Positions 1 to 64,000 of a stretch of 64,000 bases of DNA are shown here, one piece after another. How positions within the stretch are numbered: the first letter of the stretch is position 1; each line of letters begins with the position of its first letter. The position numbers were made by a program, and so were the translations under genes. Origin of the DNA: Candidatus Bathyarchaeota archaeon. Lineage in GTDB: Archaea > Thermoproteota > Bathyarchaeia > Bathyarchaeales > Bathycorpusculaceae. The stretch lies in NCBI GenBank assembly GCA_963715865.1, contig OY970280.1, forward strand, positions 1,344,001 through 1,408,000, read 5' to 3'. The notes under the pieces are model-generated. The model saw only the letters and a list, made by a program, of their open reading frames with translations. It was not told the DNA's origin and searched no databases.

Positions 1-290
1 AACCTCAAAGCTACAATTGGCTTCGATTTATATTTAAAATTTGCTAAAGGTCAAACATTCTGGCGCAACTCAATAAAAGCGCATTAAAAATGGCGCTATA
101 AGCAAAATAACCCTAAAAATAGGCGACTAATTTAGGCTTTTTCGCATGCTTTTTTGGCAGGTCAGTTTTTACATTTATGTGTCAATATCTAAGTGTTGTT
201 TTTGGACAGTTTTTTATTCGGAAAGTTTTTTATAGCAGTCCATTGTAAAAAATTACACAGCGATGCAAAAAATTCCCAAGGTGATTAAAG

Positions 291-1100
291 ATAATCAACC
301 CAAGCAAAACAAGCCAAAGAACCAAACAAATCGCCACACTCACGATTTTTACTGCACTCTACATTGTTTTACGGTTCATCCCATTCAGCTTGCTCATAGG
401 AGGAGGCGGATACCTTTCCTTCTCCGATTTCTTAGCTCCAATATTAGGCATCCTGTTAGGACCCTACCTTGGAGGCTTAAGCGTATTAATCGGTAATTTT
501 GGAGCAATCGGTTTAGGCAGACCCCCGATGTTCTTGGGCTTAGATTTTCTACCTGACTTTGTCGCCGCTGTTTCAGTAGGCTTCCTGATGAGACGCAAAT
601 GGTTACCAGTAGTTATCTTGAACGCTGGTTTACTGCTTCTGTTTTTTGTTGACCCACTAACCAGCATATTTGTCACCATTCCAGGCACATCTATTTCAAT
701 TCCTTTTGCTTGGATGCACATTGCCGCATTCATAGTACTACTTTCACCCCTAGGGCGAAAAGCGGCAAAATGGGTTGAGACAGCTAACAAAACTGAACTC
801 GTAGCCGGTGGACTGACAATTTTAACTTTAATTGGAACAATGATGCAGCATCTTACAGGAAATTTACTTTTTGAATTTGTATTTGGACAAATTAATCCAC
901 CTATAATTCCGGCGGCAGCATGGCCAACAGAATGGGCTCTTGTAGTCTTGGCTTATCCCGTGGAACGGACAATTCTAATTATTTCCGCTGTACTAGTCGG
1001 AACCCCACTTATATTGGCTGTCACTAAAAATTCTCTCATAAAAATTGGAAAACAAGAACAACCCAAGACCGCTTCAGCAGAGCAACCCTCTACTTCTTAA
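291..1100 (+). CDS. ECF-type transporter S-component-like membrane protein
   Basis: ORF track starts at TTG 390, but the frame is open from 285 and encodes a first hydrophobic helix (QIATLTIFTALYIVLRFIPF). About 6 TM helices with an S-component-like APILGILLGPYLGG motif. Start placed at ATA 291, 6 nt after GGTGA (280-284). Confidence 0.55.
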   Translation: MINPSKTSQRTKQIATLTIFTALYIVLRFIPFSLLIGGGGYLSFSDFLAPILGILLGPYLGGLSVLIGNFGAIGLGRPPMFLGLDFLPDFVAAVSVGFLMRRKWLPVVILNAGLLLLFFVDPLTSIFVTIPGTSISIPFAWMHIAAFIVLLSPLGRKAAKWVETANKTELVAGGLTILTLIGTMMQHLTGNLLFEFVFGQINPPIIPAAAWPTEWALVVLAYPVERTILIISAVLVGTPLILAVTKNSLIKIGKQEQPKTASAEQPSTS

Positions 1101-2652
1101 ACAAAAGACTATCCTGAATGTATTCTTTTCCAGTTCGCAGTGCTATTTCAGCCTTTGCCAATTCGCTTCCCAAATAAGCAGCATGATCCAGCCTCGTTAC
1201 CAAGCCCAGTTGCATAATTTTATCGTATACTCCCTCAGCGGTTTTGCCCTTGATAACGTTAATCGGTTTATTCATCTCAAGCGAAGTATAATGGACTGCA
1301 ACCAAAACGTTTTCAACACGGTCTACGGCGATTTTAAACATGCCTTCTGCATCCAGAATTGCTGGCTCCAGCTTCTCAGATGCCCACACAACTTTGGCGT
1401 CTGCTTCCGATTTTTTATCGTAAGGCTCTTCGTGCACGCGTTTGTCTTTAAGGACAAGAAGGTCTATGCCTAGGTCTTTAGGAACTGAACCTCGTTTTTT
1501 CGCTAAAAACATCATTTTAGCCGCCGCAACCTCCTCGCTTACAGTGCCTTTCGCCTTGTCACTTTTCTCCGTAGCCAACAAAATGCTTGCGCCAACTTCT
1601 GAGGATAAACGTGCAAGTAAAGCGTTAACGCCAACCGAATCTGCATCCATCAATTCAGTAACATTCGAAACACCAACAAACAACGGCACACTAGGGTTTC
1701 TATCAGCGAATTGTCGAAAAGCAATAAACGATTCCAAAACATCTGACGGTTCAAGAATCAAGTCCGCTATGCATTTTGTCATGCCTAACTTCTTTGCTTT
1801 CTGAATTATTTCCTCTAGGAACTTAACGCGTTCTTCAGCTTTTTTTGGGAAATAGCCTTGGCGTTGATTTGTCGGAATGACAACCACAGCGACGTCCGAG
1901 ACGAAAGGTGCAATCGCTTCAATGTTACCTGCATCTGCACTTAATACGAGGTCTGCGCCAGCAAGAACTGCTTCTCGAATCTCATCTGGATCAAGCGTAT
2001 CTATGCTCACAGGCACATCCACAGCTTGCTTGACAAGTTTAACAATGCGCCTTGCATCTGAAGGTCTGGATTCACCTGCAACCATTCCAACGTCAATAAT
2101 GTCTGCGCCAGCCTGAACGAAATGTTTTGCTAACCTCTGGATTGTGTCTTTATCCATTAAGGGGGCATCAACGATTTCAGCCAGCACACGCATGGGAAAG
2201 TCTTTGCCAACCGCCAAGTTTCCAATCAGCATGCTGCCAGGTTTCTTTAGCAGTTCATCACGGTTTTGCTCTGCCTTCTCTATTTCCTGCAACGCTTTTT
2301 TCTGAAGTTTCTCCCGCAGCAAATCGCACGCTGGCACAACTGTTGAAAGCTGAACTTCTCCAAGCGAATCCAGCACTGTTGGCAAATCAGCAGCGTACCT
2401 TGGACCTTTAAAGGTCTGGACGCCAAACGCTTTTGTAATTACTGATGTGTCTCCTCGGACGAGCCCTGGTACCAAAATCATGTCAAAGCCTTTTAGGTTC
2501 ATGTTTTCTAGGGCTTTGGCGATGGTTTCAGGCGTTAGCAAGGCAGCAACTGGAATCTTGAGGGCAACTGTTTCGGTGTTTACGCTGCTTTCTTGTGCAT
2601 AGCGTTTAACCGTGTCCTCTGCGAGTGCACCTGTAATTAAGAGTACCTTCAA
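1090..2652 (-). CDS. Archaeal dihydropteroate synthase-related protein (pterin-binding barrel with N- and C-terminal extra domains)
   Basis: Motifs VLAEIVDAP, GADIIDVG, PVSIDT, LFVGVSNVTEL. C-terminal LVTRLDHAAYLGSELAKAEIAL domain (DUF4346-like). Likely start TTG 2652 (KVLLITG), just after the upstream stop; ORF track gives 2712. Confidence 0.85.
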   Translation of the reverse strand: MKVLLITGALAEDTVKRYAQESSVNTETVALKIPVAALLTPETIAKALENMNLKGFDMILVPGLVRGDTSVITKAFGVQTFKGPRYAADLPTVLDSLGEVQLSTVVPACDLLREKLQKKALQEIEKAEQNRDELLKKPGSMLIGNLAVGKDFPMRVLAEIVDAPLMDKDTIQRLAKHFVQAGADIIDVGMVAGESRPSDARRIVKLVKQAVDVPVSIDTLDPDEIREAVLAGADLVLSADAGNIEAIAPFVSDVAVVVIPTNQRQGYFPKKAEERVKFLEEIIQKAKKLGMTKCIADLILEPSDVLESFIAFRQFADRNPSVPLFVGVSNVTELMDADSVGVNALLARLSSEVGASILLATEKSDKAKGTVSEEVAAAKMMFLAKKRGSVPKDLGIDLLVLKDKRVHEEPYDKKSEADAKVVWASEKLEPAILDAEGMFKIAVDRVENVLVAVHYTSLEMNKPINVIKGKTAEGVYDKIMQLGLVTRLDHAAYLGSELAKAEIALRTGKEYIQDSLLFKK

Positions 2653-2665
2653 ATTGTCCGCTTTG

Positions 2666-3636
2666 TTAATTGACAAGTTTAATGGTTGCTCCCTTATTGT
2701 TTGCTTTTGCAATGAAGGCTTGTCCGCCCACGTTTTTGTTCAGGTAAGCTTTGACTTTTGAGAGCACTTGTTTAGCTTCTTCTTGTTTTACCACGCCGTA
2801 GAGTGCTGGTCCCCAGGAACTTTGTCCAACTCCGTAAGCGCCAATTTCTTTCATGAACTCTATATAGTCTGCAATGTCAGCTCTTGTGGATCTTCCGCCT
2901 TGCACTTGGGCAAAGTACCCTCCAATTATTTCTTGAATTGTGGTTAAGGCTTCTCCAAAATTTTTAATGTCATGTTCAGCCAATGCTGGAAGAAGCTTGA
3001 GCATGGTTAAACGGCAGATTTTTCCAACCTCTTCCGCTCGCATTTTTTGCAATTTGTTAAAGGCTGAGTTTTCCTCCGAATTAGATAAGCCTTCAATCAA
3101 GTTTGGAATGGCAACGATGAAACGCCATTCTGTGGGAAATGGTTGGCGATAAATTAAAGGCGGAAACTTTGCATTGCCAACTATATGGCTTTTCCTCCGT
3201 CAACCACGAATCCGCCTTTTTCAAAGATTGCCGTGCCAACGCCTGTTCTTCTGGCTCTATCCATGGCAACTGTTAGTTCCTGAGTTGAAGCTTTCACATT
3301 GAACAGTTTGGCAAGAGCTACCGCGATGGCAAGGGATAGTTGGGTTCCGGAGCCTAAGCCGACATGTGCTGGAATTGACTGTTTAACGTTTATGTGGACA
3401 TTGGGTTGCATCGGGTAAGCGGTGAAGAAGCGTTTTGCCAGAGCATTTACAATTTCGGTTTCTTGGCCTTCTATGAATAAGTTTTCTGATTGTTCAGCTT
3501 CAACGATGACGTTCGGGTGGTCTATGCCTACGCCTAAGCCGCCAAACATCCGCCCCAAATCGCCATTTAAATCTATCAGTCCCAAGTGAAGTCGAGCTGG
3601 AGTTTTAACGTAAACCTTCACTTGCTGTTCCTCCAT
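2666..3636 (-). pseudogene. mptG: Beta-ribofuranosylaminobenzene 5'-phosphate (RFAP) synthase, GHMP-kinase family, split by a 1-nt frameshift
   Basis: ORF 3181..3636 has TPARLHLGLIDL and HVGLGSGTQL; ORF 2666..3100 has GVGQSSWGP. Adding one base to the 4-T run at 3190-3193 joins them (GGFVVDGGKSHIVGNAKFPPLIYRQPFPTEWRFIVAIP). Either a pseudogene or an assembly indel. Confidence 0.8.
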
Positions 3637-4268
3637 GAATCAATTCTTTTCATTAAATCAGCCATAACCATAGAGTAAGATGAGTTTGGAGCTACTCGAT
3701 TTACGACGCTGCTGCAGTTTTCAATCAGTTCCAAAAGTTTGCTAACGTGTTTTTGTTCCTTTTTGTCGTTTATTAGAGCTTTTACGCGGGTTGCGTGTAT
3801 GATGGCCTCAACCGTTGCTGACATGGCGCGGCAGTAAACTTGAGGATAATTCTGCGTTGCCTGCACTAGTTTTACGTTGCATACGGCTTTGGTTTTTTCT
3901 GTGCCGATTGGCATCATGTCATTGACTGAAACATCGATTGATGCATCTGCAAAACGTAGTCTAGGCGCGTTAACAGTTTTTGCTGGTTCAAACCATTCTT
4001 CAGGCGGTTTTCCGCTGGGGTTTGCTTCTTTGAAGGCTGTTTTGTAAAAAACCTCTATGTTGCTTGTTAAATTTACAACTGCACACCTGTTTGCTTTAAT
4101 GTTACTGCAGGTTGATGATGAATTGAAAAGGTTAATGATGAGATGCTGTTCGTCCTCCATGATGGCGCCCATTGGCGCCGCGTTCGGTTTTCCATCTGTG
4201 TTATAGGTGGAAACTATGGTTTCTGCAATTATGCCTTTTGAGAAGCCTAAATCAGTTAACTTCGCCAT
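3618..4268 (-). CDS. DUF447 family protein (split-barrel, flavin-binding-like)
   Basis: ETIVSTYN..GKPNAAPMG and EAIIHATR motifs. Start moved to ATG 4268 behind an AGGTGG motif. Lies directly upstream of RFAP synthase. Confidence 0.8.
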   Translation of the reverse strand: MAKLTDLGFSKGIIAETIVSTYNTDGKPNAAPMGAIMEDEQHLIINLFNSSSTCSNIKANRCAVVNLTSNIEVFYKTAFKEANPSGKPPEEWFEPAKTVNAPRLRFADASIDVSVNDMMPIGTEKTKAVCNVKLVQATQNYPQVYCRAMSATVEAIIHATRVKALINDKKEQKHVSKLLELIENCSSVVNRVAPNSSYSMVMADLMKRIDSWRNSK

Positions 4269-4690
4269 CAAACCAACCGAGCCACCTAGGAGGCCGTAAG
4301 CATTTTGTTTCAACCGAATGTAAAATTTCACAGTGGCATAATAAAGTTTTGCCAACCTAAACGTCAGTTGCATTTTAGACAGGCAGTTTTTTGTAAGGTT
4401 GGTGCGCAAACGTTGAAGTATGCTTACTATGTAAGGTTTTTAAGGAATTAAACGTTCTAATTTTTATGAGTTTTTCGAGCTTTTCATTTTTTGAATACTC
4501 ATTGTTTGGTGGTTAAAAACTAAAATGGCAATTAAGGTAGCTTTGGTTTACCCGTATTTTCACATGGCGAACGATAATTCAATTTTCCGTTTTCAAAAAT
4601 TTTCAAAAATTGTTTAATTGATAGGCAGGCATTTAATCTCAAACCCGCAAGAATATGGAAGGCAAAATAACACTATAAAAGTGCAACCAG

Positions 4691-5191
4691 TTGCAAAAAC
4701 TAATCATAATCCCTACCATCATCAGTTCACTAAGAATCGTAGTTCTACCCCTCTTCTTTTACCTCTACAACGCAGGAAACATAACCTTGTGTTTAATCCT
4801 GTTCGCTTTCTCGGCTGCCACGGATTTATTTGATGGCTATTTAGCTAGAAGATTAAAGGTAGCCTCAAGGTTCGGCGCCTATTACGACGCAGCAACCGAC
4901 TTTGCCCTTGTAATCGGTATATTCACATTCTTCGCAGCCAAAGGATACTATCCTACATGGCTATTGCTGCTCATAACCGCATCATTCATTCAATTCCTAG
5001 CCACAAGCCTTTACGCCAAAAAACTATACGACCCAATCGGCAGATACATTGGAAGCGCCCTATACATAGGCATAGTTCTAACGTTAATTTTCCCAACACA
5101 AGCAACATTCAGCTTTGTAGAATATGCCTTCGTAGGATTTTTCTTAATCTCGCTTGGAAGCCGAGCAGTGAGCTTGGCTAAAAAAACATGA
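4691..5191 (+). CDS. CDP-alcohol phosphatidyltransferase family protein
   Basis: Signature D-x2-D-G-x2-A-R-x8-G-x3-D-x3-D (TDLFDGYLARRLKVASRFGAYYDAATD); hydrophobic helices. Confidence 0.87.
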   Translation: MQKLIIIPTIISSLRIVVLPLFFYLYNAGNITLCLILFAFSAATDLFDGYLARRLKVASRFGAYYDAATDFALVIGIFTFFAAKGYYPTWLLLLITASFIQFLATSLYAKKLYDPIGRYIGSALYIGIVLTLIFPTQATFSFVEYAFVGFFLISLGSRAVSLAKKT

Positions 5192-5208
5192 TTAGGCGTA
5201 CTCTTGAT

Positions 5209-5469
5209 TTAGGTTTTAAGGCTTGTTTTTATCATTGCTTCAAGTTTTGGGTTATTTACGCCTGTGCAGATAATTTTTCTTTTGTCGAAATCTATTTTGC
5301 CTGAAGCTTCCAGATTATCTAAAATTCGTTTGTAAGTTTGGTATGGTATTTTTTTGGGTAGCCTTCGCCAAAGTTGAGTTCTTGTGTAGTAATCATCAGC
5401 ATTTAGAAGCGCATTCTCCACTGTAAGGATTGTATCTAGCTTGGACTCGTGAATGACTCTTTTTGGCAT
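5209..5469 (-). CDS. Small winged-helix-like hypothetical protein
   Basis: 86 aa. TRTQLWRRLPKKIPYQTYKRILDNLEASGKI resembles an HTH plus wing. Confidence 0.55.
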   Translation of the reverse strand: MPKRVIHESKLDTILTVENALLNADDYYTRTQLWRRLPKKIPYQTYKRILDNLEASGKIDFDKRKIICTGVNNPKLEAMIKTSLKT

Positions 5470-5623
5470 TATTTCACTTTGTCAATTGCTATTATTCTGT
5501 GGACAATTATATAATTTAGTGGATTCACCGCTTCATTCCGCGAGTTTGCCCTAGCGAGACCATTATTAATAAATCGTCCTGCTCCTTCTCTCTTACGGTT
5601 GGCAAATTAGGTCGTTTAGTATA

Positions 5624-6640
5624 TTGGAGCAAAAATCTTTCGCAAGTCACTTTCCTGACTTAATTCGCGTTTCAACAGGCACCGCCATAGTTCTCGAACT
5701 GTTAAAAGGCAAGTTAGATGCTGAGCCTACAACGGCGTATCTGATGACTTACAAGGCGGGCAAGTGCACGGCTAACTGTGGTTTCTGCCCCCAAGCTAGA
5801 GGAAGCAAAAGCAGCACGGAACTGCTGTCTAGGGTTTCATGGCCAACCTTTCCAACCTCAAACGTCCTAACAGCGCTTAGCAACGTGTCAAAGCAGGGAA
5901 AAATCAAGCGCGTTTGCATCCAAGCCCTAAATTACCCAAGCGTTTTTGTGCATCTTGAAGCGCTCGTGAAAGAAATAAAAAAACGCGCTGCCATTCCTGT
6001 TTCGGTTTCATGCCAACCCCTCAATAAAGAAAACATACAGCTCTTGGCAAAAGCTGGCGTTGACAGGTTAGGTATAGCATTGGATGCAGCAACCGAAGCC
6101 TTGTTCAATAAAGTTAAGGGTAAAGGTGCAGGCGGCTCTTACAGTTGGGAAAACCAGTTCTGCATGTTAAGTGAAGCAATAGCGGTTTTTGGGAGAGGAA
6201 ATGTAAGCACACATGTAATTGTTGGATTAGGTGAGACAGAGAAAGAAGCAGCCCAAATAATTCAAAAATGCGTTGATATGAGTGTTTTGCCAGCTCTTTT
6301 TGCTTTCACACCAATCCGAGGCACGGCATTGGAAACCAATCCTCCGCCGCCGCTTGAATCATACAGGCGACTGCAGCTTACGAGGTACTTAATAGTTAAT
6401 GGTTTAGTGAGATATGAGGATGTACGCTTTGATGGTGAGGGCAAAATAACAAATTTCGGCTTAGCAAGTGATGCGTTAAAACCGATAATTGAATATGGCG
6501 AGCCCCTTCTCACTTCCGGCTGTCCAGACTGCAACCGCCCCTTTTACAATGAAAAACCAAGCGGACCAATCTACAATTACCCAAGAAAACCAAGCCACGA
6601 AGAGATAGAAAAAATAAAAAAGCAGCTGAAATTCTGCTAA
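5624..6640 (+). CDS. Radical SAM protein, biotin-synthase-related archaeal family
   Basis: CxxxCxxC motif (CTANCGFC), RVCIQ, STHVIVGLGETE, C-terminal GCPDCNRP. Confidence 0.85.
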   Translation: MEQKSFASHFPDLIRVSTGTAIVLELLKGKLDAEPTTAYLMTYKAGKCTANCGFCPQARGSKSSTELLSRVSWPTFPTSNVLTALSNVSKQGKIKRVCIQALNYPSVFVHLEALVKEIKKRAAIPVSVSCQPLNKENIQLLAKAGVDRLGIALDAATEALFNKVKGKGAGGSYSWENQFCMLSEAIAVFGRGNVSTHVIVGLGETEKEAAQIIQKCVDMSVLPALFAFTPIRGTALETNPPPPLESYRRLQLTRYLIVNGLVRYEDVRFDGEGKITNFGLASDALKPIIEYGEPLLTSGCPDCNRPFYNEKPSGPIYNYPRKPSHEEIEKIKKQLKFC

Positions 6641-7986
6641 GTTAGCAGCTGATCGGCTGTTTGCTGGGATTGCTTTTTGTCGTTTTTCGGCGGTTTGGGT
6701 TTTTGCCTTGTTACCTGCTCAACTAAACGCCAGAACTCGTCCATGGTGTAGCCTTTTAGCAGGTCTTTCATGAGTTTTTTAACTTGGTAGTATGTCATTT
6801 GGGCTTCGCCTTTGTCCAAGCTTTCCTGCGGACCCTTAATGCGCCTGAAAAGCTCGTCCATTTGCCGTGGTGAAGCCCTAACTCCTGCTTTCTCCAAAAG
6901 TTTCTGAATGAGGGTTTGCCCAGTGTTTCTGCCTATGAAAATTATTGTTTCTCTGCCTACGATTTCAGGTGGGAAGGGCTCGAAAACCAGGGGGTGAGCC
7001 ATCATTTCCTCCGCTTCTTCTTCTACTTCATGGGTGAAAATGTTTTCGCCAATTATGGGTTTGTGGAATTGGATTGGTAAGGCAAATGCTTTTTCAGCTG
7101 ATTGAGCAAGGCGGTAAATTTTTCCCATATCTATTCCAGTATCGATATTATAAAGCAGTTCTGCTGCTGTCACAACCTCTTCAAATGGAGCTATTCCAGC
7201 GCGTTCGCCAAAGCCAGCAATGCATGTATGCAGGTATGACACGCCTTCTTCCATAGCCGCTAGGGTGTTTGCTGATGCCAAGCCGAAATCGTTATGGCAG
7301 TGAATTGAAAGCGCTGCTTTCTTTTTCACAGAGTCAGGCAAACCATCTCGAACATGGGAAATTAAATAACGCATAGAAAGCGGCCTTATGAATCCAACAC
7401 TGTCAGCTATCGCTAACCTTACTGCTCCAGCGTTGGCTGCGGCCTCAAAAACTTGCAGGATATCTTCCAGAGGCGTTCTTGTGCCGTCCATGAGAACGAA
7501 GCTTACGGCTGCTCCGTGCTTTTTTGCGTAGTCTATGCTTTCAACTATTCTTTGTAATGCTTGTTCTTTGGTTATTTTTAGTTTGTATTGCAGGTTTAAA
7601 CCGTTAATGGGTGACTCAATGGTTACTTCTTTTATACCGCATTCTAAGCAGGCGTTTACGCTGTTTTTGGTTGGTTCAGCTGAGGCCGTAAGTTTTGCGT
7701 TAACGAAACTTTCGTTTACAATACGTTTAACGTTGCGTTTTTCGTCTTCGGATATAGCTGGGAAGCCCACGTTAATTATGGCTACGCCTGCTTCATCCAT
7801 TAACTTTGCAAGCCTAACTTGCTCAACATAAGTTAAATAAACCGTTGGTGCCTTGATGCCTTCCCTGAATGTTTCATCCCAAATAAACACTCGATCAGGA
7901 AGTCTGGGCGGTAAATTCTTTCTTAAACGATTATAATTCGCAATTAGCCCTTGCGCTTCAAGCTTTTTAAATATCGTCTTTCTCAT
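6637..7986 (-). CDS. LeuA/homocitrate-synthase (DRE-TIM) family protein with degenerate motifs
   Basis: IWDETFREG, HCHNDFGLASANTLAA, GFGERAG, EPFPPEIVG. No C-terminal regulatory domain. Start ATG 7986. Confidence 0.8.
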   Translation of the reverse strand: MRKTIFKKLEAQGLIANYNRLRKNLPPRLPDRVFIWDETFREGIKAPTVYLTYVEQVRLAKLMDEAGVAIINVGFPAISEDEKRNVKRIVNESFVNAKLTASAEPTKNSVNACLECGIKEVTIESPINGLNLQYKLKITKEQALQRIVESIDYAKKHGAAVSFVLMDGTRTPLEDILQVFEAAANAGAVRLAIADSVGFIRPLSMRYLISHVRDGLPDSVKKKAALSIHCHNDFGLASANTLAAMEEGVSYLHTCIAGFGERAGIAPFEEVVTAAELLYNIDTGIDMGKIYRLAQSAEKAFALPIQFHKPIIGENIFTHEVEEEAEEMMAHPLVFEPFPPEIVGRETIIFIGRNTGQTLIQKLLEKAGVRASPRQMDELFRRIKGPQESLDKGEAQMTYYQVKKLMKDLLKGYTMDEFWRLVEQVTRQKPKPPKNDKKQSQQTADQLLT

Positions 7987-8206
7987 CGAGACACAATCCA
8001 ACAATATAGAAGCTGAACGGTATGTTTAATTTGCTAATTCCTATATAAAAACTGCATCTATCAAGAGCAACCGCGCTTACAGTTCACCATAAAAATATTA
8101 GAAAACAGCGATTTTTTTAAAAAAAAAGTAATTTTACAGAGCAATTAATGGCAAAAGTCTTAAGTGCAAAAAAGACAATGTATAAGCCGCCAAGGGGAAG
8201 CAAAAA

Positions 8207-8419
8207 ATGAGCAGCCTCAAAAACACAATTGAAAAAATAAAAAATTTAGAAACTGAAAAGAAAAACCTTTTACTTGAAATTGAAGAACTCAAAAAAATGG
8301 CTGACGCAAAGGCTACTGCTTTGGAAAGCGAAGTTGGCTCACTGCGGGATGAAGTGAAATCGCTAAAGACTCTGATAAATGGGTCAGAACCAAGCGTAGA
8401 CCAAGGGCTCAAAAAATAA
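8207..8419 (+). CDS. Small coiled-coil protein
   Basis: 70 aa with continuous heptad pattern; ATG start. Confidence 0.7.
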   Translation: MSSLKNTIEKIKNLETEKKNLLLEIEELKKMADAKATALESEVGSLRDEVKSLKTLINGSEPSVDQGLKK

Positions 8420-8471
8420 ATTTATTTGTATAGTTAGTTAAGCGTTCGAATGACTAGCTTGTTAGTTTTGG

Positions 8472-9329
8472 TTATTGTTGCTCAGGCGGTGAGGGAGTTC
8501 TTTGGAGAAGAGCGTTTACAGCATTAGCCAGCGTGTTGCATGCTGCTTGCCTTGCGTCTATGGATGTGTCAGTTTCGAGTTTTTCAAGCTCTTTATGTAA
8601 ACTGTCCACTTTCTCCGTGATCTCTTGTTTCTTCTTCTCATAACTGTCGTGAAGTTTCTCTTGGTCAGCAGTGAAATTCTGCAGTGCCACTTCTAACTCG
8701 TTCTTTGTGGACTTCAGGTTTTGTTGTGTTTGAGCAAGTTTTTCTGCAGCTTTTTTACGTGCTATCGGCTTGAAAATGCTGATTTTAATTTCTTCTTGGC
8801 TTGCTACATCGTCTTCTAATTCGAGGATTTTATGTGTTAAGCGTTGAACCTCTGCGTTTCTTTTGAAGCTTAGCTCTCTTGTTTTTTCCGCGTATTCTTT
8901 ATCGGTTTCCACTAGGAGATGGTTGGTGTCCGCTAGTTCTTTTGCTTCGCCTGTGAGGTTTGATTCTTGAAGCTTTTTTTCTGCAAGTGCACCTTCAACG
9001 TCAAGGAAAATCTGCGAACGCTCCTTAACAAATTGCTCGTCTACATTTATGGCTGAGTTGGACTCGAATTCTGAAATTATTTGCCGCAGATTCACAAGCC
9101 AATCATCAAAATATTGACTGAAAGGCGAAAGAGCAAAAACTTGATTACCAAGTTTGCTTAAGCCACCGAGGGTTTTCTCCACAACCTCTTTTGCAGAAAA
9201 TTCAGGAGTTTCTTCTAGCAGGTATTTGCCGCCGGACCGCCTTTTTTCTTTTGCTTTCTTTTCATGCGCAGATTTTGAGTATTGCCGAGCAGCGCTTCGG
9301 CGTGAACCAGTTTGAGGCCTAAAGCTCAT
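8472..9329 (-). CDS. Coiled-coil hypothetical protein
   Basis: About 285 aa: basic N-terminal tail, short globular part, long E/K/Q/L-rich helices. Start ATG 9329 (ORF track 9335). Confidence 0.75.
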   Translation of the reverse strand: MSFRPQTGSRRSAARQYSKSAHEKKAKEKRRSGGKYLLEETPEFSAKEVVEKTLGGLSKLGNQVFALSPFSQYFDDWLVNLRQIISEFESNSAINVDEQFVKERSQIFLDVEGALAEKKLQESNLTGEAKELADTNHLLVETDKEYAEKTRELSFKRNAEVQRLTHKILELEDDVASQEEIKISIFKPIARKKAAEKLAQTQQNLKSTKNELEVALQNFTADQEKLHDSYEKKKQEITEKVDSLHKELEKLETDTSIDARQAACNTLANAVNALLQRTPSPPEQQ

Positions 9330-9423
9330 AAACAAACCAGAGTGCGCAAGAAATATTTAAACAATGACACGTTTCGCAAGATGATTCTGCTTTAGGGTTT
9401 AATGAGGATGACAGCGGCAATTT

Positions 9424-10377
9424 TCAACGATGCGCTTGTTTCTTAGATTTTTTCTCTGGTTTTACAGTCTCCTGAGGCTTACGTTTTCTTAACATCAGTA
9501 CGGTTCCAGCTACTGCAATAAGGACTACCACAATGACTATTGCGTAGATTACCGCTGGGTTGGAGGCGTTATTTGAGTTGACGTCTGTAGGTGATGACGA
9601 GCTTGATGAAGAGCTTCCACTGCCTTGATAGGGAGTAACTATAGGTGCAGTTCCTTGAAGAATTGGTCCTTGCGCCTGAACTAGTAGTGAATAGCTTGAG
9701 ATTTTCTCGCCTGAAGATACCACTGTCTGATTTAAGTCAAGTGCAGCAACTTGGAATGATATTGTTCCAGAAGAAGATAGAGTAGCGGGAGTTAGGTAAT
9801 TTGTGTATCCTACCGCGACTACGGTACCTGTAGCGTTGTAAAAGGTCGCAACCACTGTTATGTTTGTAGCTGTTTGGCTGCCTGTATTTTGAATAATGCC
9901 GTTGACCAAGTAGGCACCGTTATAACCTCCAGTACTGCCAATTGATGCTGAACTGCTTGTGATTTTTAAGTCTGGGTATTGATAGCCGCTTGTTGCATTC
10001 GCTATGAAGGGTGTCAGGGTAATCTTTGAGATGTCTTGCTGTTGCCAGATTCCAATGCTGCTTGAAGGCTGAAATTCCATGTAAAAGGGCGCTTTCTGCT
10101 GTGGCGCTAGGTATGATACCCAAACTTGACAGTAAGAATTACTTTGGTCCGTCCCGTCTGACGAGTACACTGAACCTGTCAGGTAAACTGGATTAACGGT
10201 ATTGGAACCGACATTCTGGATTTCTCCGACGACGTCAAGAATTCCCATGTTGTCAACGTAATAGCTATAGTTTACAATCTTGATGTTTTGTGTTTGGCTA
10301 AATGCGTTCGGAATTAAAGTTAATCCTAAAGATAGGAGTGACAACGCAATAAAGAAATAAATTGTACTCTTTCTCAT
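9424..10377 (-). CDS. Secreted, C-terminally anchored protein with two FxLYD-like Ig domains
   Basis: Signal peptide; two repeats of type V.G.IQN.G (VVGEIQNVGSNT, VNGIIQNTGSQT) with FY/VY-x-x-x-G strands; Ser-rich linker; TM helix and basic tail. Confidence 0.75.
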   Translation of the reverse strand: MRKSTIYFFIALSLLSLGLTLIPNAFSQTQNIKIVNYSYYVDNMGILDVVGEIQNVGSNTVNPVYLTGSVYSSDGTDQSNSYCQVWVSYLAPQQKAPFYMEFQPSSSIGIWQQQDISKITLTPFIANATSGYQYPDLKITSSSASIGSTGGYNGAYLVNGIIQNTGSQTATNITVVATFYNATGTVVAVGYTNYLTPATLSSSGTISFQVAALDLNQTVVSSGEKISSYSLLVQAQGPILQGTAPIVTPYQGSGSSSSSSSSPTDVNSNNASNPAVIYAIVIVVVLIAVAGTVLMLRKRKPQETVKPEKKSKKQAHR

Positions 10378-10645
10378 GAAACGTCATCTCATCCGTACAA
10401 GCCCAAGAAAAGAACTTTGTAGTATAAAACGGTTTTTCAAAATTAGACCTAAAAGTCAAAAATGAGCTTGGCTGGATGCGTCGGATAGGTTTTTACTTGG
10501 TTTTGCAAATACAAACTAACGTGGAACAACGGATGCTGTAATTTAATAAATAAAGGCTGATTTTCAAATATTACTAATAGAGCAAGAAGTGAAAGCATAA
10601 TTCTTAAATGTAAAAGTATGGATATGCTATTTACAAGGGAATCTT

Positions 10646-11116
10646 ATGGCTGAAAAGTTACATCCCTATGTAGTATTTCTACCAACCGAGAAAAAAGATA
10701 AGATACTAAGCGCCATATTCGGTTCAAAGGCAGGCGTCGACGTTTTAAGATTCTCACTAAAACAGGGGATATCAAAAAATATCTATCAAAAAGATCTCGT
10801 GAAAAAATTAAATTACTCAAACAAGACAATCATCGAAAACCTAAAAGCCCTAACCACATTGGGTGTTTTAAACGAAAGCATGGAGAAAAACGAGAAAGAG
10901 GGGAGAATCATCTGGGTAAAAACCTACCAACTAACAAACCTAGGGAAATGGTTTGCTCTGTTGCTGGCAGAAGAAAAAGAACTCTCAGAAAAAGAAAAAG
11001 CCGAAATTCTCCAAAGCCTATTCCGAACCTACGTGAAACAGGTTAAACGCTTAGCAGAAGAAATCGGCATAAACAAGAAAACGCTCGAAGAAACCTTCAG
11101 AGAAGAAATGAAGTAA
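10646..11116 (+). CDS. Winged-helix putative transcriptional regulator
   Basis: YQKDLVKKLNYSNKTIIENLKALTTLGVL helix-turn-helix followed by a wing (WVKTYQLT). Confidence 0.7.
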   Translation: MAEKLHPYVVFLPTEKKDKILSAIFGSKAGVDVLRFSLKQGISKNIYQKDLVKKLNYSNKTIIENLKALTTLGVLNESMEKNEKEGRIIWVKTYQLTNLGKWFALLLAEEKELSEKEKAEILQSLFRTYVKQVKRLAEEIGINKKTLEETFREEMK

Positions 11117-11272
11117 CCCTAAAAACCAACGGAACCAAAAATCAGAAATTTATTGGGTTGTGGGGTTTGGAGATAGTTTGAGGGGGGAGAAGGGAGAGCG
11201 TGCAAAAATATAATTTCTCCAAACCTTTCCACCCAACCCATTGTTTTTGGTTTTTGTTTTTTGCCCTCCATG

Positions 11273-12457
11273 TTACAAGGCTTTGAAAGCGTCGAACCAT
11301 CTGTTATACATCGACAACATGTCTAAGGAAACGCTTGGTTTGCGTTCTTCCAAGATTTGTCGGAAATCAGCCATCGTTAACGCTCTTGGCTTTGCCTCTT
11401 TATCCATTGCTTTGCCGGACTCGAAGAATTCGCCGATGAGGCTTAGCTGGGCTGATTGGCAAACGTCTCGTATGTCGCTTCCTGAGAAGCCCTCAGAAAG
11501 CCGTGCTAATTCCTGCAGGTCCACATCCGTGTCTACCTGCAGATTGCTTGAGTAAAGCTTAAGCATGCTCAGTCTAGTGGCGTTATCCGCTAATGGAACA
11601 AGAATTCTTTTCTGGAAACGCCGAATAAACGCCCAATCCAAATCCCAAGGCTTATTCGTGGCGCCAATAACGTAAACATGAAGAGCCTTGCCCTTATCAA
11701 CAATGCCGTCCATTTCCTTTAGGAACTGGTTACGGACACGAATTTCTCCGCCGACCTCGTTAGAATGCTGACCCATCAGCGAGTCTAATTCGTCAACAAA
11801 CACGATAGCTGGCTTACCCTCGTTTGCGGATTTGCGAGCTGAACCAAACAATTTAGCAACATTCTGCTCACCTTCCCCAAGCCACTTTGACATAATCGAT
11901 GCCGCATCAATAGAGTAAAAGTTAGCATCAATCTCCGTTGCAACCGCAGCCGCAAGCAAAGTTTTACCGCAGCCAGGTGGACCAAAAAGCAGTATGCCTC
12001 GTGGCCAGCCTAACGGGAACAAGTCAGGTCTTTGAACTGGGTAGACAATGGCTTCTTTGACTGCTTTTTTGGCAGTCTCTAAACCTATGACTTCCTCCCA
12101 ATTCACTTTCGGTTTCTCAGTAACTACAAGCTCTTCGCTGTTTGGTTTTCCGTTTCCGCTACCGTTGCCTTCCGCGGTTGCTCCTCCGCCTTCACCATCA
12201 TTGTTGCTTGCTTCATTCATTTCACGGGATGAAACGGCTCCTTGCAACGCTTTGATTCTTTCTTGATAAGCGATTGCTCTTTGAACGTAAACTTTATTCA
12301 AGCCATATTCAGGGTAAAGCTGCACAAGTTGCAAGAGGCTCTCGATTGCTTTTTGGTAGAAGGTTATGGCTCTGCCTTTTTGCCCTTGCTTATCTAAGCG
12401 TACAGCATCTAAGGCGTAAGTTGTTGCCGCTTTCTCTAGTTCATTTGAGGCGCTCAT
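11273..12457 (-). CDS. cdvC: CdvC / Vps4-like AAA+ ATPase with N-terminal MIT domain
   Basis: MIT-like helices (ELEKAATTYALDAVRLDKQG..AITFYQKAI), Walker A GPPGCGKT, Walker B VFVDELD, ATNKPWDLD..RRF. Last gene of the cdv operon. Confidence 0.92.
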   Translation of the reverse strand: MSASNELEKAATTYALDAVRLDKQGQKGRAITFYQKAIESLLQLVQLYPEYGLNKVYVQRAIAYQERIKALQGAVSSREMNEASNNDGEGGGATAEGNGSGNGKPNSEELVVTEKPKVNWEEVIGLETAKKAVKEAIVYPVQRPDLFPLGWPRGILLFGPPGCGKTLLAAAVATEIDANFYSIDAASIMSKWLGEGEQNVAKLFGSARKSANEGKPAIVFVDELDSLMGQHSNEVGGEIRVRNQFLKEMDGIVDKGKALHVYVIGATNKPWDLDWAFIRRFQKRILVPLADNATRLSMLKLYSSNLQVDTDVDLQELARLSEGFSGSDIRDVCQSAQLSLIGEFFESGKAMDKEAKPRALTMADFRQILEERKPSVSLDMLSMYNRWFDAFKAL

Positions 12458-12471
12458 TTTTTGTTCTTCTC

Positions 12472-13365
12472 CTATTCAGGCGATTTTAACTCAATTTTTA
12501 TTTTGCCCTTTGTTCCCAAATTCTCAAGGGCACGCTCAATGTCTTCATTGGAAGTTTGCAGTTCACTTGAACAGCGACTTAAATCTATCTCGCCATTAGT
12601 CTTGCGGACATATTCGAGAAGCACATCTTCCAAGCAAGGCTTTTCAACCTTCAACGAGAATTCTTTAATTTCAGACTTCTTGTACGAGAATAGAGTCTTT
12701 GATGGTTCAAATCCAGTTTCTTCAGAAGCTTTATGTCCAAAAACCTGTGAAGAGCTGGCCGTGAGGGCAACAAGCTCCTTAATCGGCGTTTTCTCTTTCA
12801 CTTGTGAAGCGACAGGTGGTTCTGGAAGAGTTTCAGCTAATTTCTGCTCCATGAAGCATGCGACTTCTTTTAGTATTTCTTCGCCACCTTCCGTCTTCTT
12901 TCCCACCGGAATCAAGTTTTCATCTGTTGAAATCTTTGCTGCATGAAGCGTTTCTTGGATTGTTTCATTAACGGTATTAAGTTCTGAGCTGACATCAGGC
13001 AAAAGTTGGAATAGCTCTTGAGAAACACCTTGAAGCAACCGCAATGCAGGCTTCAAATCGGCAACAATGTCACCTAGTTCTCTTATTGTTTCAAGGCGAA
13101 GAATCACACGTTCAATAGCTAACTGAACATTATAGAGAAACTTTACAAGTTTTCGAACTTCAGCAATTTCAGTAGCGCATATTGCAGCTTTTTCTTTATT
13201 GTTCTTTTTCAGGGCACCCATGCAAGTTTCAAAAAGTATTCGGTCTCTTTCTTTTAAGCGAAAACTTGCCTGCTCCAGCTTATTTTGCTGAATCTTAAGT
13301 GTGGCAATAGATTTGGCAGCGACTTCACGTATAGGTGGAGGGGTTGGGTTAGTTAGACCTTTGAT
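12472..13365 (-). CDS. cdvB: CdvB / ESCRT-III (Snf7) protein with C-terminal winged helix
   Basis: Snf7 core (LAIERVILRLETIRELGD), LPEPP MIM2-like motif, C-terminal wH (LLEYVRKTNGEIDLSRCSSEL). Frame is open 48 codons upstream of ATG 13221 and aligns with the paralog at 14134. Start placed at ATC 13365 behind GGAGGG. Confidence 0.85.
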   Translation of the reverse strand: MKGLTNPTPPPIREVAAKSIATLKIQQNKLEQASFRLKERDRILFETCMGALKKNNKEKAAICATEIAEVRKLVKFLYNVQLAIERVILRLETIRELGDIVADLKPALRLLQGVSQELFQLLPDVSSELNTVNETIQETLHAAKISTDENLIPVGKKTEGGEEILKEVACFMEQKLAETLPEPPVASQVKEKTPIKELVALTASSSQVFGHKASEETGFEPSKTLFSYKKSEIKEFSLKVEKPCLEDVLLEYVRKTNGEIDLSRCSSELQTSNEDIERALENLGTKGKIKIELKSPE

Positions 13366-13399
13366 ATCTTATCCCTCCACAGAAATGGCATTTTGGCTA

Positions 13400-14113
13400 T
13401 TATATGCCAGCTTTACCAATCTCTTTTACGTAAACAACCACTGGAGGCTCAGGCAGTTTTGGAGCATCATTTACATGTTCTGCATAAATTTTTGATTTCT
13501 GCGGGATTTCTAGCGAATCGCCTAGCAGTACGCTTGAAACTTTGCTTTTTGTCAATTCAAAATCTGTTTTTTCTGAGGTTGCACGTTTAAGTGTTTCTTG
13601 GAGCAGCGCGAAAGCTGACTTGTAGTTTTCTTCGTCTACTTTTCCTATTTCATGTTCGATTTCAAGATTGGCAATGGCATAGCTTAGGGATGATATTTCT
13701 TCTTTGCATCGTTCAATTTCTATGGCAGCTTCATCGATAATGACTTGCGCGTCCTTCTTTAGTTGAGTTAAAACGCTCTGAAAACTATTATGAAGTTCTT
13801 GGTAGAGTTCTGGAGCGATTTTTCTTTTTTCATTCAGATCTTTTAGGGCTTGGTCTTTTCGCCATATGAGAGGTATTTGGTCGCAAAGGATACTTGCTTG
13901 ATTTTTAATTTTTGATATGAATGTGACTTCAGCGCCATTAAATCTTAAGTTTTCCATGGTATGTTTTGAGAATTGACCGTCACCAAACTCGATAAATACA
14001 GCGTCAAATTTCCCGCTTGGTGTTAATCCGAAAGATGCAACTTTACCGATTATACGACCGTACTCGTTTTTAATAGGTTTACCAATATAAAGAAAAAGAT
14101 TGGAGTTAGACAT
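13400..14113 (-). CDS. cdvA: CdvA-like cell division protein (PRC barrel plus coiled coil)
   Basis: N-terminal YIGKPIKNEYGRIIGKV PRC-barrel pattern, coiled coil, C-terminal PEPPVVVYV ESCRT-III-binding-like peptide; positioned between ESCRT-III genes. Confidence 0.85.
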   Translation of the reverse strand: MSNSNLFLYIGKPIKNEYGRIIGKVASFGLTPSGKFDAVFIEFGDGQFSKHTMENLRFNGAEVTFISKIKNQASILCDQIPLIWRKDQALKDLNEKRKIAPELYQELHNSFQSVLTQLKKDAQVIIDEAAIEIERCKEEISSLSYAIANLEIEHEIGKVDEENYKSAFALLQETLKRATSEKTDFELTKSKVSSVLLGDSLEIPQKSKIYAEHVNDAPKLPEPPVVVYVKEIGKAGI

Positions 14114-14133
14114 GTTTGTTTTTTCCTCCTATT

Positions 14134-14799
14134 TTAGAAACTCTCTGTTGATTTCTCTGCTTGTGAGGCTGGGGCTGATGGCATTCCTGGGGGCAGATCT
14201 GGGAACTTGTCCTTGATCTTCTGCTCAGCGACTGTTGCTGCTTCTGTGAGAATCTTTGCTGCGTCTTCGTTTACTGTGTCAAAGTTTAGTGTCATTCCTG
14301 AACCTTGGCCTGCTTCGATCATTATTCCGCTTAGCATGTTGCCAATTTCGCCTAGTTCGTTTTCTGCTTCTGGAAATACGCTTACTAAGCCTGCTCTGAC
14401 TGAACGTAGAACTCCTACGGCTGGGCCTAAGGTTGATACTACGTCGCCTAGTTCTGATACTGTTCGTAACCGTAATGTGATTTGTTCGAGTGCAAGTTTA
14501 GCGTTCATGATTAACTTTGACATTTTCCGAACTTCAGCTAACTCGTTGGCGAAAACGTTTGCGCGTGCACTGTCATGTTTTGCATAAGCATCAACTATTC
14601 TGGCGAAGATTGCTTTGTCTCTTTGGCTGAACCTGTCTGTGGCTTGGTCAAGCTTTTGTACTTGAAGTTCGATGCGTCTGACGGCGAAGTCAAGTCGTGG
14701 CTTCAATGGTCCTGGTGGCTTCACGGCGTCTTTAATGCGGTTTGAGAATGGCTCATCTTCCCTTTTGCTTTCCCACTTTTTTGCAAATCTTTCTGACAA
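14134..14799 (-). CDS. ESCRT-III (CdvB1/CdvB2-like) paralog without wH domain
   Basis: FAKKW N-terminus, ANELAEVRK, LALEQITLRLRTVSELGD Snf7 core, C-terminal PDLP motif. Confidence 0.88.
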   Translation of the reverse strand: MSERFAKKWESKREDEPFSNRIKDAVKPPGPLKPRLDFAVRRIELQVQKLDQATDRFSQRDKAIFARIVDAYAKHDSARANVFANELAEVRKMSKLIMNAKLALEQITLRLRTVSELGDVVSTLGPAVGVLRSVRAGLVSVFPEAENELGEIGNMLSGIMIEAGQGSGMTLNFDTVNEDAAKILTEAATVAEQKIKDKFPDLPPGMPSAPASQAEKSTESF

Positions 14800-15025
14800 T
14801 TTAAATTACCTCTGCAAGACAAAAATGCGGAAAACAATCTTATACATTGTTAACATGATGGAAATATGCTCGTATATATGTACAGATATACGTCATGTAA
14901 AAAATGGTTATAGCCTTTAACTATAAGAGTAAAAGATGATGCTAGCGCTAAAGCGATTAGACAAAAAAATGTAAGTTAGACTAAAAAGAAGCGTGAACTA
15001 ATGCTAAAACAAAAAGGTGAATTGA

Positions 15026-15250
15026 ATGAACAGCAGATTGAAAATATTCGGCTTAATAGCTCTTTTAGGCTTCGTAGCAGGCGTCATAGCACAGCTCACA
15101 GCAGTAGTTATTATCCCATGGCTTGTGGAAGTTTTACCGTTGCTAGGCGGTGCAACAACCTACATAATTTCAGGATTCGCCGGTGCATGCCTAACAGTTG
15201 TGCTTGTCGGCGTTTGGGCGTACATGACTGGGAAAAAAGAGCCCTACTAA
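15026..15250 (+). CDS. Small two-TM membrane protein
   Basis: 74 aa, two hydrophobic helices, basic C-terminus; AGGTGA motif upstream. Confidence 0.6.
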   Translation: MNSRLKIFGLIALLGFVAGVIAQLTAVVIIPWLVEVLPLLGGATTYIISGFAGACLTVVLVGVWAYMTGKKEPY

Positions 15251-15314
15251 ATAAGAGCCTACTCTCCAGCCTCTTTCTTTATTGAAATCTTACTTTTTTA
15301 ACTAAAAATTAATT

Positions 15315-15338
15315 CCTTCATCCTTTGCGTTTCATTTT
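15315..15338 (+). repeat. 24-bp direct repeat, copy 1 (CCTTCATCCTTTGCGTTTCATTTT)
   Basis: Exact match to 16167-16190. Confidence 0.9.
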
Positions 15339-15365
15339 TTGTTGACTTCCCCGTAAGGAGTTCGT

Positions 15366-15770
15366 TTATGCCCATTTGGTTTTGATTTCTTTAATTTGTT
15401 TAAGGTGTTTGTCGTCGGTGAGGATAAAGTCGGCTGAGGATTTGATGGCGGAGGCTGCTATGATTGCGTCTGCTGTGGGCAAGTCTGTGTATTTGCATCT
15501 TAATCTAGCGGCTTCGATTGCTATGTTTGAATCTAGGTTGAGGGTGGTTAATTTTGATTTCAGGATAATGTTAGCTCGGATGTTGGCCACATCTATGCCA
15601 AGGGTTTGCATTTCAAACTTGTAGAATTCGTGAATTACTATGGAGGGTACGATTCCATGGTTAGCTTCTTTTTGAAGGGTTTCCAGGGTTGTTTTGGTCC
15701 ACTTTTTTGTTTCTTCATCCGGGGCCAGAAAATGTGTGACTAAAAATCGGGTGTCTATGACGGCTTGCAT
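15366..15770 (-). CDS. vapC: PIN-domain VapC toxin
   Basis: VIDTRFL, acidic E (IHEF), LPTADAIIAASA, ILTDDKHL. Start ATG 15770, immediately after the antitoxin stop. Confidence 0.88.
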   Translation of the reverse strand: MQAVIDTRFLVTHFLAPDEETKKWTKTTLETLQKEANHGIVPSIVIHEFYKFEMQTLGIDVANIRANIILKSKLTTLNLDSNIAIEAARLRCKYTDLPTADAIIAASAIKSSADFILTDDKHLKQIKEIKTKWA

Positions 15771-15771
15771 G

Positions 15772-15999
15772 TTAATATCTGTCTTCAGAGCGCATTTTGT
15801 CAATGATTTCGAGGGCTTTTTCCACGGTCATTTTTCCGGCGTCTATACCTGCGAGGTTTTCGATTTTTGGAATGACTTTGAAAATTATGCCGGAGGGGGA
15901 ATCTTCAACGGTCATTTTCATGCCTTCCTCTATATTGTATTTGCGTCTTAACTCGATTGGGACGGTAACTTGACCTTTGCGAGTAACCATTACTTCCAT
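15772..15999 (-). CDS. vapB: AbrB/MazE/SpoVT-family antitoxin
   Basis: VTRKGQVTVPIELRRKYNIEEG swapped-hairpin motif. Confidence 0.9.
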   Translation of the reverse strand: MEVMVTRKGQVTVPIELRRKYNIEEGMKMTVEDSPSGIIFKVIPKIENLAGIDAGKMTVEKALEIIDKMRSEDRY

Positions 16000-16166
16000 A
16001 ATCCGACCTCAACTTCTGGTACAACTTAATATGAAAGTACTACTTAACTTTTGTGGCGGAATTAAGGATTAACCCGAATCAGGTTATCGCCAGAGTAAGA
16101 GTTTCAATTCTCATGCTTTGTGTTTGCGAGATTATGGATTGTTTGGCAGGCGATGTCTCGTTTTAG

Positions 16167-16190
16167 CCTTCATCCTTTGCGTTTCATTTT
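16167..16190 (+). repeat. 24-bp direct repeat, copy 2 (contains the 3' end and stop of the 16170..17192 gene)
   Basis: Exact match to 15315-15338; reads ..KMKRKG-stop on the minus strand. Confidence 0.9.
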
Positions 16191-17192
16191 ACCGTAAATC
16201 AGAAGTGGCAAACCTAGGAAAACGCAAGCTACTGCCCACAGATTGGGATTGTGAAGTGGACCTATTACTTCGTACCATACGCTTGGATGAGCTTCGTAGC
16301 CGCCAGTAAGATAGAAATACAGTAAATTGAAAAGGAAGTAGCCTCCGAACGCCGTCAAAACTATTCCTATGCGTGTCAAGTTGAGGCTGGTTGTCTGTTT
16401 TTTGATTGCAGGAAGAGTTGATATTAACGTTGCAATGGCTAGTGCTAACAAACCGAAAACGGTTAGGCTAAAGCTGAGTAGATTGGCAGGTTGCAGCAGA
16501 AAATCCAGCCCATACTGTTCATAAACTCGGGTGTAAGGAACCGTGATGCCAGCCCACAGCATAGAGTAATTGAACCAGAAAACAACGAAGAGGTATGCAA
16601 CTGCGGTCAAGCAGCTCCATTTAACGATTTCTTGATTGGATGACTCATGCTTGATGGCTGCTCTGAGCTTTAGCAGGAGCGGCGGAACAACAAGGACAAT
16701 TGCAAGACATGGGATTGCTGTACCATAGAGCAAGAGCAGCCCTGGAGTATGGCCAAAGTAGAACAGGTTTTCGCTTGTTGAGTTATAGGCGAGTGCGGCG
16801 ATGATTGAAGGAATCAAAGCTAGAAAGAATCCAGCTTCCAGTAGCAGTGCGGTGCTGGCACTTTTTCTTATTTTTGGCATTGCCGCGTCTTTTTTTCTCC
16901 AAAACAGAAAAGCTGCATAAACAGCAAAGGCTCCTGCGATGGCACGACTGATAATTGCAACTGACCCAGAGACGCCCTCACTGCCATAGAAGAGGACCAT
17001 CCACCACCAAGAGTTCTGCGACAGCGAATTGTAAATGTACTGATTGGAGATCATGCCTACACTGTCGCGCATTCCGCTCGCTGCAAAGTAGAGAGCGTAC
17101 GCAAAATAGGCAGCAACTACAATTAAAATCCAGAAGCGAAGGGAACCCGCATATTTCTCAAGCCATTTTCCCATCAGAGCTCGCCAATCCAC
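16170..17192 (-). CDS. Multi-pass membrane protein of unknown function
   Basis: 340 aa with about 8 hydrophobic segments; family not recognised. Confidence 0.75.
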   Translation of the reverse strand: MDWRALMGKWLEKYAGSLRFWILIVVAAYFAYALYFAASGMRDSVGMISNQYIYNSLSQNSWWWMVLFYGSEGVSGSVAIISRAIAGAFAVYAAFLFWRKKDAAMPKIRKSASTALLLEAGFFLALIPSIIAALAYNSTSENLFYFGHTPGLLLLYGTAIPCLAIVLVVPPLLLKLRAAIKHESSNQEIVKWSCLTAVAYLFVVFWFNYSMLWAGITVPYTRVYEQYGLDFLLQPANLLSFSLTVFGLLALAIATLISTLPAIKKQTTSLNLTRIGIVLTAFGGYFLFNLLYFYLTGGYEAHPSVWYEVIGPLHNPNLWAVACVFLGLPLLIYGKMKRKG

Positions 17193-17545
17193 TTTGTAGG
17201 TTTTGGGCTATTTAGTTCTAATGGAGGAACAATTTGTTCCACCCCTGGAACAGTACACTTTGCTTGTTTGATTGTTTACTTTGGCTGAAATAGGATGTTT
17301 TAGTGGACTCGGTAGCGGAAAAAGATGTCATTCGCCTTAAGCGTCTTCGTACCTCGATTTCCTCATTGTCCGAAGTTATAGAGCATCGCACCAATTTATT
17401 TACGTTTCCTGAAGAGTTAGTCTCGTTTTCGCAGTTCCTATCGGTGAATCTCTGCATTTTCTTCTTTGAGAACCTTGATTGAATTCTCTAGTAGTTACGA
17501 TTGTGAAATAAAAAATACATATAAGTCATTTCTGTCCTGCTGTTA

Positions 17546-18160
17546 GTGATGGGCATGGTTGATTTTAAACTAGATTCGAATAAGACAGCGTTAGTTGTTA
17601 TAGATGTGCAAAAAGGCATAGTCGCGCTGGATAGAAAACTTGAACCCAACACTGCAAGCCAAGTTATAGCAAACGTCTCACAGCTTGTAAAAAAGTTTAG
17701 AGATGCTGGAATGCCCGTTTTCCTAGTTCACGTAACGTCTATCGATGGAAAAGACGTGCTGCGTCCCATAACGGATCAGCAGGTTCAATGGGGTTCAGGT
17801 CAAAGACCTGCAAATTGGACAGAATTTATAGATGAAATAAAGCCCACAGAGAAGGATATAGTAATAACGAAGAGACAGTGGGGCGCGTTTTACGGAACCG
17901 AACTCGATTTGCAACTAAGGCGCAGAAAAATAGAAACAATAGTCCTCTGCGGAGTTTCAACCAACATAGGCGTGGAGACAACTGCAAGAGACGCATATCA
18001 ATGTGGATATAACCAAGTCTTCGCCGTAGACGGGATGGCAGCAAACAGCAAAGACGAGCATGAAGCAACTCTAAAGTACATTTTTCCAAGGATAGGACTG
18101 CTAAGGACAACGGACGAGATTCTAAGAGCCATACCAGAAAGCCATTTTACGCTAGAATGA
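17546..18160 (+). CDS. Isochorismatase-family hydrolase (YecD-like)
   Basis: VIDVQKG, TKRQWGAFYGT, GVSTNIGVETTARDA (Gly at the usual catalytic Cys position, as in YecD-like members). Confidence 0.88.
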   Translation: MMGMVDFKLDSNKTALVVIDVQKGIVALDRKLEPNTASQVIANVSQLVKKFRDAGMPVFLVHVTSIDGKDVLRPITDQQVQWGSGQRPANWTEFIDEIKPTEKDIVITKRQWGAFYGTELDLQLRRRKIETIVLCGVSTNIGVETTARDAYQCGYNQVFAVDGMAANSKDEHEATLKYIFPRIGLLRTTDEILRAIPESHFTLE

Positions 18161-18324
18161 CCGTTAACCTTGGTTCAAATCCGTCTAAATTAATACAAAT
18201 AATTTTGGATTTGTTAAGTAAGTAGATAAATATACGGTTGCATTATCGTGTGAAGCAAAGAAAGGGCAAACCCGGTGTTTAAGGCTGGTAAACGTGCATA
18301 AGAAGCCGCTCTGGAGTTGATTAA

Positions 18325-19539
18325 ATGAAGTATATACTTATTGTTGGAGATGGAATGGCTGATTATCCTATTCCTGAATTGGGAAACAAGACTCCGCTTC
18401 AAGCAGCATACAAACCAAACATGGATTCGATAGCAGCAGAAGGCCGAAGCGGCCTAATCAAAACAGTTCCTGACGAGTTAACTCCAGGCTCAGATGTCGC
18501 CATATGTTCAGTACTGGGTTACGACCCGAAACTGTACTGCACGGGCAGAGGTCCACTTGAAGCGCCTTCTAGAGGCATAAAATTAGGAGATAACGATGCA
18601 GCTTACCGATGTAATTTGATAACTGAGAAGGATGGAGTTATCGTTGATTATTCCGCAGGTCACATAACTACTGACGAATCATCCAAATTAATAGCAACGG
18701 TAAAGGAAGCTTTTGAGAAACCTAATGAAATCGAATTCTTCTCAGGACTTGATTACAGGCACTTTTTGATACTGCGAAATTTCCCAAATCCAGAGCTTAT
18801 TCAGTGCACTCCGCCGCACGATGCTATCGGAGTAGATGTTTCAGCCGTGTTGCCAAAAGCCAAATCGGCAAAAGCAGAAAAAACAGCGCATTTGCTCAGA
18901 GATTTAATTAATGGTTCCAGGGATATTCTGCGGTCTCATCCTGTAAACGTTGCGCGAGAGAAGACAGGTAAGAGACCGGGCAACCTGATTTGGCCTTGGG
19001 GCGGCGGGAAAAAACCATCCATGCCAACGTTGAAAGAGAAGTACGGTTTGAAAGGGGCAGTCATATCTGCGGTTGATTTGGTGAAGGGAATCGGCACTTA
19101 CGCTGGAATGGAAATCATTAACGTTCCTGGAGCAACGGGGTTGTATAATACTAACTATGAAGGCAAAGCAGACGCTGCATTAAAGGCTCTTGAGGATAAT
19201 GATTTGGTTTTTGTCCATGTTGAAGCGCCAGATGAAGCTGGACATGTTAAAGATTACGATCTAAAAGTAAAAACGATTGAAGACTTAGACAAGAGGCTGC
19301 TGGGCAGGATTCTCGACGGCTTAAACGAGCCATACGCGATTGCAATATCGCCTGATCACCCCACGCCCATCAGAATCGGGACGCATTCAAGAGACCCTGT
19401 GCCTTTCGCCATTAAATCGCCGTTTTTGAAACCTGATGGAGTTAAAAAGTTTGATGAGTTTTCTGCAAGAAAGGGAGCGTTCGGTCTAGTCGAACATGAC
19501 TATCTCATTTCGCTTCTTATCTCTTCATCCAAGCGGTAA
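18325..19539 (+). CDS. apgM: Cofactor-independent phosphoglycerate mutase, archaeal type
   Basis: GDGMAD, TPGSDVA, HVEAPDEAGH, PDHPTP, HSRDPVP motifs. Confidence 0.93.
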   Translation: MKYILIVGDGMADYPIPELGNKTPLQAAYKPNMDSIAAEGRSGLIKTVPDELTPGSDVAICSVLGYDPKLYCTGRGPLEAPSRGIKLGDNDAAYRCNLITEKDGVIVDYSAGHITTDESSKLIATVKEAFEKPNEIEFFSGLDYRHFLILRNFPNPELIQCTPPHDAIGVDVSAVLPKAKSAKAEKTAHLLRDLINGSRDILRSHPVNVAREKTGKRPGNLIWPWGGGKKPSMPTLKEKYGLKGAVISAVDLVKGIGTYAGMEIINVPGATGLYNTNYEGKADAALKALEDNDLVFVHVEAPDEAGHVKDYDLKVKTIEDLDKRLLGRILDGLNEPYAIAISPDHPTPIRIGTHSRDPVPFAIKSPFLKPDGVKKFDEFSARKGAFGLVEHDYLISLLISSSKR

Positions 19540-19579
19540 TATGTAAAAGTAAATTTGCTCAGTTGCTGAAACTAAGTTT

Positions 19580-19894
19580 CTAAGCATCTTGCTTCGAGTC
19601 TATGTCTTTCATTCGTTTATTTATGACCCTTTGAATTTCCGGGTCTTTTTCTCTATGCCTTGCTTCAACTAAGAGCTTTTTTGCTACGGAAAGGCTTTTT
19701 TCTCCAAAAATTTTCGCAAAATTGCTGGATCGTCTTTCAAGTAAGCGGAGATATCGAGGTAGGACGCAGACGAAGTTTAACGGGTAGCGCTTGCCTTTGT
19801 CTAAGTCAACTACGACCAGTTGGATTGAATTGTTTAGTTTTTGATTCCCTTTTTTGATTGCATAGAGTTTTAAGTTCAATCTACCCCAACCCAT
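19580..19894 (-). CDS. Hypothetical protein
   Basis: 104-aa ORF with ATG start in an otherwise empty interval. Confidence 0.6.
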   Translation of the reverse strand: MGWGRLNLKLYAIKKGNQKLNNSIQLVVVDLDKGKRYPLNFVCVLPRYLRLLERRSSNFAKIFGEKSLSVAKKLLVEARHREKDPEIQRVINKRMKDIDSKQDA

Positions 19895-20107
19895 AGTTAA
19901 CTTATCAAGTTTATGATAACTACAAGAATAACTATTCGTTATATCTCCTTAAACTTCGGCTCCATATTAACTTTCCTAAAAAACAAAAAACAAACCTGAT
20001 AAGACGCAGCAATTGTCGAGACAATTGAGCTGGGTCTAATCGGCAGGTATTCTCCTAGCTTTTTATAAATCTCTTTACGCAAACAATTCACTGGGAAGTA
20101 GCAAGAG

Positions 20108-20872
20108 ATGACTAAGCAGGTAAATAGAGCGCTGGATTATGGTAATTGGGTTTCGAAGCGATTAATCTACACGTTTGGCTTATTGGGCATTGTGTTTTTT
20201 GCATTAGCGTTTCTGGTTTGGGTGTTGGTAATTCCTGCTCTGCTATGCCTCGCAGTAGCTTTGTATTTTCTTTATGCACGGTACCTGTTTTCGCCCAAGG
20301 GAGGAGGCGTGCAGAACAGAATCTGGGAATACGTGATTTTAAATTTGGATTGGAACGGTGAAGGGCAAGCGTTGGATGTTGGCTGCGGAAACGGCGCATT
20401 AACAATAAAGCTAGCACGCAAATTTACCGCGGCACGGCTAACTGGAATTGATTATTGGGGAAAAAGATGGGAATATTCCAAAAGCACTTGTGAGGCAAAC
20501 GCTAAAGCTGAAAGCGTAAATGATAGAGTCGTTTTTCAAAAAGCGAGCGCTTTGAAGCTGCCGTTTGAGGATGAATATTTTGATGCAGCCGTAAGCAACT
20601 TAGTTTTCCATGAAATCAGCGACGCTAAAGACAAACGTGAATTGATTCGCGAAGCGTTGCGAGTGGTTAAGAAGGGCGGAAAATTCGCTTTCCAAGACCT
20701 CTTCCTACTCAAACAAGTATACGGTGACGTTGACGAATTAGTTGCAACCATAAAAAGCTGGGGAATTACCAAAGTAGAGTTTGTAGAAACTAGAAACGCA
20801 TCTTTTATCCCAGTTGCTTTGAAGTTGCCGTTCATGGTGGGAAAAATAGGCATAATCAAAGGAGAAAAATAA
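20108..20872 (+). CDS. Class I SAM-dependent methyltransferase with N-terminal TM hairpin
   Basis: LDVGCGNG motif I, LPFEDEYFDAAVSN, ALRVVKKGG. Confidence 0.9.
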   Translation: MTKQVNRALDYGNWVSKRLIYTFGLLGIVFFALAFLVWVLVIPALLCLAVALYFLYARYLFSPKGGGVQNRIWEYVILNLDWNGEGQALDVGCGNGALTIKLARKFTAARLTGIDYWGKRWEYSKSTCEANAKAESVNDRVVFQKASALKLPFEDEYFDAAVSNLVFHEISDAKDKRELIREALRVVKKGGKFAFQDLFLLKQVYGDVDELVATIKSWGITKVEFVETRNASFIPVALKLPFMVGKIGIIKGEK

Positions 20873-20883
20873 GAATAGGCTAA

Positions 20884-22761
20884 TTATTGTTTAGACAGGA
20901 ATTTCTCAATCTCTTTTTCCGCATTGTCTGCTTTGATGAATATGGGTACGTTCTCCATTCCCGTAGCAATATAGCTGCTCAGGAGCCATTCGCCTGGCGC
21001 AAACTCAAGTGTCTTCTCCAAAATGCCCTTATCAATCATGAACGTTTCACTAACCAAAGCCCTGTCGTATGGTCTTGGTAGGGTGCCGACGAAATACGTG
21101 TGCAACTGCTGAAGCGCGTTAGTGTTCAAGTATGCGATGCGTTGTGTGGCTATGCATACGCCTAAACCGTACTTGCGTCCTTGGCGGAGCAGCGTTTCCA
21201 CGTGCGCGGAGCATTTGCCGTCTATGCCGCCTTCTTTGCTGCTGATGAATTCCTGTGCCTCGTCGAAGACTAATAGGATGTAGGGTTTTACTGTGAATCG
21301 GCGTTTCCTACGTACAAGCAAGTCCTGAGTCAAAGCTATGGCAAGCTCTTTGATGGTGAATGGGTCACTAATTGAGATCACCACGAGGTTAGTTGATGGT
21401 TCCTCGAGCAGTTGCCTTATCCCTTCAACCGTCAATCCTTCTGCGTCGCGGTCTTTCTTCTCGCTGCGCTTCTTGAACAAGTCAGCTATGGTACTTCTTG
21501 TTGTAGCCCATGCGTACAATCCGCTCTTATCATGGACTTTGAATTTCTCAACCGCAGCTCTTGCAACCTCATCAATGTATGGAACAAAGCCTTCGCTGAC
21601 TTCTTGGTTCTCGCTTAACCCTTGCTTCTCAACGTACTCTCGCACGGCATCATGAATTTCATCAATAGCATTAACGTAATGTCCTTTACCAACGGAATCC
21701 TTGCGCTGGTCATCGAGTTCCTCCATGAACTGGCCGTAAGTTGGAATTTTTTGCTTTGGCTTTGTGTAATACGACAGCTTCCCCTGATCTATGATTGCCT
21801 GCAAACCAGCCTTCGTTCGCAGGTCACTTTCATATTCTCTTGGCTTAACCACGGAGTTAAAGAGTTGCTCGAGCGAATCAATCCTATGTTCTAAAACCAG
21901 TTTAGCCTTCACGGCTGGGTCAGCCAGCACATCAAGCAAGAGAAAAGCGTATTCGCAGCTGATGTCGAAGATAACAATCTTCTTCTCATCCATATGAAAC
22001 ATTATTCGCCTCAGAACATTAGACATCAAGTTGCTTTTGCCACCGCCAGTGAACGCGAAAACGCCAAAGTGGTAACGGATCAGTTTTTCGAAATCAACGT
22101 AAATTGGGATTTTGGCTTGGTTGGCTTCGAACATTTTAATTACGCCAAGTCTGGGGTCAATGCGTGCGTCCTCAACGGTTTTTGCTGTGTCAATGCCTAG
22201 TTGTGTAGCGATTTTCTGGTTGTACATGCGGTTAATCATTTCGCTGTTTAGCAGGAGCACGGAGCTGCCGACCACTGGGTAAGAAAACCCTTTAGCAAAC
22301 TCAAACGTACAACCGCCCTTAATGATTAAGTCATAGTTGATGGGAATCGCGTCAATCTGAATCATCATTGTTGACTTGTCATCAGTCTGCCAATCGGCTT
22401 CTGACTGCTCGATGATTTCAAACTGCATCGGATAATATCCATGGTCACTGAGCCCGCGAAGCCCGAAGTGTTCAGGCCAAACGCGGCTAATCTCCATAAG
22501 CGTATACCGCTCGGCTGCGCTGGTTGCGGGCTTAAAATTTTTAACAGCCAACAGCATGCCCTCTTCCAATAAGCCCATCAAATCTTTTTGGTACTCTATT
22601 TTGACTCGGCATTGGTAGCGTGCGCTTGTGCCTGTAACTTTGGAGTCGCCGCCTTCGCCGCCAGCGTAACGGGGCATAACCGCCGCTAAGCGGCCATGAA
22701 ATTTGTCGTCAAAATCTGTGAAGCATTCTTTGTTAACGGTTTTCTCTTCTTGCTTGTTCAA
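20884..22761 (-). CDS. herA: HerA/FtsK-family ATPase
   Basis: Walker A FTGGGKS, Walker B VFDEAQEF, RQGRKYGLGVCIATQR; overlaps the 3' end of nurA. Confidence 0.88.
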   Translation of the reverse strand: MNKQEEKTVNKECFTDFDDKFHGRLAAVMPRYAGGEGGDSKVTGTSARYQCRVKIEYQKDLMGLLEEGMLLAVKNFKPATSAAERYTLMEISRVWPEHFGLRGLSDHGYYPMQFEIIEQSEADWQTDDKSTMMIQIDAIPINYDLIIKGGCTFEFAKGFSYPVVGSSVLLLNSEMINRMYNQKIATQLGIDTAKTVEDARIDPRLGVIKMFEANQAKIPIYVDFEKLIRYHFGVFAFTGGGKSNLMSNVLRRIMFHMDEKKIVIFDISCEYAFLLLDVLADPAVKAKLVLEHRIDSLEQLFNSVVKPREYESDLRTKAGLQAIIDQGKLSYYTKPKQKIPTYGQFMEELDDQRKDSVGKGHYVNAIDEIHDAVREYVEKQGLSENQEVSEGFVPYIDEVARAAVEKFKVHDKSGLYAWATTRSTIADLFKKRSEKKDRDAEGLTVEGIRQLLEEPSTNLVVISISDPFTIKELAIALTQDLLVRRKRRFTVKPYILLVFDEAQEFISSKEGGIDGKCSAHVETLLRQGRKYGLGVCIATQRIAYLNTNALQQLHTYFVGTLPRPYDRALVSETFMIDKGILEKTLEFAPGEWLLSSYIATGMENVPIFIKADNAEKEIEKFLSKQ

Positions 22762-24646
22762 TACTTGCTCGCCTCTCTCGGAAGGTACTCATGTAGAATA
22801 TGAATTTTCTCAATTTATGGTTATTCAAAATCCAGTTCGCTGTGGAATCTGCAACGCATTTGAATTGGCTGTAATTCCACTTGGCAATCTTATCTGCCAC
22901 AAACAACGCTTTATTATGTCCAAAAGCCTCCGGAATATTAACTGGCGCCATAGCCACAAGCATACTCATAACCAGATTTTGCATCTTGTTAGCTATCGAC
23001 TTATCCTTGTATAGAAAGACTTCCACAGGTTCTCTTGTGCCGTCGCTCATTTCATTCCACAAGGCTAAGCAGCACTCGGGCTTGAGGTCAAAGTCAGCGT
23101 AAGCTAAACGGTCAATCAGCAATACGTTGCTCCTCAATAGCGGGTCAGATTTGGCTTGGCTAAGCTGCACATAAGTCTTCAAAAAAGCCTTCTCTAAACC
23201 AATCTTATTCTTAATAATGCCAGAAACATAGCCCTGACCCCTGTCCAAGTCAGCCTTCATCGTTCTAAAAGCTGAATCATACTCAATCAGGCTCCAAGGC
23301 GGCACCACTTTCTCTGGGTTTAAAACGCTTGCTGATTGGAGAATCATGCGGTCAGTGTTCGGGAGTGCTGTCAACGCTTCGTTTTCCACTGCTGCTTTCA
23401 GTAAGCCTTCGTTTTGCATTATTGGAATTAACTGGCGCTTGAAATCCCTCGCTGAAGTGTCCTTTGTGATGCCTACAAGCAGGATGCGTTTTCTCCAACA
23501 CTCCTCCATAAGCATCTGCAAAGCGAACAGCGTCAAAAAAGCAATATCAAGCGTGGTTAACCAGTGCTCTTTGCCATCCTTGACTATTTTCATGCTGCTG
23601 GATGTTTCTGTCGAGAGGTTTTTTGTGGAAAAAAGTTTGTCGCCAACTTCGATGGTTAAACGTTTTGTATGCTCCCAACTGTCAACATACTGCTTGTTTA
23701 AAGCGTAAATGCCATCGGTGTCTGTTAGGATGTGTTTTGTGATTAAGCGTGATAGGGTTTTTTCGACCCTTCTTTTACGTTTATCATCCACTATCCCTAA
23801 GGCTTCGCAGATTTGCGTTTGCGTCAACGTTTTGTTTTCTTCCGCTAGGCAAGTTATTGCATGACGTAGGTAATCCGCCCTTGGAGCAGGCAAACCCAAA
23901 GCCTTATTGCAAACGTGATGGCGTGCTATGGCTAAATCGTTCGGATCAACTTTCCTTCCGTTGATACTGTAGCCAACGAGTGCGCTTTTTGCATCCCAAA
24001 AATCTGTTTTCCTAGTTTCGTATAGGAGGCTTGCGCGTTCCGTGGATAAGCTTCTATCCATTAAAAGTACCCTAATGTTCTGTGCCTGGTCAACGGCAAG
24101 CTTGTAGGCTAAGTAAAACTCTGAAAAAGTCATGATTACGTTAGCTATTAGCGAATTGTTTGCAATTTCTTCATCTGTAGCCGGCTTTGAAGGGTTAACT
24201 TCGCCGGGCTGCTCTTCCGCCGAAAACGAAGTGTCAACATCAGGGATTTCGTTTATGTATATTGGGACGACGCTGGATACGCCTATGTTTTGCTGAATCG
24301 TCTTAGCGTCATATTCAACTTGAGGCTCAGCTGCTTCTGCGAATCTTACGGTGCCTGTTGAGGCGTAAGCGCCGCCGAAAAAAATAACCATGTCAAACAG
24401 TGGTCGCGAGTACATTGTGCCGTCTATGCCTGCAAAGCGAACGCTGTCTGAACCGAAGAATTCTTTAGCCGTTTCCCAAGCTTCCTTCGGATTGAAGCGT
24501 GACTTTATCAGGTTCACAAGTAAACCATCATAAGCGTCTTTCAGGATTGAGAAGCGCTGCTCATAGTCGGTGACTTGTTTGGTTGCGCCTTGCCTCAGAT
24601 TATCGCATGTATGTTTCATTGTGTCGCTAAGCGAAGGCGCAGTCAC
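22733..24646 (-). CDS. nurA: Large NurA-family nuclease with internal winged-helix-like insertion
   Basis: FAGIDGT, LLMDRSLS, LVGITKD, HNKALFVADKIAK NurA-type motifs; 637 aa; upstream of herA. Confidence 0.82.
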   Translation of the reverse strand: MTAPSLSDTMKHTCDNLRQGATKQVTDYEQRFSILKDAYDGLLVNLIKSRFNPKEAWETAKEFFGSDSVRFAGIDGTMYSRPLFDMVIFFGGAYASTGTVRFAEAAEPQVEYDAKTIQQNIGVSSVVPIYINEIPDVDTSFSAEEQPGEVNPSKPATDEEIANNSLIANVIMTFSEFYLAYKLAVDQAQNIRVLLMDRSLSTERASLLYETRKTDFWDAKSALVGYSINGRKVDPNDLAIARHHVCNKALGLPAPRADYLRHAITCLAEENKTLTQTQICEALGIVDDKRKRRVEKTLSRLITKHILTDTDGIYALNKQYVDSWEHTKRLTIEVGDKLFSTKNLSTETSSSMKIVKDGKEHWLTTLDIAFLTLFALQMLMEECWRKRILLVGITKDTSARDFKRQLIPIMQNEGLLKAAVENEALTALPNTDRMILQSASVLNPEKVVPPWSLIEYDSAFRTMKADLDRGQGYVSGIIKNKIGLEKAFLKTYVQLSQAKSDPLLRSNVLLIDRLAYADFDLKPECCLALWNEMSDGTREPVEVFLYKDKSIANKMQNLVMSMLVAMAPVNIPEAFGHNKALFVADKIAKWNYSQFKCVADSTANWILNNHKLRKFIFYMSTFRERRASIEQARRENR

Positions 24647-25009
24647 TTCTCCTCACTCTTCATTGCAAGAGTGATTGCTTGGGCTGTTAAAAGCATTGTT
24701 GACACTTAAACGCTTAAAACTACAATAAAAAAAGACTTTGTTATAGGTTCATTGACTAGTGGTGCTGTTGAAGAAAAGGCTCCCGCAAAGAAGGATAGCC
24801 TCTTTTTAGCTAGTATTTTAACAGTTAAAAAGCGGGTATCCCTCAGACACAGCGAGCACCAACAACATAAACTCTCACCTTATTAATGCTCTAATAGTGT
24901 GATTTGCAGTTTTCACTATACAGAAAGCAAAAATATCCGAGCGCCACACTCTACAATATAACCCAGACTTTGGCAGGTTCAAATTTTGCCAAGAAAAAGG
25001 ATTACCTGT

Positions 25010-25096
25010 GCGGGATTGCCCTAGCCTGGTAGGGGGCAGGCCTGCTAAGTCTGTGGTCGAAAGGCCGCGTGGGTTCAAATCCCACATCCCGCGCCA
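25010..25096 (+). tRNA. tRNA-Ser(GCT), intronless, encoded CCA
   Basis: Acceptor GCGGGAT/ATCCCGC, D-arm with TGGTA, anticodon arm CAGGC-CTGCTAA-GTCTG, long variable arm GTGGTC-GAAA-GGCCGC, T-arm GTGGG-TTCAAAT-CCCAC. Confidence 0.95.
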
Positions 25097-25368
25097 CGCT
25101 TCTTTTACAAATTAGGGCTTGATTATTGCTTATTTATCCAAATAGGGTGCAATAAACGCTAAGAAATTAGCCAATTTCCAAGTTTATTGGTAAAAAGATT
25201 TAGGGTTTAATTTACACATGCCACAGAAGTCTAAATCATTTGTTCATAAAGTGAGACTTTTCCAACTGAGAATGTTGACGTTGTTTCAAAGTTTGACGTT
25301 GAACAAAACTAATTAGTTTCATTCTTATCAGTATTTAGAATCTATTAAGACACTGGCGGCAAATTGCT

Positions 25369-26262
25369 GTGCATACTCTGGAATTGAATAATGTATCTTC
25401 CGGTTACAATAAGCAAGTCGTCTTGCATGATATCAGCTTCAAACTACACGAGCCCTCAATATATGTTGTTTTAGGGCCAAACGGCGCGGGCAAAACAACT
25501 TTGTTTAGAACAATCGCGGGTATACTTGAGCCATTTAGCGGTAAGGTCCTTCTGGACGACCAAAACATAACCACATCAGGCAAGACGCGAACAAGAATAA
25601 GCTTTCTCTCGCAGTACAACGCAATGCCTGAAGAGATGACTGTGTATAACGCGCTTAAGTTTTACTCTGACATCGAGGGCGGAGATACCGACGAGGTGAT
25701 TGATCTGCTGGATCTTAGCCAACTGAAAAATAAAAGGTTCTCCGATCTTTCACAGGGACAAAAAAAGAGAGCCGCAATCGCAAAGGTGTTTCTTCACGAA
25801 AGCGAGTTGTATTTGCTAGATGAACCCACCGCGAATTTAGACCCAGCAGTTTCAAAAGAAATTCGAGATATTATACTAAAATTAAGTAAAGACAAAATGA
25901 TTCTGTACTCTTCCCATAACCTCTATGAAGCAACCGATATTGGAACATACCTTATTTTAATCAAGAATGGCTCTGTGACATTGTTTGATAAAATCTCAAA
26001 CATTAAACCCAAACAGTTCCGAGTAGGCATCAACGCATCAACAGACATATCTAAAATTATAGACGCCCAACGTGAGGGCGATTATTTTGTTTTGAATGTG
26101 TCTAGCCCTGAGGAAGCAGGGCTTGCTTTGAAGAAATTGGTTGAAAGTGGTGTTTTGGTTACTGAAATGCGTCAGCTTGATAATCCTTTGCAAGAGCTTT
26201 TTGAGTCACCCAATGGAAACGTGGAAAAAACACAAAAGGAGTCACAGCAAGTTGCCAAATAG
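25369..26262 (+). CDS. ABC transporter ATP-binding protein (exporter type)
   Basis: GPNGAGKT, LSQGQKKR signature variant, LLDEP. Confidence 0.92.
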   Translation: MHTLELNNVSSGYNKQVVLHDISFKLHEPSIYVVLGPNGAGKTTLFRTIAGILEPFSGKVLLDDQNITTSGKTRTRISFLSQYNAMPEEMTVYNALKFYSDIEGGDTDEVIDLLDLSQLKNKRFSDLSQGQKKRAAIAKVFLHESELYLLDEPTANLDPAVSKEIRDIILKLSKDKMILYSSHNLYEATDIGTYLILIKNGSVTLFDKISNIKPKQFRVGINASTDISKIIDAQREGDYFVLNVSSPEEAGLALKKLVESGVLVTEMRQLDNPLQELFESPNGNVEKTQKESQQVAK

Positions 26263-26923
26263 TACACTGATTTTTGCTAAACGAAGCCTCAGTTTGAGCA
26301 AAATATATTCTGGAGCAGGAATTTTTCTGGCTATCTTTGGAATATTTGTATCAGACGCAATCATCCTTTCTGGTGGAGCGGCTGCACCGTACTTTCTTTT
26401 TCCAGCTGCGTTTATGGCTCTTGGACTTCTAATGTTCACAACGTCTGTTATTCTACTGTACGTCTATGACAAAAATAATGGAGTTTTGGAGTATCTACTT
26501 TCACTTGGCTGGAATCAAAGTGACATCTTTAAGCGTTACTTAAAAGCCGCGCTTTTCCTTGCGCTTACTCTTTTCATTGCTGAATTTGCCGCTAATGTTG
26601 TAGCAAGTGTGATTGCAGGGTCACTCTTAGGTTTAGTGACGTCAGCTTTTACCGCTGCGTTGGGTTTTTCAGCCGTTTCTTTAGTTACAATTGCTATGAT
26701 GGCTTTCAGCTCGTTACAAAAGCAGCGAGTAGGTGCCAATAGTCCTCTTGCTTTGTCGATTGGCGTCGTGGTTATCCTTCCCACGTTTTATATTCCGTTT
26801 CTTTTACCTTTTTCTGCAGCCATCTTAGTTGACCTGTTTATTGCTGGGCTTGCGGGTGGTCTGTCAATTGTGTTGTTGATTTTGTCAAGCAGGCTAATTA
26901 GAAGGGAAAAAATGCTTCCGTAA
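26252..26923 (+). CDS. ABC-2-type permease-like membrane protein
   Basis: About 6 TM helices, DKNNGVLEYLLSLG motif. Start set at TTG 26252 after AGGAG, overlapping the ATPase stop; ORF track gives 26141. Confidence 0.78.
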   Translation: MPNSTLIFAKRSLSLSKIYSGAGIFLAIFGIFVSDAIILSGGAAAPYFLFPAAFMALGLLMFTTSVILLYVYDKNNGVLEYLLSLGWNQSDIFKRYLKAALFLALTLFIAEFAANVVASVIAGSLLGLVTSAFTAALGFSAVSLVTIAMMAFSSLQKQRVGANSPLALSIGVVVILPTFYIPFLLPFSAAILVDLFIAGLAGGLSIVLLILSSRLIRREKMLP

Positions 26924-26960
26924 ATACCAGGCGACCAACATTGCTTTCTCATATTTCTAA

Positions 26961-27007
26961 CTTTTCGTGTGGAATTTAAACGTGGGTGTAAACCTAACAT
27001 CCCGCGC
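26961..27007 (+). repeat. 47-bp att-like repeat, copy A, ending in the tRNA 3' end (ACATCCCGCGC)
   Basis: 46/47 identical to 29954-30000; CGTGGGT and ACATCCCGCGC match the tRNA-Ser T-arm and acceptor. Confidence 0.9.
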
Positions 27008-27294
27008 TTCGCCCCTTTTGCAAAATAGGGGTTAATTATCGTTTATTTGAGCAAATAGAACCAAGAAATTGCTTTTAAGTTATTTGCTCCTGTGGTTTCA
27101 TCGCATAAAAACTATCAACCGTTTAAATAGCACGCAAAGTAGGGAAGTATCTTAATGGAAATAGAATGATTGCGAATAGAATAATGTGTTCTATGTCTTA
27201 GAAGATGTAACTCATTAAATTTTGTCTTAAATATAAGAACCTTCATCATAGAGATTAGACGCTCGGAATAGTAAACGCCACCTTGTGATGCCTA

Positions 27295-28296
27295 TTGATA
27301 GACACGGAAAACTTGACAAAAAAGTTTGGCAACCTTAATCCAATCAACGAACCGGCAGGTCGAAAGAGCGTTGTCAACGTGAATCATCTCCGCAAGCAAT
27401 ACGGCACAACAGTCGCCGTCGACAACGTCTCATTCTCCATTGCCGAAGGCGAGATTTTCGGCATCATAGGACCTAACGGAGCTGGAAAGACAACCGCGGT
27501 TGAATGTATTTCAGGGCTTCGTGTTCCAGACTCGGGTTCCGCAACTGTTTATGACCTTAATCCCAGAGACGACCGTGAGGAACTGTGTAAATACGTTGGA
27601 GTCCAACTCCAAGAAAGCTCATTACCTCCACGTATCAAGGTCGGGGAGGCTCTTGAACTCTTTGCATCTTTCTATCAAAATCCTGTTAATCCAAAGGATT
27701 TACTCGAATCGCTTGGAATCGCTCAAAAAAGTAATGCCAAATTCAAACAACTGTCCGGCGGCCAAAAACAGCGACTTTCAATCGCGCTAGCACTTATTGG
27801 AAATCCAAAGATTGCTATTCTAGATGAACTTACCACTGGGCTTGACCCGGAAGCAAGACGCGAGACTTGGGAACTTATAGAGCGTATTAGGGATCGAGGC
27901 GTGACAGTGATTCTTGTAACGCATTACATGGATGAAGCCGAAAGACTGTGTGACCGACTGGCCTTAATTAATCACGGGAAAGTCGTTGCCCTCGACACTC
28001 CCGCGGCTCTTGCGGCACGCGAAGGCGGTGGCGCACGCATGCAGTTTGTACCTTCTGGACCTGTAGATGATAAGGTTCTGACTGCGTTGCCGGGTGTAAC
28101 TTCGGTTGAACATAAGGGTAGGCGTATCGTTGTTGTCGGTTCTGGTGACCTTACTACACAGGTGCTTTATGCGCTACTAAACGTTGGAGTGCATGCTTCG
28201 GATGTTCAGGTGGAAAACGGCAGTCTTGAAGATGCCTTCGTCAAACTCACACAGACAGACGATAATGCCAGAAAACATGAGGTAGGTCTGCAATGA
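27295..28296 (+). CDS. ABC transporter ATP-binding protein (DrrA-like)
   Basis: GPNGAGKT, LSGGQ, ILDE, THYMDEAE. Confidence 0.92.
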   Translation: MIDTENLTKKFGNLNPINEPAGRKSVVNVNHLRKQYGTTVAVDNVSFSIAEGEIFGIIGPNGAGKTTAVECISGLRVPDSGSATVYDLNPRDDREELCKYVGVQLQESSLPPRIKVGEALELFASFYQNPVNPKDLLESLGIAQKSNAKFKQLSGGQKQRLSIALALIGNPKIAILDELTTGLDPEARRETWELIERIRDRGVTVILVTHYMDEAERLCDRLALINHGKVVALDTPAALAAREGGGARMQFVPSGPVDDKVLTALPGVTSVEHKGRRIVVVGSGDLTTQVLYALLNVGVHASDVQVENGSLEDAFVKLTQTDDNARKHEVGLQ

Positions 28297-29069
28297 GCGC
28301 ACAAGCTTCTAAAGCGTCAGAACACTATTCCTCCAATCCATTCTGGGAACTGGTCAAGGTCGAGGGGAAACTCGCCCTAAGGGAGCCAATTGGCATAATA
28401 TTTGGCGTCGGACTTCCTGTATTCTTGCTGATTATATTTGGTAGCATTCCTGCCTTCAGACAGACTGTTCCTGGCACAACATTATCAACATTCGAAGTTT
28501 ACATTCCGATTCTTATGATAACTGTGCTGATATTTATTGGACTATTTGGCTTACCTATTCCAATTGCTCGCGACCGTGAGATTGGTTGGCTAAGGCGGAT
28601 CTCTACCACGCCCGTGTCGCCAACCAAGATATTGGCTGCGCAGGTGACAATCAATCTTGTTCTTGCGGCGATATCATTTGCAATACTTACGGCTGGAGGA
28701 GTCTTTTTCTTCGGGGTGAAGGGGCCGTCTGAGATTCTTGGATTCGCTCTTTCGATTGTGCTGGCAACGATTGCAATGTTTTCTTTGGGATTGCTTATTG
28801 CTGCGCTCGCGCCTTCACAGGGGGTTGCTGGAGGTATGGCACAGGGTCTTCTATATCCGCTGTTATTCTTCGCAGGAATTTACGTTCCCATGCAGTTCCT
28901 TCCAGGCTACCTGCAAACAATAAGCAATTTCACTCCAGTTGGAGCTGCAGTTCAGGCTCTTGGAAGCTCGATGCAGGGAACATTTCCTTCTATTATACCG
29001 CTGCTTGTGATGGCTGCTTATGCAGTTTTCTTTGGCTTTGTCGCCGCTCGTTACTTCAGGTGGGAATAA
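28293..29069 (+). CDS. ABC-2 permease (DrrB-like)
   Basis: 6 TM helices, RDREIGWLRRISTTP, FFAGIYVP; ATGA overlap with the ATPase gene. Confidence 0.9.
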   Translation: MSAQASKASEHYSSNPFWELVKVEGKLALREPIGIIFGVGLPVFLLIIFGSIPAFRQTVPGTTLSTFEVYIPILMITVLIFIGLFGLPIPIARDREIGWLRRISTTPVSPTKILAAQVTINLVLAAISFAILTAGGVFFFGVKGPSEILGFALSIVLATIAMFSLGLLIAALAPSQGVAGGMAQGLLYPLLFFAGIYVPMQFLPGYLQTISNFTPVGAAVQALGSSMQGTFPSIIPLLVMAAYAVFFGFVAARYFRWE

Positions 29070-29169
29070 GCATGGCGCTTGCTATCAGTAGTTAGCTATA
29101 TACCTGTTATGGAGGCACAGAAAGTCTTTAAAATAAACGTTAAGATATTGGAGCAAAAGGGTGCCATAT

Positions 29170-29313
29170 GTGAAGCTTCATTCAATTCCTGATCTTGAAG
29201 GTCGACCTGCCGGCAACTTTGAAAGAAATGTCAAGAAACCTCCTACCACTGTTCGAAAGAAAGTCATGCAAGAAGCATCTGTGCTTTTTGACCGGACAAA
29301 AATACGCGGATAG
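29170..29313 (+). CDS. 47-aa ORF, candidate antitoxin of the GNAT gene (absent from ORF track)
   Basis: GTG start after GGGTG; MKLHSIPDLEGRPAGNFERNVKKPPTTVRKKVMQEASVLFDRTKIRG; ends 26 nt before the GNAT start. Confidence 0.55.
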   Translation: MKLHSIPDLEGRPAGNFERNVKKPPTTVRKKVMQEASVLFDRTKIRG

Positions 29314-29339
29314 TAACTGAGGTAGGTACCAGATTAAGA

Positions 29340-29879
29340 ATGTCTTCCAAATTCACCCCGAGTGGTCTGTCAGTCAAAAAACTAGATGATCGGACAGACC
29401 TTTCAAGTTTTAATTGCAACGAGAATGATGAGCTAAAGTTAGACGAGTTTATCCATGATGAGGCTCTAAATTTACAAAAAGGAAGCATGGGAACTACCTA
29501 TCTGTTTTACAACGAGGACAAAGTAGTTGGTTATGTAACGATATTAATGAGCTGCATCGGTGTGAACCTGAACAAACCGCGTTCGGACACTTCTAGACAC
29601 AAGCTGCGCAAATTGCACTATCCAGCTCTTTATCTAGCGAAAATAGCAGTAGAAAACAGATTTAGACGGCGATATATTGGAAAATTGATGCTCTTTTGGT
29701 GCATCGGCTTTGCACTAAAACTGTCAGAGGAAATAGGATGTCGTTTCATATTCTTGGTTACCAAAGGGGAATCTCGAGTTAAATTTTATCATGAATGTGG
29801 TTTTCAAGAAAGCAGTTTCACCCTTAAAAAAAAGACTGGCAAAGAAGAATGGAAGATGATGTACTTTCAATTAGTCTAA
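29340..29879 (+). CDS. GNAT acetyltransferase, TacT/AtaT toxin-like
   Basis: SSFNC..LDEFI..EA, VVGYVTI, PALYLAKIAV, IGCRFI pattern typical of GNAT toxins. Confidence 0.75.
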   Translation: MSSKFTPSGLSVKKLDDRTDLSSFNCNENDELKLDEFIHDEALNLQKGSMGTTYLFYNEDKVVGYVTILMSCIGVNLNKPRSDTSRHKLRKLHYPALYLAKIAVENRFRRRYIGKLMLFWCIGFALKLSEEIGCRFIFLVTKGESRVKFYHECGFQESSFTLKKKTGKEEWKMMYFQLV

Positions 29880-29915
29880 ATAACCGCGATTAAGGCTCTG
29901 AACCCTTTTGGATCT

Positions 29916-29931
29916 GGAACCCAGCGGTTCC
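29916..29931. other. Perfect hairpin GGAACC-CAGC-GGTTCC between the GNAT stop and att-like copy B
   Basis: 6-bp inverted repeat seen directly; function (terminator or recombination site) unknown. Confidence 0.4.
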
Positions 29932-29953
29932 AACAAATTCCGATTATCCATAG

Positions 29954-30002
29954 CTTTTCGTGTGGAATTTAAACGTGGGTGTAAAGCTAACATCCCGCGC
30001 CA
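29954..30002 (+). repeat. att-like repeat, copy B, ending ACATCCCGCGCCA
   Basis: 46/47 identical to 26961-27007; the last 13 nt equal the tRNA 3' end including CCA. Confidence 0.9.
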
Positions 30003-30029
30003 ACTTTGCAATTGTAGCTTAAAACGGGT

Positions 30030-30539
30030 TTATGAGTAGTGTTGTTTGATGAATTTGGCGAGGTTGATGATTTCGAGGTCGCTGTTGCATCTTGGGCAGG
30101 TTTTTTGTATTTCGGGTGCTTTTGCGCCGATTTTCAGCGGTGCTCCACAGTGGCAGCAGTAGTATGTTAGGGTTTGTCCTTTCTCCGAGAGGGTTTTGAC
30201 GAGGGCGGCTGCTTCTTTTTGCGTCTCGGTTAATTGTTTATCTTTCTTTTTAGCAGGATTTGCTTTTTTCTCGGTGGAGTAGTCTTTGCAGGTTTCTGCT
30301 TGAGCAAAGTACGTGTTAAACCCAACCTTCGCAGGCACCAACGCTTTCCCAGTCTTCTTGCAGGACTCCTCATCGAGGTAGCCGCAGTCTTCACAGGTTT
30401 TCTTCTTGTCATACTCCTTCCGAAGCGTCCACAAGCACTCCGCACAATACAGCCGCTCTTCACCATTGATACTCACGGTTAAGCCTGAACCAGAGAAGGA
30501 TTTTTTGCAACCGCAACATTCAAACCGCATAGTGTTCAC
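30030..30539 (-). CDS. Multi-zinc-ribbon protein
   Basis: Five CxxC pairs (CCGC, CAEC, CEDC, CCHC, CPRC) in 169 aa. Confidence 0.75.
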   Translation of the reverse strand: MNTMRFECCGCKKSFSGSGLTVSINGEERLYCAECLWTLRKEYDKKKTCEDCGYLDEESCKKTGKALVPAKVGFNTYFAQAETCKDYSTEKKANPAKKKDKQLTETQKEAAALVKTLSEKGQTLTYYCCHCGAPLKIGAKAPEIQKTCPRCNSDLEIINLAKFIKQHYS

Positions 30540-30704
30540 GTGAAAACTACTATTTGGTCAGGCTTTTATTTATTGTTTGATTTAGCATTTTGTGGAAATG
30601 CCTTGTTCACGAGCATAACAGCGAGGAATTCAGCCAAAAATGCCCAAGATGTACTTGATGTTTTCTATCTGTCCTCATCACGTCGTTTAAACAGCTGAAT
30701 TTTC

Positions 30705-31556
30705 TTATTGTAAGCGTTGCTTATGCACCGATAGGTATCTTCTGACAAAGTAGGTCACGAAGCCTTCTTCAGGTCGCTGCAGAGCTTTGTAGTAGGAGTT
30801 TCTCCTCTTGTATTCTATTATGAGCATGGGATAACCGTTTTTCCACAAGATAAAATTCATTAGAAGTCTGCCTATTCTGCCGTTACCATCGCCGAAGGGA
30901 TGTGTTTTTTCAAACATGTAATGCGCCCTTCCTGCTACCTCGACGGGATTCAGTCTTGATTCATTCACGAACGTTATTAGTTGCTTCACTAGCTTTTCCA
31001 AGTCACGCCAATCGGGTGCCACGTAAAGTCCCACTCTTACAACATAGTTTCTAAATTGCCCAGCGATGTCTGGTTTTGTCTCTTCGAAAATATCTTTATG
31101 CCATCTCAACAAAAGCCTCTCCGATATTTTCTCGTCCGTTTTTAGCATTCCTAAAAACACTTTTGCGTGAGATTCGGTTTCCCTGATGTCCTTGAGAGGC
31201 TTACTTGGAGCGACTTTATCTTCCAGTATTTGCCTTGCTTCCTCAAGCGTTATAGTGGATCCTTCAATCGCGTTAGTGTTGTAAGTAAAAGCTATTGCTA
31301 TCTCCTGAAGTTCCTTTTCTTTTGCAGATTCAGGATACCTTGCCCATTCTTTCTGATAGCGATTTTTTATTTTTTCCAGTTTTTCTGACAGAGCATCTTT
31401 AGCCTCAAGCATGAGTTTAGCTTTGATTTCTTCGATGTTGTCTGGCACTTTTTTGCCTAAATATAGTTCTTTGGTGACGACTTCTCCGTCTTTTCTGAAC
31501 GAGTGTTGCAGGTAAAAATACTTTGATTTACCCTTCTTTCTTTCAACAATGTGCAT
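30705..31556 (-). CDS. Fic-family protein with N-terminal inhibitory helix
   Basis: HPFGDGNGRIGR catalytic motif and TNAIEG (S/T-x3-E-G/N) auto-inhibitory motif. Confidence 0.92.
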   Translation of the reverse strand: MHIVERKKGKSKYFYLQHSFRKDGEVVTKELYLGKKVPDNIEEIKAKLMLEAKDALSEKLEKIKNRYQKEWARYPESAKEKELQEIAIAFTYNTNAIEGSTITLEEARQILEDKVAPSKPLKDIRETESHAKVFLGMLKTDEKISERLLLRWHKDIFEETKPDIAGQFRNYVVRVGLYVAPDWRDLEKLVKQLITFVNESRLNPVEVAGRAHYMFEKTHPFGDGNGRIGRLLMNFILWKNGYPMLIIEYKRRNSYYKALQRPEEGFVTYFVRRYLSVHKQRLQ

Positions 31557-31691
31557 AAGCCTTTTACCATTACATCTCGTATAAATTTTTCGTTTTCATC
31601 AACTTCTGTAATGGTAATAGTTCCTTTACGTTTCGGGATTTTAACGAACATGAATACGAATAGAAACCAAAACAAACGACCAAATTCCACG

Positions 31692-31747
31692 CTGCTAAGT
31701 ATATGGTCGAAAGGGCCGCGTGGGTTCAAATCCCACATCCCATGCCA
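31692..31747 (+). repeat. attR-like copy of the tRNA-Ser 3' half (anticodon loop to CCA)
   Basis: Matches 25042-25096 with 4 substitutions and one extra G; no 5' half upstream. Confidence 0.92.
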
Positions 31748-31783
31748 CTTTTAAAATTTTAATTAAACAACTGAGCTTTTTCG

Positions 31784-32392
31784 TTAAACTACGAAATGAG
31801 TTACGCCAGTAAGAATGTATTGGATTGCAATGGCAGCAATAAGCAACGCCATAACCCTTGCTATAACTAAGGAGCCTGTTTTGCCTAAAAACCTGTAAAT
31901 GCCGTTTATGAACCTAAGAATGACCCATGTTAAGGATAACACAATTAAAACCGCCAGAATCGCTGTTACCGTACCGTAGGATTGAAGATTAAATATGGTT
32001 GTGGTGATGGCTCCCGGCCCCACAAGAAGAGGTATAGCAATGGGAACTGCGCCTAAGCTCTCTGGAGACTCAACGTCCTCATGCATGCTGCCCGAGATCA
32101 AAATTCTAATTGCAATAATTAGCAATAGAATGCCCCCGGCAACCTCGAAACTGTAAATCGATAATCCAAAAATCGTCAAAATCTCTTGACCAGTGAAAGC
32201 GAAAACAAGAAGCAGAATAAAGCCGACGAGCGCCGCGGTGTTGTATACTTTCTTTTTCTGTGTATCTGCCATTTTTTCGGTTAAGCCCATAAAGATGGGA
32301 ATGTTACCGAAAGGATCAACTATGATGAATAATGCTATAATGGCTTTAGCTAATTCTGAGATGAAATCCAACCTAACATTCCCCAGACTCAA
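31784..32392 (-). CDS. MarC family membrane protein
   Basis: LFIIVDPFGNIPIF, AGGILL, VPIAIPLLVGPGAITT. Confidence 0.92.
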   Translation of the reverse strand: MSLGNVRLDFISELAKAIIALFIIVDPFGNIPIFMGLTEKMADTQKKKVYNTAALVGFILLLVFAFTGQEILTIFGLSIYSFEVAGGILLLIIAIRILISGSMHEDVESPESLGAVPIAIPLLVGPGAITTTIFNLQSYGTVTAILAVLIVLSLTWVILRFINGIYRFLGKTGSLVIARVMALLIAAIAIQYILTGVTHFVV

Positions 32393-32497
32393 TCATAGTC
32401 TTGATGATGATTCGATAAAAACCTAACGGCACTGAGAATCAAAATTAACAAGTTATTGAGTTAAATAAGTCGTCGTTAAATAAATCAAGGTTCAAAA

Positions 32498-33403
32498 CTA
32501 TATGATTTTTTGCCAGCTCGCAACAAAATCTAGGAATTCTTGCACCGGTTGGCCGCCGTAACTCCTTAGTCTTTCTCTAAGTTCAACCTTTTCAACTGCC
32601 GCTTTCTGGAAATCCAAGATTTGGCTGGCGTTATCAGTCAGGTACAGGAACCCGTCGGCGCCTGCTCTTGCACAGCGAACACTGACGGTAAGCAATTCTG
32701 CGGCTGATGGCACATCTTTAGGGTTATCGCCTGGACCGAAAACGTAAAAGCTAATGTAGAACGGCTTTTTCAGCAGCTTCTTGAAGCCGCGTGCAAGCGT
32801 TTCCCAGTACCATGGTGTGGCATAGTTTTTGCTGAACATTACAACGTTGAAGGCGTCAGCGTACTTTGCAAAGTCGTCAAAGTCTACGCCGTAACGCTCG
32901 TAGGAGCTTACTGGGTCAGGCTGAATGCACAAGACTAGTTCTTTCTTGACTTTTTCTCGGATTTGAGCAATGTAGTCAGTGACTTCTTTTCTGCGCCATT
33001 CAAGCCAGCTTAAGCCGCTTTTCTTCCATAGCTCGTTGCAGCGTGGGCAAATGCAGTGTCCATGGTCTGCAAAGTATTGGCTGTTCAACCATACGCCAAG
33101 CGAGCGCGTATCAACATCTGCTACGTAGTTTAATTGTTCAGCTCTGTGCTCAGGCTGAGTAGCACAGACAACATCCCAGTAAATGTTGTAGTTGTTGTTT
33201 CCCATTTTTGCTGGTCCCAGCGGTGACTGAGAAATCCAATCTGGATGATTGCATGCGGCAACATTGTCTGCGAAAACAGCAATGTTACTGTACATATCTT
33301 GCGCTGGTGAGAGTCTCATGCCAGTTTCTGGTTTAACGCGTAAAACATGGAAGTCAAATCCTTGAGCCTTTTCAGGTTGGAAAGTGTACGTACCAAATTT
33401 CAT
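32498..33403 (-). CDS. Cytoplasmic TIM-barrel protein, glycoside-hydrolase-like, Cys-rich
   Basis: HPDWISQ, DVVCAT.PEHR, HCICPRC, WRRKEVTDYI, YGVDF pattern of GHL10-like putative hydrolases; no signal peptide. Confidence 0.55.
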   Translation of the reverse strand: MKFGTYTFQPEKAQGFDFHVLRVKPETGMRLSPAQDMYSNIAVFADNVAACNHPDWISQSPLGPAKMGNNNYNIYWDVVCATQPEHRAEQLNYVADVDTRSLGVWLNSQYFADHGHCICPRCNELWKKSGLSWLEWRRKEVTDYIAQIREKVKKELVLCIQPDPVSSYERYGVDFDDFAKYADAFNVVMFSKNYATPWYWETLARGFKKLLKKPFYISFYVFGPGDNPKDVPSAAELLTVSVRCARAGADGFLYLTDNASQILDFQKAAVEKVELRERLRSYGGQPVQEFLDFVASWQKII

Positions 33404-33915
33404 CTTGTGCGCCTTTTTCAGTCGCAAAGAAGCGGTTGTTTCGTTATAAGGTTTTTGTGTAATGCAGAAAAACTGTTGGTTTTAATTTTAAACCTGATTT
33501 AAAGATAAAAAAACGCATTTGTTTATAATCATAAAAAACTTGATACCGTTGTGTAATGGCTATGTCTTGGTTTTTAATATGCTAATTTGTTTGTTCTATC
33601 GATTGTTGTGCAATTCTTTTAGCGATGGTTTTAACTTAAATCTGTAAATTTGTGCAAAGACAGTAGAAATCTGCTCTTTTTCCATGGGTTAAAAACTTTG
33701 AGTTACAGGTGGAATTTTGGACGCTTTTTTAGTATAAGGCCCTCATTTAAAGTAAAAATTGGATGAACATCATGTTAAGAGCTGATAATATAAACGATTG
33801 CATATAATAAAGGATAAATGTGTTTCATATGCGCATCTTTTAAATATAACTATGCAATAGCTGTACAGGTAAAAAATAAATAGATAAACAAATGTCAAAA
33901 GAGGGCTGATGAAAA

Positions 33916-35190
33916 ATGGCAGCGGGAGACATAGCATGGGTCCTAACCGCAACAGCACTAGTCATGCTAATGACGCCGGCACTAGGATTCTTCTACGGAG
34001 GCCTAGTGCGAAAGAAAAACCTAGTATCAACAATCGTCCAATGCTTCGTAATATTCGCAGTCATAAGCATAGTCTGGGCACTCTGGGGCTACTGCCTTGT
34101 ATTCGGCACAAGCATCAACGGCTTAATCGGCTTCAGCCCAAGCTTAGTAGGCATGAGCGGCCTAGACATACACGCCGTTAATACGGCACTTGCACCACAA
34201 GTTCCTGAACTACTATACTTCGCATTCCAGTTGAAGTTCGCAGCCATCACACCAGCACTAATCATAGGCGCATGCGCCGAAAGAATCAGGTTCAAGTCAC
34301 TCCTCATCTTTATGGTGCTCTGGTCCACACTTATCTATGCGCCAATAGCCCACTGGGTATGGAACCCTGACGGGTGGCTCCGCACCTTTGGTGCCATTGA
34401 CTTTGCAGGCGGCATCGTCGTGCATATTTCAGCAGGCCTTTCAGCGTTGGCAGCGGCACTAGTGGTAGGTAGAAGGAAAGGGTGCGCTGTTCCATGGCAG
34501 AGTCATATGAAATCGTTAGATCAAAAAGCTAACGCAACTGAGTTTAAGCCAACAAACATTCCCTTTGTATTGCTAGGCGCAGCATTACTGTGGTTCGGAT
34601 GGTTCGGATTCAATGCTGGCAGTGCACTAGCCGCAAACGACTTAGCTGTCTCAGCGCTTGTAACTACAAACTTAGCAGCAGCCGCAGCAGCCGTAAGCTG
34701 GATGATGGCAGACTGGTTAATCAAGGGAAAACCATCAGCGGTAGGCATAGCAGTTGGCGCAGTAGTTGGATTAGTTGCTATCACGCCTGCAGCAGGCTAC
34801 GTCAACATATCATCAGCATTAATCATTGGCTTAGCAGCAGGAGTTATCTCAAACTTAGTAGCTAACTGGAGAGCAGGCAGATCACGAATAGACGATACGC
34901 TGGATGTGTTCGCATGCCACGGCGTCGGCGGAATATGGGGTTCAATCGCAACAGGACTATTCGCTTCTGGAGCTATCCAACTCGGAATAAACGGCGCGTT
35001 CTTCGGAAACCCAGCTCAACTGGTTGCTCAATTGGTAGCAGTTGCCGTGGTGGTGCCGTTTGCCTTCTTCGGTTCTTACTTACTGCTTAAATTGGTGAAC
35101 GTGTTCTCGCCGTTAAGAGTTAGCGAGGAAGCGGAAGATGCAGGTTTAGACCTGAGTGAACATGGCGAAGAAGCATACCAACTTGAATAG
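33916..35190 (+). CDS. amt: Ammonium transporter
   Basis: FQLKFAAITPAL, DFAGGIVVH, WFGWFGFN, DDTLDVFACHG (twin-His retained). Confidence 0.96.
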   Translation: MAAGDIAWVLTATALVMLMTPALGFFYGGLVRKKNLVSTIVQCFVIFAVISIVWALWGYCLVFGTSINGLIGFSPSLVGMSGLDIHAVNTALAPQVPELLYFAFQLKFAAITPALIIGACAERIRFKSLLIFMVLWSTLIYAPIAHWVWNPDGWLRTFGAIDFAGGIVVHISAGLSALAAALVVGRRKGCAVPWQSHMKSLDQKANATEFKPTNIPFVLLGAALLWFGWFGFNAGSALAANDLAVSALVTTNLAAAAAAVSWMMADWLIKGKPSAVGIAVGAVVGLVAITPAAGYVNISSALIIGLAAGVISNLVANWRAGRSRIDDTLDVFACHGVGGIWGSIATGLFASGAIQLGINGAFFGNPAQLVAQLVAVAVVVPFAFFGSYLLLKLVNVFSPLRVSEEAEDAGLDLSEHGEEAYQLE

Positions 35191-35225
35191 AAACGCCGTG
35201 TATAGCTAAGGCTAAACAGCTACAA

Positions 35226-35247
35226 TTTTCTTTTTTTATTTTATTTT
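35226..35247 (+). terminator. Oligo-T archaeal terminator-like tract after the first amt
   Basis: TTTTCTTTTTTTATTTTATTTT, 35 nt after the stop. Confidence 0.5.
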
Positions 35248-35507
35248 AGCAACCAATTTTTCACTCCACCAATATTTTTCAAAAAGCATTTGAATGTGTT
35301 AGCTCCAAAGGGCTTTGTTTTTGGACGCCTTTTCATAAAATCGATTATATCAAGGGAAGTTGTTGAAAGAATGCACTGATAGCAAGCACTTTTTTATTCA
35401 TTTATCCAGAATTATCGCTGTTATCAATGCGAATGTATAGTTTAAATATTAGTTTTGCCAAGATGCAAGAATAAACGAGCAGTAATAACGCTAGCGAAGG
35501 AACAAAT

Positions 35508-36791
35508 ATGGGAGCAGCAGACATCGCGTGGGTTCTAATGTCAACAGCTCTAGTCATGCTAATGACACCAGCCTTGGCTTTCTTTTACGGCGGCTTAGTT
35601 CGAAGAAAGAACTTGGTCTCTACGCTGGTCCAATGTATCATCATCTTTGCAGTGGTTAGTCTCGTTTGGTTCTTTTGGGGCTATAGCCTCGTTTATGGCC
35701 CCAGCGTTTATGGAATCATAGGCAACCTGTCTCTTTTCGGATTAAACAACATAAGCATAAATACCGTTAGCCCTTACGCGCCAGCTATTCCTGAAATACT
35801 CTTCTTCGCATTTCAGCTAAAGTTTGCCGCAATCACGCCAGCGCTCATCATAGGAGCATGCGCAGAAAGAATCCGCTTCAAGTCACTCCTCATCTTCGTC
35901 ATTTTGTGGTCAACCTTCATTTATTCACCCATCGCTCATTGGGTATGGAACGCCAATGGGTGGTTGCATGTCCTTGGCGCGTGGGATTTTGCAGGCGGCA
36001 TAGTCGTGCACATTGCTGCAGGATTATCGGCACTGGCAGCGGCGCTTATTGTTGGCAGAAGAAAAGGCTACGTTTACTGGAAGGACCAACTCAAAGCATT
36101 AGACCAAAAAGGCGAAAGTAAACCAGTACCCATGGGAACCGAGTTTAAACCAACCAACATTCCCTACGTGATTTTAGGCGCAGGCTTACTGTGGTTCGGC
36201 TGGTTCGGTTTCAACGGTGGCAGCGCATTAGCAGCCGATAACATTGCTGTGTCTGCCGTTGTAGCTACCAACTTGGCAGCCGCCGCAGCAGCCGTAAGCT
36301 GGATGCTACTGGATTGGGTAATCAAGGGTAAGCCTTCAGCAACAGGCATTTCAGTCGGCGCAGTGTGTGGTTTGGCAGCTATTACAGCGGCTTCTGGCTA
36401 CGTTAATTTTACTGCCGCGGTGATTATTGGTTTAGTTGCAGGAGTAGCTTCCAACTTGGTGGCTAACTGGCGAGCTGGCAGGTCAAGAATCGACGACACA
36501 TTAGACGTTTTCGCATGCCATGGAATCGGCGGCATGATTGGTGCAGTCGCAGTTGGCTTGTTCGCAACTGCTATGGTTAATCCTAGCGTTCAAGGATTAT
36601 TCTATGGCAACGCTGCTCTGCTGGGCATCCAAGTGCTTGCTGTTTTAGTCGTGTCTGCCTTCGCGTTTTGCGGGTCTTACTTGCTTTTGAGAGTGGTGGA
36701 CCTGTTCTCGCCATTGAGAGTGAGTCCTCAAGAAGAAGATGAAGGCTTGGATTTGAGCCAGCATGGAGAAGAAGCATACCACCTTGACTAA
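35508..36791 (+). CDS. amt: Ammonium transporter, tandem paralog
   Basis: Same motifs as the first copy, with long identical peptide stretches. Confidence 0.96.
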   Translation: MGAADIAWVLMSTALVMLMTPALAFFYGGLVRRKNLVSTLVQCIIIFAVVSLVWFFWGYSLVYGPSVYGIIGNLSLFGLNNISINTVSPYAPAIPEILFFAFQLKFAAITPALIIGACAERIRFKSLLIFVILWSTFIYSPIAHWVWNANGWLHVLGAWDFAGGIVVHIAAGLSALAAALIVGRRKGYVYWKDQLKALDQKGESKPVPMGTEFKPTNIPYVILGAGLLWFGWFGFNGGSALAADNIAVSAVVATNLAAAAAAVSWMLLDWVIKGKPSATGISVGAVCGLAAITAASGYVNFTAAVIIGLVAGVASNLVANWRAGRSRIDDTLDVFACHGIGGMIGAVAVGLFATAMVNPSVQGLFYGNAALLGIQVLAVLVVSAFAFCGSYLLLRVVDLFSPLRVSPQEEDEGLDLSQHGEEAYHLD

Positions 36792-36923
36792 CGCTTGCCC
36801 CTCAAACGTGACACCTTAAGCCTTGCTACCGAGCGGTAATTTTCAAGCGATAAGGAAGCGTAAAAGTTCCTAGCACTACTTTTTTATCCTAACTCTTAGT
36901 GATACAATTTAGAGGTTTTCAAT

Positions 36924-37526
36924 ATGAAGGTTGTTGCTTTTAATGGAAGCGCTCGTAAAAACGGAAACACCGCCATACTCCTAAAACGCGTCCTCAAAGC
37001 CCTCGAAGCAGAAGGCATAGAAACTGAACTAATCCAGCTTGCTGGAAAGCAAATCCGGGGCTGCACAGCCTGCAGAACCTGCTTCAAAACAAAAAATCAG
37101 CACTGTGCAATAACAGATGACAAAGTGAACGCCTACATTCAAAAGATGGTTGAAGCTGATGGCATAATCTTGGGGTCTCCCACATACTTTGGCATGATGT
37201 CCCCTGAAATGAAAGCGCTCATCGACCGCTCGGGCTTCGTAGCCAGAGCCACACCTGACATGCTAAAGTACAAAGTCGGAGCCGCAGTCGTTGCCGTCAG
37301 ACGCGCAGGCGGGATGACAACCTTCGACGCCATAAACCACTTCTTCTTGATTAACCAGATGATCATCCCAGGCTCGTCGTACTGGAACATTGGCATTGGA
37401 AACAAAAAGGGCGAAGTTGAAAAAGACGAAGAAGGCATGAAAATCATGGATGACCTTGGCAGAAATATGGCTTGGCTTATCAAAAAAATAAAACTTAAAC
37501 ATTCACTTCACCTAAAGAGAAGTTGA
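36924..37526 (+). CDS. Iron-sulfur flavoprotein / flavodoxin-like FMN reductase
   Basis: NGSARKNGNT, CTACRTC..C, ILGSPTYFG. Confidence 0.9.
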   Translation: MKVVAFNGSARKNGNTAILLKRVLKALEAEGIETELIQLAGKQIRGCTACRTCFKTKNQHCAITDDKVNAYIQKMVEADGIILGSPTYFGMMSPEMKALIDRSGFVARATPDMLKYKVGAAVVAVRRAGGMTTFDAINHFFLINQMIIPGSSYWNIGIGNKKGEVEKDEEGMKIMDDLGRNMAWLIKKIKLKHSLHLKRS

Positions 37527-37531
37527 TTGTT

Positions 37532-37765
37532 ATGTCCGAAAATAAAGCAGAAAGCTTTGAACACGAGAATCGGGGCGTGGCTTTTGTCGTCATGGCAATG
37601 TCGTTTAATATCGTCGGTTTGGGAAGTCTTGCTTTTGGGAATGTTCCAGTCGCAGGAGGGCTCTTGACTGGTTCTCTTGTCTTCATGATACTTTCACTGT
37701 TTTATTCGACAAAGGAATATAGAGAAATGAGGAAAAAACAGAAGAAAACTGTTCCGTCCATTTAG
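37532..37765 (+). CDS. Small two-TM membrane protein
   Basis: Two hydrophobic segments and a basic tail; ORF track start 37523. Confidence 0.5.
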   Translation: MSENKAESFEHENRGVAFVVMAMSFNIVGLGSLAFGNVPVAGGLLTGSLVFMILSLFYSTKEYREMRKKQKKTVPSI

Positions 37766-37806
37766 CGACGGCGCAACATAAGAAATTATGTTTATTTCAA
37801 GATGCC

Positions 37807-38475
37807 TTATTGCATTAGAAGTTCTACGCCAGGTATCTTCTTTTTCTCATAAATGATATCCATCAGCTTCGTGAATCCCGTGATCCAAGCCAAATATATT
37901 GCCCCGATGACCAGCCAAACAGGAAGCACAACATATGTTATATGGGCGATTGATTTACCTGCACTGACCAAGTCAAATAATCCCACGTATGCCAATGCAG
38001 CTGTACTTTTTGTAAGAGAACAGAATTCATTGGTCCATGAGGGAATAACTATCCTAAAAGCCTGAGGAAGAATGACGTGCCTGAGAGTTTGGGCTCTTGA
38101 CATTCCCGTCGACAGACCAGCATCCATTTGATCTTCAAATATGGTTTCAATGGCGCCTTTCACGTATCCTTTCTGGTAGCCGGCGCTGTTTAACCCAAAA
38201 ACCAAAAAAGCCGTAAGATAAGGGTCTATAGGGATGTGCGTTATAGTAGGCACAGTGTATTGGGCTAAAAATAGTTGAACGAATATTGGGCTTCCCCTAA
38301 AAAACTCCACATAAACCGCAATAACTCCCTTGGCAACTTTGTTCCCATAGATGTCTCCAATCGCCAGCAATGTCCCTATGCCTAATCCCAAAAAGACGCC
38401 GAACAGTGTAATCTCCACTGTCAAGAGAAGCCCTTGAAGGATCCAAGGAGCGAATTGGCTGACGAATTCAAACAT
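37807..38475 (-). CDS. Polar amino-acid ABC transporter permease
   Basis: YVEFFRGSP, EAA-type loop (QMDAGLSTGMS), ILPQA. Confidence 0.92.
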   Translation of the reverse strand: MFEFVSQFAPWILQGLLLTVEITLFGVFLGLGIGTLLAIGDIYGNKVAKGVIAVYVEFFRGSPIFVQLFLAQYTVPTITHIPIDPYLTAFLVFGLNSAGYQKGYVKGAIETIFEDQMDAGLSTGMSRAQTLRHVILPQAFRIVIPSWTNEFCSLTKSTAALAYVGLFDLVSAGKSIAHITYVVLPVWLVIGAIYLAWITGFTKLMDIIYEKKKIPGVELLMQ

Positions 38476-38479
38476 TACT

Positions 38480-39232
38480 CTATTCCCTTGTGGTTCTGTT
38501 TATTATTCTGGTCATGAATTTTTTAGCTCGCTCGCTGTGAGGACTGTTAAAGAAGTGTGCTGGCGTTCCAGTTTCCACGATAGACCCTTCATCGTAGAAA
38601 ATCATCTCCTCCGCGACTTCACGGGCAAACGGCATTTCGTGACTAACGATAAGCATAGTTGTTCCTTCTTTGGCAAGGTCACGCAGAGTATCGATGACTT
38701 CTCCGGTAAGTTCAGGGTCTAAAGCTGACGTCGGTTCATCTAGCAATATTATATCGGGGTTGCGGGCGATAGCGCGGGCTATGCCTATTCTTTGCTGTTG
38801 CCCCCCAGACATTTGGTTAGGATACTTATTCATGCATTCAATTACTTTCACTTCCTTTAGTGCAGCTAATGCTCGTGCTCTGGCTTCTTCTTTGGGCAGT
38901 TTAAGCACTTGCCTAAGTGCCAACTCTACATTCCCCAAGGCGGTAAGATGCCTGAAAAGGTAAATATGCTGGAAAACAAAGCCGATTCTCGCCCGCGCTT
39001 TATTTAGATCTACGCCAGGTTTAGTGAGGCATTGTTCGCCAAGGTAGATTTCGCCCTTATCTGGCAGGGTTAGCATTGCCATGCACCGCAGAAACGTGCT
39101 CTTTCCTGAACCACTGGGTCCAAAGATCAGTTTTATGTCGCCCTTTCTGATTTGCATGGAGACATTTCTTACTGCTTCAAGTTTTCCGTAGTTTTTGTAG
39201 ACATTTCTAGCTTCCATTACGAGGTCGGTCAT
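38480..39232 (-). CDS. Polar amino-acid ABC transporter ATPase (GlnQ-like)
   Basis: GPSGSGKST, MSGGQQQR, LLDEPTSALDPE. Confidence 0.93.
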   Translation of the reverse strand: MTDLVMEARNVYKNYGKLEAVRNVSMQIRKGDIKLIFGPSGSGKSTFLRCMAMLTLPDKGEIYLGEQCLTKPGVDLNKARARIGFVFQHIYLFRHLTALGNVELALRQVLKLPKEEARARALAALKEVKVIECMNKYPNQMSGGQQQRIGIARAIARNPDIILLDEPTSALDPELTGEVIDTLRDLAKEGTTMLIVSHEMPFAREVAEEMIFYDEGSIVETGTPAHFFNSPHSERAKKFMTRIINRTTRE

Positions 39233-39236
39233 TTTT

Positions 39237-39893
39237 TTACAATCCTATTTTTTTCTTTCTTTTGTTGCCCCATCGATCAAGCCATAAGGCAATTGGGAAG
39301 GTAAGTGCAATATACAAAAGGGCTGCAAACACAAATGGCGTTACAACGTCATATGGTGGAACGTTTTTGAGCCAAATAGATCGAGTCATGATCTCGGCTA
39401 AGCCGCCGATAACCCAGACATACGAAGAGTCCTTGATTAAGAGCGCATATTCGCTTCCTAAGCCTGGAGTTGAGAAAGTCAAAACTTGAGGAACCATAAC
39501 ATGCCATATTGCTTGCCACTTAGAACAACCAATAGATTGGGCGGCAATCATCTGCTCGTCTCCAACACCTCGAATTGCCCCTCTGAAAATCTGTGATTGA
39601 TTAGCTCCACTTCTTAAACCAAGAACAAACGCGGCGACAAAGAAGGCGTTACCGAACGGAAAGGGAAAATATAGGCCTAATCCAAAGAAAAAGAGTAGCA
39701 TCAGAACGATTTCAGGTATGCCTCTGAAGATTTTCTCATAAGCGTCCACAACAAAACTAACTTCGTTTTCGTACACTCTTATGAATGCAAGCGGCAAACC
39801 GATTGCTATGCCGGCTAAGAAAGAAATGATAGAAATGGAAAGAGTAAGGGGTACTCCTTCCAACAGGAAGATTAGCTCTTGCCATGCATCCAA
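39237..39893 (-). CDS. Polar amino-acid ABC transporter permease
   Basis: IFRGIP, QMIAAQSIG, LIKDSS. Confidence 0.92.
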   Translation of the reverse strand: MDAWQELIFLLEGVPLTLSISIISFLAGIAIGLPLAFIRVYENEVSFVVDAYEKIFRGIPEIVLMLLFFFGLGLYFPFPFGNAFFVAAFVLGLRSGANQSQIFRGAIRGVGDEQMIAAQSIGCSKWQAIWHVMVPQVLTFSTPGLGSEYALLIKDSSYVWVIGGLAEIMTRSIWLKNVPPYDVVTPFVFAALLYIALTFPIALWLDRWGNKRKKKIGL

Positions 39894-39909
39894 TAGGGAT
39901 CACGTTTGT

Positions 39910-40743
39910 TTAAGCATGCCATTTTGCTCTGAGCTGATCTAGTTGTCCAGATTGAATGACTTGTGCCATGGCACCGTTGAACTTGTCAAGGAAGGTGTTG
40001 GCGTTTTTGTTAACTACAAATGCACATGGATAGTATGCATGGTCATAGACAATGCCGATATTTGTTCCCTGAGTCTGATATTGAGCAATCCACGCTGTTG
40101 TTATAGGTGTTTCAGCATAAACTGCCTGCACGCTTGGGTTGGCGCTTGCCATGTCTTGGATCGCTGAGGCGAAGTCATTCCATGACCTTATCGATACTCC
40201 TGCAGCTTGGAGTTCCTGTTGCTCAGTTGTTCCATCTTGCGTTCCAACAGTTAAGCCCAGATTTTTCAGGTCATGCAGTGAGGTTATGTTGGTTATTGCT
40301 AGCGAGTCGATTTTACTTTGGAGCATGATAACTTGAGCTCTTGTTGTGCTATGAGGCATTGTAAATGAAACTTGTGCAAGTCTATCTGGTGTCACTGAGA
40401 AACCGCTAACTCCCATGTCAAGTTTGTTCTGTTGGACTGACGTTATGATGTTATCGAAACTTACGCTTTGCCAATCAACAGTCAAATTAAGTTGAGCGGC
40501 AACGGCGTTCGTCAAGTCAACTTCGAATCCTACGATCTTATTAGTGCTATTGTCAAGTTGTTCGTAGGGTGGCCAACTTGGGTCTGTGCCGACTGTGATT
40601 ACTCCTGTTTTTTCAATATTGCTCCATACAGTGTCTGCCGTTGACGAGTTTTGCGCTACAAGAAACGGGCTAGAGACGAGACCGACAGCGAAGCCTACAA
40701 TGAGCATTATTACAACTAGACTTATGGTAATCATTTTTGCCAT
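39910..40743 (-). CDS. Polar amino-acid ABC substrate-binding protein (family 3)
   Basis: N-terminal TM anchor, VGTDPSWPPYE, GFEVDL, RLAQVSFT.P; start ATG 40743. Confidence 0.9.
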   Translation of the reverse strand: MAKMITISLVVIMLIVGFAVGLVSSPFLVAQNSSTADTVWSNIEKTGVITVGTDPSWPPYEQLDNSTNKIVGFEVDLTNAVAAQLNLTVDWQSVSFDNIITSVQQNKLDMGVSGFSVTPDRLAQVSFTMPHSTTRAQVIMLQSKIDSLAITNITSLHDLKNLGLTVGTQDGTTEQQELQAAGVSIRSWNDFASAIQDMASANPSVQAVYAETPITTAWIAQYQTQGTNIGIVYDHAYYPCAFVVNKNANTFLDKFNGAMAQVIQSGQLDQLRAKWHA

Positions 40744-40843
40744 GTTTTTGTTTCTCCTAGCCCTCATATTTCGATGCTTTATATATTTAAGCTTAAGCCA
40801 TGCTCCAAAAAATGAAATTTTTGAGCAGGTTTCAAAAGTGAAG

Positions 40844-41734
40844 CTATTTTAAATTCACCGAGACGAGCGCTATTGCGATTACTATGAAGAAGGCTCCTAT
40901 GCTGGAGAACACGGTAACAGGCTCTTTCAACACCACGATGGATAGAATGACGGCAACCACTATTTCAGATAAAAGAAGAACTGTAGAAGTGGATGCAGAA
41001 AGATGCTTAAGCCCTTCCAGCCAGAGGTAGTATGGCAGAACCCAACAAACAATTGCCGTGTAAAAAATCGCCAACCATGCATACTCTGTCAAAGCAAAAA
41101 ACCTGGGTCCGGACAAAAGCGTGAAAGGCACAATTGTAAATAGTGTTAATACAAGCACCCAAGTCATAGACTGAAATGTCGCCGAAGTTGAATTCATAAT
41201 CAACTTCTTATTATAAACCATGAACAGCGCCCAAGCAACACCTGAACAGATAAGCATAAAGTCACCAACAAACTGCCCCGCGCCGAAAGTTGAAAAATCC
41301 AAGTTAGTGCTAACAAAGACAATACCCACCAAACCGAACAGCACACCCACAATTTTCTTCCGAGAAAAACTTTCACCCAGCAGCTTGGGGCTTAAAAGGG
41401 CAACCCACATGGCACTTAGGTTTATGAAAAGCGCAGCCTTCGCTGCAGTCGTATAATTCATGCCGACGTACTGAAGCAAGTAGCCTGCGCCATTTGCGAT
41501 TCCCAAAAAGGCGAGCAGTTTTTTGTCTGTTATTTTGAACTCGAGTTTTTTGAGAAGCAGCATGGTAAATAGCAATGTGACTGAGGCTACCAAAAATCGC
41601 CAGAAGACAAATGCAAACGGGTCAGTATACATTAATCCAATTTTGATGATTGGAAAGGAAGTGCCCCATAGGACGCCTGCCAATATGGTGAAAAAGACGG
41701 CTTTGCTTTTCTTGGTTAACAGTGGATTGGGCAA
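40844..41734 (-). CDS. EamA/DMT family transporter
   Basis: LWGTSFP, 10 TM helices, duplicated EamA halves. Confidence 0.9.
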   Translation of the reverse strand: MPNPLLTKKSKAVFFTILAGVLWGTSFPIIKIGLMYTDPFAFVFWRFLVASVTLLFTMLLLKKLEFKITDKKLLAFLGIANGAGYLLQYVGMNYTTAAKAALFINLSAMWVALLSPKLLGESFSRKKIVGVLFGLVGIVFVSTNLDFSTFGAGQFVGDFMLICSGVAWALFMVYNKKLIMNSTSATFQSMTWVLVLTLFTIVPFTLLSGPRFFALTEYAWLAIFYTAIVCWVLPYYLWLEGLKHLSASTSTVLLLSEIVVAVILSIVVLKEPVTVFSSIGAFFIVIAIALVSVNLK

Positions 41735-41865
41735 ACCGCTCGTCTCTCCTCGCTTTCCTCATAGGCAGGCTACGTAAATAAAGCATTTTTGCCGAGACAT
41801 GGATTACAGGCTTAGAAATATCATTATAAAAAAGCAGTCATCCGCCAAAAGGGGGGAGGAAGAGC

Positions 41866-43500
41866 TTATTTCATTATTGCTTTCAAGTCTTCGTCAGCTG
41901 TTTTGATTGGCATTATGTTGAATTTTTCAACCAGCACCTTAAGGATATTAGGCGTTATGAACGCTGGAAGGCTCGGTCCAATACGGATGTCTCTTATGCC
42001 CAAGTACAGCAGCGATAGCAATATGGCAACTGCTTTTTGTTCATACCACGACAGCACCAGTGAGAGTGGCAAATCGTTAACTTGCACGTTGAAGGCGCTG
42101 GCTAATGCTTGAGCTATCTTGACAGCTGAGTAAGCGTCATTGCATTGTCCAATGTCTAGTAAGCGTGGGATTTCATCGATTGTGCCCAGCTCTTTGTCGA
42201 AGAATCTGAACTTGCCGCAGGCTAAGGTTAGGATGATTGTGTTTTTGGGTGCTTTCTCGACTAGTTCTGGATAGTAGCTTCTACCTGGTTTTGCGCCGTC
42301 ACATCCGCCGACCAGTATGAAGCGCTTTATGTGCCCGTTCTTCACCGACTCTATGACTTTATCAGCTACGCTTAGCACGGCGTTTCTGCCAAAGCCAACC
42401 AACACGTATTTGCTTTCCTTGTCTTCTGGGAAACCGGGCAGTTCCAAGGCTCTCTGTATTACCTGCGAGAAGTCTTTGCTGCTTATGTGTGGCACGCCTG
42501 GGTACCCGACTGGTCCTGAAGTGAAAATGTTGCCCTTGTAGCTTTCTACTGGTTTTTGTATGCAGTTTGTCGTCATTAGGATTGCGCCTGGAAAAGCGGC
42601 GAACTCTTTTTGCTGGTTAAACCATGCTGTTCCATAGTGACCGTAGAAGCGCGGATACTTCTTCAGTTTTGGGTAGCCGTGTGTTGGAAGCATTTCGCCG
42701 TGAGTGTAAACGTAGATGCCTTTGTCTTCGCTTTGTTTTAGAATCTCTTCCAAATCGATGAGGTCATGGCCTGAAACAAGTATGGCTTTGCCTTTTTTGT
42801 GGCCAAGAGGCACTTTCGTTGGCACTGGATGACCGTAGGTTTCAGTGTTTCCTGCATCGAGCAGTTCCATTGCGCGTATGTTGATTTCGCCGCATTTAAA
42901 AACTAAACCTACAAACTCGTTAACGCCAAGTGACTTGTCAAGTGGAGACGCTAATCCTTCATAGATAAAATCGAACACTTTATCGTCTTTTTTTCCAAGA
43001 AGATAGGCATGGTACGCGTAGGCGGCTACTCCTTTTAACCCGTAAGTTAACAGCCACTGAAGCGAATGGAGGTCTAGATCAATTGTTGAGTCAGAGTTTA
43101 TTCCGTAACGTTTTCCCATTGCAACTAAGCCTGCTGTCGTGTTCTCCAACTGTAAATTGAATGCTGAGTTAACTTTGACTTTTTCTTTCCGCAGTCTGCC
43201 GCGTAATTGCTCTTGCAGTTGCGCCGTTTTTCTTATGTAAACAGCTATTGCTTCTGGGTCAAAGTTCACATTTGTCAAAGTAGCAAATAATGCTTCGCAA
43301 GTGAACACGTCAGTTTTTTCGTCTTTTATTCCAGCTTTTCTTGTCTCAATTGATAGTTGGCTAAGTCCTCTAAGCGTGTAGACAAGTAGATCTTGAAGCG
43401 CTGCCACGTCAGCTGTTTTTCCGCAAACGCCCACTACTGTGCAGCCTTGACCTTTGGCTGTTTGTTCGCATTGATAACAGAACATTTGGTTTTGACTCAT
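41866..43500 (-). CDS. hcp: Hybrid cluster protein (hydroxylamine reductase)
   Basis: MFCYQCEQT..GC...GVCGK, THGEMLP, TTNC, GGCDG, ACGK, GQCND, WYEQKA; ATG 43500 after GGTGA. Confidence 0.95.
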   Translation of the reverse strand: MSQNQMFCYQCEQTAKGQGCTVVGVCGKTADVAALQDLLVYTLRGLSQLSIETRKAGIKDEKTDVFTCEALFATLTNVNFDPEAIAVYIRKTAQLQEQLRGRLRKEKVKVNSAFNLQLENTTAGLVAMGKRYGINSDSTIDLDLHSLQWLLTYGLKGVAAYAYHAYLLGKKDDKVFDFIYEGLASPLDKSLGVNEFVGLVFKCGEINIRAMELLDAGNTETYGHPVPTKVPLGHKKGKAILVSGHDLIDLEEILKQSEDKGIYVYTHGEMLPTHGYPKLKKYPRFYGHYGTAWFNQQKEFAAFPGAILMTTNCIQKPVESYKGNIFTSGPVGYPGVPHISSKDFSQVIQRALELPGFPEDKESKYVLVGFGRNAVLSVADKVIESVKNGHIKRFILVGGCDGAKPGRSYYPELVEKAPKNTIILTLACGKFRFFDKELGTIDEIPRLLDIGQCNDAYSAVKIAQALASAFNVQVNDLPLSLVLSWYEQKAVAILLSLLYLGIRDIRIGPSLPAFITPNILKVLVEKFNIMPIKTADEDLKAIMK

Positions 43501-43598
43501 ATTTTTCACCTTGAAATAAGTATTATGATTAATGGCAGATAGCTATTGTCCCGAACATTTTAGGGTTTTACAAGTGCAGTTGAGATATGAGTAAAATA

Positions 43599-43724
43599 TC
43601 AAGTAAGCCCTGCTGGCAATAGGTTTTTCAAACGCTCGCAGAACAAGAAATTTGAATCGATAAAGATGTTTTTTGCCAATTTTTTGAATGCTTTGAAAAT
43701 ATCTTCAATTTCTAAGCTATACAA
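43599..43724 (-). pseudogene. Degenerate RelE/StbE-like toxin remnant
   Basis: 41-codon ORF from TTG: MYSLEIEDIFKAFKKLAK, resembling archaeal RelE N-termini, then degenerating. Confidence 0.35.
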
Positions 43725-43728
43725 GCAA

Positions 43729-43836
43729 TCACGTGGCGTCGAACTCTTCGGCGAAGTCTTTTACTTTTATAAATTTGCCATGCTTGCGGGCTTCTTCTAT
43801 TTCGTTCACGAATGCTGGTATTAAACTTTTAACCAT
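43729..43836 (-). CDS. 35-aa ORF, candidate antitoxin (absent from ORF track)
   Basis: ATG after GGGAG; MVKSLIPAFVNEIEEARKHGKFIKVKDFAEEFDAT; directly upstream of the toxin-like remnant. Confidence 0.4.
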   Translation of the reverse strand: MVKSLIPAFVNEIEEARKHGKFIKVKDFAEEFDAT

Positions 43837-43983
43837 AGACTCTCCCTGCGAATTAGGCCTCATAATACTATTAATATGAAATTATTTAATTTTTGATTTG
43901 TGGTTGATAGAATTTTCAGCCCCAGTATGGATCGTGAACGGTAAAAAAAAAGATGAGAGCTGTCTTGTTTTACGCTAGTTTAG

Positions 43984-45144
43984 TTAGATTTTGTAGTATT
44001 TTGCATACAGCACTATGCCTACTGCTAAGATGGCTATGCAAGACACAGATACTACCGCCAAATCCAAGAGTATGGTTGGGCTTGTGATGGCTGCGCCTCT
44101 GAGGAAAAGCGAAGTTAAAGCGTCTGTAACGTAGTAGCTGGGTACGAATTTGCCTGCAACTTGAGCACCTGAAGAAAGCGATGCGCCGACGAATGTGCCA
44201 AGGAACAATTGCGGAAGTAGGAAAAGGAAGCTTAAGCCTGTTGCTGCACCTGCGGATTTTGCGATTGAAGCGGTGATTAAGCCGAATCCCACGTTGGATA
44301 GTGAGAATATCAGCACCAGTATGAAGGCGAAAGCGTAAGCGGGTATGCCAACGTTTGGTCTGAAACCTAAAGCGTACGTCATGATGAAAACCAGAGCCGC
44401 TTGGATCAGCGCTATGCCCATGTAGGAGACCACTTGGCTTGTCATGAACTCGGTTGGTGTTGTGGGTGAGATGCGGATGCGTTTCATCATGCCGTTCTCT
44501 CGGTCTTGGGTGAATGATTGGGCAACCATCATTATGAGGAATATGGAAGCGAACGTGAACATGCCTGGGGCAATGAAGTCAAGTGCCGACGTAGTCTTCA
44601 CCTCAACCAGAGACGCGGTTTCTACGTGGAATGGGCTTTGGGGTGCTTGCTGACTCTGACCCGTGATGGCTGTCAAAGCTTGCTGGATGATTGGCGGTAT
44701 GGCTTGGGTGGCGACTAAAGAGCCTTTATCTAAATACAATGAGACGGTGGCGTTTGTCCATTTTGACGGGTCGTTGGGTGCTGTTTGATATGAAGCTAGG
44801 CTTTGGCTGAAATCCGTCGGAATTGCCATCACTGCCTGAACAGTGCCTTGCGACAGGTCATTTTGCGCGGTCTGGTTGTCAACGTATATGTGAAGGTTCA
44901 GTATCTTTGTGTTGGACAATGCTGTGAGGAGTATCTGCGAGGCGTTTACTGAGTTTCCTTGGTCCATGTTGACTACGCCGATTTGATACGTCACTGTTTG
45001 GCTGCTGCCAACTCCGCCGAATGAAGCCCCGAAAGCGAACACGAACACTACTGGAAACAGGAAAATCATGAAAAGCACTGCTGGTTCGCGGATAGTTTTC
45101 TTAAGTTCCTTCTTAGTTAAAGCGGATATCCGTTGAAGTTTCAT
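43984..45144 (-). CDS. ABC-2 type permease with extracellular domain
   Basis: KELKKTIRE, DRENGMMKRIRISP; 1 TM plus extracellular domain plus 5 TM. Confidence 0.9.
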   Translation of the reverse strand: MKLQRISALTKKELKKTIREPAVLFMIFLFPVVFVFAFGASFGGVGSSQTVTYQIGVVNMDQGNSVNASQILLTALSNTKILNLHIYVDNQTAQNDLSQGTVQAVMAIPTDFSQSLASYQTAPNDPSKWTNATVSLYLDKGSLVATQAIPPIIQQALTAITGQSQQAPQSPFHVETASLVEVKTTSALDFIAPGMFTFASIFLIMMVAQSFTQDRENGMMKRIRISPTTPTEFMTSQVVSYMGIALIQAALVFIMTYALGFRPNVGIPAYAFAFILVLIFSLSNVGFGLITASIAKSAGAATGLSFLFLLPQLFLGTFVGASLSSGAQVAGKFVPSYYVTDALTSLFLRGAAITSPTILLDLAVVSVSCIAILAVGIVLYAKYYKI

Positions 45145-45891
45145 TTATGCTTCCTCCCTCATGGTTCTTCCTGTGAGTTTGATGAAAAGCTCTTCCAGAT
45201 TCTTCACTTGATTTTTAGCAATCAGTTCTTTTGGCGTGCCAAGAGCAATTAGTTTTCCATGGTCAATTATGCCTACTCGGTCGCATAATTCCTCGGCTTC
45301 TTCCATGTAATGCGTGGTTAGGATGATGGTTTTGCCTTGTGTTTTTTGTTCTTTTACGAAGTCCCAGACAGCATGGCGTGATTGCGGGTCCATGGCAACT
45401 GTTGGTTCATCTAGAAAAGCGACTTGGGGGTCATGGATTAATGCGAGAGTTAGGCTTAGTCGACGTTTCATTCCTCCGCTGTATTTCGCTGCTCTTCTTT
45501 TTGCGTCTTCTTTTAGCCCCATTTTCGTCAGCAGTATATCGCTTCTTTCTTTGAGCATTTTTCCGTTCATGTTGTAGAGGTTTCCGAAGAGTTCAAGGTT
45601 CTCTGCACCGGTTAGGTATGGATAAATGGCTGTTTCTTGAGTGCACACGCCGATTAGTTCTTTGACTTTCGGTGTTTCTTTTTGTGCGTCGTAACCGTAG
45701 ACTTTGGCTGTGCCGCTTGTTGGTTTTACGAGTCCGCAGAGGATGTTTATTGTGGTTGTTTTTCCTGCTCCGTTTGGTCCTAGTAATCCGAAGAGTTCTC
45801 CTTTGTTGACTTGTAGACTGAGGTTTTCTACTGCTGTTTTGTCTTCAAATTTTTTGGTTAGATTTTGTATTGTTATTGCTGATTCGGTCAT
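45145..45891 (-). CDS. ABC transporter ATP-binding protein
   Basis: GPNGAGKT, YSGGMKRR, FLDEPT, THYMEEAE. Confidence 0.93.
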   Translation of the reverse strand: MTESAITIQNLTKKFEDKTAVENLSLQVNKGELFGLLGPNGAGKTTTINILCGLVKPTSGTAKVYGYDAQKETPKVKELIGVCTQETAIYPYLTGAENLELFGNLYNMNGKMLKERSDILLTKMGLKEDAKRRAAKYSGGMKRRLSLTLALIHDPQVAFLDEPTVAMDPQSRHAVWDFVKEQKTQGKTIILTTHYMEEAEELCDRVGIIDHGKLIALGTPKELIAKNQVKNLEELFIKLTGRTMREEA

Positions 45892-46035
45892 GTTAATGTC
45901 TCCTTTTTCTATGGCTCTTAGTACGTTTTTTAGAATTTAGGTTCTTGTTTACCTATTGCTGAAAGAAAATGCATTTGACAGTACTGGAAAGTCGCTTTTC
46001 AACTATGATTGGTTAAAAAACAGGACATTCCTTGA

Positions 46036-46947
46036 CTATGGAATATTGTCTAGCCATGTGTTGAATACGTATCCTGTGTAGATGATGTTTGGGGCTACTG
46101 CTTGTACTGCTGGTTCCCGCTCTAAGCTTTCTCGAGTATCTCGCAGTTCTTTTGCTGTTGGGGTCCAAGTGAAAAATAGGTAGGAGTTTGGTATGTTGCT
46201 AAAACCCCAATAAAAGAGTGCGTTCGGATAATGTTTTTGCCAAATTATGTTAGGTGTGTTAGGGTCAGCGTCAGGTTTTAGTTGAACATGAAATACGCTT
46301 ATTATATCATTTGACGCATCAGGATACCAGTCTATAGATAATTGTATCAAATAGTTGTTTATCATTCTTGTGAGCCTGCGACGAACCGTTTTGGCTGAGA
46401 CACCTAATTCTTCAGCGACAACTGAAGTGGCTTTACGTGAATCATCTTTCAAGGAACGAATAATTTTGTAGTCAAGCTCACAGAGCTTAGTCTCAGGATC
46501 AATACCCTTTAAAATCCACGACGGAATAGGCGAAACCGTTATGCCAACGGTTGGTTCAGGCACCTCAGCTGCCTCTCTAATGAAACGAACCAGCGGCTCC
46601 AACTCAGCTATGTTTTTCAAGTAAGCGCCTATGTACAAGACATTTCCGCCGCCGAGAGCCAACCAGTATATGGAGCCGTGCTTCTCCAGTTTTGGGTTTA
46701 TGTCACGAATTGAATTAGTTTTCGACGTTCCAAAGATTAATATGTGAATGCCGTTTTTAGCGATTAAGCTTAGTTTAGCATTGAATTTGCGTATTATGCC
46801 CATTTCGATTAAGGATTGAATGCGGTTATGAACGGCGGTCACAGACAAGTTCAGTTTTTCCGCCAGTTCACGGTAAGAAAGCCGAGAATTCGCAAGTAAA
46901 AGCTGGCATAATATTACATCTGTCTTGTCCACTGTCTCACCATTCAC
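46036..46947 (-). CDS. Lrp/AsnC regulator with two tandem HTH-effector units
   Basis: Two AsnC HTHs (SRLSYRELAEKLNLSVTAVHNRI; SRKATSVVAEELGVSAKTVRRRL). Confidence 0.88.
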   Translation of the reverse strand: MNGETVDKTDVILCQLLLANSRLSYRELAEKLNLSVTAVHNRIQSLIEMGIIRKFNAKLSLIAKNGIHILIFGTSKTNSIRDINPKLEKHGSIYWLALGGGNVLYIGAYLKNIAELEPLVRFIREAAEVPEPTVGITVSPIPSWILKGIDPETKLCELDYKIIRSLKDDSRKATSVVAEELGVSAKTVRRRLTRMINNYLIQLSIDWYPDASNDIISVFHVQLKPDADPNTPNIIWQKHYPNALFYWGFSNIPNSYLFFTWTPTAKELRDTRESLEREPAVQAVAPNIIYTGYVFNTWLDNIP

Positions 46948-47115
46948 CGTTCTTTTATGTTATAAACTCCTTAAAGGCTTTAGCACACTATAATATTTCG
47001 GACAACAGAGTATCAGCATTGACCCCAGTGTTTCTTATAGAAGCGTTTGTTGTAGGCATTATGCAGTCACAACTTCTAATAACCTCAAACAATGCTAATA
47101 ATTGAGGTTAAAACT

Positions 47116-47694
47116 ATGAAAATTGCTATTATAGGAAAAGGCAACGTTGGCAGCGCATTGTGCAGTGGCTTAAGCAGCAGGCATGAAGTAAAGTTTGGTC
47201 ACCGAGACCCAGCAGAACCAGTTGCTGATGTAGCAAAATGGGGAGAAGTAATTATTCTTGCAGTACCGCACAACAGTGCAAACGATGCCATAGAAGCCAT
47301 AAGACCTTTTGCGAACGGAAAAACAGTAATCGACGTAATCAACGCTATAGGACCAAATATGGAGTTAGGAATAAGCTGCACCACTTCCTCGGCGGAAGAA
47401 ACCCAGAAAAAACTTCCGCAAGCCCACGTAGTTAAAGCGTTCAACACAGTGTTCGCACAAAACCAAAGCACAGGCAAAGTCAGCAACGAACAATTAACAG
47501 CTTTCATCGCTGGCGACGATTTGAAAGCTAAACAAACTGCAGCTCAGTTAACACGCGGCATTGGTTTTGATCCCGTGGATTGTGGGCCATTAAAAGCAGC
47601 GCGTTATCTTGAAGCAATGGGAATAATGATAATCAACTTAGCCTACAATTACGGAATGGGAACAAAAATAGGCTATAAACTCGTAAAAGCCTAA
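47116..47694 (+). CDS. NADPH-dependent F420 oxidoreductase-family protein (Fno/NpdG-like)
   Basis: IIGKGNVG, VIILAVP, VVKAFNT, AGDD, D.GPLKAARYLE; divergent from the Lrp gene. Confidence 0.85.
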   Translation: MKIAIIGKGNVGSALCSGLSSRHEVKFGHRDPAEPVADVAKWGEVIILAVPHNSANDAIEAIRPFANGKTVIDVINAIGPNMELGISCTTSSAEETQKKLPQAHVVKAFNTVFAQNQSTGKVSNEQLTAFIAGDDLKAKQTAAQLTRGIGFDPVDCGPLKAARYLEAMGIMIINLAYNYGMGTKIGYKLVKA

Positions 47695-47806
47695 GTTCTT
47701 ACTTGCGTGCGCAATTTTGTTTGAAGGCAAGGTCATTTTTAAGGGAAAAGTTTAAGGGTAAATGTTTGTTATGGTTTCGCGTATTCCTATTGTTGAGGGG
47801 TTATGG

Positions 47807-48358
47807 TTGAGCGCTAAAATAGAAACAATCGAAGAACGCAAAGCAGAAGTCTTAATCAAACTAAGAAAATACAAACTACTCGAAAAAGAAAAATATGAAG
47901 GCGCAATCGGCTACATCATCGACATCCCGCAAGACAAAGAAAAAGCACTCGTCTGGTGCATCTTAGGCGAAGCAACCGTCGGCATCGCAGCCATGAACAC
48001 GCTATACAAAGTAATGAAAGAAAAAGACATCGACAGAACCATCGTAGTCACCGAAGGACGCTACACCCACGCCGTCAAACTAGGCGCCAAAAAGAAAAAA
48101 GTCGAACTACTACCCAAGTCTTTCCCAGTTTTCGACATTTTCGAGCACGCACTAGTACCATTCCACGAAATCCTAAGCGAAAAAGAAAAGACCCAGCTTC
48201 TCGCCCAATACAAAGTTAAGCCCTACCAGATACCACAGATAAAATCAGGCGACCCAGCAGTGAAAGCCATCGGCGCAAAACCAGGCGACGTACTGAAAAT
48301 CACAAGGAAAAGCTCAACCGCAGGCGAACACATCACTTACAGGTACGTAGTAGAATAA
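47807..48358 (+). CDS. rpoH: RNA polymerase subunit RpoH/Rpo5 with RPB5-like N-terminal extension
   Basis: C-terminal [47 protein letters not shown], plus about 110 extra N-terminal residues; TTG 47807 after GAGGGG. Confidence 0.88.
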
Positions 48359-48362
48359 AAAA

Positions 48363-48920
48363 TTATTTAGCAATTATGATTTCCGTCGACTTCACGATTG
48401 CTTCTACTTCATCGCCAACTTTAATATCTAAATCTTCAACTGCTTCCTTAGTTATAACTGCCGTCACAGTTACAGGCATTTTTACCTCAACCTTAACTTT
48501 GGCTGTAATAACGCCTTTCTCGACAGCTATTACTTTTCCTTTAAAACGGTTCCTTGCACTTAACTTCAAACCTTTCACCTCCAAACTTCCTGAATCCGAT
48601 AAGACCTTGCTTAAGTAGCTCTCAACTTGCTTATACTCGCCAAGCAAGCTTCTGCCTAAATCAGTTAACTTTGCGCCTCCTCCACCAGATTTTCCACCTT
48701 TATAAGTTTCCACTATTGGCTCTTCCAGCGCCTTTCGAATATCCTGCAGGTAATTCCAAACGTAACGGTAGGACATTCCTAAGGTTTCTGCAGCTTTAGA
48801 AATCGAATTTTCCTTGTCGATGGCTTCCAGAATTTCGGCTCCGCCTTTGCCTATTACTGGTTTATTTTTGTATTCTATCCAGACTTTGCATGAGAGCTTA
48901 TGTTTTTTGTTGGTAAGCAT
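48363..48920 (-). CDS. modE: ModE-family regulator (HTH plus TOBE)
   Basis: SISKAAETLGMSYRYVW, GGKSGGGAKLT, TOBE SARNRFKGKV. Confidence 0.9.
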   Translation of the reverse strand: MLTNKKHKLSCKVWIEYKNKPVIGKGGAEILEAIDKENSISKAAETLGMSYRYVWNYLQDIRKALEEPIVETYKGGKSGGGGAKLTDLGRSLLGEYKQVESYLSKVLSDSGSLEVKGLKLSARNRFKGKVIAVEKGVITAKVKVEVKMPVTVTAVITKEAVEDLDIKVGDEVEAIVKSTEIIIAK

Positions 48921-48994
48921 TCTAGGATATGGTTATGTCGCAAAGACCATATAAAGCTAATCAAGATTAAATAAGCCAAATCGCATTCAGTTTA

Positions 48995-49402
48995 TTAAAG
49001 AGGAGTTCTTTTAATTTCTGCCACTTGATCGGCATCTTTGTCGTCGCTAATAATTGTTTTAATTTTTCTCTTGATCGCTGAAGCTATGTGTATGGAGTCA
49101 CGTGGACTAAGGTTATATTTGCTCATTAGCGCTTGAGCATGCCCTAAGATATTTTCGTCAACATTTATGAACTCCAAATTCGGGAAACCAAGCAGCTTTT
49201 GCCCCTGGTTTATGCCTTCGCTCTTACCCAATGTCTTGCTTACTACCCAAACGACTTCATCCCATGTTAATGTTGAAGTGCACCCTGACAGTTCTCCTTT
49301 TTCGATGCCAAGCAATATTTGTTTAGCTTTCTTTACCTTAGGTTCTACTTCCACTGTGTACAATATCGGATAAATGAAAACATTTGAATCAATGTATGGC
49401 AT
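48995..49402 (-). CDS. vapC: PIN-domain VapC toxin
   Basis: YIDSNVF, TWDEV, PRDSIHIASA, ISDDKD; start ATG 49402. Confidence 0.9.
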   Translation of the reverse strand: MPYIDSNVFIYPILYTVEVEPKVKKAKQILLGIEKGELSGCTSTLTWDEVVWVVSKTLGKSEGINQGQKLLGFPNLEFINVDENILGHAQALMSKYNLSPRDSIHIASAIKRKIKTIISDDKDADQVAEIKRTPL

Positions 49403-49640
49403 TTCTTTGTTCAACTTCTTCAGCTATTAACTTTTTAATGTTTATTCGCTGTTTTAGTTTGGCGGAAGAAGTAGTTATGAAGTATTCAGTGTAACTGCCT
49501 CTAACTTGTGGTTTTTTTATAACTATTTCTTGATCTCGCATTTCAAGGGTTACTTCGACGCCGGGCTTTAACCCCATAGCGTCCCTCATACGTTTAGGAA
49601 TTACAACTTGCCCTTTTGGCCCAACATTTTTTATAGGCAT
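49389..49640 (-). CDS. vapB: AbrB/MazE-family antitoxin
   Basis: VGPKGQVVIPKRMRDAMGLKPG. Confidence 0.9.
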   Translation of the reverse strand: MPIKNVGPKGQVVIPKRMRDAMGLKPGVEVTLEMRDQEIVIKKPQVRGSYTEYFITTSSAKLKQRINIKKLIAEEVEQRNAIH

Positions 49641-49752
49641 TGCTTTATTACCAATAATAATTAGTTATACCTTTTATTTATATTTTCCAACTATAAAGTT
49701 ATACTTTTCCAAGTTTCTAGATGCGGAGATCCGATGCAAGAGATTAATGTAA

Positions 49753-50469
49753 TTAAAACTCTAGTTCTCCGTTAACGAATTTGCGTGATATTTCACTTTT
49801 CGGATTCTCAAAGAAATTCTCCGTTTCAGCGACTTCCACTATTTCGCCGTTGTAGATGTGAACTATTTCATCTGCCATTCTTCTCGCCTGACTAAGATTA
49901 TGAGTAGCCATCACTATAATGCGCTCACCACTCTTTCTACTCACCATTGCCTTTTCAATAATACTTGCGCTGTTCGGATCCAAATTCGCTGTCGGCTCAT
50001 CCAAAAGCAAAACCTGCGAATCAAGCAAGAATGCTCTGGCTAAAGCGATTCTCTGCTGCTCGCCGCCTGAAGTCTTTTTTGCTCTTCGCTTCTCAAACCC
50101 TGAAAGCCTCACTGCCTGTAAAGCCTCATCGACTTTTTTTGCAATTTCCGCTTTTGGCACTCCCCTAATTCTGAGTCCATACGCCAAGTTATCGTAGACG
50201 TTGGTGCTGAACATTGCACTTTTCTGGAAAACCAATGTTGAAACTTGACGTAAAGCTTTACAATCAATATTTTGATTGTTAAATAACAGTTTTCCAGCGT
50301 CGGCGTTTTCTAAGCCAGCCATAATACGCATGAGTGTTGTTTTGCCTGCACCGTTAACGCCTAAAAGAACAATTATTTTGCCGCCTTGCATTTCTAGCGA
50401 TACTGAATTTAACGCTTTAACAGAACGGTAATTCTTTTTGATATCTACTAGTTGCAGATTAACGCTCAC
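49753..50469 (-). CDS. tupC: Tungstate ABC transporter ATPase
   Basis: GVNGAGKT, SGGEQQR, LLDEPT; follows the permease gene. Confidence 0.82.
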   Translation of the reverse strand: MSVNLQLVDIKKNYRSVKALNSVSLEMQGGKIIVLLGVNGAGKTTLMRIMAGLENADAGKLLFNNQNIDCKALRQVSTLVFQKSAMFSTNVYDNLAYGLRIRGVPKAEIAKKVDEALQAVRLSGFEKRRAKKTSGGEQQRIALARAFLLDSQVLLLDEPTANLDPNSASIIEKAMVSRKSGERIIVMATHNLSQARRMADEIVHIYNGEIVEVAETENFFENPKSEISRKFVNGELEF

Positions 50470-50473
50470 GGTT

Positions 50474-51220
50474 TTAACTCCCGCCTAAACCTCTCCAGAA
50501 CGACATTTTGTTCCATAACCCGTCTTCTTGCCTTACGCGCTCTATCAGGCTAATGGTTAATGCTAAAGCGATTACTATTGCCATAAGGATTATCGCATAT
50601 GCCATAGCGATGTCAAAGCTTCCGAAGTTTATTTCAAGAGCGATAGATGTGGTTAAAACTCGTGTTTCGCCTAATAGGTTTCCTCCTACGATTGTAGCAA
50701 TGCCGAGCTCCCCGAAACCTCTGTTAAAACCTGCCGTTACAGAAAGCACCATAGACGAAATTGTCTCGCGAATAAGGGTTAAATTAGTTCTAAAACCTGA
50801 AGCGCCAAGGGTTTTGGCTAAGTCTCTAAGTTGAGTGTCTGCTGCACCCAGAGCGTTTGCTGTAAAGCTGACTATTATTGGGGTAACCAGTATGGCTTGG
50901 CCGATTGCTATACCGTTAAGGGTGTAAAGCAGGTGGAAAGATCCGAATTCGCCTTGCCTAGATAAAAGCAAATACAAAATCAGTCCTAAGGCAACGGTTG
51001 GTACGCCTATTAACGCGTTAAAGAAGCCTTTGATAACCCATTTACCCCTAAAATTGTACAAGCCTAAAAATACAGCTATGGGGATACTCCACACGCATGC
51101 CAACAGTGTTCCTAAACCCGCAACGTATATTGTTCTGTAAACTGTTGCGTAAACTTCAGGATCACCGCTTGCGATTAGGTTAATTGCTTGCTGAAAGGCT
51201 TGAACGATAATATCAGCCAT
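50474..51220 (-). CDS. tupB: Tungstate ABC transporter permease
   Basis: GVPTVALGL, AIGQAILVTPI, ELGIATIVGGN, TRVLTTSIAL. Confidence 0.88.
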   Translation of the reverse strand: MADIIVQAFQQAINLIASGDPEVYATVYRTIYVAGLGTLLACVWSIPIAVFLGLYNFRGKWVIKGFFNALIGVPTVALGLILYLLLSRQGEFGSFHLLYTLNGIAIGQAILVTPIIVSFTANALGAADTQLRDLAKTLGASGFRTNLTLIRETISSMVLSVTAGFNRGFGELGIATIVGGNLLGETRVLTTSIALEINFGSFDIAMAYAIILMAIVIALALTISLIERVRQEDGLWNKMSFWRGLGGS

Positions 51221-51268
51221 GCATATCACAAAAGAAATAAGGGGAATTTTATTTGAGCTTTTCCTTAT

Positions 51269-52601
51269 TTATTCCCTGTTTAATTTAACACTGCTTTGAC
51301 TGTACGTTGATGGTTGTGCAAGCGTAAGTTGTTGGCTATCTGTCGAGTAATAGTTTAGATTGCTTATTGAAGCGTTAAGGTTCATGTTTGCCAATGCATC
51401 GTATGATGGCGAGTACAGGTTGCCTGCGTTGTATCGATATGCCGCTGGGCATTCACTTCCACTAGCATTAATTTGGATTAGTTGAGTTGATGTAAGCATA
51501 GTTTTGAACCCAATTGAGCAATGTGGCGTTGGGTGCAGTCTGACTAACTAGGGGTACAAAGGGACTGAACAATTGCTGTCCATAAGTTGACACCCCATAG
51601 TTTGCTATTAATTGTTGACCTTCATCAGAAACTAGCCAGTTCACAAAAGTCAATGCAGCGTTAAAGTTTATGCCGGTTAGGGCGGCGTTTTGCGGGTTGT
51701 CGATTATTGCGCTGTACACGTTTAGTAGGGCTTGTTGCGCTTGAATCTCAATTTTCAGTTGTATAGGTTGTATAGAGCTAGGATTAGAGTAGGCGAGGTA
51801 GGTGCCTGTGTCTGACAGGATGTATCCATTTAGTTGGTCAGCCACCTGTAGTGAAGCTCCCATGCCTAAACCTGTGGATTTGAACCATGTGGTATTGGTA
51901 ACAAGTTGAGTGTAGGTGTAGCCTGCAGCTTTCCATAGATTACTCTCTGCGGTGGCTGTGCCTGAACCATCATTTCTAGTGACCCATATGACTTGACTAT
52001 TGGTTTGTGCCGCATTGTAGATATTTATCAAGGCTTGGCTTACGTTAGTCATACCACTGATGCCTGCAGGGTCATTTGCAGGTCCAACGATGACAAAGAA
52101 GTTGTATGCTATGATTTTGCGGTCTACTCCATATCCGCCTGTCAAGAAAGAGACTTCCTGCGATGGGGAATGAACCAGTATCATGTCTGCATCGCCTCTC
52201 TGGGCGCTTTGTATTGCAGCGCCAGTTCCTTGTGCAACAAAGTTGACTGTTATCCATGGATATTTAGTTTGGAAGGCAGTTTTTATGTTGCCTGTTCCGT
52301 TGTCTTCGAGTCCTGTGTCGTGGAGGCTTGTGGTTGTTGCAACTGTCAGTGTTGTGGGGCTAGGAGTTGGGGTTGGTGACGGCGTAGGGGAAGGAGATGG
52401 GGTAGGGCTTGCAGTTGCGGTTGGAGAAGGAGATGGTGACGCTGAAGGGCTTGGAGATGGACTTGCAGTTGGAGTAGGCGTAGGTGTTGGCTGATTGTTT
52501 TGCTCTGTGTTTTGCACATAAATGTAAGCAGCGTAAGCGCCTATTCCAGATACAATTATGACTATTAAAAGAACTGTTATTATTTTTGTTACTGTATTCA
52601 T
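51269..52601 (-). CDS. tupA: Tungstate-binding protein with Pro/Thr linker; C-terminus split by a 1-nt frameshift near 51468-51490
   Basis: [40 protein letters not shown] TupA motifs. A +1 frame continues [17 protein letters not shown]. Confidence 0.85.
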
Positions 52602-52624
52602 TTTTTTCACTGTTTTTAGGGGAA

Positions 52625-52648
52625 CGTTATGCATATATAAGCATATCG
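52625..52648. promoter_or_regulatory. Candidate ModE operator overlapping the tupA TATA box
   Basis: CGTTAT-N12-ATATCG matches the ModE box geometry CGNTAT-N12-ATANCG; contains TTATATAT on the minus strand about 30 nt upstream of the ATG. Confidence 0.6.
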
Positions 52649-52709
52649 GCAACTAAGCGATTGAAACAACATACCCATTAACAAAAAAATAAGCATTAAC
52701 CGAGCAAAC

Positions 52710-52943
52710 CTAAGCAGGGCATTTCCTTTCGTCCGCCAATTCGCAAAGAATTACCAGTGCTTCACCAAGCGGCATGCCAAGCCTTTCCACAAGCTCGTTT
52801 GCGGTGACATCGACTTTTTGAGGCAATATGCTGTCACGAGTGTAAGCCTTATGAGTCGGGTACATAACCGAGGCATGAACCGCCTCAACTAGCAACTTCC
52901 AAAGTTTCTCTTTAGAGTACTCTTCCAAATTCATAGGCATCAA
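52710..52943 (-). CDS. Small hypothetical protein
   Basis: 77 aa, helical, possible HTH (TANELVERLGMPLGEALVIL). Confidence 0.6.
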   Translation of the reverse strand: MMPMNLEEYSKEKLWKLLVEAVHASVMYPTHKAYTRDSILPQKVDVTANELVERLGMPLGEALVILCELADERKCPA

Positions 52944-53052
52944 CCATGAATACGTTGTTAAGGTTATTAGTCTACCGCAAATGCACTTACAAAACAGGCA
53001 ACAAACTTAATACCTCGTTTTTGCTGCTTGAATTATCAGAGGTTGACTTTTT

Positions 53053-54024
53053 TTGAAAGCAGCTGTTTACCGAGGACCACATAACATCAAAATCGAGGAA
53101 GTCCCGGAGCCAGAAGTTTCGGGCAGAAAAGTGCTTGTGAAATTTAAGGCTGGAAGCATCTGCGGAACTGACATGCACCTTTACCGGGGCGAGTGGAAAT
53201 GGATGAAAAAAGGCTTGATAATCGGACATGACGCTTGGGGAGTCCGAGAAGACACGGGTGAACGAGTTGTTATGGTACCCGTGGCGAATTGCGGTCACTG
53301 CTACTATTGCCTCAGGGGACTACCAACCTATTGTGTTCGGGGCAAATTTTACGGCCTTACACGAGACGGTTTCTTCGCAGAAACCAAAGCCATGCTACCT
53401 AGAAGCCTAATTCCCATACCCTCAAACGTCAGTGACGAGGAAGCAGCGATAGTGGAACCAGTCGCTTTGGCACTTCGCGTGTTGGATTACTTGAAGCCTA
53501 ACGTTGGCGATTGGGTTACCGTAGTTGGGCAGGGACCAATTGGGTTGCTGATGACTCAGGTGGCACTGATGAAAGGTTGCCGAGTTATAGCTGTAGATTT
53601 GGAGGATTACAGGCTTGAATTTAGCCAGAAGTATGGTGCAGACGCAGTAATTAATGCTAAAAAAGAAGATGTTATCGAAACTGTTAGAAAATTAACAAAG
53701 AGGGGCTCAGATTTTGTGATTGAAGCTGCAGGAACCACTCGCACAGTAGAGCAAACGCCCTATTTGGTTAGAAAAGCTGGCAAAGTCGCGCTGGTAGGCG
53801 AGTCTGAGGGTTACTTGAACTTGGCGGATGCCGATGAAGCCTTGTTTTTCACAATTTACATCTCGCCCGTTGAGTATCCGTCGGCTGTAGAATTAATCGC
53901 TAGAAAACTTGTGGATGTGAAAGGGCTTATTACGCACAGGTTTAAGCTTGCTGAATTTGAAAAGGCGCTGCAAACAGTTGATACTCCATCGGAAAAGCCT
54001 TTGAAAGTTATCATAACTCAATAA
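53053..54024 (+). CDS. Zinc-dependent MDR-family alcohol/sugar dehydrogenase
   Basis: SICGTDMH, GHD (GHE variant), CGHCYYC..C structural Zn, GQGPIG. Confidence 0.9.
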   Translation: MKAAVYRGPHNIKIEEVPEPEVSGRKVLVKFKAGSICGTDMHLYRGEWKWMKKGLIIGHDAWGVREDTGERVVMVPVANCGHCYYCLRGLPTYCVRGKFYGLTRDGFFAETKAMLPRSLIPIPSNVSDEEAAIVEPVALALRVLDYLKPNVGDWVTVVGQGPIGLLMTQVALMKGCRVIAVDLEDYRLEFSQKYGADAVINAKKEDVIETVRKLTKRGSDFVIEAAGTTRTVEQTPYLVRKAGKVALVGESEGYLNLADADEALFFTIYISPVEYPSAVELIARKLVDVKGLITHRFKLAEFEKALQTVDTPSEKPLKVIITQ

Positions 54025-54422
54025 GCGTTCCAAAGAGCATCGTTTACCGCAAAGAGTCCCCTTCAACGTGGGTATAACATTGTATTTTCTCTTTTTGCGT
54101 GTCTGCATTGCGGTCACTGATTTAATCACATGGTTAAACGATGCTTAAAAATTAGATGAAAGAAAGTTCTATGCACCTTTCAGGTAAGCAATGAGTTTTC
54201 CCCAATCGCCTGTTTTTTTCATTTCGTTGTTTTTCAGTAAATCAAATCGCTTTTTGCTGTATAGTCCACCGACTTTTGGATAGACACGCCTTGAAATAAT
54301 TATTGCTGAAGCCAGAAGCCATGTCGGGAAAAGATTATAGTGCTTAACCAGTAGCAGTTTTCTCGAATTTGGCCGTAAGCCAGGTGAGCAGCTAAAACGG
54401 GTTTTTCGACCTAAAACAATTT

Positions 54423-55163
54423 ATGTCACTCAAGCTTCGAAGTGTTTTGGTGAACAGAACGATGCCCTATGAAGCTTACGACCTTCGAGTTTTTTCCGCT
54501 GGGGCCGTTGCTCCGCCTCTTCTTGATGCAGCGGAATTATTTGAAAAAGAGTTCCAAATCAAATTCGAGGTAAGAGCGGGCAAACCAGGCGAACTCTTAG
54601 ACGAGATAGAACGGTCTAAATCAGGTGACGTCTTCTCTTCGGGAGCAGAATACATCCTCGACGAGGCAGAAGACCGAGGGCTAATAATTAAAGGCTCAAG
54701 AAAAAGCCTAGGCTACCGAAGATCAGTAATACTCGTGCCAGTAGGCAACCCAGCAAAAATCACATCCCTTAAAGACCTATGCAGAAAAAACGTCAAAATC
54801 GGAATAGCCATAGACGGATGCCTAAAAGGCGTATGGGATGACATAGCAAGCAAAGCAGGACTAACAGACCAGATGCGCCTTAACATCACGCACCATGCTG
54901 ACGCATGCGGCTCGCTTATGGGTCTAATTCACTCGGGCAAAGTTGACGCCATAATCGGCTGGAACGCCTTCCAAGGCGTGTGGCCAGACACCTGCGAAGT
55001 CATCGAACTGCCAGAACCTCTTCAAGTGTTTAGAAGCACAGTCGCTGGCATAGTCTCCTACACAAGAGACAAGGAGCTTTCCAAGAAATTCATAGACTAC
55101 CTAACCTCAGCGCCTATAAGGAAAATCTATGAAGGCTACGGCTGGATTTATCCGCGGAAGTGA
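54423..55163 (+). CDS. ModA-like oxyanion-binding-fold protein lacking a signal peptide
   Basis: SAGAVAPPL, DVFSSGAEY, GNPAKITSLKDL, SGKVDAIIGW; in-frame stop at 54393 excludes an upstream signal sequence. Confidence 0.75.
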   Translation: MSLKLRSVLVNRTMPYEAYDLRVFSAGAVAPPLLDAAELFEKEFQIKFEVRAGKPGELLDEIERSKSGDVFSSGAEYILDEAEDRGLIIKGSRKSLGYRRSVILVPVGNPAKITSLKDLCRKNVKIGIAIDGCLKGVWDDIASKAGLTDQMRLNITHHADACGSLMGLIHSGKVDAIIGWNAFQGVWPDTCEVIELPEPLQVFRSTVAGIVSYTRDKELSKKFIDYLTSAPIRKIYEGYGWIYPRK

Positions 55164-55172
55164 ACCGTCGAC

Positions 55173-55913
55173 TCAGGCAATTCTCTTTTTAAGTATCACA
55201 GTAGACAACGCCAGAAATATCACGGTAAACAAAGCCAAAACACCAATATCGACAGCGTAAGCCAAGGTTACCGTCGAGTTAGCGATGCTGCTCCTTAAAG
55301 CTTCCACCGAGTACGTAAGCGGCAGAAAACGGGCAACGACCTGCAATTGAAAAGGGTACGTTTCCAACGCTACGAAAGTACCTGAGAGAAAAACCATCGG
55401 GAACCTTAGAAAGTTGGAAATCATCTGTGCTTCGGGAACCCACTTCGCATAAGCCGAAGCGACGATACCAAGAGCTGAGAACGCCATGGAAGTGAATGCA
55501 ATGGCAACCACGGCTAATAGCGGGTTTAGAATTGCTACACCCGAAATTGCAGCTAGAGGAAAAAGCACCACTCCTGCGAGTATTAGGCCAAAGAAGAAGC
55601 CTGCTAACGCTTTCCCAAGCACGATTGTGAATAGTGATACGGGCGCGGCAAGTAGCCTGTCAAGAGTTCCAGTTTGCTTCTCCAGAACAACAGCCACAGC
55701 CTCAATAGATGTTGTTCCGAAAAGCATAACAAGAGAAGTCAGCCCCGCCACGATCAGTTTTGAACTGATGTTGCCAGCCATGCTAAACGCCAAGTATAAC
55801 GAGACTGGAATCAAGAGACCATAGGTGAAGTTAGGCGCCTTGAAATAGTAGACCTTGGCGTCCTTTTTGGCAATGTAAAACGCTTTCACGAAACTATCAA
55901 CAAACTTGGGCAT
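55173..55913 (-). CDS. ABC-2 permease
   Basis: EKQTGTLDRLLAAP, FLSGTF, LPLTYSV. Confidence 0.9.
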   Translation of the reverse strand: MPKFVDSFVKAFYIAKKDAKVYYFKAPNFTYGLLIPVSLYLAFSMAGNISSKLIVAGLTSLVMLFGTTSIEAVAVVLEKQTGTLDRLLAAPVSLFTIVLGKALAGFFFGLILAGVVLFPLAAISGVAILNPLLAVVAIAFTSMAFSALGIVASAYAKWVPEAQMISNFLRFPMVFLSGTFVALETYPFQLQVVARFLPLTYSVEALRSSIANSTVTLAYAVDIGVLALFTVIFLALSTVILKKRIA

Positions 55914-55947
55914 TTTCTAACCTTCTCCTGATTGACATTTTCATATC

Positions 55948-56700
55948 TCAATGAATAGTTCTCTTGAGCAAAACCACCGCAACCGCAAAAAAAATTGTGC
56001 AAAACAATATTAGAGCCCCTGTGTCGACAATGAGAGCTTGAACAACTATCTGACCTGTAGTTGCCTGGTGCAGCATGTTTACTGCATAAGTGACGGGAAG
56101 CAAGTAGGCCACTAACTGAAGAGAGCTTGGCATTGTTGCAATCGGAATGAATACGCCGCCCAAGAACACCATAGCCACACGAATAAGCGTTGCAGGCGGC
56201 ATAGCCTGTGGTACATCTTGAAATGGAGTTGAAATGCATACGCCTAAAGCTGAGAAAGCCAAGGCTGAGAGTACAATTCCAGAGGCAAAGAGGAATGGGT
56301 TTGCTATAGCAGCTCCAGGAAGCAGTAATGCAATTATCATATAGCCTATCGACAGAAATATTCCAAAGAAGAATCCTCCTAATGCTTTGCCAACTATTAT
56401 CGTTGTTAAAGAAATCGGAGCAGCGAGCAACCTGTCAAAAGTTCCTTTGGCTCTCTCCAAAGGCAATGCGATAGATTCAATCGCGCCTGCACCAAAAAGA
56501 GAAGACATCGCAACAAGACCTGGGATGATTAAGGAAACCTCGGTTGTTCTTCCAACTGAGAAAGCCAAGTAAATGATCGCTGGAAAGAGAAGTCCGAACG
56601 TAATGTTTGGTCCTTTGAAGAAGTATATTTTCGCGTCTTTTTCAGCTATATTAACTGCCGTTAACATGTTTTCCTTCAATGCTTCAATCAGGTTTTTCAC
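55948..56700 (-). CDS. ABC-2 permease (paralog)
   Basis: ERAKGTFDRLLAAP, FLGGVF, LPVTYAV. Confidence 0.9.
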   Translation of the reverse strand: MKNLIEALKENMLTAVNIAEKDAKIYFFKGPNITFGLLFPAIIYLAFSVGRTTEVSLIIPGLVAMSSLFGAGAIESIALPLERAKGTFDRLLAAPISLTTIIVGKALGGFFFGIFLSIGYMIIALLLPGAAIANPFLFASGIVLSALAFSALGVCISTPFQDVPQAMPPATLIRVAMVFLGGVFIPIATMPSSLQLVAYLLPVTYAVNMLHQATTGQIVVQALIVDTGALILFCTIFFAVAVVLLKRTIH

Positions 56701-57671
56701 TCTTCTTTTTTCTTGGCATTATCCTTCTCTGTTTTCATGATTTCTGGGCTCAGACCTGTGAGTTTAACAAAAGCGTCTTCCAAGCTTGGTTTCAACGTGT
56801 TAATCGATATAATCTTTAGATTATTTTTCCGAGCGAAATCAACTAGTGAAGGGACTGCTTCGGAAGCGTCATCAACCTGAAGCCTGCACTTGTCGCCGAG
56901 CATTGAAACTTCGTTCACACAGCTTAAGCCTTTAATTTTGTCCTCTAAGTCGCCGGTTGCAGTGAAGGAAACTTCAATGACTTGATGCTTTTCGACTGAG
57001 GCTTTGAGTCTCTCTGGGCTGTCAACTGCGACTATTTTGCCTTTGTTTATCATGGCTATGCGTTGGCACAGTTGATCGGCTTCTTCGATGTAGTGGGTAG
57101 TGAGAAAAATAGTCACGCCTGTTCTATTGAGGTCTTTGATTAAGTTACGAATCATGCGGGAACTTTGAACGTCTAAGCCAGAAGTGGGCTCATCTAGGAA
57201 TAGCAAACTGGGCATGTGAACTAGAGCTGCTGCTATGGTTAGTCTTCTCTTCATGCCTTTAGAAAAAACTCCGGCTCGGTCTTTTCGACGTTCATAAAGT
57301 CCAAAGAGTTCCAGAAGTTCCTTTGCTTTTATTTCTCGTTGATTTTTGGGTACTCTGTAGAGTTGGGCTGCGAAGATAAGGTTGTCCCAGGCGCTCATTT
57401 CATCGTAGACGTTTGAGTTTTCAGGCACAACACCTATGGATTTTTTTGCCTCAATAGACTCTCGCACCATGTCCTTACCTGCAACTATCAGAGTTCCAGA
57501 AGTTGGCCTTGTTTGACCAGTCAACATTTTTGCGGTTGTTGTTTTACCAGCCCCATTGGGACCTAAGAAGCCAAAGATTTCACTTTGCTTGACCACAAAA
57601 CTTACGTGATCCACCGCCAAAAAGTTAGCGTAATACTTTGTTAAACCTTCAACCTCTATCGCATCCATCAT
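56697..57671 (-). CDS. ABC transporter ATP-binding protein (DrrA-like)
   Basis: GPNGAGKT, FSKGMKRR, FLDEPT, SLEDAF. Confidence 0.93.
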   Translation of the reverse strand: MMDAIEVEGLTKYYANFLAVDHVSFVVKQSEIFGFLGPNGAGKTTTAKMLTGQTRPTSGTLIVAGKDMVRESIEAKKSIGVVPENSNVYDEMSAWDNLIFAAQLYRVPKNQREIKAKELLELFGLYERRKDRAGVFSKGMKRRLTIAAALVHMPSLLFLDEPTSGLDVQSSRMIRNLIKDLNRTGVTIFLTTHYIEEADQLCQRIAMINKGKIVAVDSPERLKASVEKHQVIEVSFTATGDLEDKIKGLSCVNEVSMLGDKCRLQVDDASEAVPSLVDFARKNNLKIISINTLKPSLEDAFVKLTGLSPEIMKTEKDNAKKKEE

Positions 57672-57852
57672 GGTCTATGCCTTCGCTCTACACGTTGACT
57701 TCTTTATGGACGTGTCTATAAGATGAAGGTTTTTATTAAATGTGGAGCCTGGCTTGTGCTCTCTAATCAAAGAGCGAAGGGGTCTTCCAAGTTTTGACTC
57801 TTCATAATGCGTCAGCATATGGCTAAATGTTGGTTGTGTTAGTTTTGATTGT

Positions 57853-58152
57853 CTAGCCAGCGAATATTATGTAGATTCCGTTGGCAACGATGACGAAGCC
57901 TACAATATAGTCGTTGTATTTCTCAGGGACGTGCTCAAACGTTTTGGCAAGTCCCTTTGCGCCAACATGAACGAGAACCAATTGAGACAGAATCGAAGTT
58001 ACTACAAAGATAATGAGAAGATAGAACGCAAACAGCAATCCAACTGTAATGGAAGCAAGGAAGATAGGCGTGATACTTAGATCAGGAGAAAGCGCGGCTC
58101 CAAGAACCGCAAAGTATATTTCTTTTAGAGTAAGTGTTAACCCCAATTTCAC
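57853..58152 (-). pseudogene. Probable C-terminal fragment of a membrane transporter
   Basis: 3 TM helices with SPDLSITPIFL, reminiscent of the second half of LysE/Ni-Co-transporter-like folds; starts only 24 nt from the divergent HAD gene. Confidence 0.35.
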
Positions 58153-58176
58153 AAATAGAAAACGGAGCTAACAATC

Positions 58177-58857
58177 GTGCCTGTAGAAGCGGTAATATTT
58201 GATTTAGACGGAACACTTGCCAACTTCAACCTAGATTACAAGACGCTCCGTGCTGAAGTCAGAAGTTACCTAATTAGAACAAGTGTCCCCGCATCCCTTC
58301 TAAACGTTAACGAAAGCATTTTTGAAATGCTGAAAAAAGCCGAGATTTTCGTCAAAAACAACGGTAAACCCGCTGGAACATTTGAGGAAGTCCGCAGTCA
58401 AGCCTTTGCCATCGCAGAGAAATATGAGATGGAAGCTGCCTCAACCACAAGTTTGCAGCCAGGAGCCAACGAAACGCTGAAGGAGTTGAAGCGGATGAAT
58501 TTGAAAATGGGTTTATGCACTACCAGCAGCGACAAAGCCGCAAATTATATTCTGCAACGCTTTAAAATAGAAGATTTCTTCCAGAGTGTGGTTTCCAGAA
58601 ACAAAGTAAAGTACGTTAAACCGAATACGGAACAGTTTGAACTGGCACTTAAAGCGTTAGGCGCACGTCCAAAAGCCGCTGTGATAGTTGGAGACAGCAC
58701 GGTGGACATGCAAAGTGCAAAGGAATTGAAAGCCATCGCAGTAGGTTTACCAACAGGCCTTTCCACAATGGAGCAGTTGATGAACAATGGCGCAAACTAC
58801 ATTATAACTTCATTAACTGATTTGCCAGTCCTTATAAAGAAAATAAATGAGAATTAA
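58177..58857 (+). CDS. HAD-superfamily hydrolase (phosphoglycolate phosphatase-like)
   Basis: IFDLDGTL, CTTS, KP, VGDSTVD. Confidence 0.9.
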   Translation: MPVEAVIFDLDGTLANFNLDYKTLRAEVRSYLIRTSVPASLLNVNESIFEMLKKAEIFVKNNGKPAGTFEEVRSQAFAIAEKYEMEAASTTSLQPGANETLKELKRMNLKMGLCTTSSDKAANYILQRFKIEDFFQSVVSRNKVKYVKPNTEQFELALKALGARPKAAVIVGDSTVDMQSAKELKAIAVGLPTGLSTMEQLMNNGANYIITSLTDLPVLIKKINEN

Positions 58858-61800
58858 GCAGCGGTAACGACGTCGTCTTTGCATACGAGTTGTCTTTCTC
58901 TTACCAACCGCTTCAGTATCTCGGAGAAAATTTCTTTTGCTCCTTCGCCTGAATGGTTTATCCCAAATACTTTTGCGGTCTCAGCAATCAATGAATCCTC
59001 ACTTATTCCTAAAGCGTACTGAGCAACCAGTTTCATAGCGGACTCGACTTCTTCAGGCGGAATATACTCAGGTTTCCGTTTGGATTCAGGTATGCCTTGG
59101 ACTGGAACTCGGATTGGTGTTTCTTTGAGTTCAGGCGGCCAAAGGAAGCTGCCTTTGATTACTACTTTTTGTTCTCTTAGCAAGTTGCTGAGTGCTTCTT
59201 TCACAGCATGAGTTATTTGCGGTGTTACCTGTTTGATTCCCCATGCGGATGCTAAACGTTCAACTGCATAATCATAGTGAACTGGGCCTTCCTTTTCCAC
59301 AAGTTCCACAAGGAGTTTTGTTTGGATTTCTCTGTTTTCTGGGAAATGAAACTCGTTTTTTTGTCGGGAATCGTATGTGGAGTTGGCTGTGGCAACTTTA
59401 ATGTAAGGATTAAACGTTGCTTTGAGCGGGTGAATTTTGTAGGGTACGCCGATTTTTTCGATGCCTGCAAACTGGATTTTTTGAACGTCAGTTTTTGGTA
59501 CCAAACTCTCTTTAACATCAACAATTGGTTTTTGAGCGTCTTTTTCAAGCTGTAACTTGTGAGCTTGTTCAAGAGCTTCTTTTAGCCGTCGGATTTCAGA
59601 GTCGCGCCTTGCAACCCAAGCTGGAGACCAAATACGGTAAATCCGCCAGCCTAACTGCCTTAGCACTTGCTCGCGTAGTCTGTCTCTGTCTCGTGCGCTG
59701 TTGCTGGATTTGTATGTGGCGCCGTCGCATTCTACTCCTAACAGGAAAGATCCAGGGTTAACTGGGTCAACTATGCCAATGTCAATTCTGTAACCGCTGC
59801 AGCCCACTTGTGGAACAACCTCGTAGCCCATCTTTTTTATTTCCGCTGCCACGTCTTCATCTAAAGCTGACTCGAACTCGCCTTCTTTTGGCATAGCTGA
59901 CTCCAATGTTTCAGGTCCTCTCTCAGCATAATCAAGATAGTAACGTAGAGTTTGCACGCCGACTGCTTTAGTGTCAGGGTCAATGTCAGAAGACTTAATT
60001 GAAGTGATCAATAGTACTTTTTCTCGGGCACGTGTGACTGCAACGTTTAAGCGTCTTTCGCCGCCAGGCTTGTTTAATGGGCCAAAGTTCATTGTCATTT
60101 GTCCCTGCTGGTCGTACCCGTAGCCGACGCTGAAGAATATGACGTCGCGTTCGTCGCCTTGAACGTTTTCTAAGTTCTTAACGAAAAAGCCTTCCAATCG
60201 GTCTTCCTTAAAGAACGGCTCGAAATCAGGCTGCTCTTTTAATCGGCGGTCTATGGCTTCTTCAACGGCTTCCATTTGTGCTATGCTGAAGGTTACAACG
60301 CCTAAGGTTTTCTTTGGATATAAGCGGAAGTGCTCAAAGACGAGGTCTGCTACTTTTTCAGCTTCTTTGAGGTTGTCTCTTTTGCCGCCTCGGTCATAGA
60401 TGCCGTCTGGAACGTGGATTAGTTTTACGCCCAGGGTGTCATGTTGAGCTTTTGCTGCTGGGAAAGTTATTAGTGTGTCATCGTAGAAGCGGTGGTTTGA
60501 GAACGCAATTAACTCTTCATGTTTGCTGCGGTAGTGCCACCTTAAAGTTTTAACTGGCAATCCAATGCCTAAACACTCGTCCAGTATGCTGTCGAAGACT
60601 TCAACGTCCTCGTCGCTTAACTCGTCCCAGTCAACATCGTCGATTAGGTTTTTCTGGAAGAACGATGTGGGCGGCAACTGCTTGTTATCTCCTGCAACAA
60701 CCAGTGTTTTTCCACGGTAAATTGCGCCGATAGCGTCTTCAGGGACAATTTGCGATGCCTCATCGAACAGGACTAAGTCAAACTTGTTGCTTTCAGGGGG
60801 AAGGAACTGGCTTACCGTCAGGGGACTCATCAGCAAACAAGGCTTTAGTTTAACAAGCAGGTTAGGAATCTTTTGCAGTAACGTGCGAATCGGCATTAAA
60901 CGCCTCTTCTTTGCCGCTTCCTTGAGAAGAATGTTAGCTTCTGAATCGGCTGCTTGAACCAGTATGTCTTGGGGTTTTCTGCTGTTTGCCGCTTCAATAA
61001 CCATGCTGGATGTCAATCGAATAAGGTCTTGGTCTAGTTTTTTGAAGTCAGCGATTAACTGCTCATGGTTTTCCCTTCTGAACCTGCCGAGCTTAGGGTC
61101 TTCGTTGTAGAGGTTGTTTATCCATTCTTGATAGACGCCTCTGCGGAAAACATCCACCAGGTCTGCTGCTGGAATACGCTGTTCCGCCAAGCGACTGAAG
61201 AACTGGTCTAAGCCTCTTAAGGCAAAACGGTTTTTGATGTCTTTGAAGTCAATCCAAACCTGCAGGTCATCAACGCGGTCTCGAAGCGCTTTGATTCGTT
61301 CGCCGATTACTTTTATTTCTAAATCTTTTAGTTTTTGGTTTTGGTATTTCATTTCTGTTTCAAAGCGCGCTTCAAAATCAGCCAGAGCTTTTAACGAAGC
61401 GTCGTACTTTTGGTTTAGTTCTGTGCTTGATGGTGCAGCGGTTGGTCCTTGAGCGGCAATTTGTGCGAAGGCTTGTGGAACTGGGATGTCAGCGAATGCT
61501 GCTTGAACTTTTTTTGTCCATTCGAGAACTGTTAGGATGTCTTGCCAGTTCGTTTCCAGCTCATTGAAGCGTGCGCCGAATTTTGCTTGTAGTTGGGCTT
61601 TTTCGCCTATGATGGCGGCTTCTTTCTTTCTTATGTCCTCAGCGTTTTTGAGGTCGACTAGGAGTTGCTTGTAGTTTTGGGGTTCTTGTTTGCATGTTGT
61701 TAGTGTGTCTTTTGTTAGTGTGCACAACGGGTTTAGTTGTTTTTCTGTTTCGTTCGTCCATTCCTCCAGTAGTGGCAGTGGCGTTTGAGTGATGGATGCA

Positions 61801-63998
61801 GCTGAATTAGGCAAGTTTGCGGGCATGAGCGATTCTAAGTCTTTGCCAAGCTGGTCCCACTTGTCAACTGATTCCTGCAGTTCTAAGCCTAAATTCTTAA
61901 TCATGGGCGAAGGACTCGAACTGTTAGTAATTAGTTTGAGCAGGTTTTCTGGGATTTGCGTTGCCCATGACAGCTTGTGGATTTCGGCTGTTAGTTCTAT
62001 GGCTTTTTCTGCACCTTGGAAGTCAGTTCTGTATTTGTGGTAGAAGTGACCAAGTAGGGTGCGAACTGTTTCAGCTTGCGCCTCAATTTCGGCATGCAAC
62101 TTTTTGACTTTTCGCGCATCAATCAGGTCGTTTAGTACGGTTTTTGGAACTTTGCCGTCGTCTGTTAATCTGGCGATTTGTTTTTGGTCGCTGTAATAAC
62201 TTGGCTTGAATATTTTTAGGAAGCTTTGGTATGGTCCGCTGTATCTTCTTATGAGTTCGTCAAGGTCTAGCGCGTAAATTCCGTCGCTGTAAGTTGCGTC
62301 TAATCTGCTTTTAAGTAAGTTGTGGTCTTGGTAGAGGTGCTTTGCTTTTGATACTATTTCTTGAACTTGCTCGAAATAAGCTGAATCAAACCATTGCGGC
62401 TCCGGCTTATTTTCAGCGAAGCATAACAGTGCCATTCTGGATAATTCTTTTATTTGCTTAATAGTCAAGCCATCGCTATCTAATCCCAGCAGTGGAGCGA
62501 GCGCTTGAGAATTCTCACGCCACTTCTTTGCGGCTAACTGCGTGTTTCTTATGAAGGCTAAGAGTTTTTCTCGTTTTTGCAAAAATTCGCCTTCTTCCAA
62601 CCCTACCGCTGGAAGCATCTTGCTAAGCGCTTCAAGTGCCTGTTTCATCTCTGCCGACCTATGGAGAACCAAGTTAAACAAGGATGGATTGTACCGTTCC
62701 ATCAGGCTGGCGCGTGTGTTCTGTATCCAGATGCTGGTGTCATGGTAGGTTTTGGCTTCGCTTACGAGTTTGTCAATGTCTAGGTTTGTTAGCCAGTATG
62801 CTTCTGGCTTTGGGCTTTCAAAGAGGAACTTGCTTACTTCAATTAGCCATTTTATCCGCGCAAACGTTTCAGGCGGGAAAACTCCAAGTTTAGCGGAGAA
62901 ATCTTCAGTTTCTAGCTGAAGTTCACTTAGCGTTGAGCCTATTTTTTCGAGAGTCGTTAACAATTCAGAGCGGATTTCAAGGTTGTAGGCATCAGCGCGG
63001 TATCCTAACCATGGGAAGTCTGGTTCTTCTATTACTTGCCAAACCTTGCTTAGTTGAGAAACATGGTCTTCAAGTTCATGCATTTTCTGAGGAGTCAGCG
63101 TTCCCAGTTCAGTTAAGCCTACAGGAACAAAAGGAACACGCTCAAGGCTTGAGATTAAGCTTAAAACTTCGTAGGCGCTTCTCTGCAAGTACGGGCGTTT
63201 CTCATGCAGTGCTGCAACATAACCGTTTAATGCTTCACGGTACTCAGTCATCTTCTCGAATTCATGAGCTGATGGCAATTTGCGGGGGACAAGGTTTTCG
63301 TCGAGGCTGCGTTTGAGTTCAGCTACGACTTGCTGTTTGTTGGCTTTGCTGCTGTGAAGTTCAAGGCAGAAATGCGCTAAACCAACTTCGCTTAATCGTT
63401 TGTAAACAACTTCAAGGGCGGCCATTTTGTCGCTGACAAAAAGTACGGATTTTCCGTTGGCGATGCATTCTGCGATCATGTTTGCGATGGTTTGGCTTTT
63501 TCCAGTGCCTGGCGGACCTTTCATGACGAAGCTTTGTCCACGCAGGGCGTATTCGATGGAGACTCGTTGGCTACTATCGGCATCGAGCACTTGATAGGTT
63601 TTTGCTGGAGCCTCAATTTTATCAACATCTTTCTCGTCTGGCAAGCCGTCTAAAATGAGTTTGTCTTCTTTGATGCCCGCGATTGCTCGAATTATTGGGT
63701 GCTGTGTAACTAAATCAGCGTTTGCTTCCAGGTCTTTGTAAATGACTAGTTTTTGGAATGAAAAAAGCCCCAGGTCAACAGATGGCTCCGCTTTCCAACC
63801 CATTTCAGCAAAAGCTTGATTAACCAATTTGAAGTAGTCTGCTAGGTTTTGGTTTTCCCATTCTTCAGGCAAAGGTGGCAGGTCAATTTTGTAGTCGTTT
63901 TTCAGTTTGACCTGTAATGCGGGGTTTAAGACTGCTTCTTCTTCAACTGGCGGCACCGCGATTGCATAGGGTTGGCGAATAGAATCCCTTGTTAACTC
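58854..63998 (-). CDS. DUF4011-type SF1 helicase - Vsr-like nuclease - DUF3320-like protein (Hhe-like defence), 5' end outside the window
   Basis: GPPGTGKS, FDEASQ, GDNKQLPP, HYRS, VQGDERD, RLNVAVTRAR, GYRID..GVECDG..RDRDRLR..LGW. Frame stays open to the window edge (ELTRDSIRQPYAIAV). Confidence 0.85.
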   Translation of the reverse strand, partial: ELTRDSIRQPYAIAVPPVEEEAVLNPALQVKLKNDYKIDLPPLPEEWENQNLADYFKLVNQAFAEMGWKAEPSVDLGLFSFQKLVIYKDLEANADLVTQHPIIRAIAGIKEDKLILDGLPDEKDVDKIEAPAKTYQVLDADSSQRVSIEYALRGQSFVMKGPPGTGKSQTIANMIAECIANGKSVLFVSDKMAALEVVYKRLSEVGLAHFCLELHSSKANKQQVVAELKRSLDENLVPRKLPSAHEFEKMTEYREALNGYVAALHEKRPYLQRSAYEVLSLISSLERVPFVPVGLTELGTLTPQKMHELEDHVSQLSKVWQVIEEPDFPWLGYRADAYNLEIRSELLTTLEKIGSTLSELQLETEDFSAKLGVFPPETFARIKWLIEVSKFLFESPKPEAYWLTNLDIDKLVSEAKTYHDTSIWIQNTRASLMERYNPSLFNLVLHRSAEMKQALEALSKMLPAVGLEEGEFLQKREKLLAFIRNTQLAAKKWRENSQALAPLLGLDSDGLTIKQIKELSRMALLCFAENKPEPQWFDSAYFEQVQEIVSKAKHLYQDHNLLKSRLDATYSDGIYALDLDELIRRYSGPYQSFLKIFKPSYYSDQKQIARLTDDGKVPKTVLNDLIDARKVKKLHAEIEAQAETVRTLLGHFYHKYRTDFQGAEKAIELTAEIHKLSWATQIPENLLKLITNSSSPSPMIKNLGLELQESVDKWDQLGKDLESLMPANLPNSAASITQTPLPLLEEWTNETEKQLNPLCTLTKDTLTTCKQEPQNYKQLLVDLKNAEDIRKKEAAIIGEKAQLQAKFGARFNELETNWQDILTVLEWTKKVQAAFADIPVPQAFAQIAAQGPTAAPSSTELNQKYDASLKALADFEARFETEMKYQNQKLKDLEIKVIGERIKALRDRVDDLQVWIDFKDIKNRFALRGLDQFFSRLAEQRIPAADLVDVFRRGVYQEWINNLYNEDPKLGRFRRENHEQLIADFKKLDQDLIRLTSSMVIEAANSRKPQDILVQAADSEANILLKEAAKKRRLMPIRTLLQKIPNLLVKLKPCLLMSPLTVSQFLPPESNKFDLVLFDEASQIVPEDAIGAIYRGKTLVVAGDNKQLPPTSFFQKNLIDDVDWDELSDEDVEVFDSILDECLGIGLPVKTLRWHYRSKHEELIAFSNHRFYDDTLITFPAAKAQHDTLGVKLIHVPDGIYDRGGKRDNLKEAEKVADLVFEHFRLYPKKTLGVVTFSIAQMEAVEEAIDRRLKEQPDFEPFFKEDRLEGFFVKNLENVQGDERDVIFFSVGYGYDQQGQMTMNFGPLNKPGGERRLNVAVTRAREKVLLITSIKSSDIDPDTKAVGVQTLRYYLDYAERGPETLESAMPKEGEFESALDEDVAAEIKKMGYEVVPQVGCSGYRIDIGIVDPVNPGSFLLGVECDGATYKSSNSARDRDRLREQVLRQLGWRIYRIWSPAWVARRDSEIRRLKEALEQAHKLQLEKDAQKPIVDVKESLVPKTDVQKIQFAGIEKIGVPYKIHPLKATFNPYIKVATANSTYDSRQKNEFHFPENREIQTKLLVELVEKEGPVHYDYAVERLASAWGIKQVTPQITHAVKEALSNLLREQKVVIKGSFLWPPELKETPIRVPVQGIPESKRKPEYIPPEEVESAMKLVAQYALGISEDSLIAETAKVFGINHSGEGAKEIFSEILKRLVRERQLVCKDDVVTAA

Positions 63999-64000
63999 TA

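Follow-up and report, generated by a model that had tools for sequence, protein, structure and literature searches.

The array behind the tRNA-Ser(GCT) gene of a peat-soil archaeon of the Bathyarchaeia raises the question of how tandem accessory-gene units bounded by tRNA 3′-end copies could have accumulated at a single tRNA with no integrase among them. Within the 64,000-nucleotide window that we analyzed, the intact, CCA-encoding tRNA gene (25010–25096, + strand; ARAGORN, Rfam tRNA 54.9 bits) anchors the array as its attB/attL side and is the only tRNA-Ser(GCT) that both ARAGORN and Rfam call in the region. Three further copies of the tRNA 3′ end follow in direct orientation on the same strand and divide 6.65 kb into three units (1.9, 3.0 and 1.7 kb); a repeat search places copy 1, the 3′ part of the tRNA itself, at 25060–25097 and gives start-to-start spacings of 1,913, 2,993 and 1,745 nt. 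An earlier note on this DNA had described four such copies and units of about these sizes, which the repeat search bears out, and Pfam matches agree with the gene content it gave for each unit (an ABC exporter; an ABC exporter with a small ORF and GNAT gene; a zinc finger with Fic). Its statement that no integrase is encoded also holds: no Pfam Phage_integrase match occurs in or beside 25010–31748, and the nearest lies hundreds of kilobases away. Genes for a HerA-like ATPase and a 637-aa protein of no known identity lie upstream, and the first host gene past the array encodes a MarC-family membrane protein (31784–32392, − strand; Pfam MarC, 3.4e-46).

Close inspection separates the first two units from the third. 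The description of the repeats as tRNA 3′ ends is accurate for copy 4 (31692–31748, + strand), a true 57-nt copy of the tRNA-Ser 3′ half from anticodon loop to CCA (92% identity; repeat search and blastn of the tRNA against the genome), but not for copies 2 (26958–27007) and 3 (29951–30000), which are 96% alike over 50 nt, match the tRNA exactly only in the last 9–11 nt of the acceptor strand, and carry in place of the T arm a conserved look-alike unable to form one. Cassette 1 opens with a type L-A left end whose oligo-T stretch directly follows the tRNA (25096–25175, + strand; nhmmer, profile of 30 L-A ends, E=1.8e-11). Its cargo (25369–26923, + strand) is an ABC ATPase (25369–26262; Pfam ABC_tran, 1.4e-30) and an overlapping 260-aa membrane ORF (26141–26923) that matches no Pfam family and has an uncertain true start, and its right end (26944–27009, + strand; nhmmer, profile of 113 right ends, E=2.5e-13; repeat search) combines conserved tandem CGTG-type half-sites, the T-arm look-alike and the tRNA-Ser acceptor 3′ strand of copy 2. 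Cassette 2 repeats this layout, with an L-A left end (27010–27089, + strand; nhmmer, E=4.1e-11), cargo assigned by Pfam (27295–29879, + strand) comprising an ABC ATPase (27295–28296), an ABC-2 permease (28293–29069), a 50-aa ORF (29161–29313) and a GNAT acetyltransferase (29340–29879), and a right end with acceptor strand and CCA that includes copy 3 (29942–30002, + strand; nhmmer, E=2.1e-12). No hidden junction lies between the permease and GNAT genes, and we rejected the GNAT gene as a fused second cassette. The left ends are 77% identical over 78 nt in the repeat search, extending the 28 of 34 matches noted earlier (25102–25135 versus 27015–27048) and seen by eye, as is the non-tRNA 20-mer reported to be common to the right ends before copies 2 and 3. 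A third family member in the same genome lies at tRNA-Leu(GAG), where the look-alike is retained while the core changes to the Leu acceptor strand. With nhmmer we find three left and three right ends in the genome, correctly paired, and no other copies; the ends differ and are directional, and the repeat search finds no inverted repeat joining the two ends of any unit. These data support the conclusions that units 1 and 2 are elements of a single family, recognizable by its conserved ends, and that they stand in tandem at a restored tRNA.

Unit 3 (30003–31691, − strand) encodes a Zn-ribbon protein (30030–30539) and a Fic-domain protein (30705–31556; Pfam Fic, 2.1e-21). It has no family left end and is closed by the true 57-nt tRNA copy, and in the closely related genome G076 homologs of the zinc-finger (88%) and Fic (81%) genes flank a 22-kb contractile-injection cluster that includes sheath, baseplate J, spike and PAAR genes. 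Unit 3 therefore falls outside the cassette family; it is an older island of another type, with copy 4 as its distal att scar, and the earlier proposal of one element family stands for units 1 and 2 and fails for the third. Unit 3 either is what remains of a larger island or represents the locus before a 22-kb insertion. In 17 loci the array ends distally with Fic homologs.

The cassette ends are widespread, as the earlier note had suggested checking. The right-end motif has about 105 matches, spread over 50 of the 120 genomes searched in this genus; the reversed motif has none in the same set, so the pattern is not due to chance. The motif is absent from 16 genomes sampled in other genera of the order, occurs in 46 stretches from a 185,579-species collection (43 titled Bathyarchaeota/Bathyarchaeia or archaeon) and in 89 metagenome stretches, and has no exact match in a viral contig collection. 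We regard the cassette family as particular to a single genus of Bathyarchaeia from peat and soil. In the loci retrieved, each of the 66 mapped occurrences is downstream of the tRNA and on its strand, and arrays are confined to tRNA-Ser(GCT) and tRNA-Leu(GAG), always in tRNA orientation.

Fifty distinct complete cassettes (0.2–7 kb, median 1.9 kb) share a plan of an ~80-nt left end, 0.2–7 kb of accessory genes, an ~45-nt right end and a 9–11 nt core that reproduces acceptor 3′-strand sequence of the target tRNA exactly. Two direct CGTG-type half-sites make up the right end, and it is the second that mimics the T arm; every cassette is flanked on both sides by the acceptor-strand core with conserved arms. 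Junctions are 85–96% alike between cassettes over a conserved ~130 bp, and the ends are much better conserved than the cargo, which is unrelated between cassettes. End subtypes co-vary within cassettes (L-B, 13 GG versus 1 AA; L-A, 6 GG versus 12 AA). Some cassettes, of 204–358 bp, are free of ORFs, and the 358-bp example is among the 50 complete ones. An RNAalifold consensus of 18 junctions (−3.5 kcal/mol) contains merely a 7-pair G-U-rich stem and no conserved structure, and Rfam finds no known RNA on the array besides the tRNA. By eye, the junctions contain no GTTRRRY partner; the motif ACCTAAC fits RYYYAAC yet is unpaired.

Cassette number, order and content at the tRNA-Ser site vary among relatives, a comparison that the earlier note had proposed, and gain and loss occur at the level of single cassettes. 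Cassette 1 is found in two other species at 84–87% identity, and it takes position 1 in one species and position 2 in another; its copy in locus L060 (87%) could be vertically inherited, since its divergence about equals that of the host flank (84%). The ABC part of cassette 2, without the GNAT gene, is the first cassette of another species (88% identity). In G076 the flank is 95% identical, yet two other cassettes occupy the site, and the first 260 nt of cassette 2 match a different cassette of that genome at 93%. Two species share 94.6% identity across exactly one cassette, junction to junction, with dissimilar DNA on both sides. Empty sites also exist: genome G058 has no cassette and a MarC gene 0.7 kb from tRNA-Ser, and contigs of three peat sequencing runs join 25097 directly to 31784.

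To define the recombinase, we searched the cargo, the arrays and their genomes. Sixty-six cargo ORFs matched 70 Pfam families, and neither the 25 commonest of these nor 10 large ORFs inspected singly included an integrase. A tblastn search with an integrase panel found none inside any cassette, except in genome G048, where a frameshifted integrase gene adjoins tRNA-Ser and is followed by a degenerate right end. An intact ortholog sits beside tRNA-Ser in genome G072, with no distal core repeat within 52 kb. The source genome contains no recognizable tRNA-Ser- or tRNA-Leu-specific integrase and no close homolog of this tRNA-Ser enzyme, the best match (40%) lying at tRNA-Lys. The right-end motif is present in 18 of 21 genomes with a close int230k-family integrase versus 32 of 99 without, an association confounded by kinship. 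The int230k and int896k islands were rejected as sharing the right end, of which nhmmer finds just the three known copies in the genome, and neither integrase has a distal core repeat within 60 kb; serine recombinases were likewise rejected, the only two in the genome sitting in a tRNA-Pro island. Clustering of 549 ORFs around arrays yielded ABC ATPases, Fic and host genes and no recurrent neighbor recombinase, and no intact element combining these ends with an integrase occurs in the 120 genomes, 46 genome stretches and 89 metagenome stretches. The tRNA-adjacent tyrosine integrases of the G048/G072 type and of the int230k family are candidate enzymes. No circular contig was recognized by terminal overlaps among 80 metagenome loci. 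When assembled contigs were aligned to the window, two joints led backward (30003 to 26962 and 31751 to 25043); these are uninformative on circles because their short side of 31–34 letters lies entirely inside repeats. Contig depth along the window drops over the cassettes relative to the flanks, a measure that cannot rank the parts.

Units 1 and 2 and the tRNA-Leu(GAG) copy are probably non-autonomous integrative gene cassettes moved by an integrase encoded elsewhere. Accretion at the restored tRNA is supported, and we infer mobilization in trans, together with the circle, the crossover site and the enzyme involved. An excised cassette would be a circle whose right-end/core/left-end junction serves as attP, and a tyrosine integrase from elsewhere would bind the tRNA gene at its T arm and the cassette at its look-alike. 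Strand exchange would take place inside the short acceptor-strand core, rebuilding the tRNA from the core and T-rich left end of the cassette and shifting older cassettes distally. Repeated events would lengthen the array, and core-by-core recombination could delete or reshuffle cassettes. This proposal gives no route by which new genes enter between the two ends. A more ambitious possibility, which we advance tentatively, is that the genus has a tRNA-anchored capture platform, integron-like in operation though not in construction, for kilobase-sized cassettes that lack a recombinase and bear a bipartite attP whose right arm mimics the T arm, where tRNA-adjacent tyrosine integrases would insert, excise and reshuffle cassettes in trans at tRNA-Ser(GCT) and tRNA-Leu(GAG) and sister systems with other end types would operate at other tRNAs of the same genome.

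Other histories must be set against mobilization in trans. Each unit might be the fossil of an integrase-bearing element that integrated singly and later lost its integrase, leaving a graveyard with no current movement. Archaeal elements are known to integrate in tandem and to lose the integrase gene once integrated, as reviewed (PMC8371274); the frameshifted G048 integrase precedes a degenerate right end, the source genome lacks a recognizable integrase for either tRNA, and unit 3 could well be a remnant of this kind. If the units had decayed independently, however, many intermediate stages would be expected, and of the ~105 right ends and 50 complete cassettes examined none carries an intact integrase. 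Ends far better conserved than cargo and matched in subtype within cassettes, ORF-free cassettes, and cassette-precise homology between species also speak against this history, and we regard it as unlikely.

We consider it similarly improbable, and marginally more doubtful still, that homologous recombination after DNA uptake used the ~130-bp junctions as portable homology with no dedicated site-specific recombinase. Junction likeness suffices for such exchange, the 260-nt start of cassette 2 resembles a different G076 cassette, and module exchange between tandem integrated archaeal elements has been proposed in the same review (PMC8371274). This explanation accounts neither for the origin of the ends and the T-arm mimicry of the right end nor for the restriction to two tRNAs in constant orientation, and gives no reason for a core equal to the acceptor strand of the adjacent tRNA at Ser and Leu alike. 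The ABC exporters in both units 1 and 2, with their similar flanks, could suggest a one-off tandem duplication of the tRNA 3′ end followed by decay, the units being ordinary host genes. The same ends recur at tRNA-Leu in the source genome, and a further 49 genomes have them with unrelated cargo; relatives carry different cassettes at the site or lack them altogether, and homology between species is cassette-precise; these observations refute an invariant one-off duplication, which we judge extremely improbable.

Cassettes mobilized in trans would resemble several known systems in part. The cis-mobilizable elements (CIMEs) of streptococcal ICE/IME sites are att-bounded, lack a recombination module, occur in tandem and are thought to be moved by the recombinase of a relative; they are few, are deletion derivatives of recognizable ICEs or IMEs, and move by joining a conjugative helper. 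The cassettes are likewise att-bounded, without their own recombination or transfer module and in tandem at one site, but number about 100, are small, carry unrelated cargo, reside in an archaeal host, have a composite attP-like junction with a T-arm look-alike, and have no recognizable parent or helper that we found; the frameshifted G048 integrase with its degenerate right end is the sole hint of a CIME-type origin from an autonomous relative. Integrons, which have reportedly been found in Archaea, carry intI beside attI, attC sites whose inverted repeats (R″/L″...L′/R′, with R′ = GTTRRRY) fold as a single-strand hairpin, and cassettes that are mostly single promoterless ORFs in one orientation. 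The array shares with them small recombinase-less cassettes head to tail at one site, diverse cargo, differences between close relatives and, by analogy, a newest cassette that would lie nearest the anchor. It differs in having no intI beside it and no attC hairpin, a duplex-type two-part site with 9–11 nt in common with the tRNA, and often multi-gene cassettes on either strand with an ~270-nt leader, so that "integron-like", the term of the earlier note, is apt as an analogy and does not extend to an adjacent integrase, an attC-type hairpin or strict gene orientation. Tycheposons of Prochlorococcus also target tRNA 3′ ends, with successive integrations pushing older ones inward, niche-adaptive cargo and partial tRNAs scattered through the islands (bioRxiv 10.1101/2020.12.28.424599). 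They encode their own integrase (a tyrosine recombinase in 910 of 937), many carry genes linked to autonomous replication, and their flanks are true partial tRNAs (bioRxiv 10.1101/2020.12.28.424599), whereas the cassettes have at their far side 9–11 exact nt with a look-alike, no integrase or replication module, much smaller size and family-specific conserved ends. Archaeal tRNA sites are reused by tyrosine-recombinase elements to form arrays, and integrase-less remnants are known; the accessible parts of two reports describe, one by one, proviruses, plasmids and cryptic elements of 5–100 kb with replication or integration genes, and these parts contain no kilobase-sized cassette family with shared ends (PMC8371274, PMC6563490). 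The cassettes further differ from IS and MITE elements, with no terminal inverted repeats linking unit ends and no Y1 (HUH) transposase in the source genome, and from Xer-dependent IMEX at dif, their targets being the 3′ ends of tRNA-Ser(GCT) and tRNA-Leu(GAG).

Bathyarchaeia are abundant and uncultured, and we know of little work on gene exchange among them. Different packets at the same spot in related species point to an undescribed route of accessory-gene swapping. If moved in trans, the cassettes would constitute a compact, site-specific archaeal gene flux comparable in effect to integrons, directly testable through defined short DNA sites and a few candidate integrases, and the T-arm look-alike may reveal how an integrase reads a tRNA gene. 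With the conserved ends as a simple probe, the accessory genes of these archaea can also be retrieved from metagenomes. We rejected katG as one cassette at two tRNAs (tRNA-Leu here, tRNA-Ser in locus L050), because the two loci have only the gene in common (85%), in inverted orientation and with different end types. Cargo ORFs lie on the tRNA strand (48) or opposite (27), many cassettes hold 2–6 genes, and the cargo, which suggests a tool-kit suited to changing conditions in peat, ranges over ABC exporters, an arsenite pump, catalase-peroxidase, peroxiredoxin, alcohol dehydrogenases, nitroreductase, methyltransferases, TFIIB, sensor kinases and toxin-antitoxin genes.

A single tRNA gene, a tRNA-Ser(GCT) with encoded CCA at 25010-25096 (ARAGORN, Rfam), lies in the window, and the genome as a whole forms one contig, 2.35 Mb long at a G+C content of about 42%. 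A repeat search places three further copies of the tRNA 3′ end downstream on the same strand: copy 2 at 26958-27007, copy 3 at 29951-30000 (96% alike to copy 2) and a 57-nt copy 4 at 31692-31748 with 92% identity to the tRNA, giving start-to-start distances among the four copies of 1913, 2993 and 1745 nt. Pfam results match the gene content that the earlier note had assigned to the three intervening units: unit 1 encodes an ABC ATPase and a membrane ORF without family, unit 2 an ABC ATPase, an ABC-2 permease, a 50-aa ORF and a GNAT protein, and unit 3, on the strand opposite to units 1 and 2, a Zn-ribbon protein and a Fic protein. The note's description of the array as integrase-less also held, with no tyrosine-recombinase match within or adjoining the interval, and the sequence confirms both the homology it saw between the left ends of units 1 and 2 (28/34 identical) and the 20-mer common to the sequence before copies 2 and 3. 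Exact match of copies 2 and 3 to the tRNA is confined to the terminal 9-11 nt (ATCCCGCGC, with or without CA). At the place of the T arm they carry GTGGGTGTAAACCTAAC versus the genuine T arm GTGGGTTCAAATCCCAC; this look-alike is unable to fold as a T arm and is preceded by a similar second half-site, CGTGTGGAATTTAAA. Copy 4 is a true copy of tRNA-Ser from anticodon loop to CCA, and the array therefore contains two kinds of boundary.

The same family occupies a second tRNA gene in this genome. A whole-genome search with the copy-2 region as query found a homologous left end at position 2240376, directly after tRNA-Leu(GAG), within an array outside the window at C1:2240291-2248074 (L014:4292-12075 in the fetched locus). 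The same T-arm look-alike recurs 7 kb farther, where the acceptor strand of tRNA-Leu, CCTCCGCAC(CA), comes next; thus the look-alike is element-borne and conserved, and the short core follows the target tRNA. This 7-kb cassette carries genes for a peroxiredoxin (AhpC), a catalase-peroxidase (KatG) and a Fur-family regulator, an IS (DDE_Tnp_1) and a PNPOx-like gene, with no integrase among them. Next behind it stands a unit of 0.7 kb encoding a PIN toxin and, upstream of it, a 73-aa ORF, probably a VapBC-type pair, ended by a true 60-nt tRNA-Leu copy, and the architecture of the locus matches that at tRNA-Ser. Profile searches of the whole genome returned exactly three right ends and three left ends of type L-A, correctly paired.

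We searched 120 genomes of the genus for the right-end motif (≤2 mismatches) and found about 105 occurrences in 50 of them, with no match to the reversed motif in the same 120 and none to the motif in 16 genomes sampled from the order's other genera. When one genome per species (185,579 species) was scanned for the exact pattern, 46 stretches matched, by title 42 from Bathyarchaeota or Bathyarchaeia, one from an 'uncultured archaeon' and three on short contigs binned under other names; a metagenome scan gave 89 stretches and a viral collection none. In the fetched, mapped loci all occurrences lie downstream, on the tRNA strand, of either tRNA-Ser(GCT) or tRNA-Leu(GAG), often two or three in succession. 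The half-sites are concordant within right-end subtypes (GTGG with GTGGG in 40/113, GTGA with GTGAA in 32/113), and the position of CA versus TT after the core varies among junctions, consistent with crossover within or just before the CCA.

Cassettes delimited by junctions at both sides number 50 distinct complete units of 204-6959 bp (median 1.9 kb). The 358-bp cassette at L080:3976-4333 (oriented 3667-4025), a candidate minimal mobile unit, comprises a left end, ~230 nt of A+T-rich sequence and a right end, with no ORF. Left ends fall into type L-A, opening with a T-rich CCTTTTGCC-type stretch, and type L-B, opening with TTTCCAAATTCA; the sequence downstream was readable for 112 right ends, of which L-A follows 30 and L-B 29. 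Within cassettes, L-B pairs with 13 GG versus 1 AA right ends and L-A with 6 GG versus 12 AA, as is expected if each unit is discrete and its ends match, with the caveat that related copies are non-independent. The cargo is varied, including ABC and MFS transporters, Zn-dependent dehydrogenases, methyltransferases, FMN reductase, nitroreductase, ArsB, KatG, TFIIB, lipocalin, sensor kinases and PIN toxins, and its ORFs use both orientations (48 versus 27). No integrase is among the 25 most frequent of the 70 Pfam families hit by 66 cargo ORFs, nor did 10 large ORFs scanned singly yield one, and tblastn with an integrase panel placed none inside any cassette except in genome G048.

Unit 3, which the earlier note had counted as the third cassette of the array, does not belong to the family, having no family left end and a true tRNA copy as its closing boundary. 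Inside the tRNA-Ser island of G076, a close relative, homologues of its Zn-ribbon and Fic genes flank a 22-kb contractile-injection cluster (L114:14393-20000 and L094:1-16500) encoding sheath, baseplate J, a gpD-like hub, a spike OB domain, PAAR, PKD/Ig proteins and a phospholipase C-like protein, and Fic homologues stand at the distal array end in 17 loci. We read unit 3 as an older island of another kind that the cassettes would later have joined by entering its proximal tRNA; either the genome studied here holds a reduced version of it or G076 an expanded one. Elsewhere in the genome, three partial 3′-end copies of 24-25 nt follow tRNA-Ala(TGC) (C1:1731489-1740367), two of them preceded by near-identical sequence, making this a further tandem array without obvious integrase. 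tRNA-Gly(GCC) with its 435-aa integrase is followed by ~30 kb (C1:867000-897600) that hold many tRNA-3′-like repeats, several with a hairpin mirroring the T stem and with acceptor strands of other tRNAs (Arg-like, Pro-like); this region looks like a cassette array headed by an integrase and built on another family of ends. The phenomenon in this genome is thus wider than one family.

Each array junction, consisting of right end, core and left end, has the composition expected of attP in an excised circle. We propose that a tyrosine integrase would recognise both the T arm of the tRNA gene and the look-alike that the cassette carries, that the second half-site may be read as an arm-type site, and that strand exchange would occur inside the 9-11-bp acceptor-strand core, after which the cassette's core and T-rich left end would complete, and probably terminate, the tRNA gene. 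The cassettes encode no recombinase of their own, and the genome counts at least five tyrosine recombinases of full length, besides several fragments. Two of its integrases, of 430 and 435 aa and 67% alike, begin ~55 nt after tRNA-Pro(CGG) and tRNA-Gly(GCC); the tRNA-Pro island (C1:225500-231502) also encodes two serine recombinases (319 and 534 aa) and has no distal tRNA repeat within 60 kb. The right-end motif is present in 18/21 genomes with a close member of the int230k integrase family versus 32/99 without, a difference that kinship of the genomes could yield. At tRNA-Ser itself, G048 has a frameshifted integrase relative between the tRNA and a degenerate right end, and G072 an intact orthologue of 428 aa directly after the tRNA with no distal repeat within 52 kb; the best match to this integrase in the genome studied here (40%) is at tRNA-Lys. 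A third, X-type integrase of 295 aa is encoded by a distinct 7-kb element that has a 24-nt att and in G136 sits between tRNA-Ser and a cassette; relatives of this integrase lie 0.6-3.4 kb from right ends on three metagenome contigs. None of the tRNA-Ser-adjacent, int230k-family or X-type integrases is tied to the cassette ends.

By comparison among relatives, the ancestral order is methyltransferase, HerA-like ATPase, 637-aa protein, tRNA-Ser and MarC. In G058 tRNA-Ser and MarC are 0.7 kb apart with no cassette or distal tRNA copy, and in G045 (MarC 98% identical) a single cassette directly abuts the MarC flank. The array studied here runs cassette 1, cassette 2, Zn-ribbon and Fic genes, true copy, MarC; G076 (upstream flank 95% identical) has two wholly different cassettes, the Zn-ribbon homologue, the injection genes, the Fic homologue, a true tRNA copy and MarC. 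Cassette 1 recurs in first place at locus L060, followed by an ArsB cassette, and in second place at L080 behind the empty 358-bp cassette, and the first cassette of L048 is the ABC part of cassette 2. Loci L049 and L061, from two species, share exactly one cassette, junction to junction, at 94.6% identity, with no similarity on either flank. In assembled contigs from three peat metagenome runs, position 25097 is joined to 31784 via 31 nt resembling the MarC-side flank, an empty site in a related population. The locus is thus variable, its ends occur elsewhere and empty sites are present, and therefore the one-off duplication that the earlier note had weighed against its reading is refuted; local duplication is excluded.

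Independent decay, in which the units are autonomous elements that each lost an integrase, suits unit 3 and the frameshifted G048 integrase but does not fit the existence of ORF-free cassettes and of ~100 copies that lack an integrase yet keep their ends intact and matched. Homologous recombination at junctions is possible as an extra route of cassette exchange, yet it leaves unexplained the tRNA-specific core, the T-arm look-alike and the confinement to two tRNAs. The integron likeness drawn by the earlier note stands for the stacking of recombinase-less cassettes and fails for the defining features of integrons, as there is no intI, no attC hairpin and no uniform orientation. Cis-mobilizable elements similarly have no recombination genes between their att sites, but the cassettes here have no recognisable parent or helper. 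Tycheposon islands likewise use tRNA 3′ ends as sites and carry adaptive cargo, but unlike these cassettes they encode their own integrase and many also replication genes (bioRxiv 10.1101/2020.12.28.424599). Reviews on integrated elements of archaea cover both tandem integration and loss of the integrase, and a limited literature search turned up no cassette family of such kind in them (PMC8371274, PMC6563490).

Directly upstream of tRNA-Ser, at 20884-24646 (-) of the window, the HerA-like ATPase (DUF87, 625 aa) overlaps the 637-aa protein, which has no Pfam family; the pair is kept at the same position in G058 and G076. Two tandem ammonium-transporter genes (424 and 427 aa) lie just past the array at 33916-36791 (+), and in G136 this pair directly adjoins the right end that closes the tRNA-Ser array. 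Near the window end, a 1700-aa ORF occupies 58854-63956 (-).

Follow-up and report, generated by a model that had tools for sequence, protein, structure and literature searches.

The gene and its neighbourhood

We have analyzed a stretch of 64,000 nucleotides (the window) from a genome of the class Bathyarchaeia, in which a gene for a long version of the RNA polymerase subunit Rpo5 (RpoH) was found (Table 1). Downstream of it, over 48363-52652 (-), are a ModE-like regulator (HTH_1 + TOBE) convergent to rpoH and retained at 66 of the 100 related loci, a toxin-antitoxin pair of the PIN/MazE type, and an ABC transporter whose binding protein has a long linker rich in Pro, Thr and Ser.

Table 1. 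Features of the long rpoH gene, in positions of the window.
Feature	Position	Strand	Basis
rpo5/rpoH, long form	47807..48358	+	183 codons from TTG plus stop; ORF list, Pfam, NCBIfam, orthologs
N-terminal domain, residues 1-105	47807..48121	+	Mrr_cat/NA-iREase1 match, PDB profile search, AF2, Foldseek
C-terminal Rpb5_C assembly domain, residues 109-183	48131..48355	+	PF01191, E 7.6e-30
GAGGGG, Shine-Dalgarno-like motif, 6 nt 5' of the TTG	47795..47800	+	Read from the sequence; putative function

In the list of open reading frames the frame extends over 47762-48358 (+). The TTG is taken as the start codon because it is the point where conservation begins across 21 orthologs (stop-to-stop frames, 20 related genomes), because in the G090 ortholog a stop codon is followed directly by the TTG that opens the frame, and because the frame of the G145 ortholog contains no upstream ATG. 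The start at 47807 and the length of 183 aa given in the initial annotation are supported by these orthologs. Its comparison with a typical archaeal Rpo5 of about 80 aa is also correct; the archaeal RpoH chains solved in the PDB have 77-84 aa, so that the approximately 105 extra residues at the N-terminus are real.

The two parts of the protein were recognized by different families. Residues 109-181 matched Rpb5_C (PF01191) over the whole model (positions 1-73 of 73), and the RpoH equivalog of NCBIfam also matched the C-terminal part (E 2.7e-31, 107 bits versus a cut-off of 83). This domain was 61-63% identical to the RpoH of Thermococcales, with an rmsd of 0.8 A in Foldseek. Residues 20-102 were matched in Pfam by NA-iREase1 (E 5e-7), the best match and a family of "inactive" restriction endonucleases, and by Mrr_cat (E 5.5e-6), for which the N-domains of long Rpo5 proteins scored 26.9-28.8 bits against a curated gathering cut-off of 21.

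Among 50 close relatives the N-domain had a dN/dS of 0.049 and the C-domain one of 0.053, in pairs that are not independent and have high dS. Metatranscriptome contigs from two studies, at identities of at least 98%, cover 47807-47976, 47841-48003, 47890-48037 and 48099-48249. These contigs are short and assembled, and they record presence in RNA libraries without transcript ends; they weakly suggest that the part coding for the N-domain is expressed.

A single Rpo5 away from rpoB

The source genome is one contig of 2.35 Mb with an estimated completeness of 97.9%. A six-frame search of it with PF01191 gave one match, the long rpoH, the next candidate being found inside a 289-aa frame with an E value of 0.086. 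The gene (genome positions 1391807-1392358 (+)) is 107 kb apart from rpoB (1499560-1502922 (-)) and on the opposite strand, outside the rpoH-rpoB-rpoA operon as the initial annotation had stated. On the 3' side of rpoB are an unsplit rpoA (1277 aa), a gene of the L7Ae family and a NusA-like KH gene, while no rpoH was found upstream of rpoB, where approximately 1 kb without a gene is followed by a DNA methylase. The place that rpoH has in short-form relatives (L004:12924-14871) is thus occupied by this 1 kb without any gene recognisable by Pfam and by the methylase, of the N6/N4 type. An unsplit rpoA of about 1260-1337 aa directly after rpoB is shared by the source genome (L004:5723-9556 (-)) and 38 other Bathyarchaeia (L175-L214).

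Since the genome has no second PF01191 gene, and the rpoB-rpoA operon is without rpoH, the long Rpo5 is the true, relocated RNA polymerase subunit of this archaeon and not a second paralog. The initial annotation had left both possibilities standing and had proposed to look for a short rpoH before rpoB; there is none there, and of the two possibilities the first one is upheld and the second is not. The several long copies carried by some other genomes (three in G075, two each in G026, G067 and G141) would fit an accessory Rpo5 giving an alternative polymerase beside the standard short RpoH. Nevertheless, we consider this extremely improbable, with a single PF01191 match in the source genome and with long and short forms found together in none of the 151 Bathyarchaeia genomes sampled. 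The multiple copies themselves (in G075 on contigs C39, C45 and C50) are each 37-51% identical to the query, and may be real paralogs or bin contamination, which is estimated at 1-4%.

Distribution of the long form in Bathyarchaeia

Among these 151 genomes, the long form was found in about 80 and the short form (approximately 85-100 aa) in 61. The long one covers the whole order to which the window belongs plus families f9, f12, f14-f16, f18, f27, f28 and part of f19. The gene context differs along with the form. The short rpoH is located directly upstream of rpoB in 56 of its 61 genomes, whereas the long one never adjoins rpoB; seven genomes have the two genes on one contig, at distances of 15-818 kb, and otherwise they are on separate contigs.

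In a rpoB tree (FastTree, 57 Bathyarchaeia and 4 outgroups), which is based on a single gene and has a weakly supported rooting, the short-form clades were basal. Two large clades have the long form, which is also seen in f28 and in some members of f19, within a clade that is otherwise mostly short; 3-4 changes are needed for this pattern. Given that the basal clades have the short, operon-linked gene, the long form seems to be derived within Bathyarchaeia, with a new locus for its gene. It is difficult to imagine how a long, unlinked gene would have become short and linked again, and for this reason we favour repeated replacement or transfer over repeated loss. The tree of 21 long forms agrees with the rpoB tree where it is resolved, and the forms of f28 and f19 are not placed in it. 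Family f19 holds both versions, long in G055 and G066 and short in G019 and G085, the short ones not being on the rpoB contig. The branch of its long form is very long, and a search of the protein collection gave 11 relatives of it, which share its architecture without exception.

When the genome collection was scanned with the full-length alignment, only Bathyarchaeia were recovered. A profile of the N-domain was also run over 401 genomes of the phylum, and in the approximately 340 that are outside the class it found only true nucleases and one paralog, the weak matches there being located in frames of 250-550 aa. Two hits of this profile, L173 (187-aa frame) and L174 (223-aa frame), turned out to be real Mrr nucleases with D..QxK, and a search for longer fused versions of the long RpoH gave one probable chimeric gene call (P0158). 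Two records labelled "Methanocella sp." and "Limnocylindrales bacterium" (L073 and L098) contain a long rpoH of the Bathyarchaeia type (87-89% identity). In the "Methanocella" MAG this is the sole RpoH, and both labels look wrong.

Fold and lost catalytic residues of the N-domain

The AF2 model of the full-length protein (pLDDT 87.5) was compared with solved structures by Foldseek and the first 33 ranks were filled by chains of the eukaryotic subunit RPB5. The best one, 8uhd_E, was aligned over both domains (E 4e-16, TM 0.80, 197 columns). A TM of 0.80 over 197 columns means that both domains and also their mutual placement in the model agree with RPB5. Folded alone (pLDDT 87.4), the N-domain is predicted to be a compact PD-(D/E)xK fold with the order alpha-beta-beta-beta-alpha-beta-alpha-beta. 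In this case the first Foldseek match was EndoMS/NucS (E 4e-5, rmsd 4.2 A over 109 columns), with RPB5 chains close behind (E 8e-5, rmsd 2.0 A over 75 columns) and MspJI among them. In the structural comparison with RPB5-N and with nucleases that the initial annotation had proposed, the full-length model favours RPB5 and the isolated domain ranks NucS first. On the evidence of these models, the fold alone cannot separate RPB5-N from nucleases, which is to be expected since RPB5-N is itself a recognised member of the PD-(D/E)xK superfamily (PMC3424549).

In an alignment with two genuine Mrr enzymes of this phylum, the protein in the window has G-A..Y and W-C-I at the places of their GD..D and QxK motifs. 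These positions vary across the family, and they are non-catalytic in all the long forms examined. Judging from these alignments, the N-domain is a catalytically dead nuclease fold. In most orthologs it is basic, with a mean net charge of +5.6 and a pI of 9.2.

An active nuclease or defence module that cuts nucleic acid and was merely captured next to rpoH might be suspected from the Mrr_cat score above the curated cut-off (26.9 versus 21 bits). However, the D and QxK positions of real Mrr enzymes correspond to non-catalytic residues in the long forms, the best Pfam match is to a family of inactive enzymes, and the domain, as a part of an essential subunit, was passed on through many families while purifying selection on it was strong. 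We regard the probability of such an activity as close to nil.

Sequence evidence for a relationship with the RPB5 jaw

For the comparison at sequence level, 21 full-length orthologs from 15 GTDB families were aligned, and their 21 N-domains were also aligned separately. The N-domain profile was searched against 177,635 PDB sequences, and the only significant matches were RPB5 N-domains, with E values from 7.3e-7 to 1.7e-4 (Drosophila 9mu7_E 7.3e-7, Arabidopsis 7eu0_E 1e-4, human 1.4e-4). Not a single nuclease appeared in this search at E < 10. Positions 34-93 of the profile pair with RPB5 59-117. With the full-length profile the best PDB match was Arabidopsis NRPB5 (E 1.8e-35), and positions 27-182 aligned unbroken to RPB5 47-205. 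The parallel between the extension and the RPB5 jaw, which the initial annotation had drawn, is recovered by HMMER, residues ~48-91 aligning with human RPB5 60-117. Helix 1 and the eukaryotic insert are outside every sequence alignment that we made.

The Pfam models gave a different picture. None of the 21 N-domains matched Rpb5_N (PF03871) at E <= 1, and all 21 matched Mrr_cat. The segment aligned above, RPB5 59-117, may fall for the most part outside the PF03871 model. The N-domain as a single sequence, searched against 1.84 billion representatives, gave 37 matches that were all members or fragments of the same family, with neither RPB5 nor nucleases among them. In the ESM Atlas, which compares language-model features, the nearest named clusters carry PF03871 with scores of 0.82-0.86, values that being below 0.9 are a lead only.

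In the profile comparison of RPB5-N with Mrr-like domains, the PDB search supports RPB5-N, while the Pfam matches are to Mrr_cat and NA-iREase1 and in no case to PF03871. Actually, "RPB5-N or Mrr-like nuclease", as the initial annotation had put it, is a false choice, because RPB5-N itself is a PD-(D/E)xK domain. Its central claim, a stand-alone RpoH with a jaw similar to that of RPB5, is borne out by the sole RpoH of the genome and by the match of the N-domain profile to RPB5-N.

A dead-Mrr paralog and possible origins of the long form

The same genome codes, outside the window, for a paralog of 183 aa (494895-495443; L165:2896-3444 (+)), with a domain related to the N-domain of RpoH (hhalign against the N-domain alignment, 98.8%, E 7e-17). 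It consists of a dead Mrr-like domain followed by a Cys-rich C-terminal domain that ends in SDNxSFHFExGW, and its gene sits between those of eIF-1A and L35Ae. The paralog is patchy in the class, being found in one of six genomes of the genus and also in some short-form genomes of family f25, and it occurs in another class as well (L166). A profile of this family matched nothing in the PDB, which indicates that the RPB5 match of the RpoH N-domain is specific and not generic to dead-Mrr domains. The paralog family is nevertheless a possible donor for a local fusion.

This bears on whether the similarity to RPB5 comes from one two-domain ancestor. A bathyarchaeal ancestor could have joined a local inactive Mrr-like domain to rpoH, and in that case the likeness to RPB5-N would just reflect that both belong to the Mrr branch of the PD-(D/E)xK superfamily. 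The matches to Mrr_cat and NA-iREase1 and not to PF03871, the presence of NucS and MspJI among the RPB5 chains in the fold search with the N-domain, the dead-Mrr family available in the same genomes, and a long form that is derived within the class and located at a new locus are all compatible with such a convergent origin. On the other hand, the N-domain profile selects RPB5-N from the whole PDB without a single nuclease, and the paralog profile selects nothing. RPB5 is collinear with the long form in domain order, linker and alignment, the two domains are predicted to be placed relative to each other as in RPB5, and the nearest named ESM Atlas clusters, as a lead, carry PF03871. Taking everything into account, we consider the convergent fusion rather unlikely.

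The explanation that we find best as a whole, and highly probable, is a sole Rpo5 made of an assembly domain and a dead jaw with the restriction-endonuclease fold that is homologous to RPB5-N. A further and tentative step, to which we give somewhat less than even credence, is that the two-domain design of RPB5 arose in archaea before eukaryotes. The compact form of Bathyarchaeia would then be a surviving or laterally passed version of it, and eukaryotes would have inherited the jaw.

Proposed role in the polymerase

In the arrangement that we propose, the C-terminal 75 residues would be an ordinary assembly domain binding the largest subunit. The first 105 form a compact domain with the restriction-endonuclease fold and without its catalytic residues, homologous to the jaw of RPB5. 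Cross-links connect the Rpb5 jaw, which has its place at the lower cleft end, with DNA some 15-20 nt in front of the bubble (PMC1802627). By homology, and by superposition of the full-length model, the N-domain probably has the same far, lower position in the DNA cleft, where its surface, basic for the most part, would touch the downstream DNA, serve as a site at which factors dock, or both. In Sulfolobus the absence of the jaw exposes a groove that is filled by Rpo13 (PMC2675907), and the N-domain may occupy the place that Rpo13 takes up in part in Sulfolobales and the Rpb5 jaw in Pol II.

We have compared Rpo1 from 19 long-form and 20 short-form genomes. No insertion or deletion in Rpo1 tracks the long form, so this comparison adds no second line of support for a docking site. 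At residue 90, in a motif of the clamp core, all 19 long-form genomes have HVEF or HIEF, and 18 of the 20 short-form genomes have HVGF, HVSF or similar (the E is found in the remaining two). Shared ancestry is the simplest and likely explanation of this correlation. As to its history, the long gene, away from rpoB, appears to have replaced the short operon-linked rpoH in approximately half of the sampled lineages of Bathyarchaeia.

Previous descriptions and significance

Archaeal Rpo5 has been described as lacking the jaw, and the Rpb5 jaw together with Rpb8 is given as a hallmark that distinguishes eukaryotic from archaeal polymerases (PMC1802627, PMC2675907, PMC3906176). This agrees with the statement of the initial annotation that most archaeal Rpo5 are without this domain. 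Its further statement that long forms had been noted in a few TACK lineages could not be traced; in the searchable literature we found no description of a long archaeal Rpo5, and a survey of the archaeal small subunits from 2026 does not mention it (PMC13257274).

In a large part of Bathyarchaeia, the long form should be annotated as the standard Rpo5 and not as a fusion with a "restriction endonuclease". Of the two eukaryotic hallmarks, Rpb8 is by now known from archaea as well. With a conserved jaw in archaea the second one would fall too, and the role of the jaw would become testable in a simpler enzyme. Close natural lineages with and without it provide a ready comparison for the handling of downstream DNA, open-complex formation and factor docking. 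If the reading of an archaeal origin is true, the separate locus and the replacement of the operon copy record the spread of an alternative subunit among archaeal lineages.

Comparison with known systems

The closest parallel in architecture is eukaryotic RPB5/RPABC1 (shared by Pol I, II and III and plant Pol IV/V; PDB 1dzf, 8uhd_E, 7eu0_E, 9mu7_E), which has the same order, a dead PD-(D/E)xK jaw and then Rpb5_C. However, the jaw of Bathyarchaeia is compact, with approximately 105 aa versus 130-142 aa in eukaryotes, and the approximately 30 residues that eukaryotes have inserted between helix 1 and the sheet are missing from it. The C-domain is also of the archaeal type, closer to Thermococcales RpoH (identities given above) than the overall 25-36% to RPB5.

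The standard archaeal Rpo5/RpoH (77-84 aa; 4qiw_H, 8cro_H, 7ok0_H) is matched by the C-terminal 75 residues of the long form (E 1e-24, rmsd 0.8-1.2 A). Like the standard one, the long form has no second copy in its genome, and because of this it has the same role. It differs by the additional 105 residues at the N-terminus and by a gene that is monocistronic and 107 kb away from rpoB.

The RPB5 of giant viruses (Nucleocytoviricota; ASFV 8q3b_E) shares the two-domain layout. Its chains were at Foldseek ranks 16 and 19, aligned over both domains, and by language-model features it is in the nearest ESM Atlas clusters, with scores below 0.9 that are to be read as leads. The identity to the long Rpo5 is just 18-19%.

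The restriction endonucleases of Mrr_cat (PF04471) and the inactive domains of NA-iREase1 (PF22722) have the fold and the Pfam clan in common with the N-domain, which matches them above the curated cut-off. In contrast to the Mrr_cat nucleases, it lacks the D...(E/Q)xK residues and is fused to a polymerase subunit, and its profile recovered no nuclease from the PDB.

Finally, Rpo13 of Sulfolobales is found in the groove between Rpo5 and the clamp head of Rpo1, which in eukaryotes is partly filled by the Rpb5 jaw (PMC2675907), and the N-domain is probably located at the same place. Rpo13, however, is a subunit on its own, a helix-turn-helix protein that is unrelated to the jaw of Bathyarchaeia.
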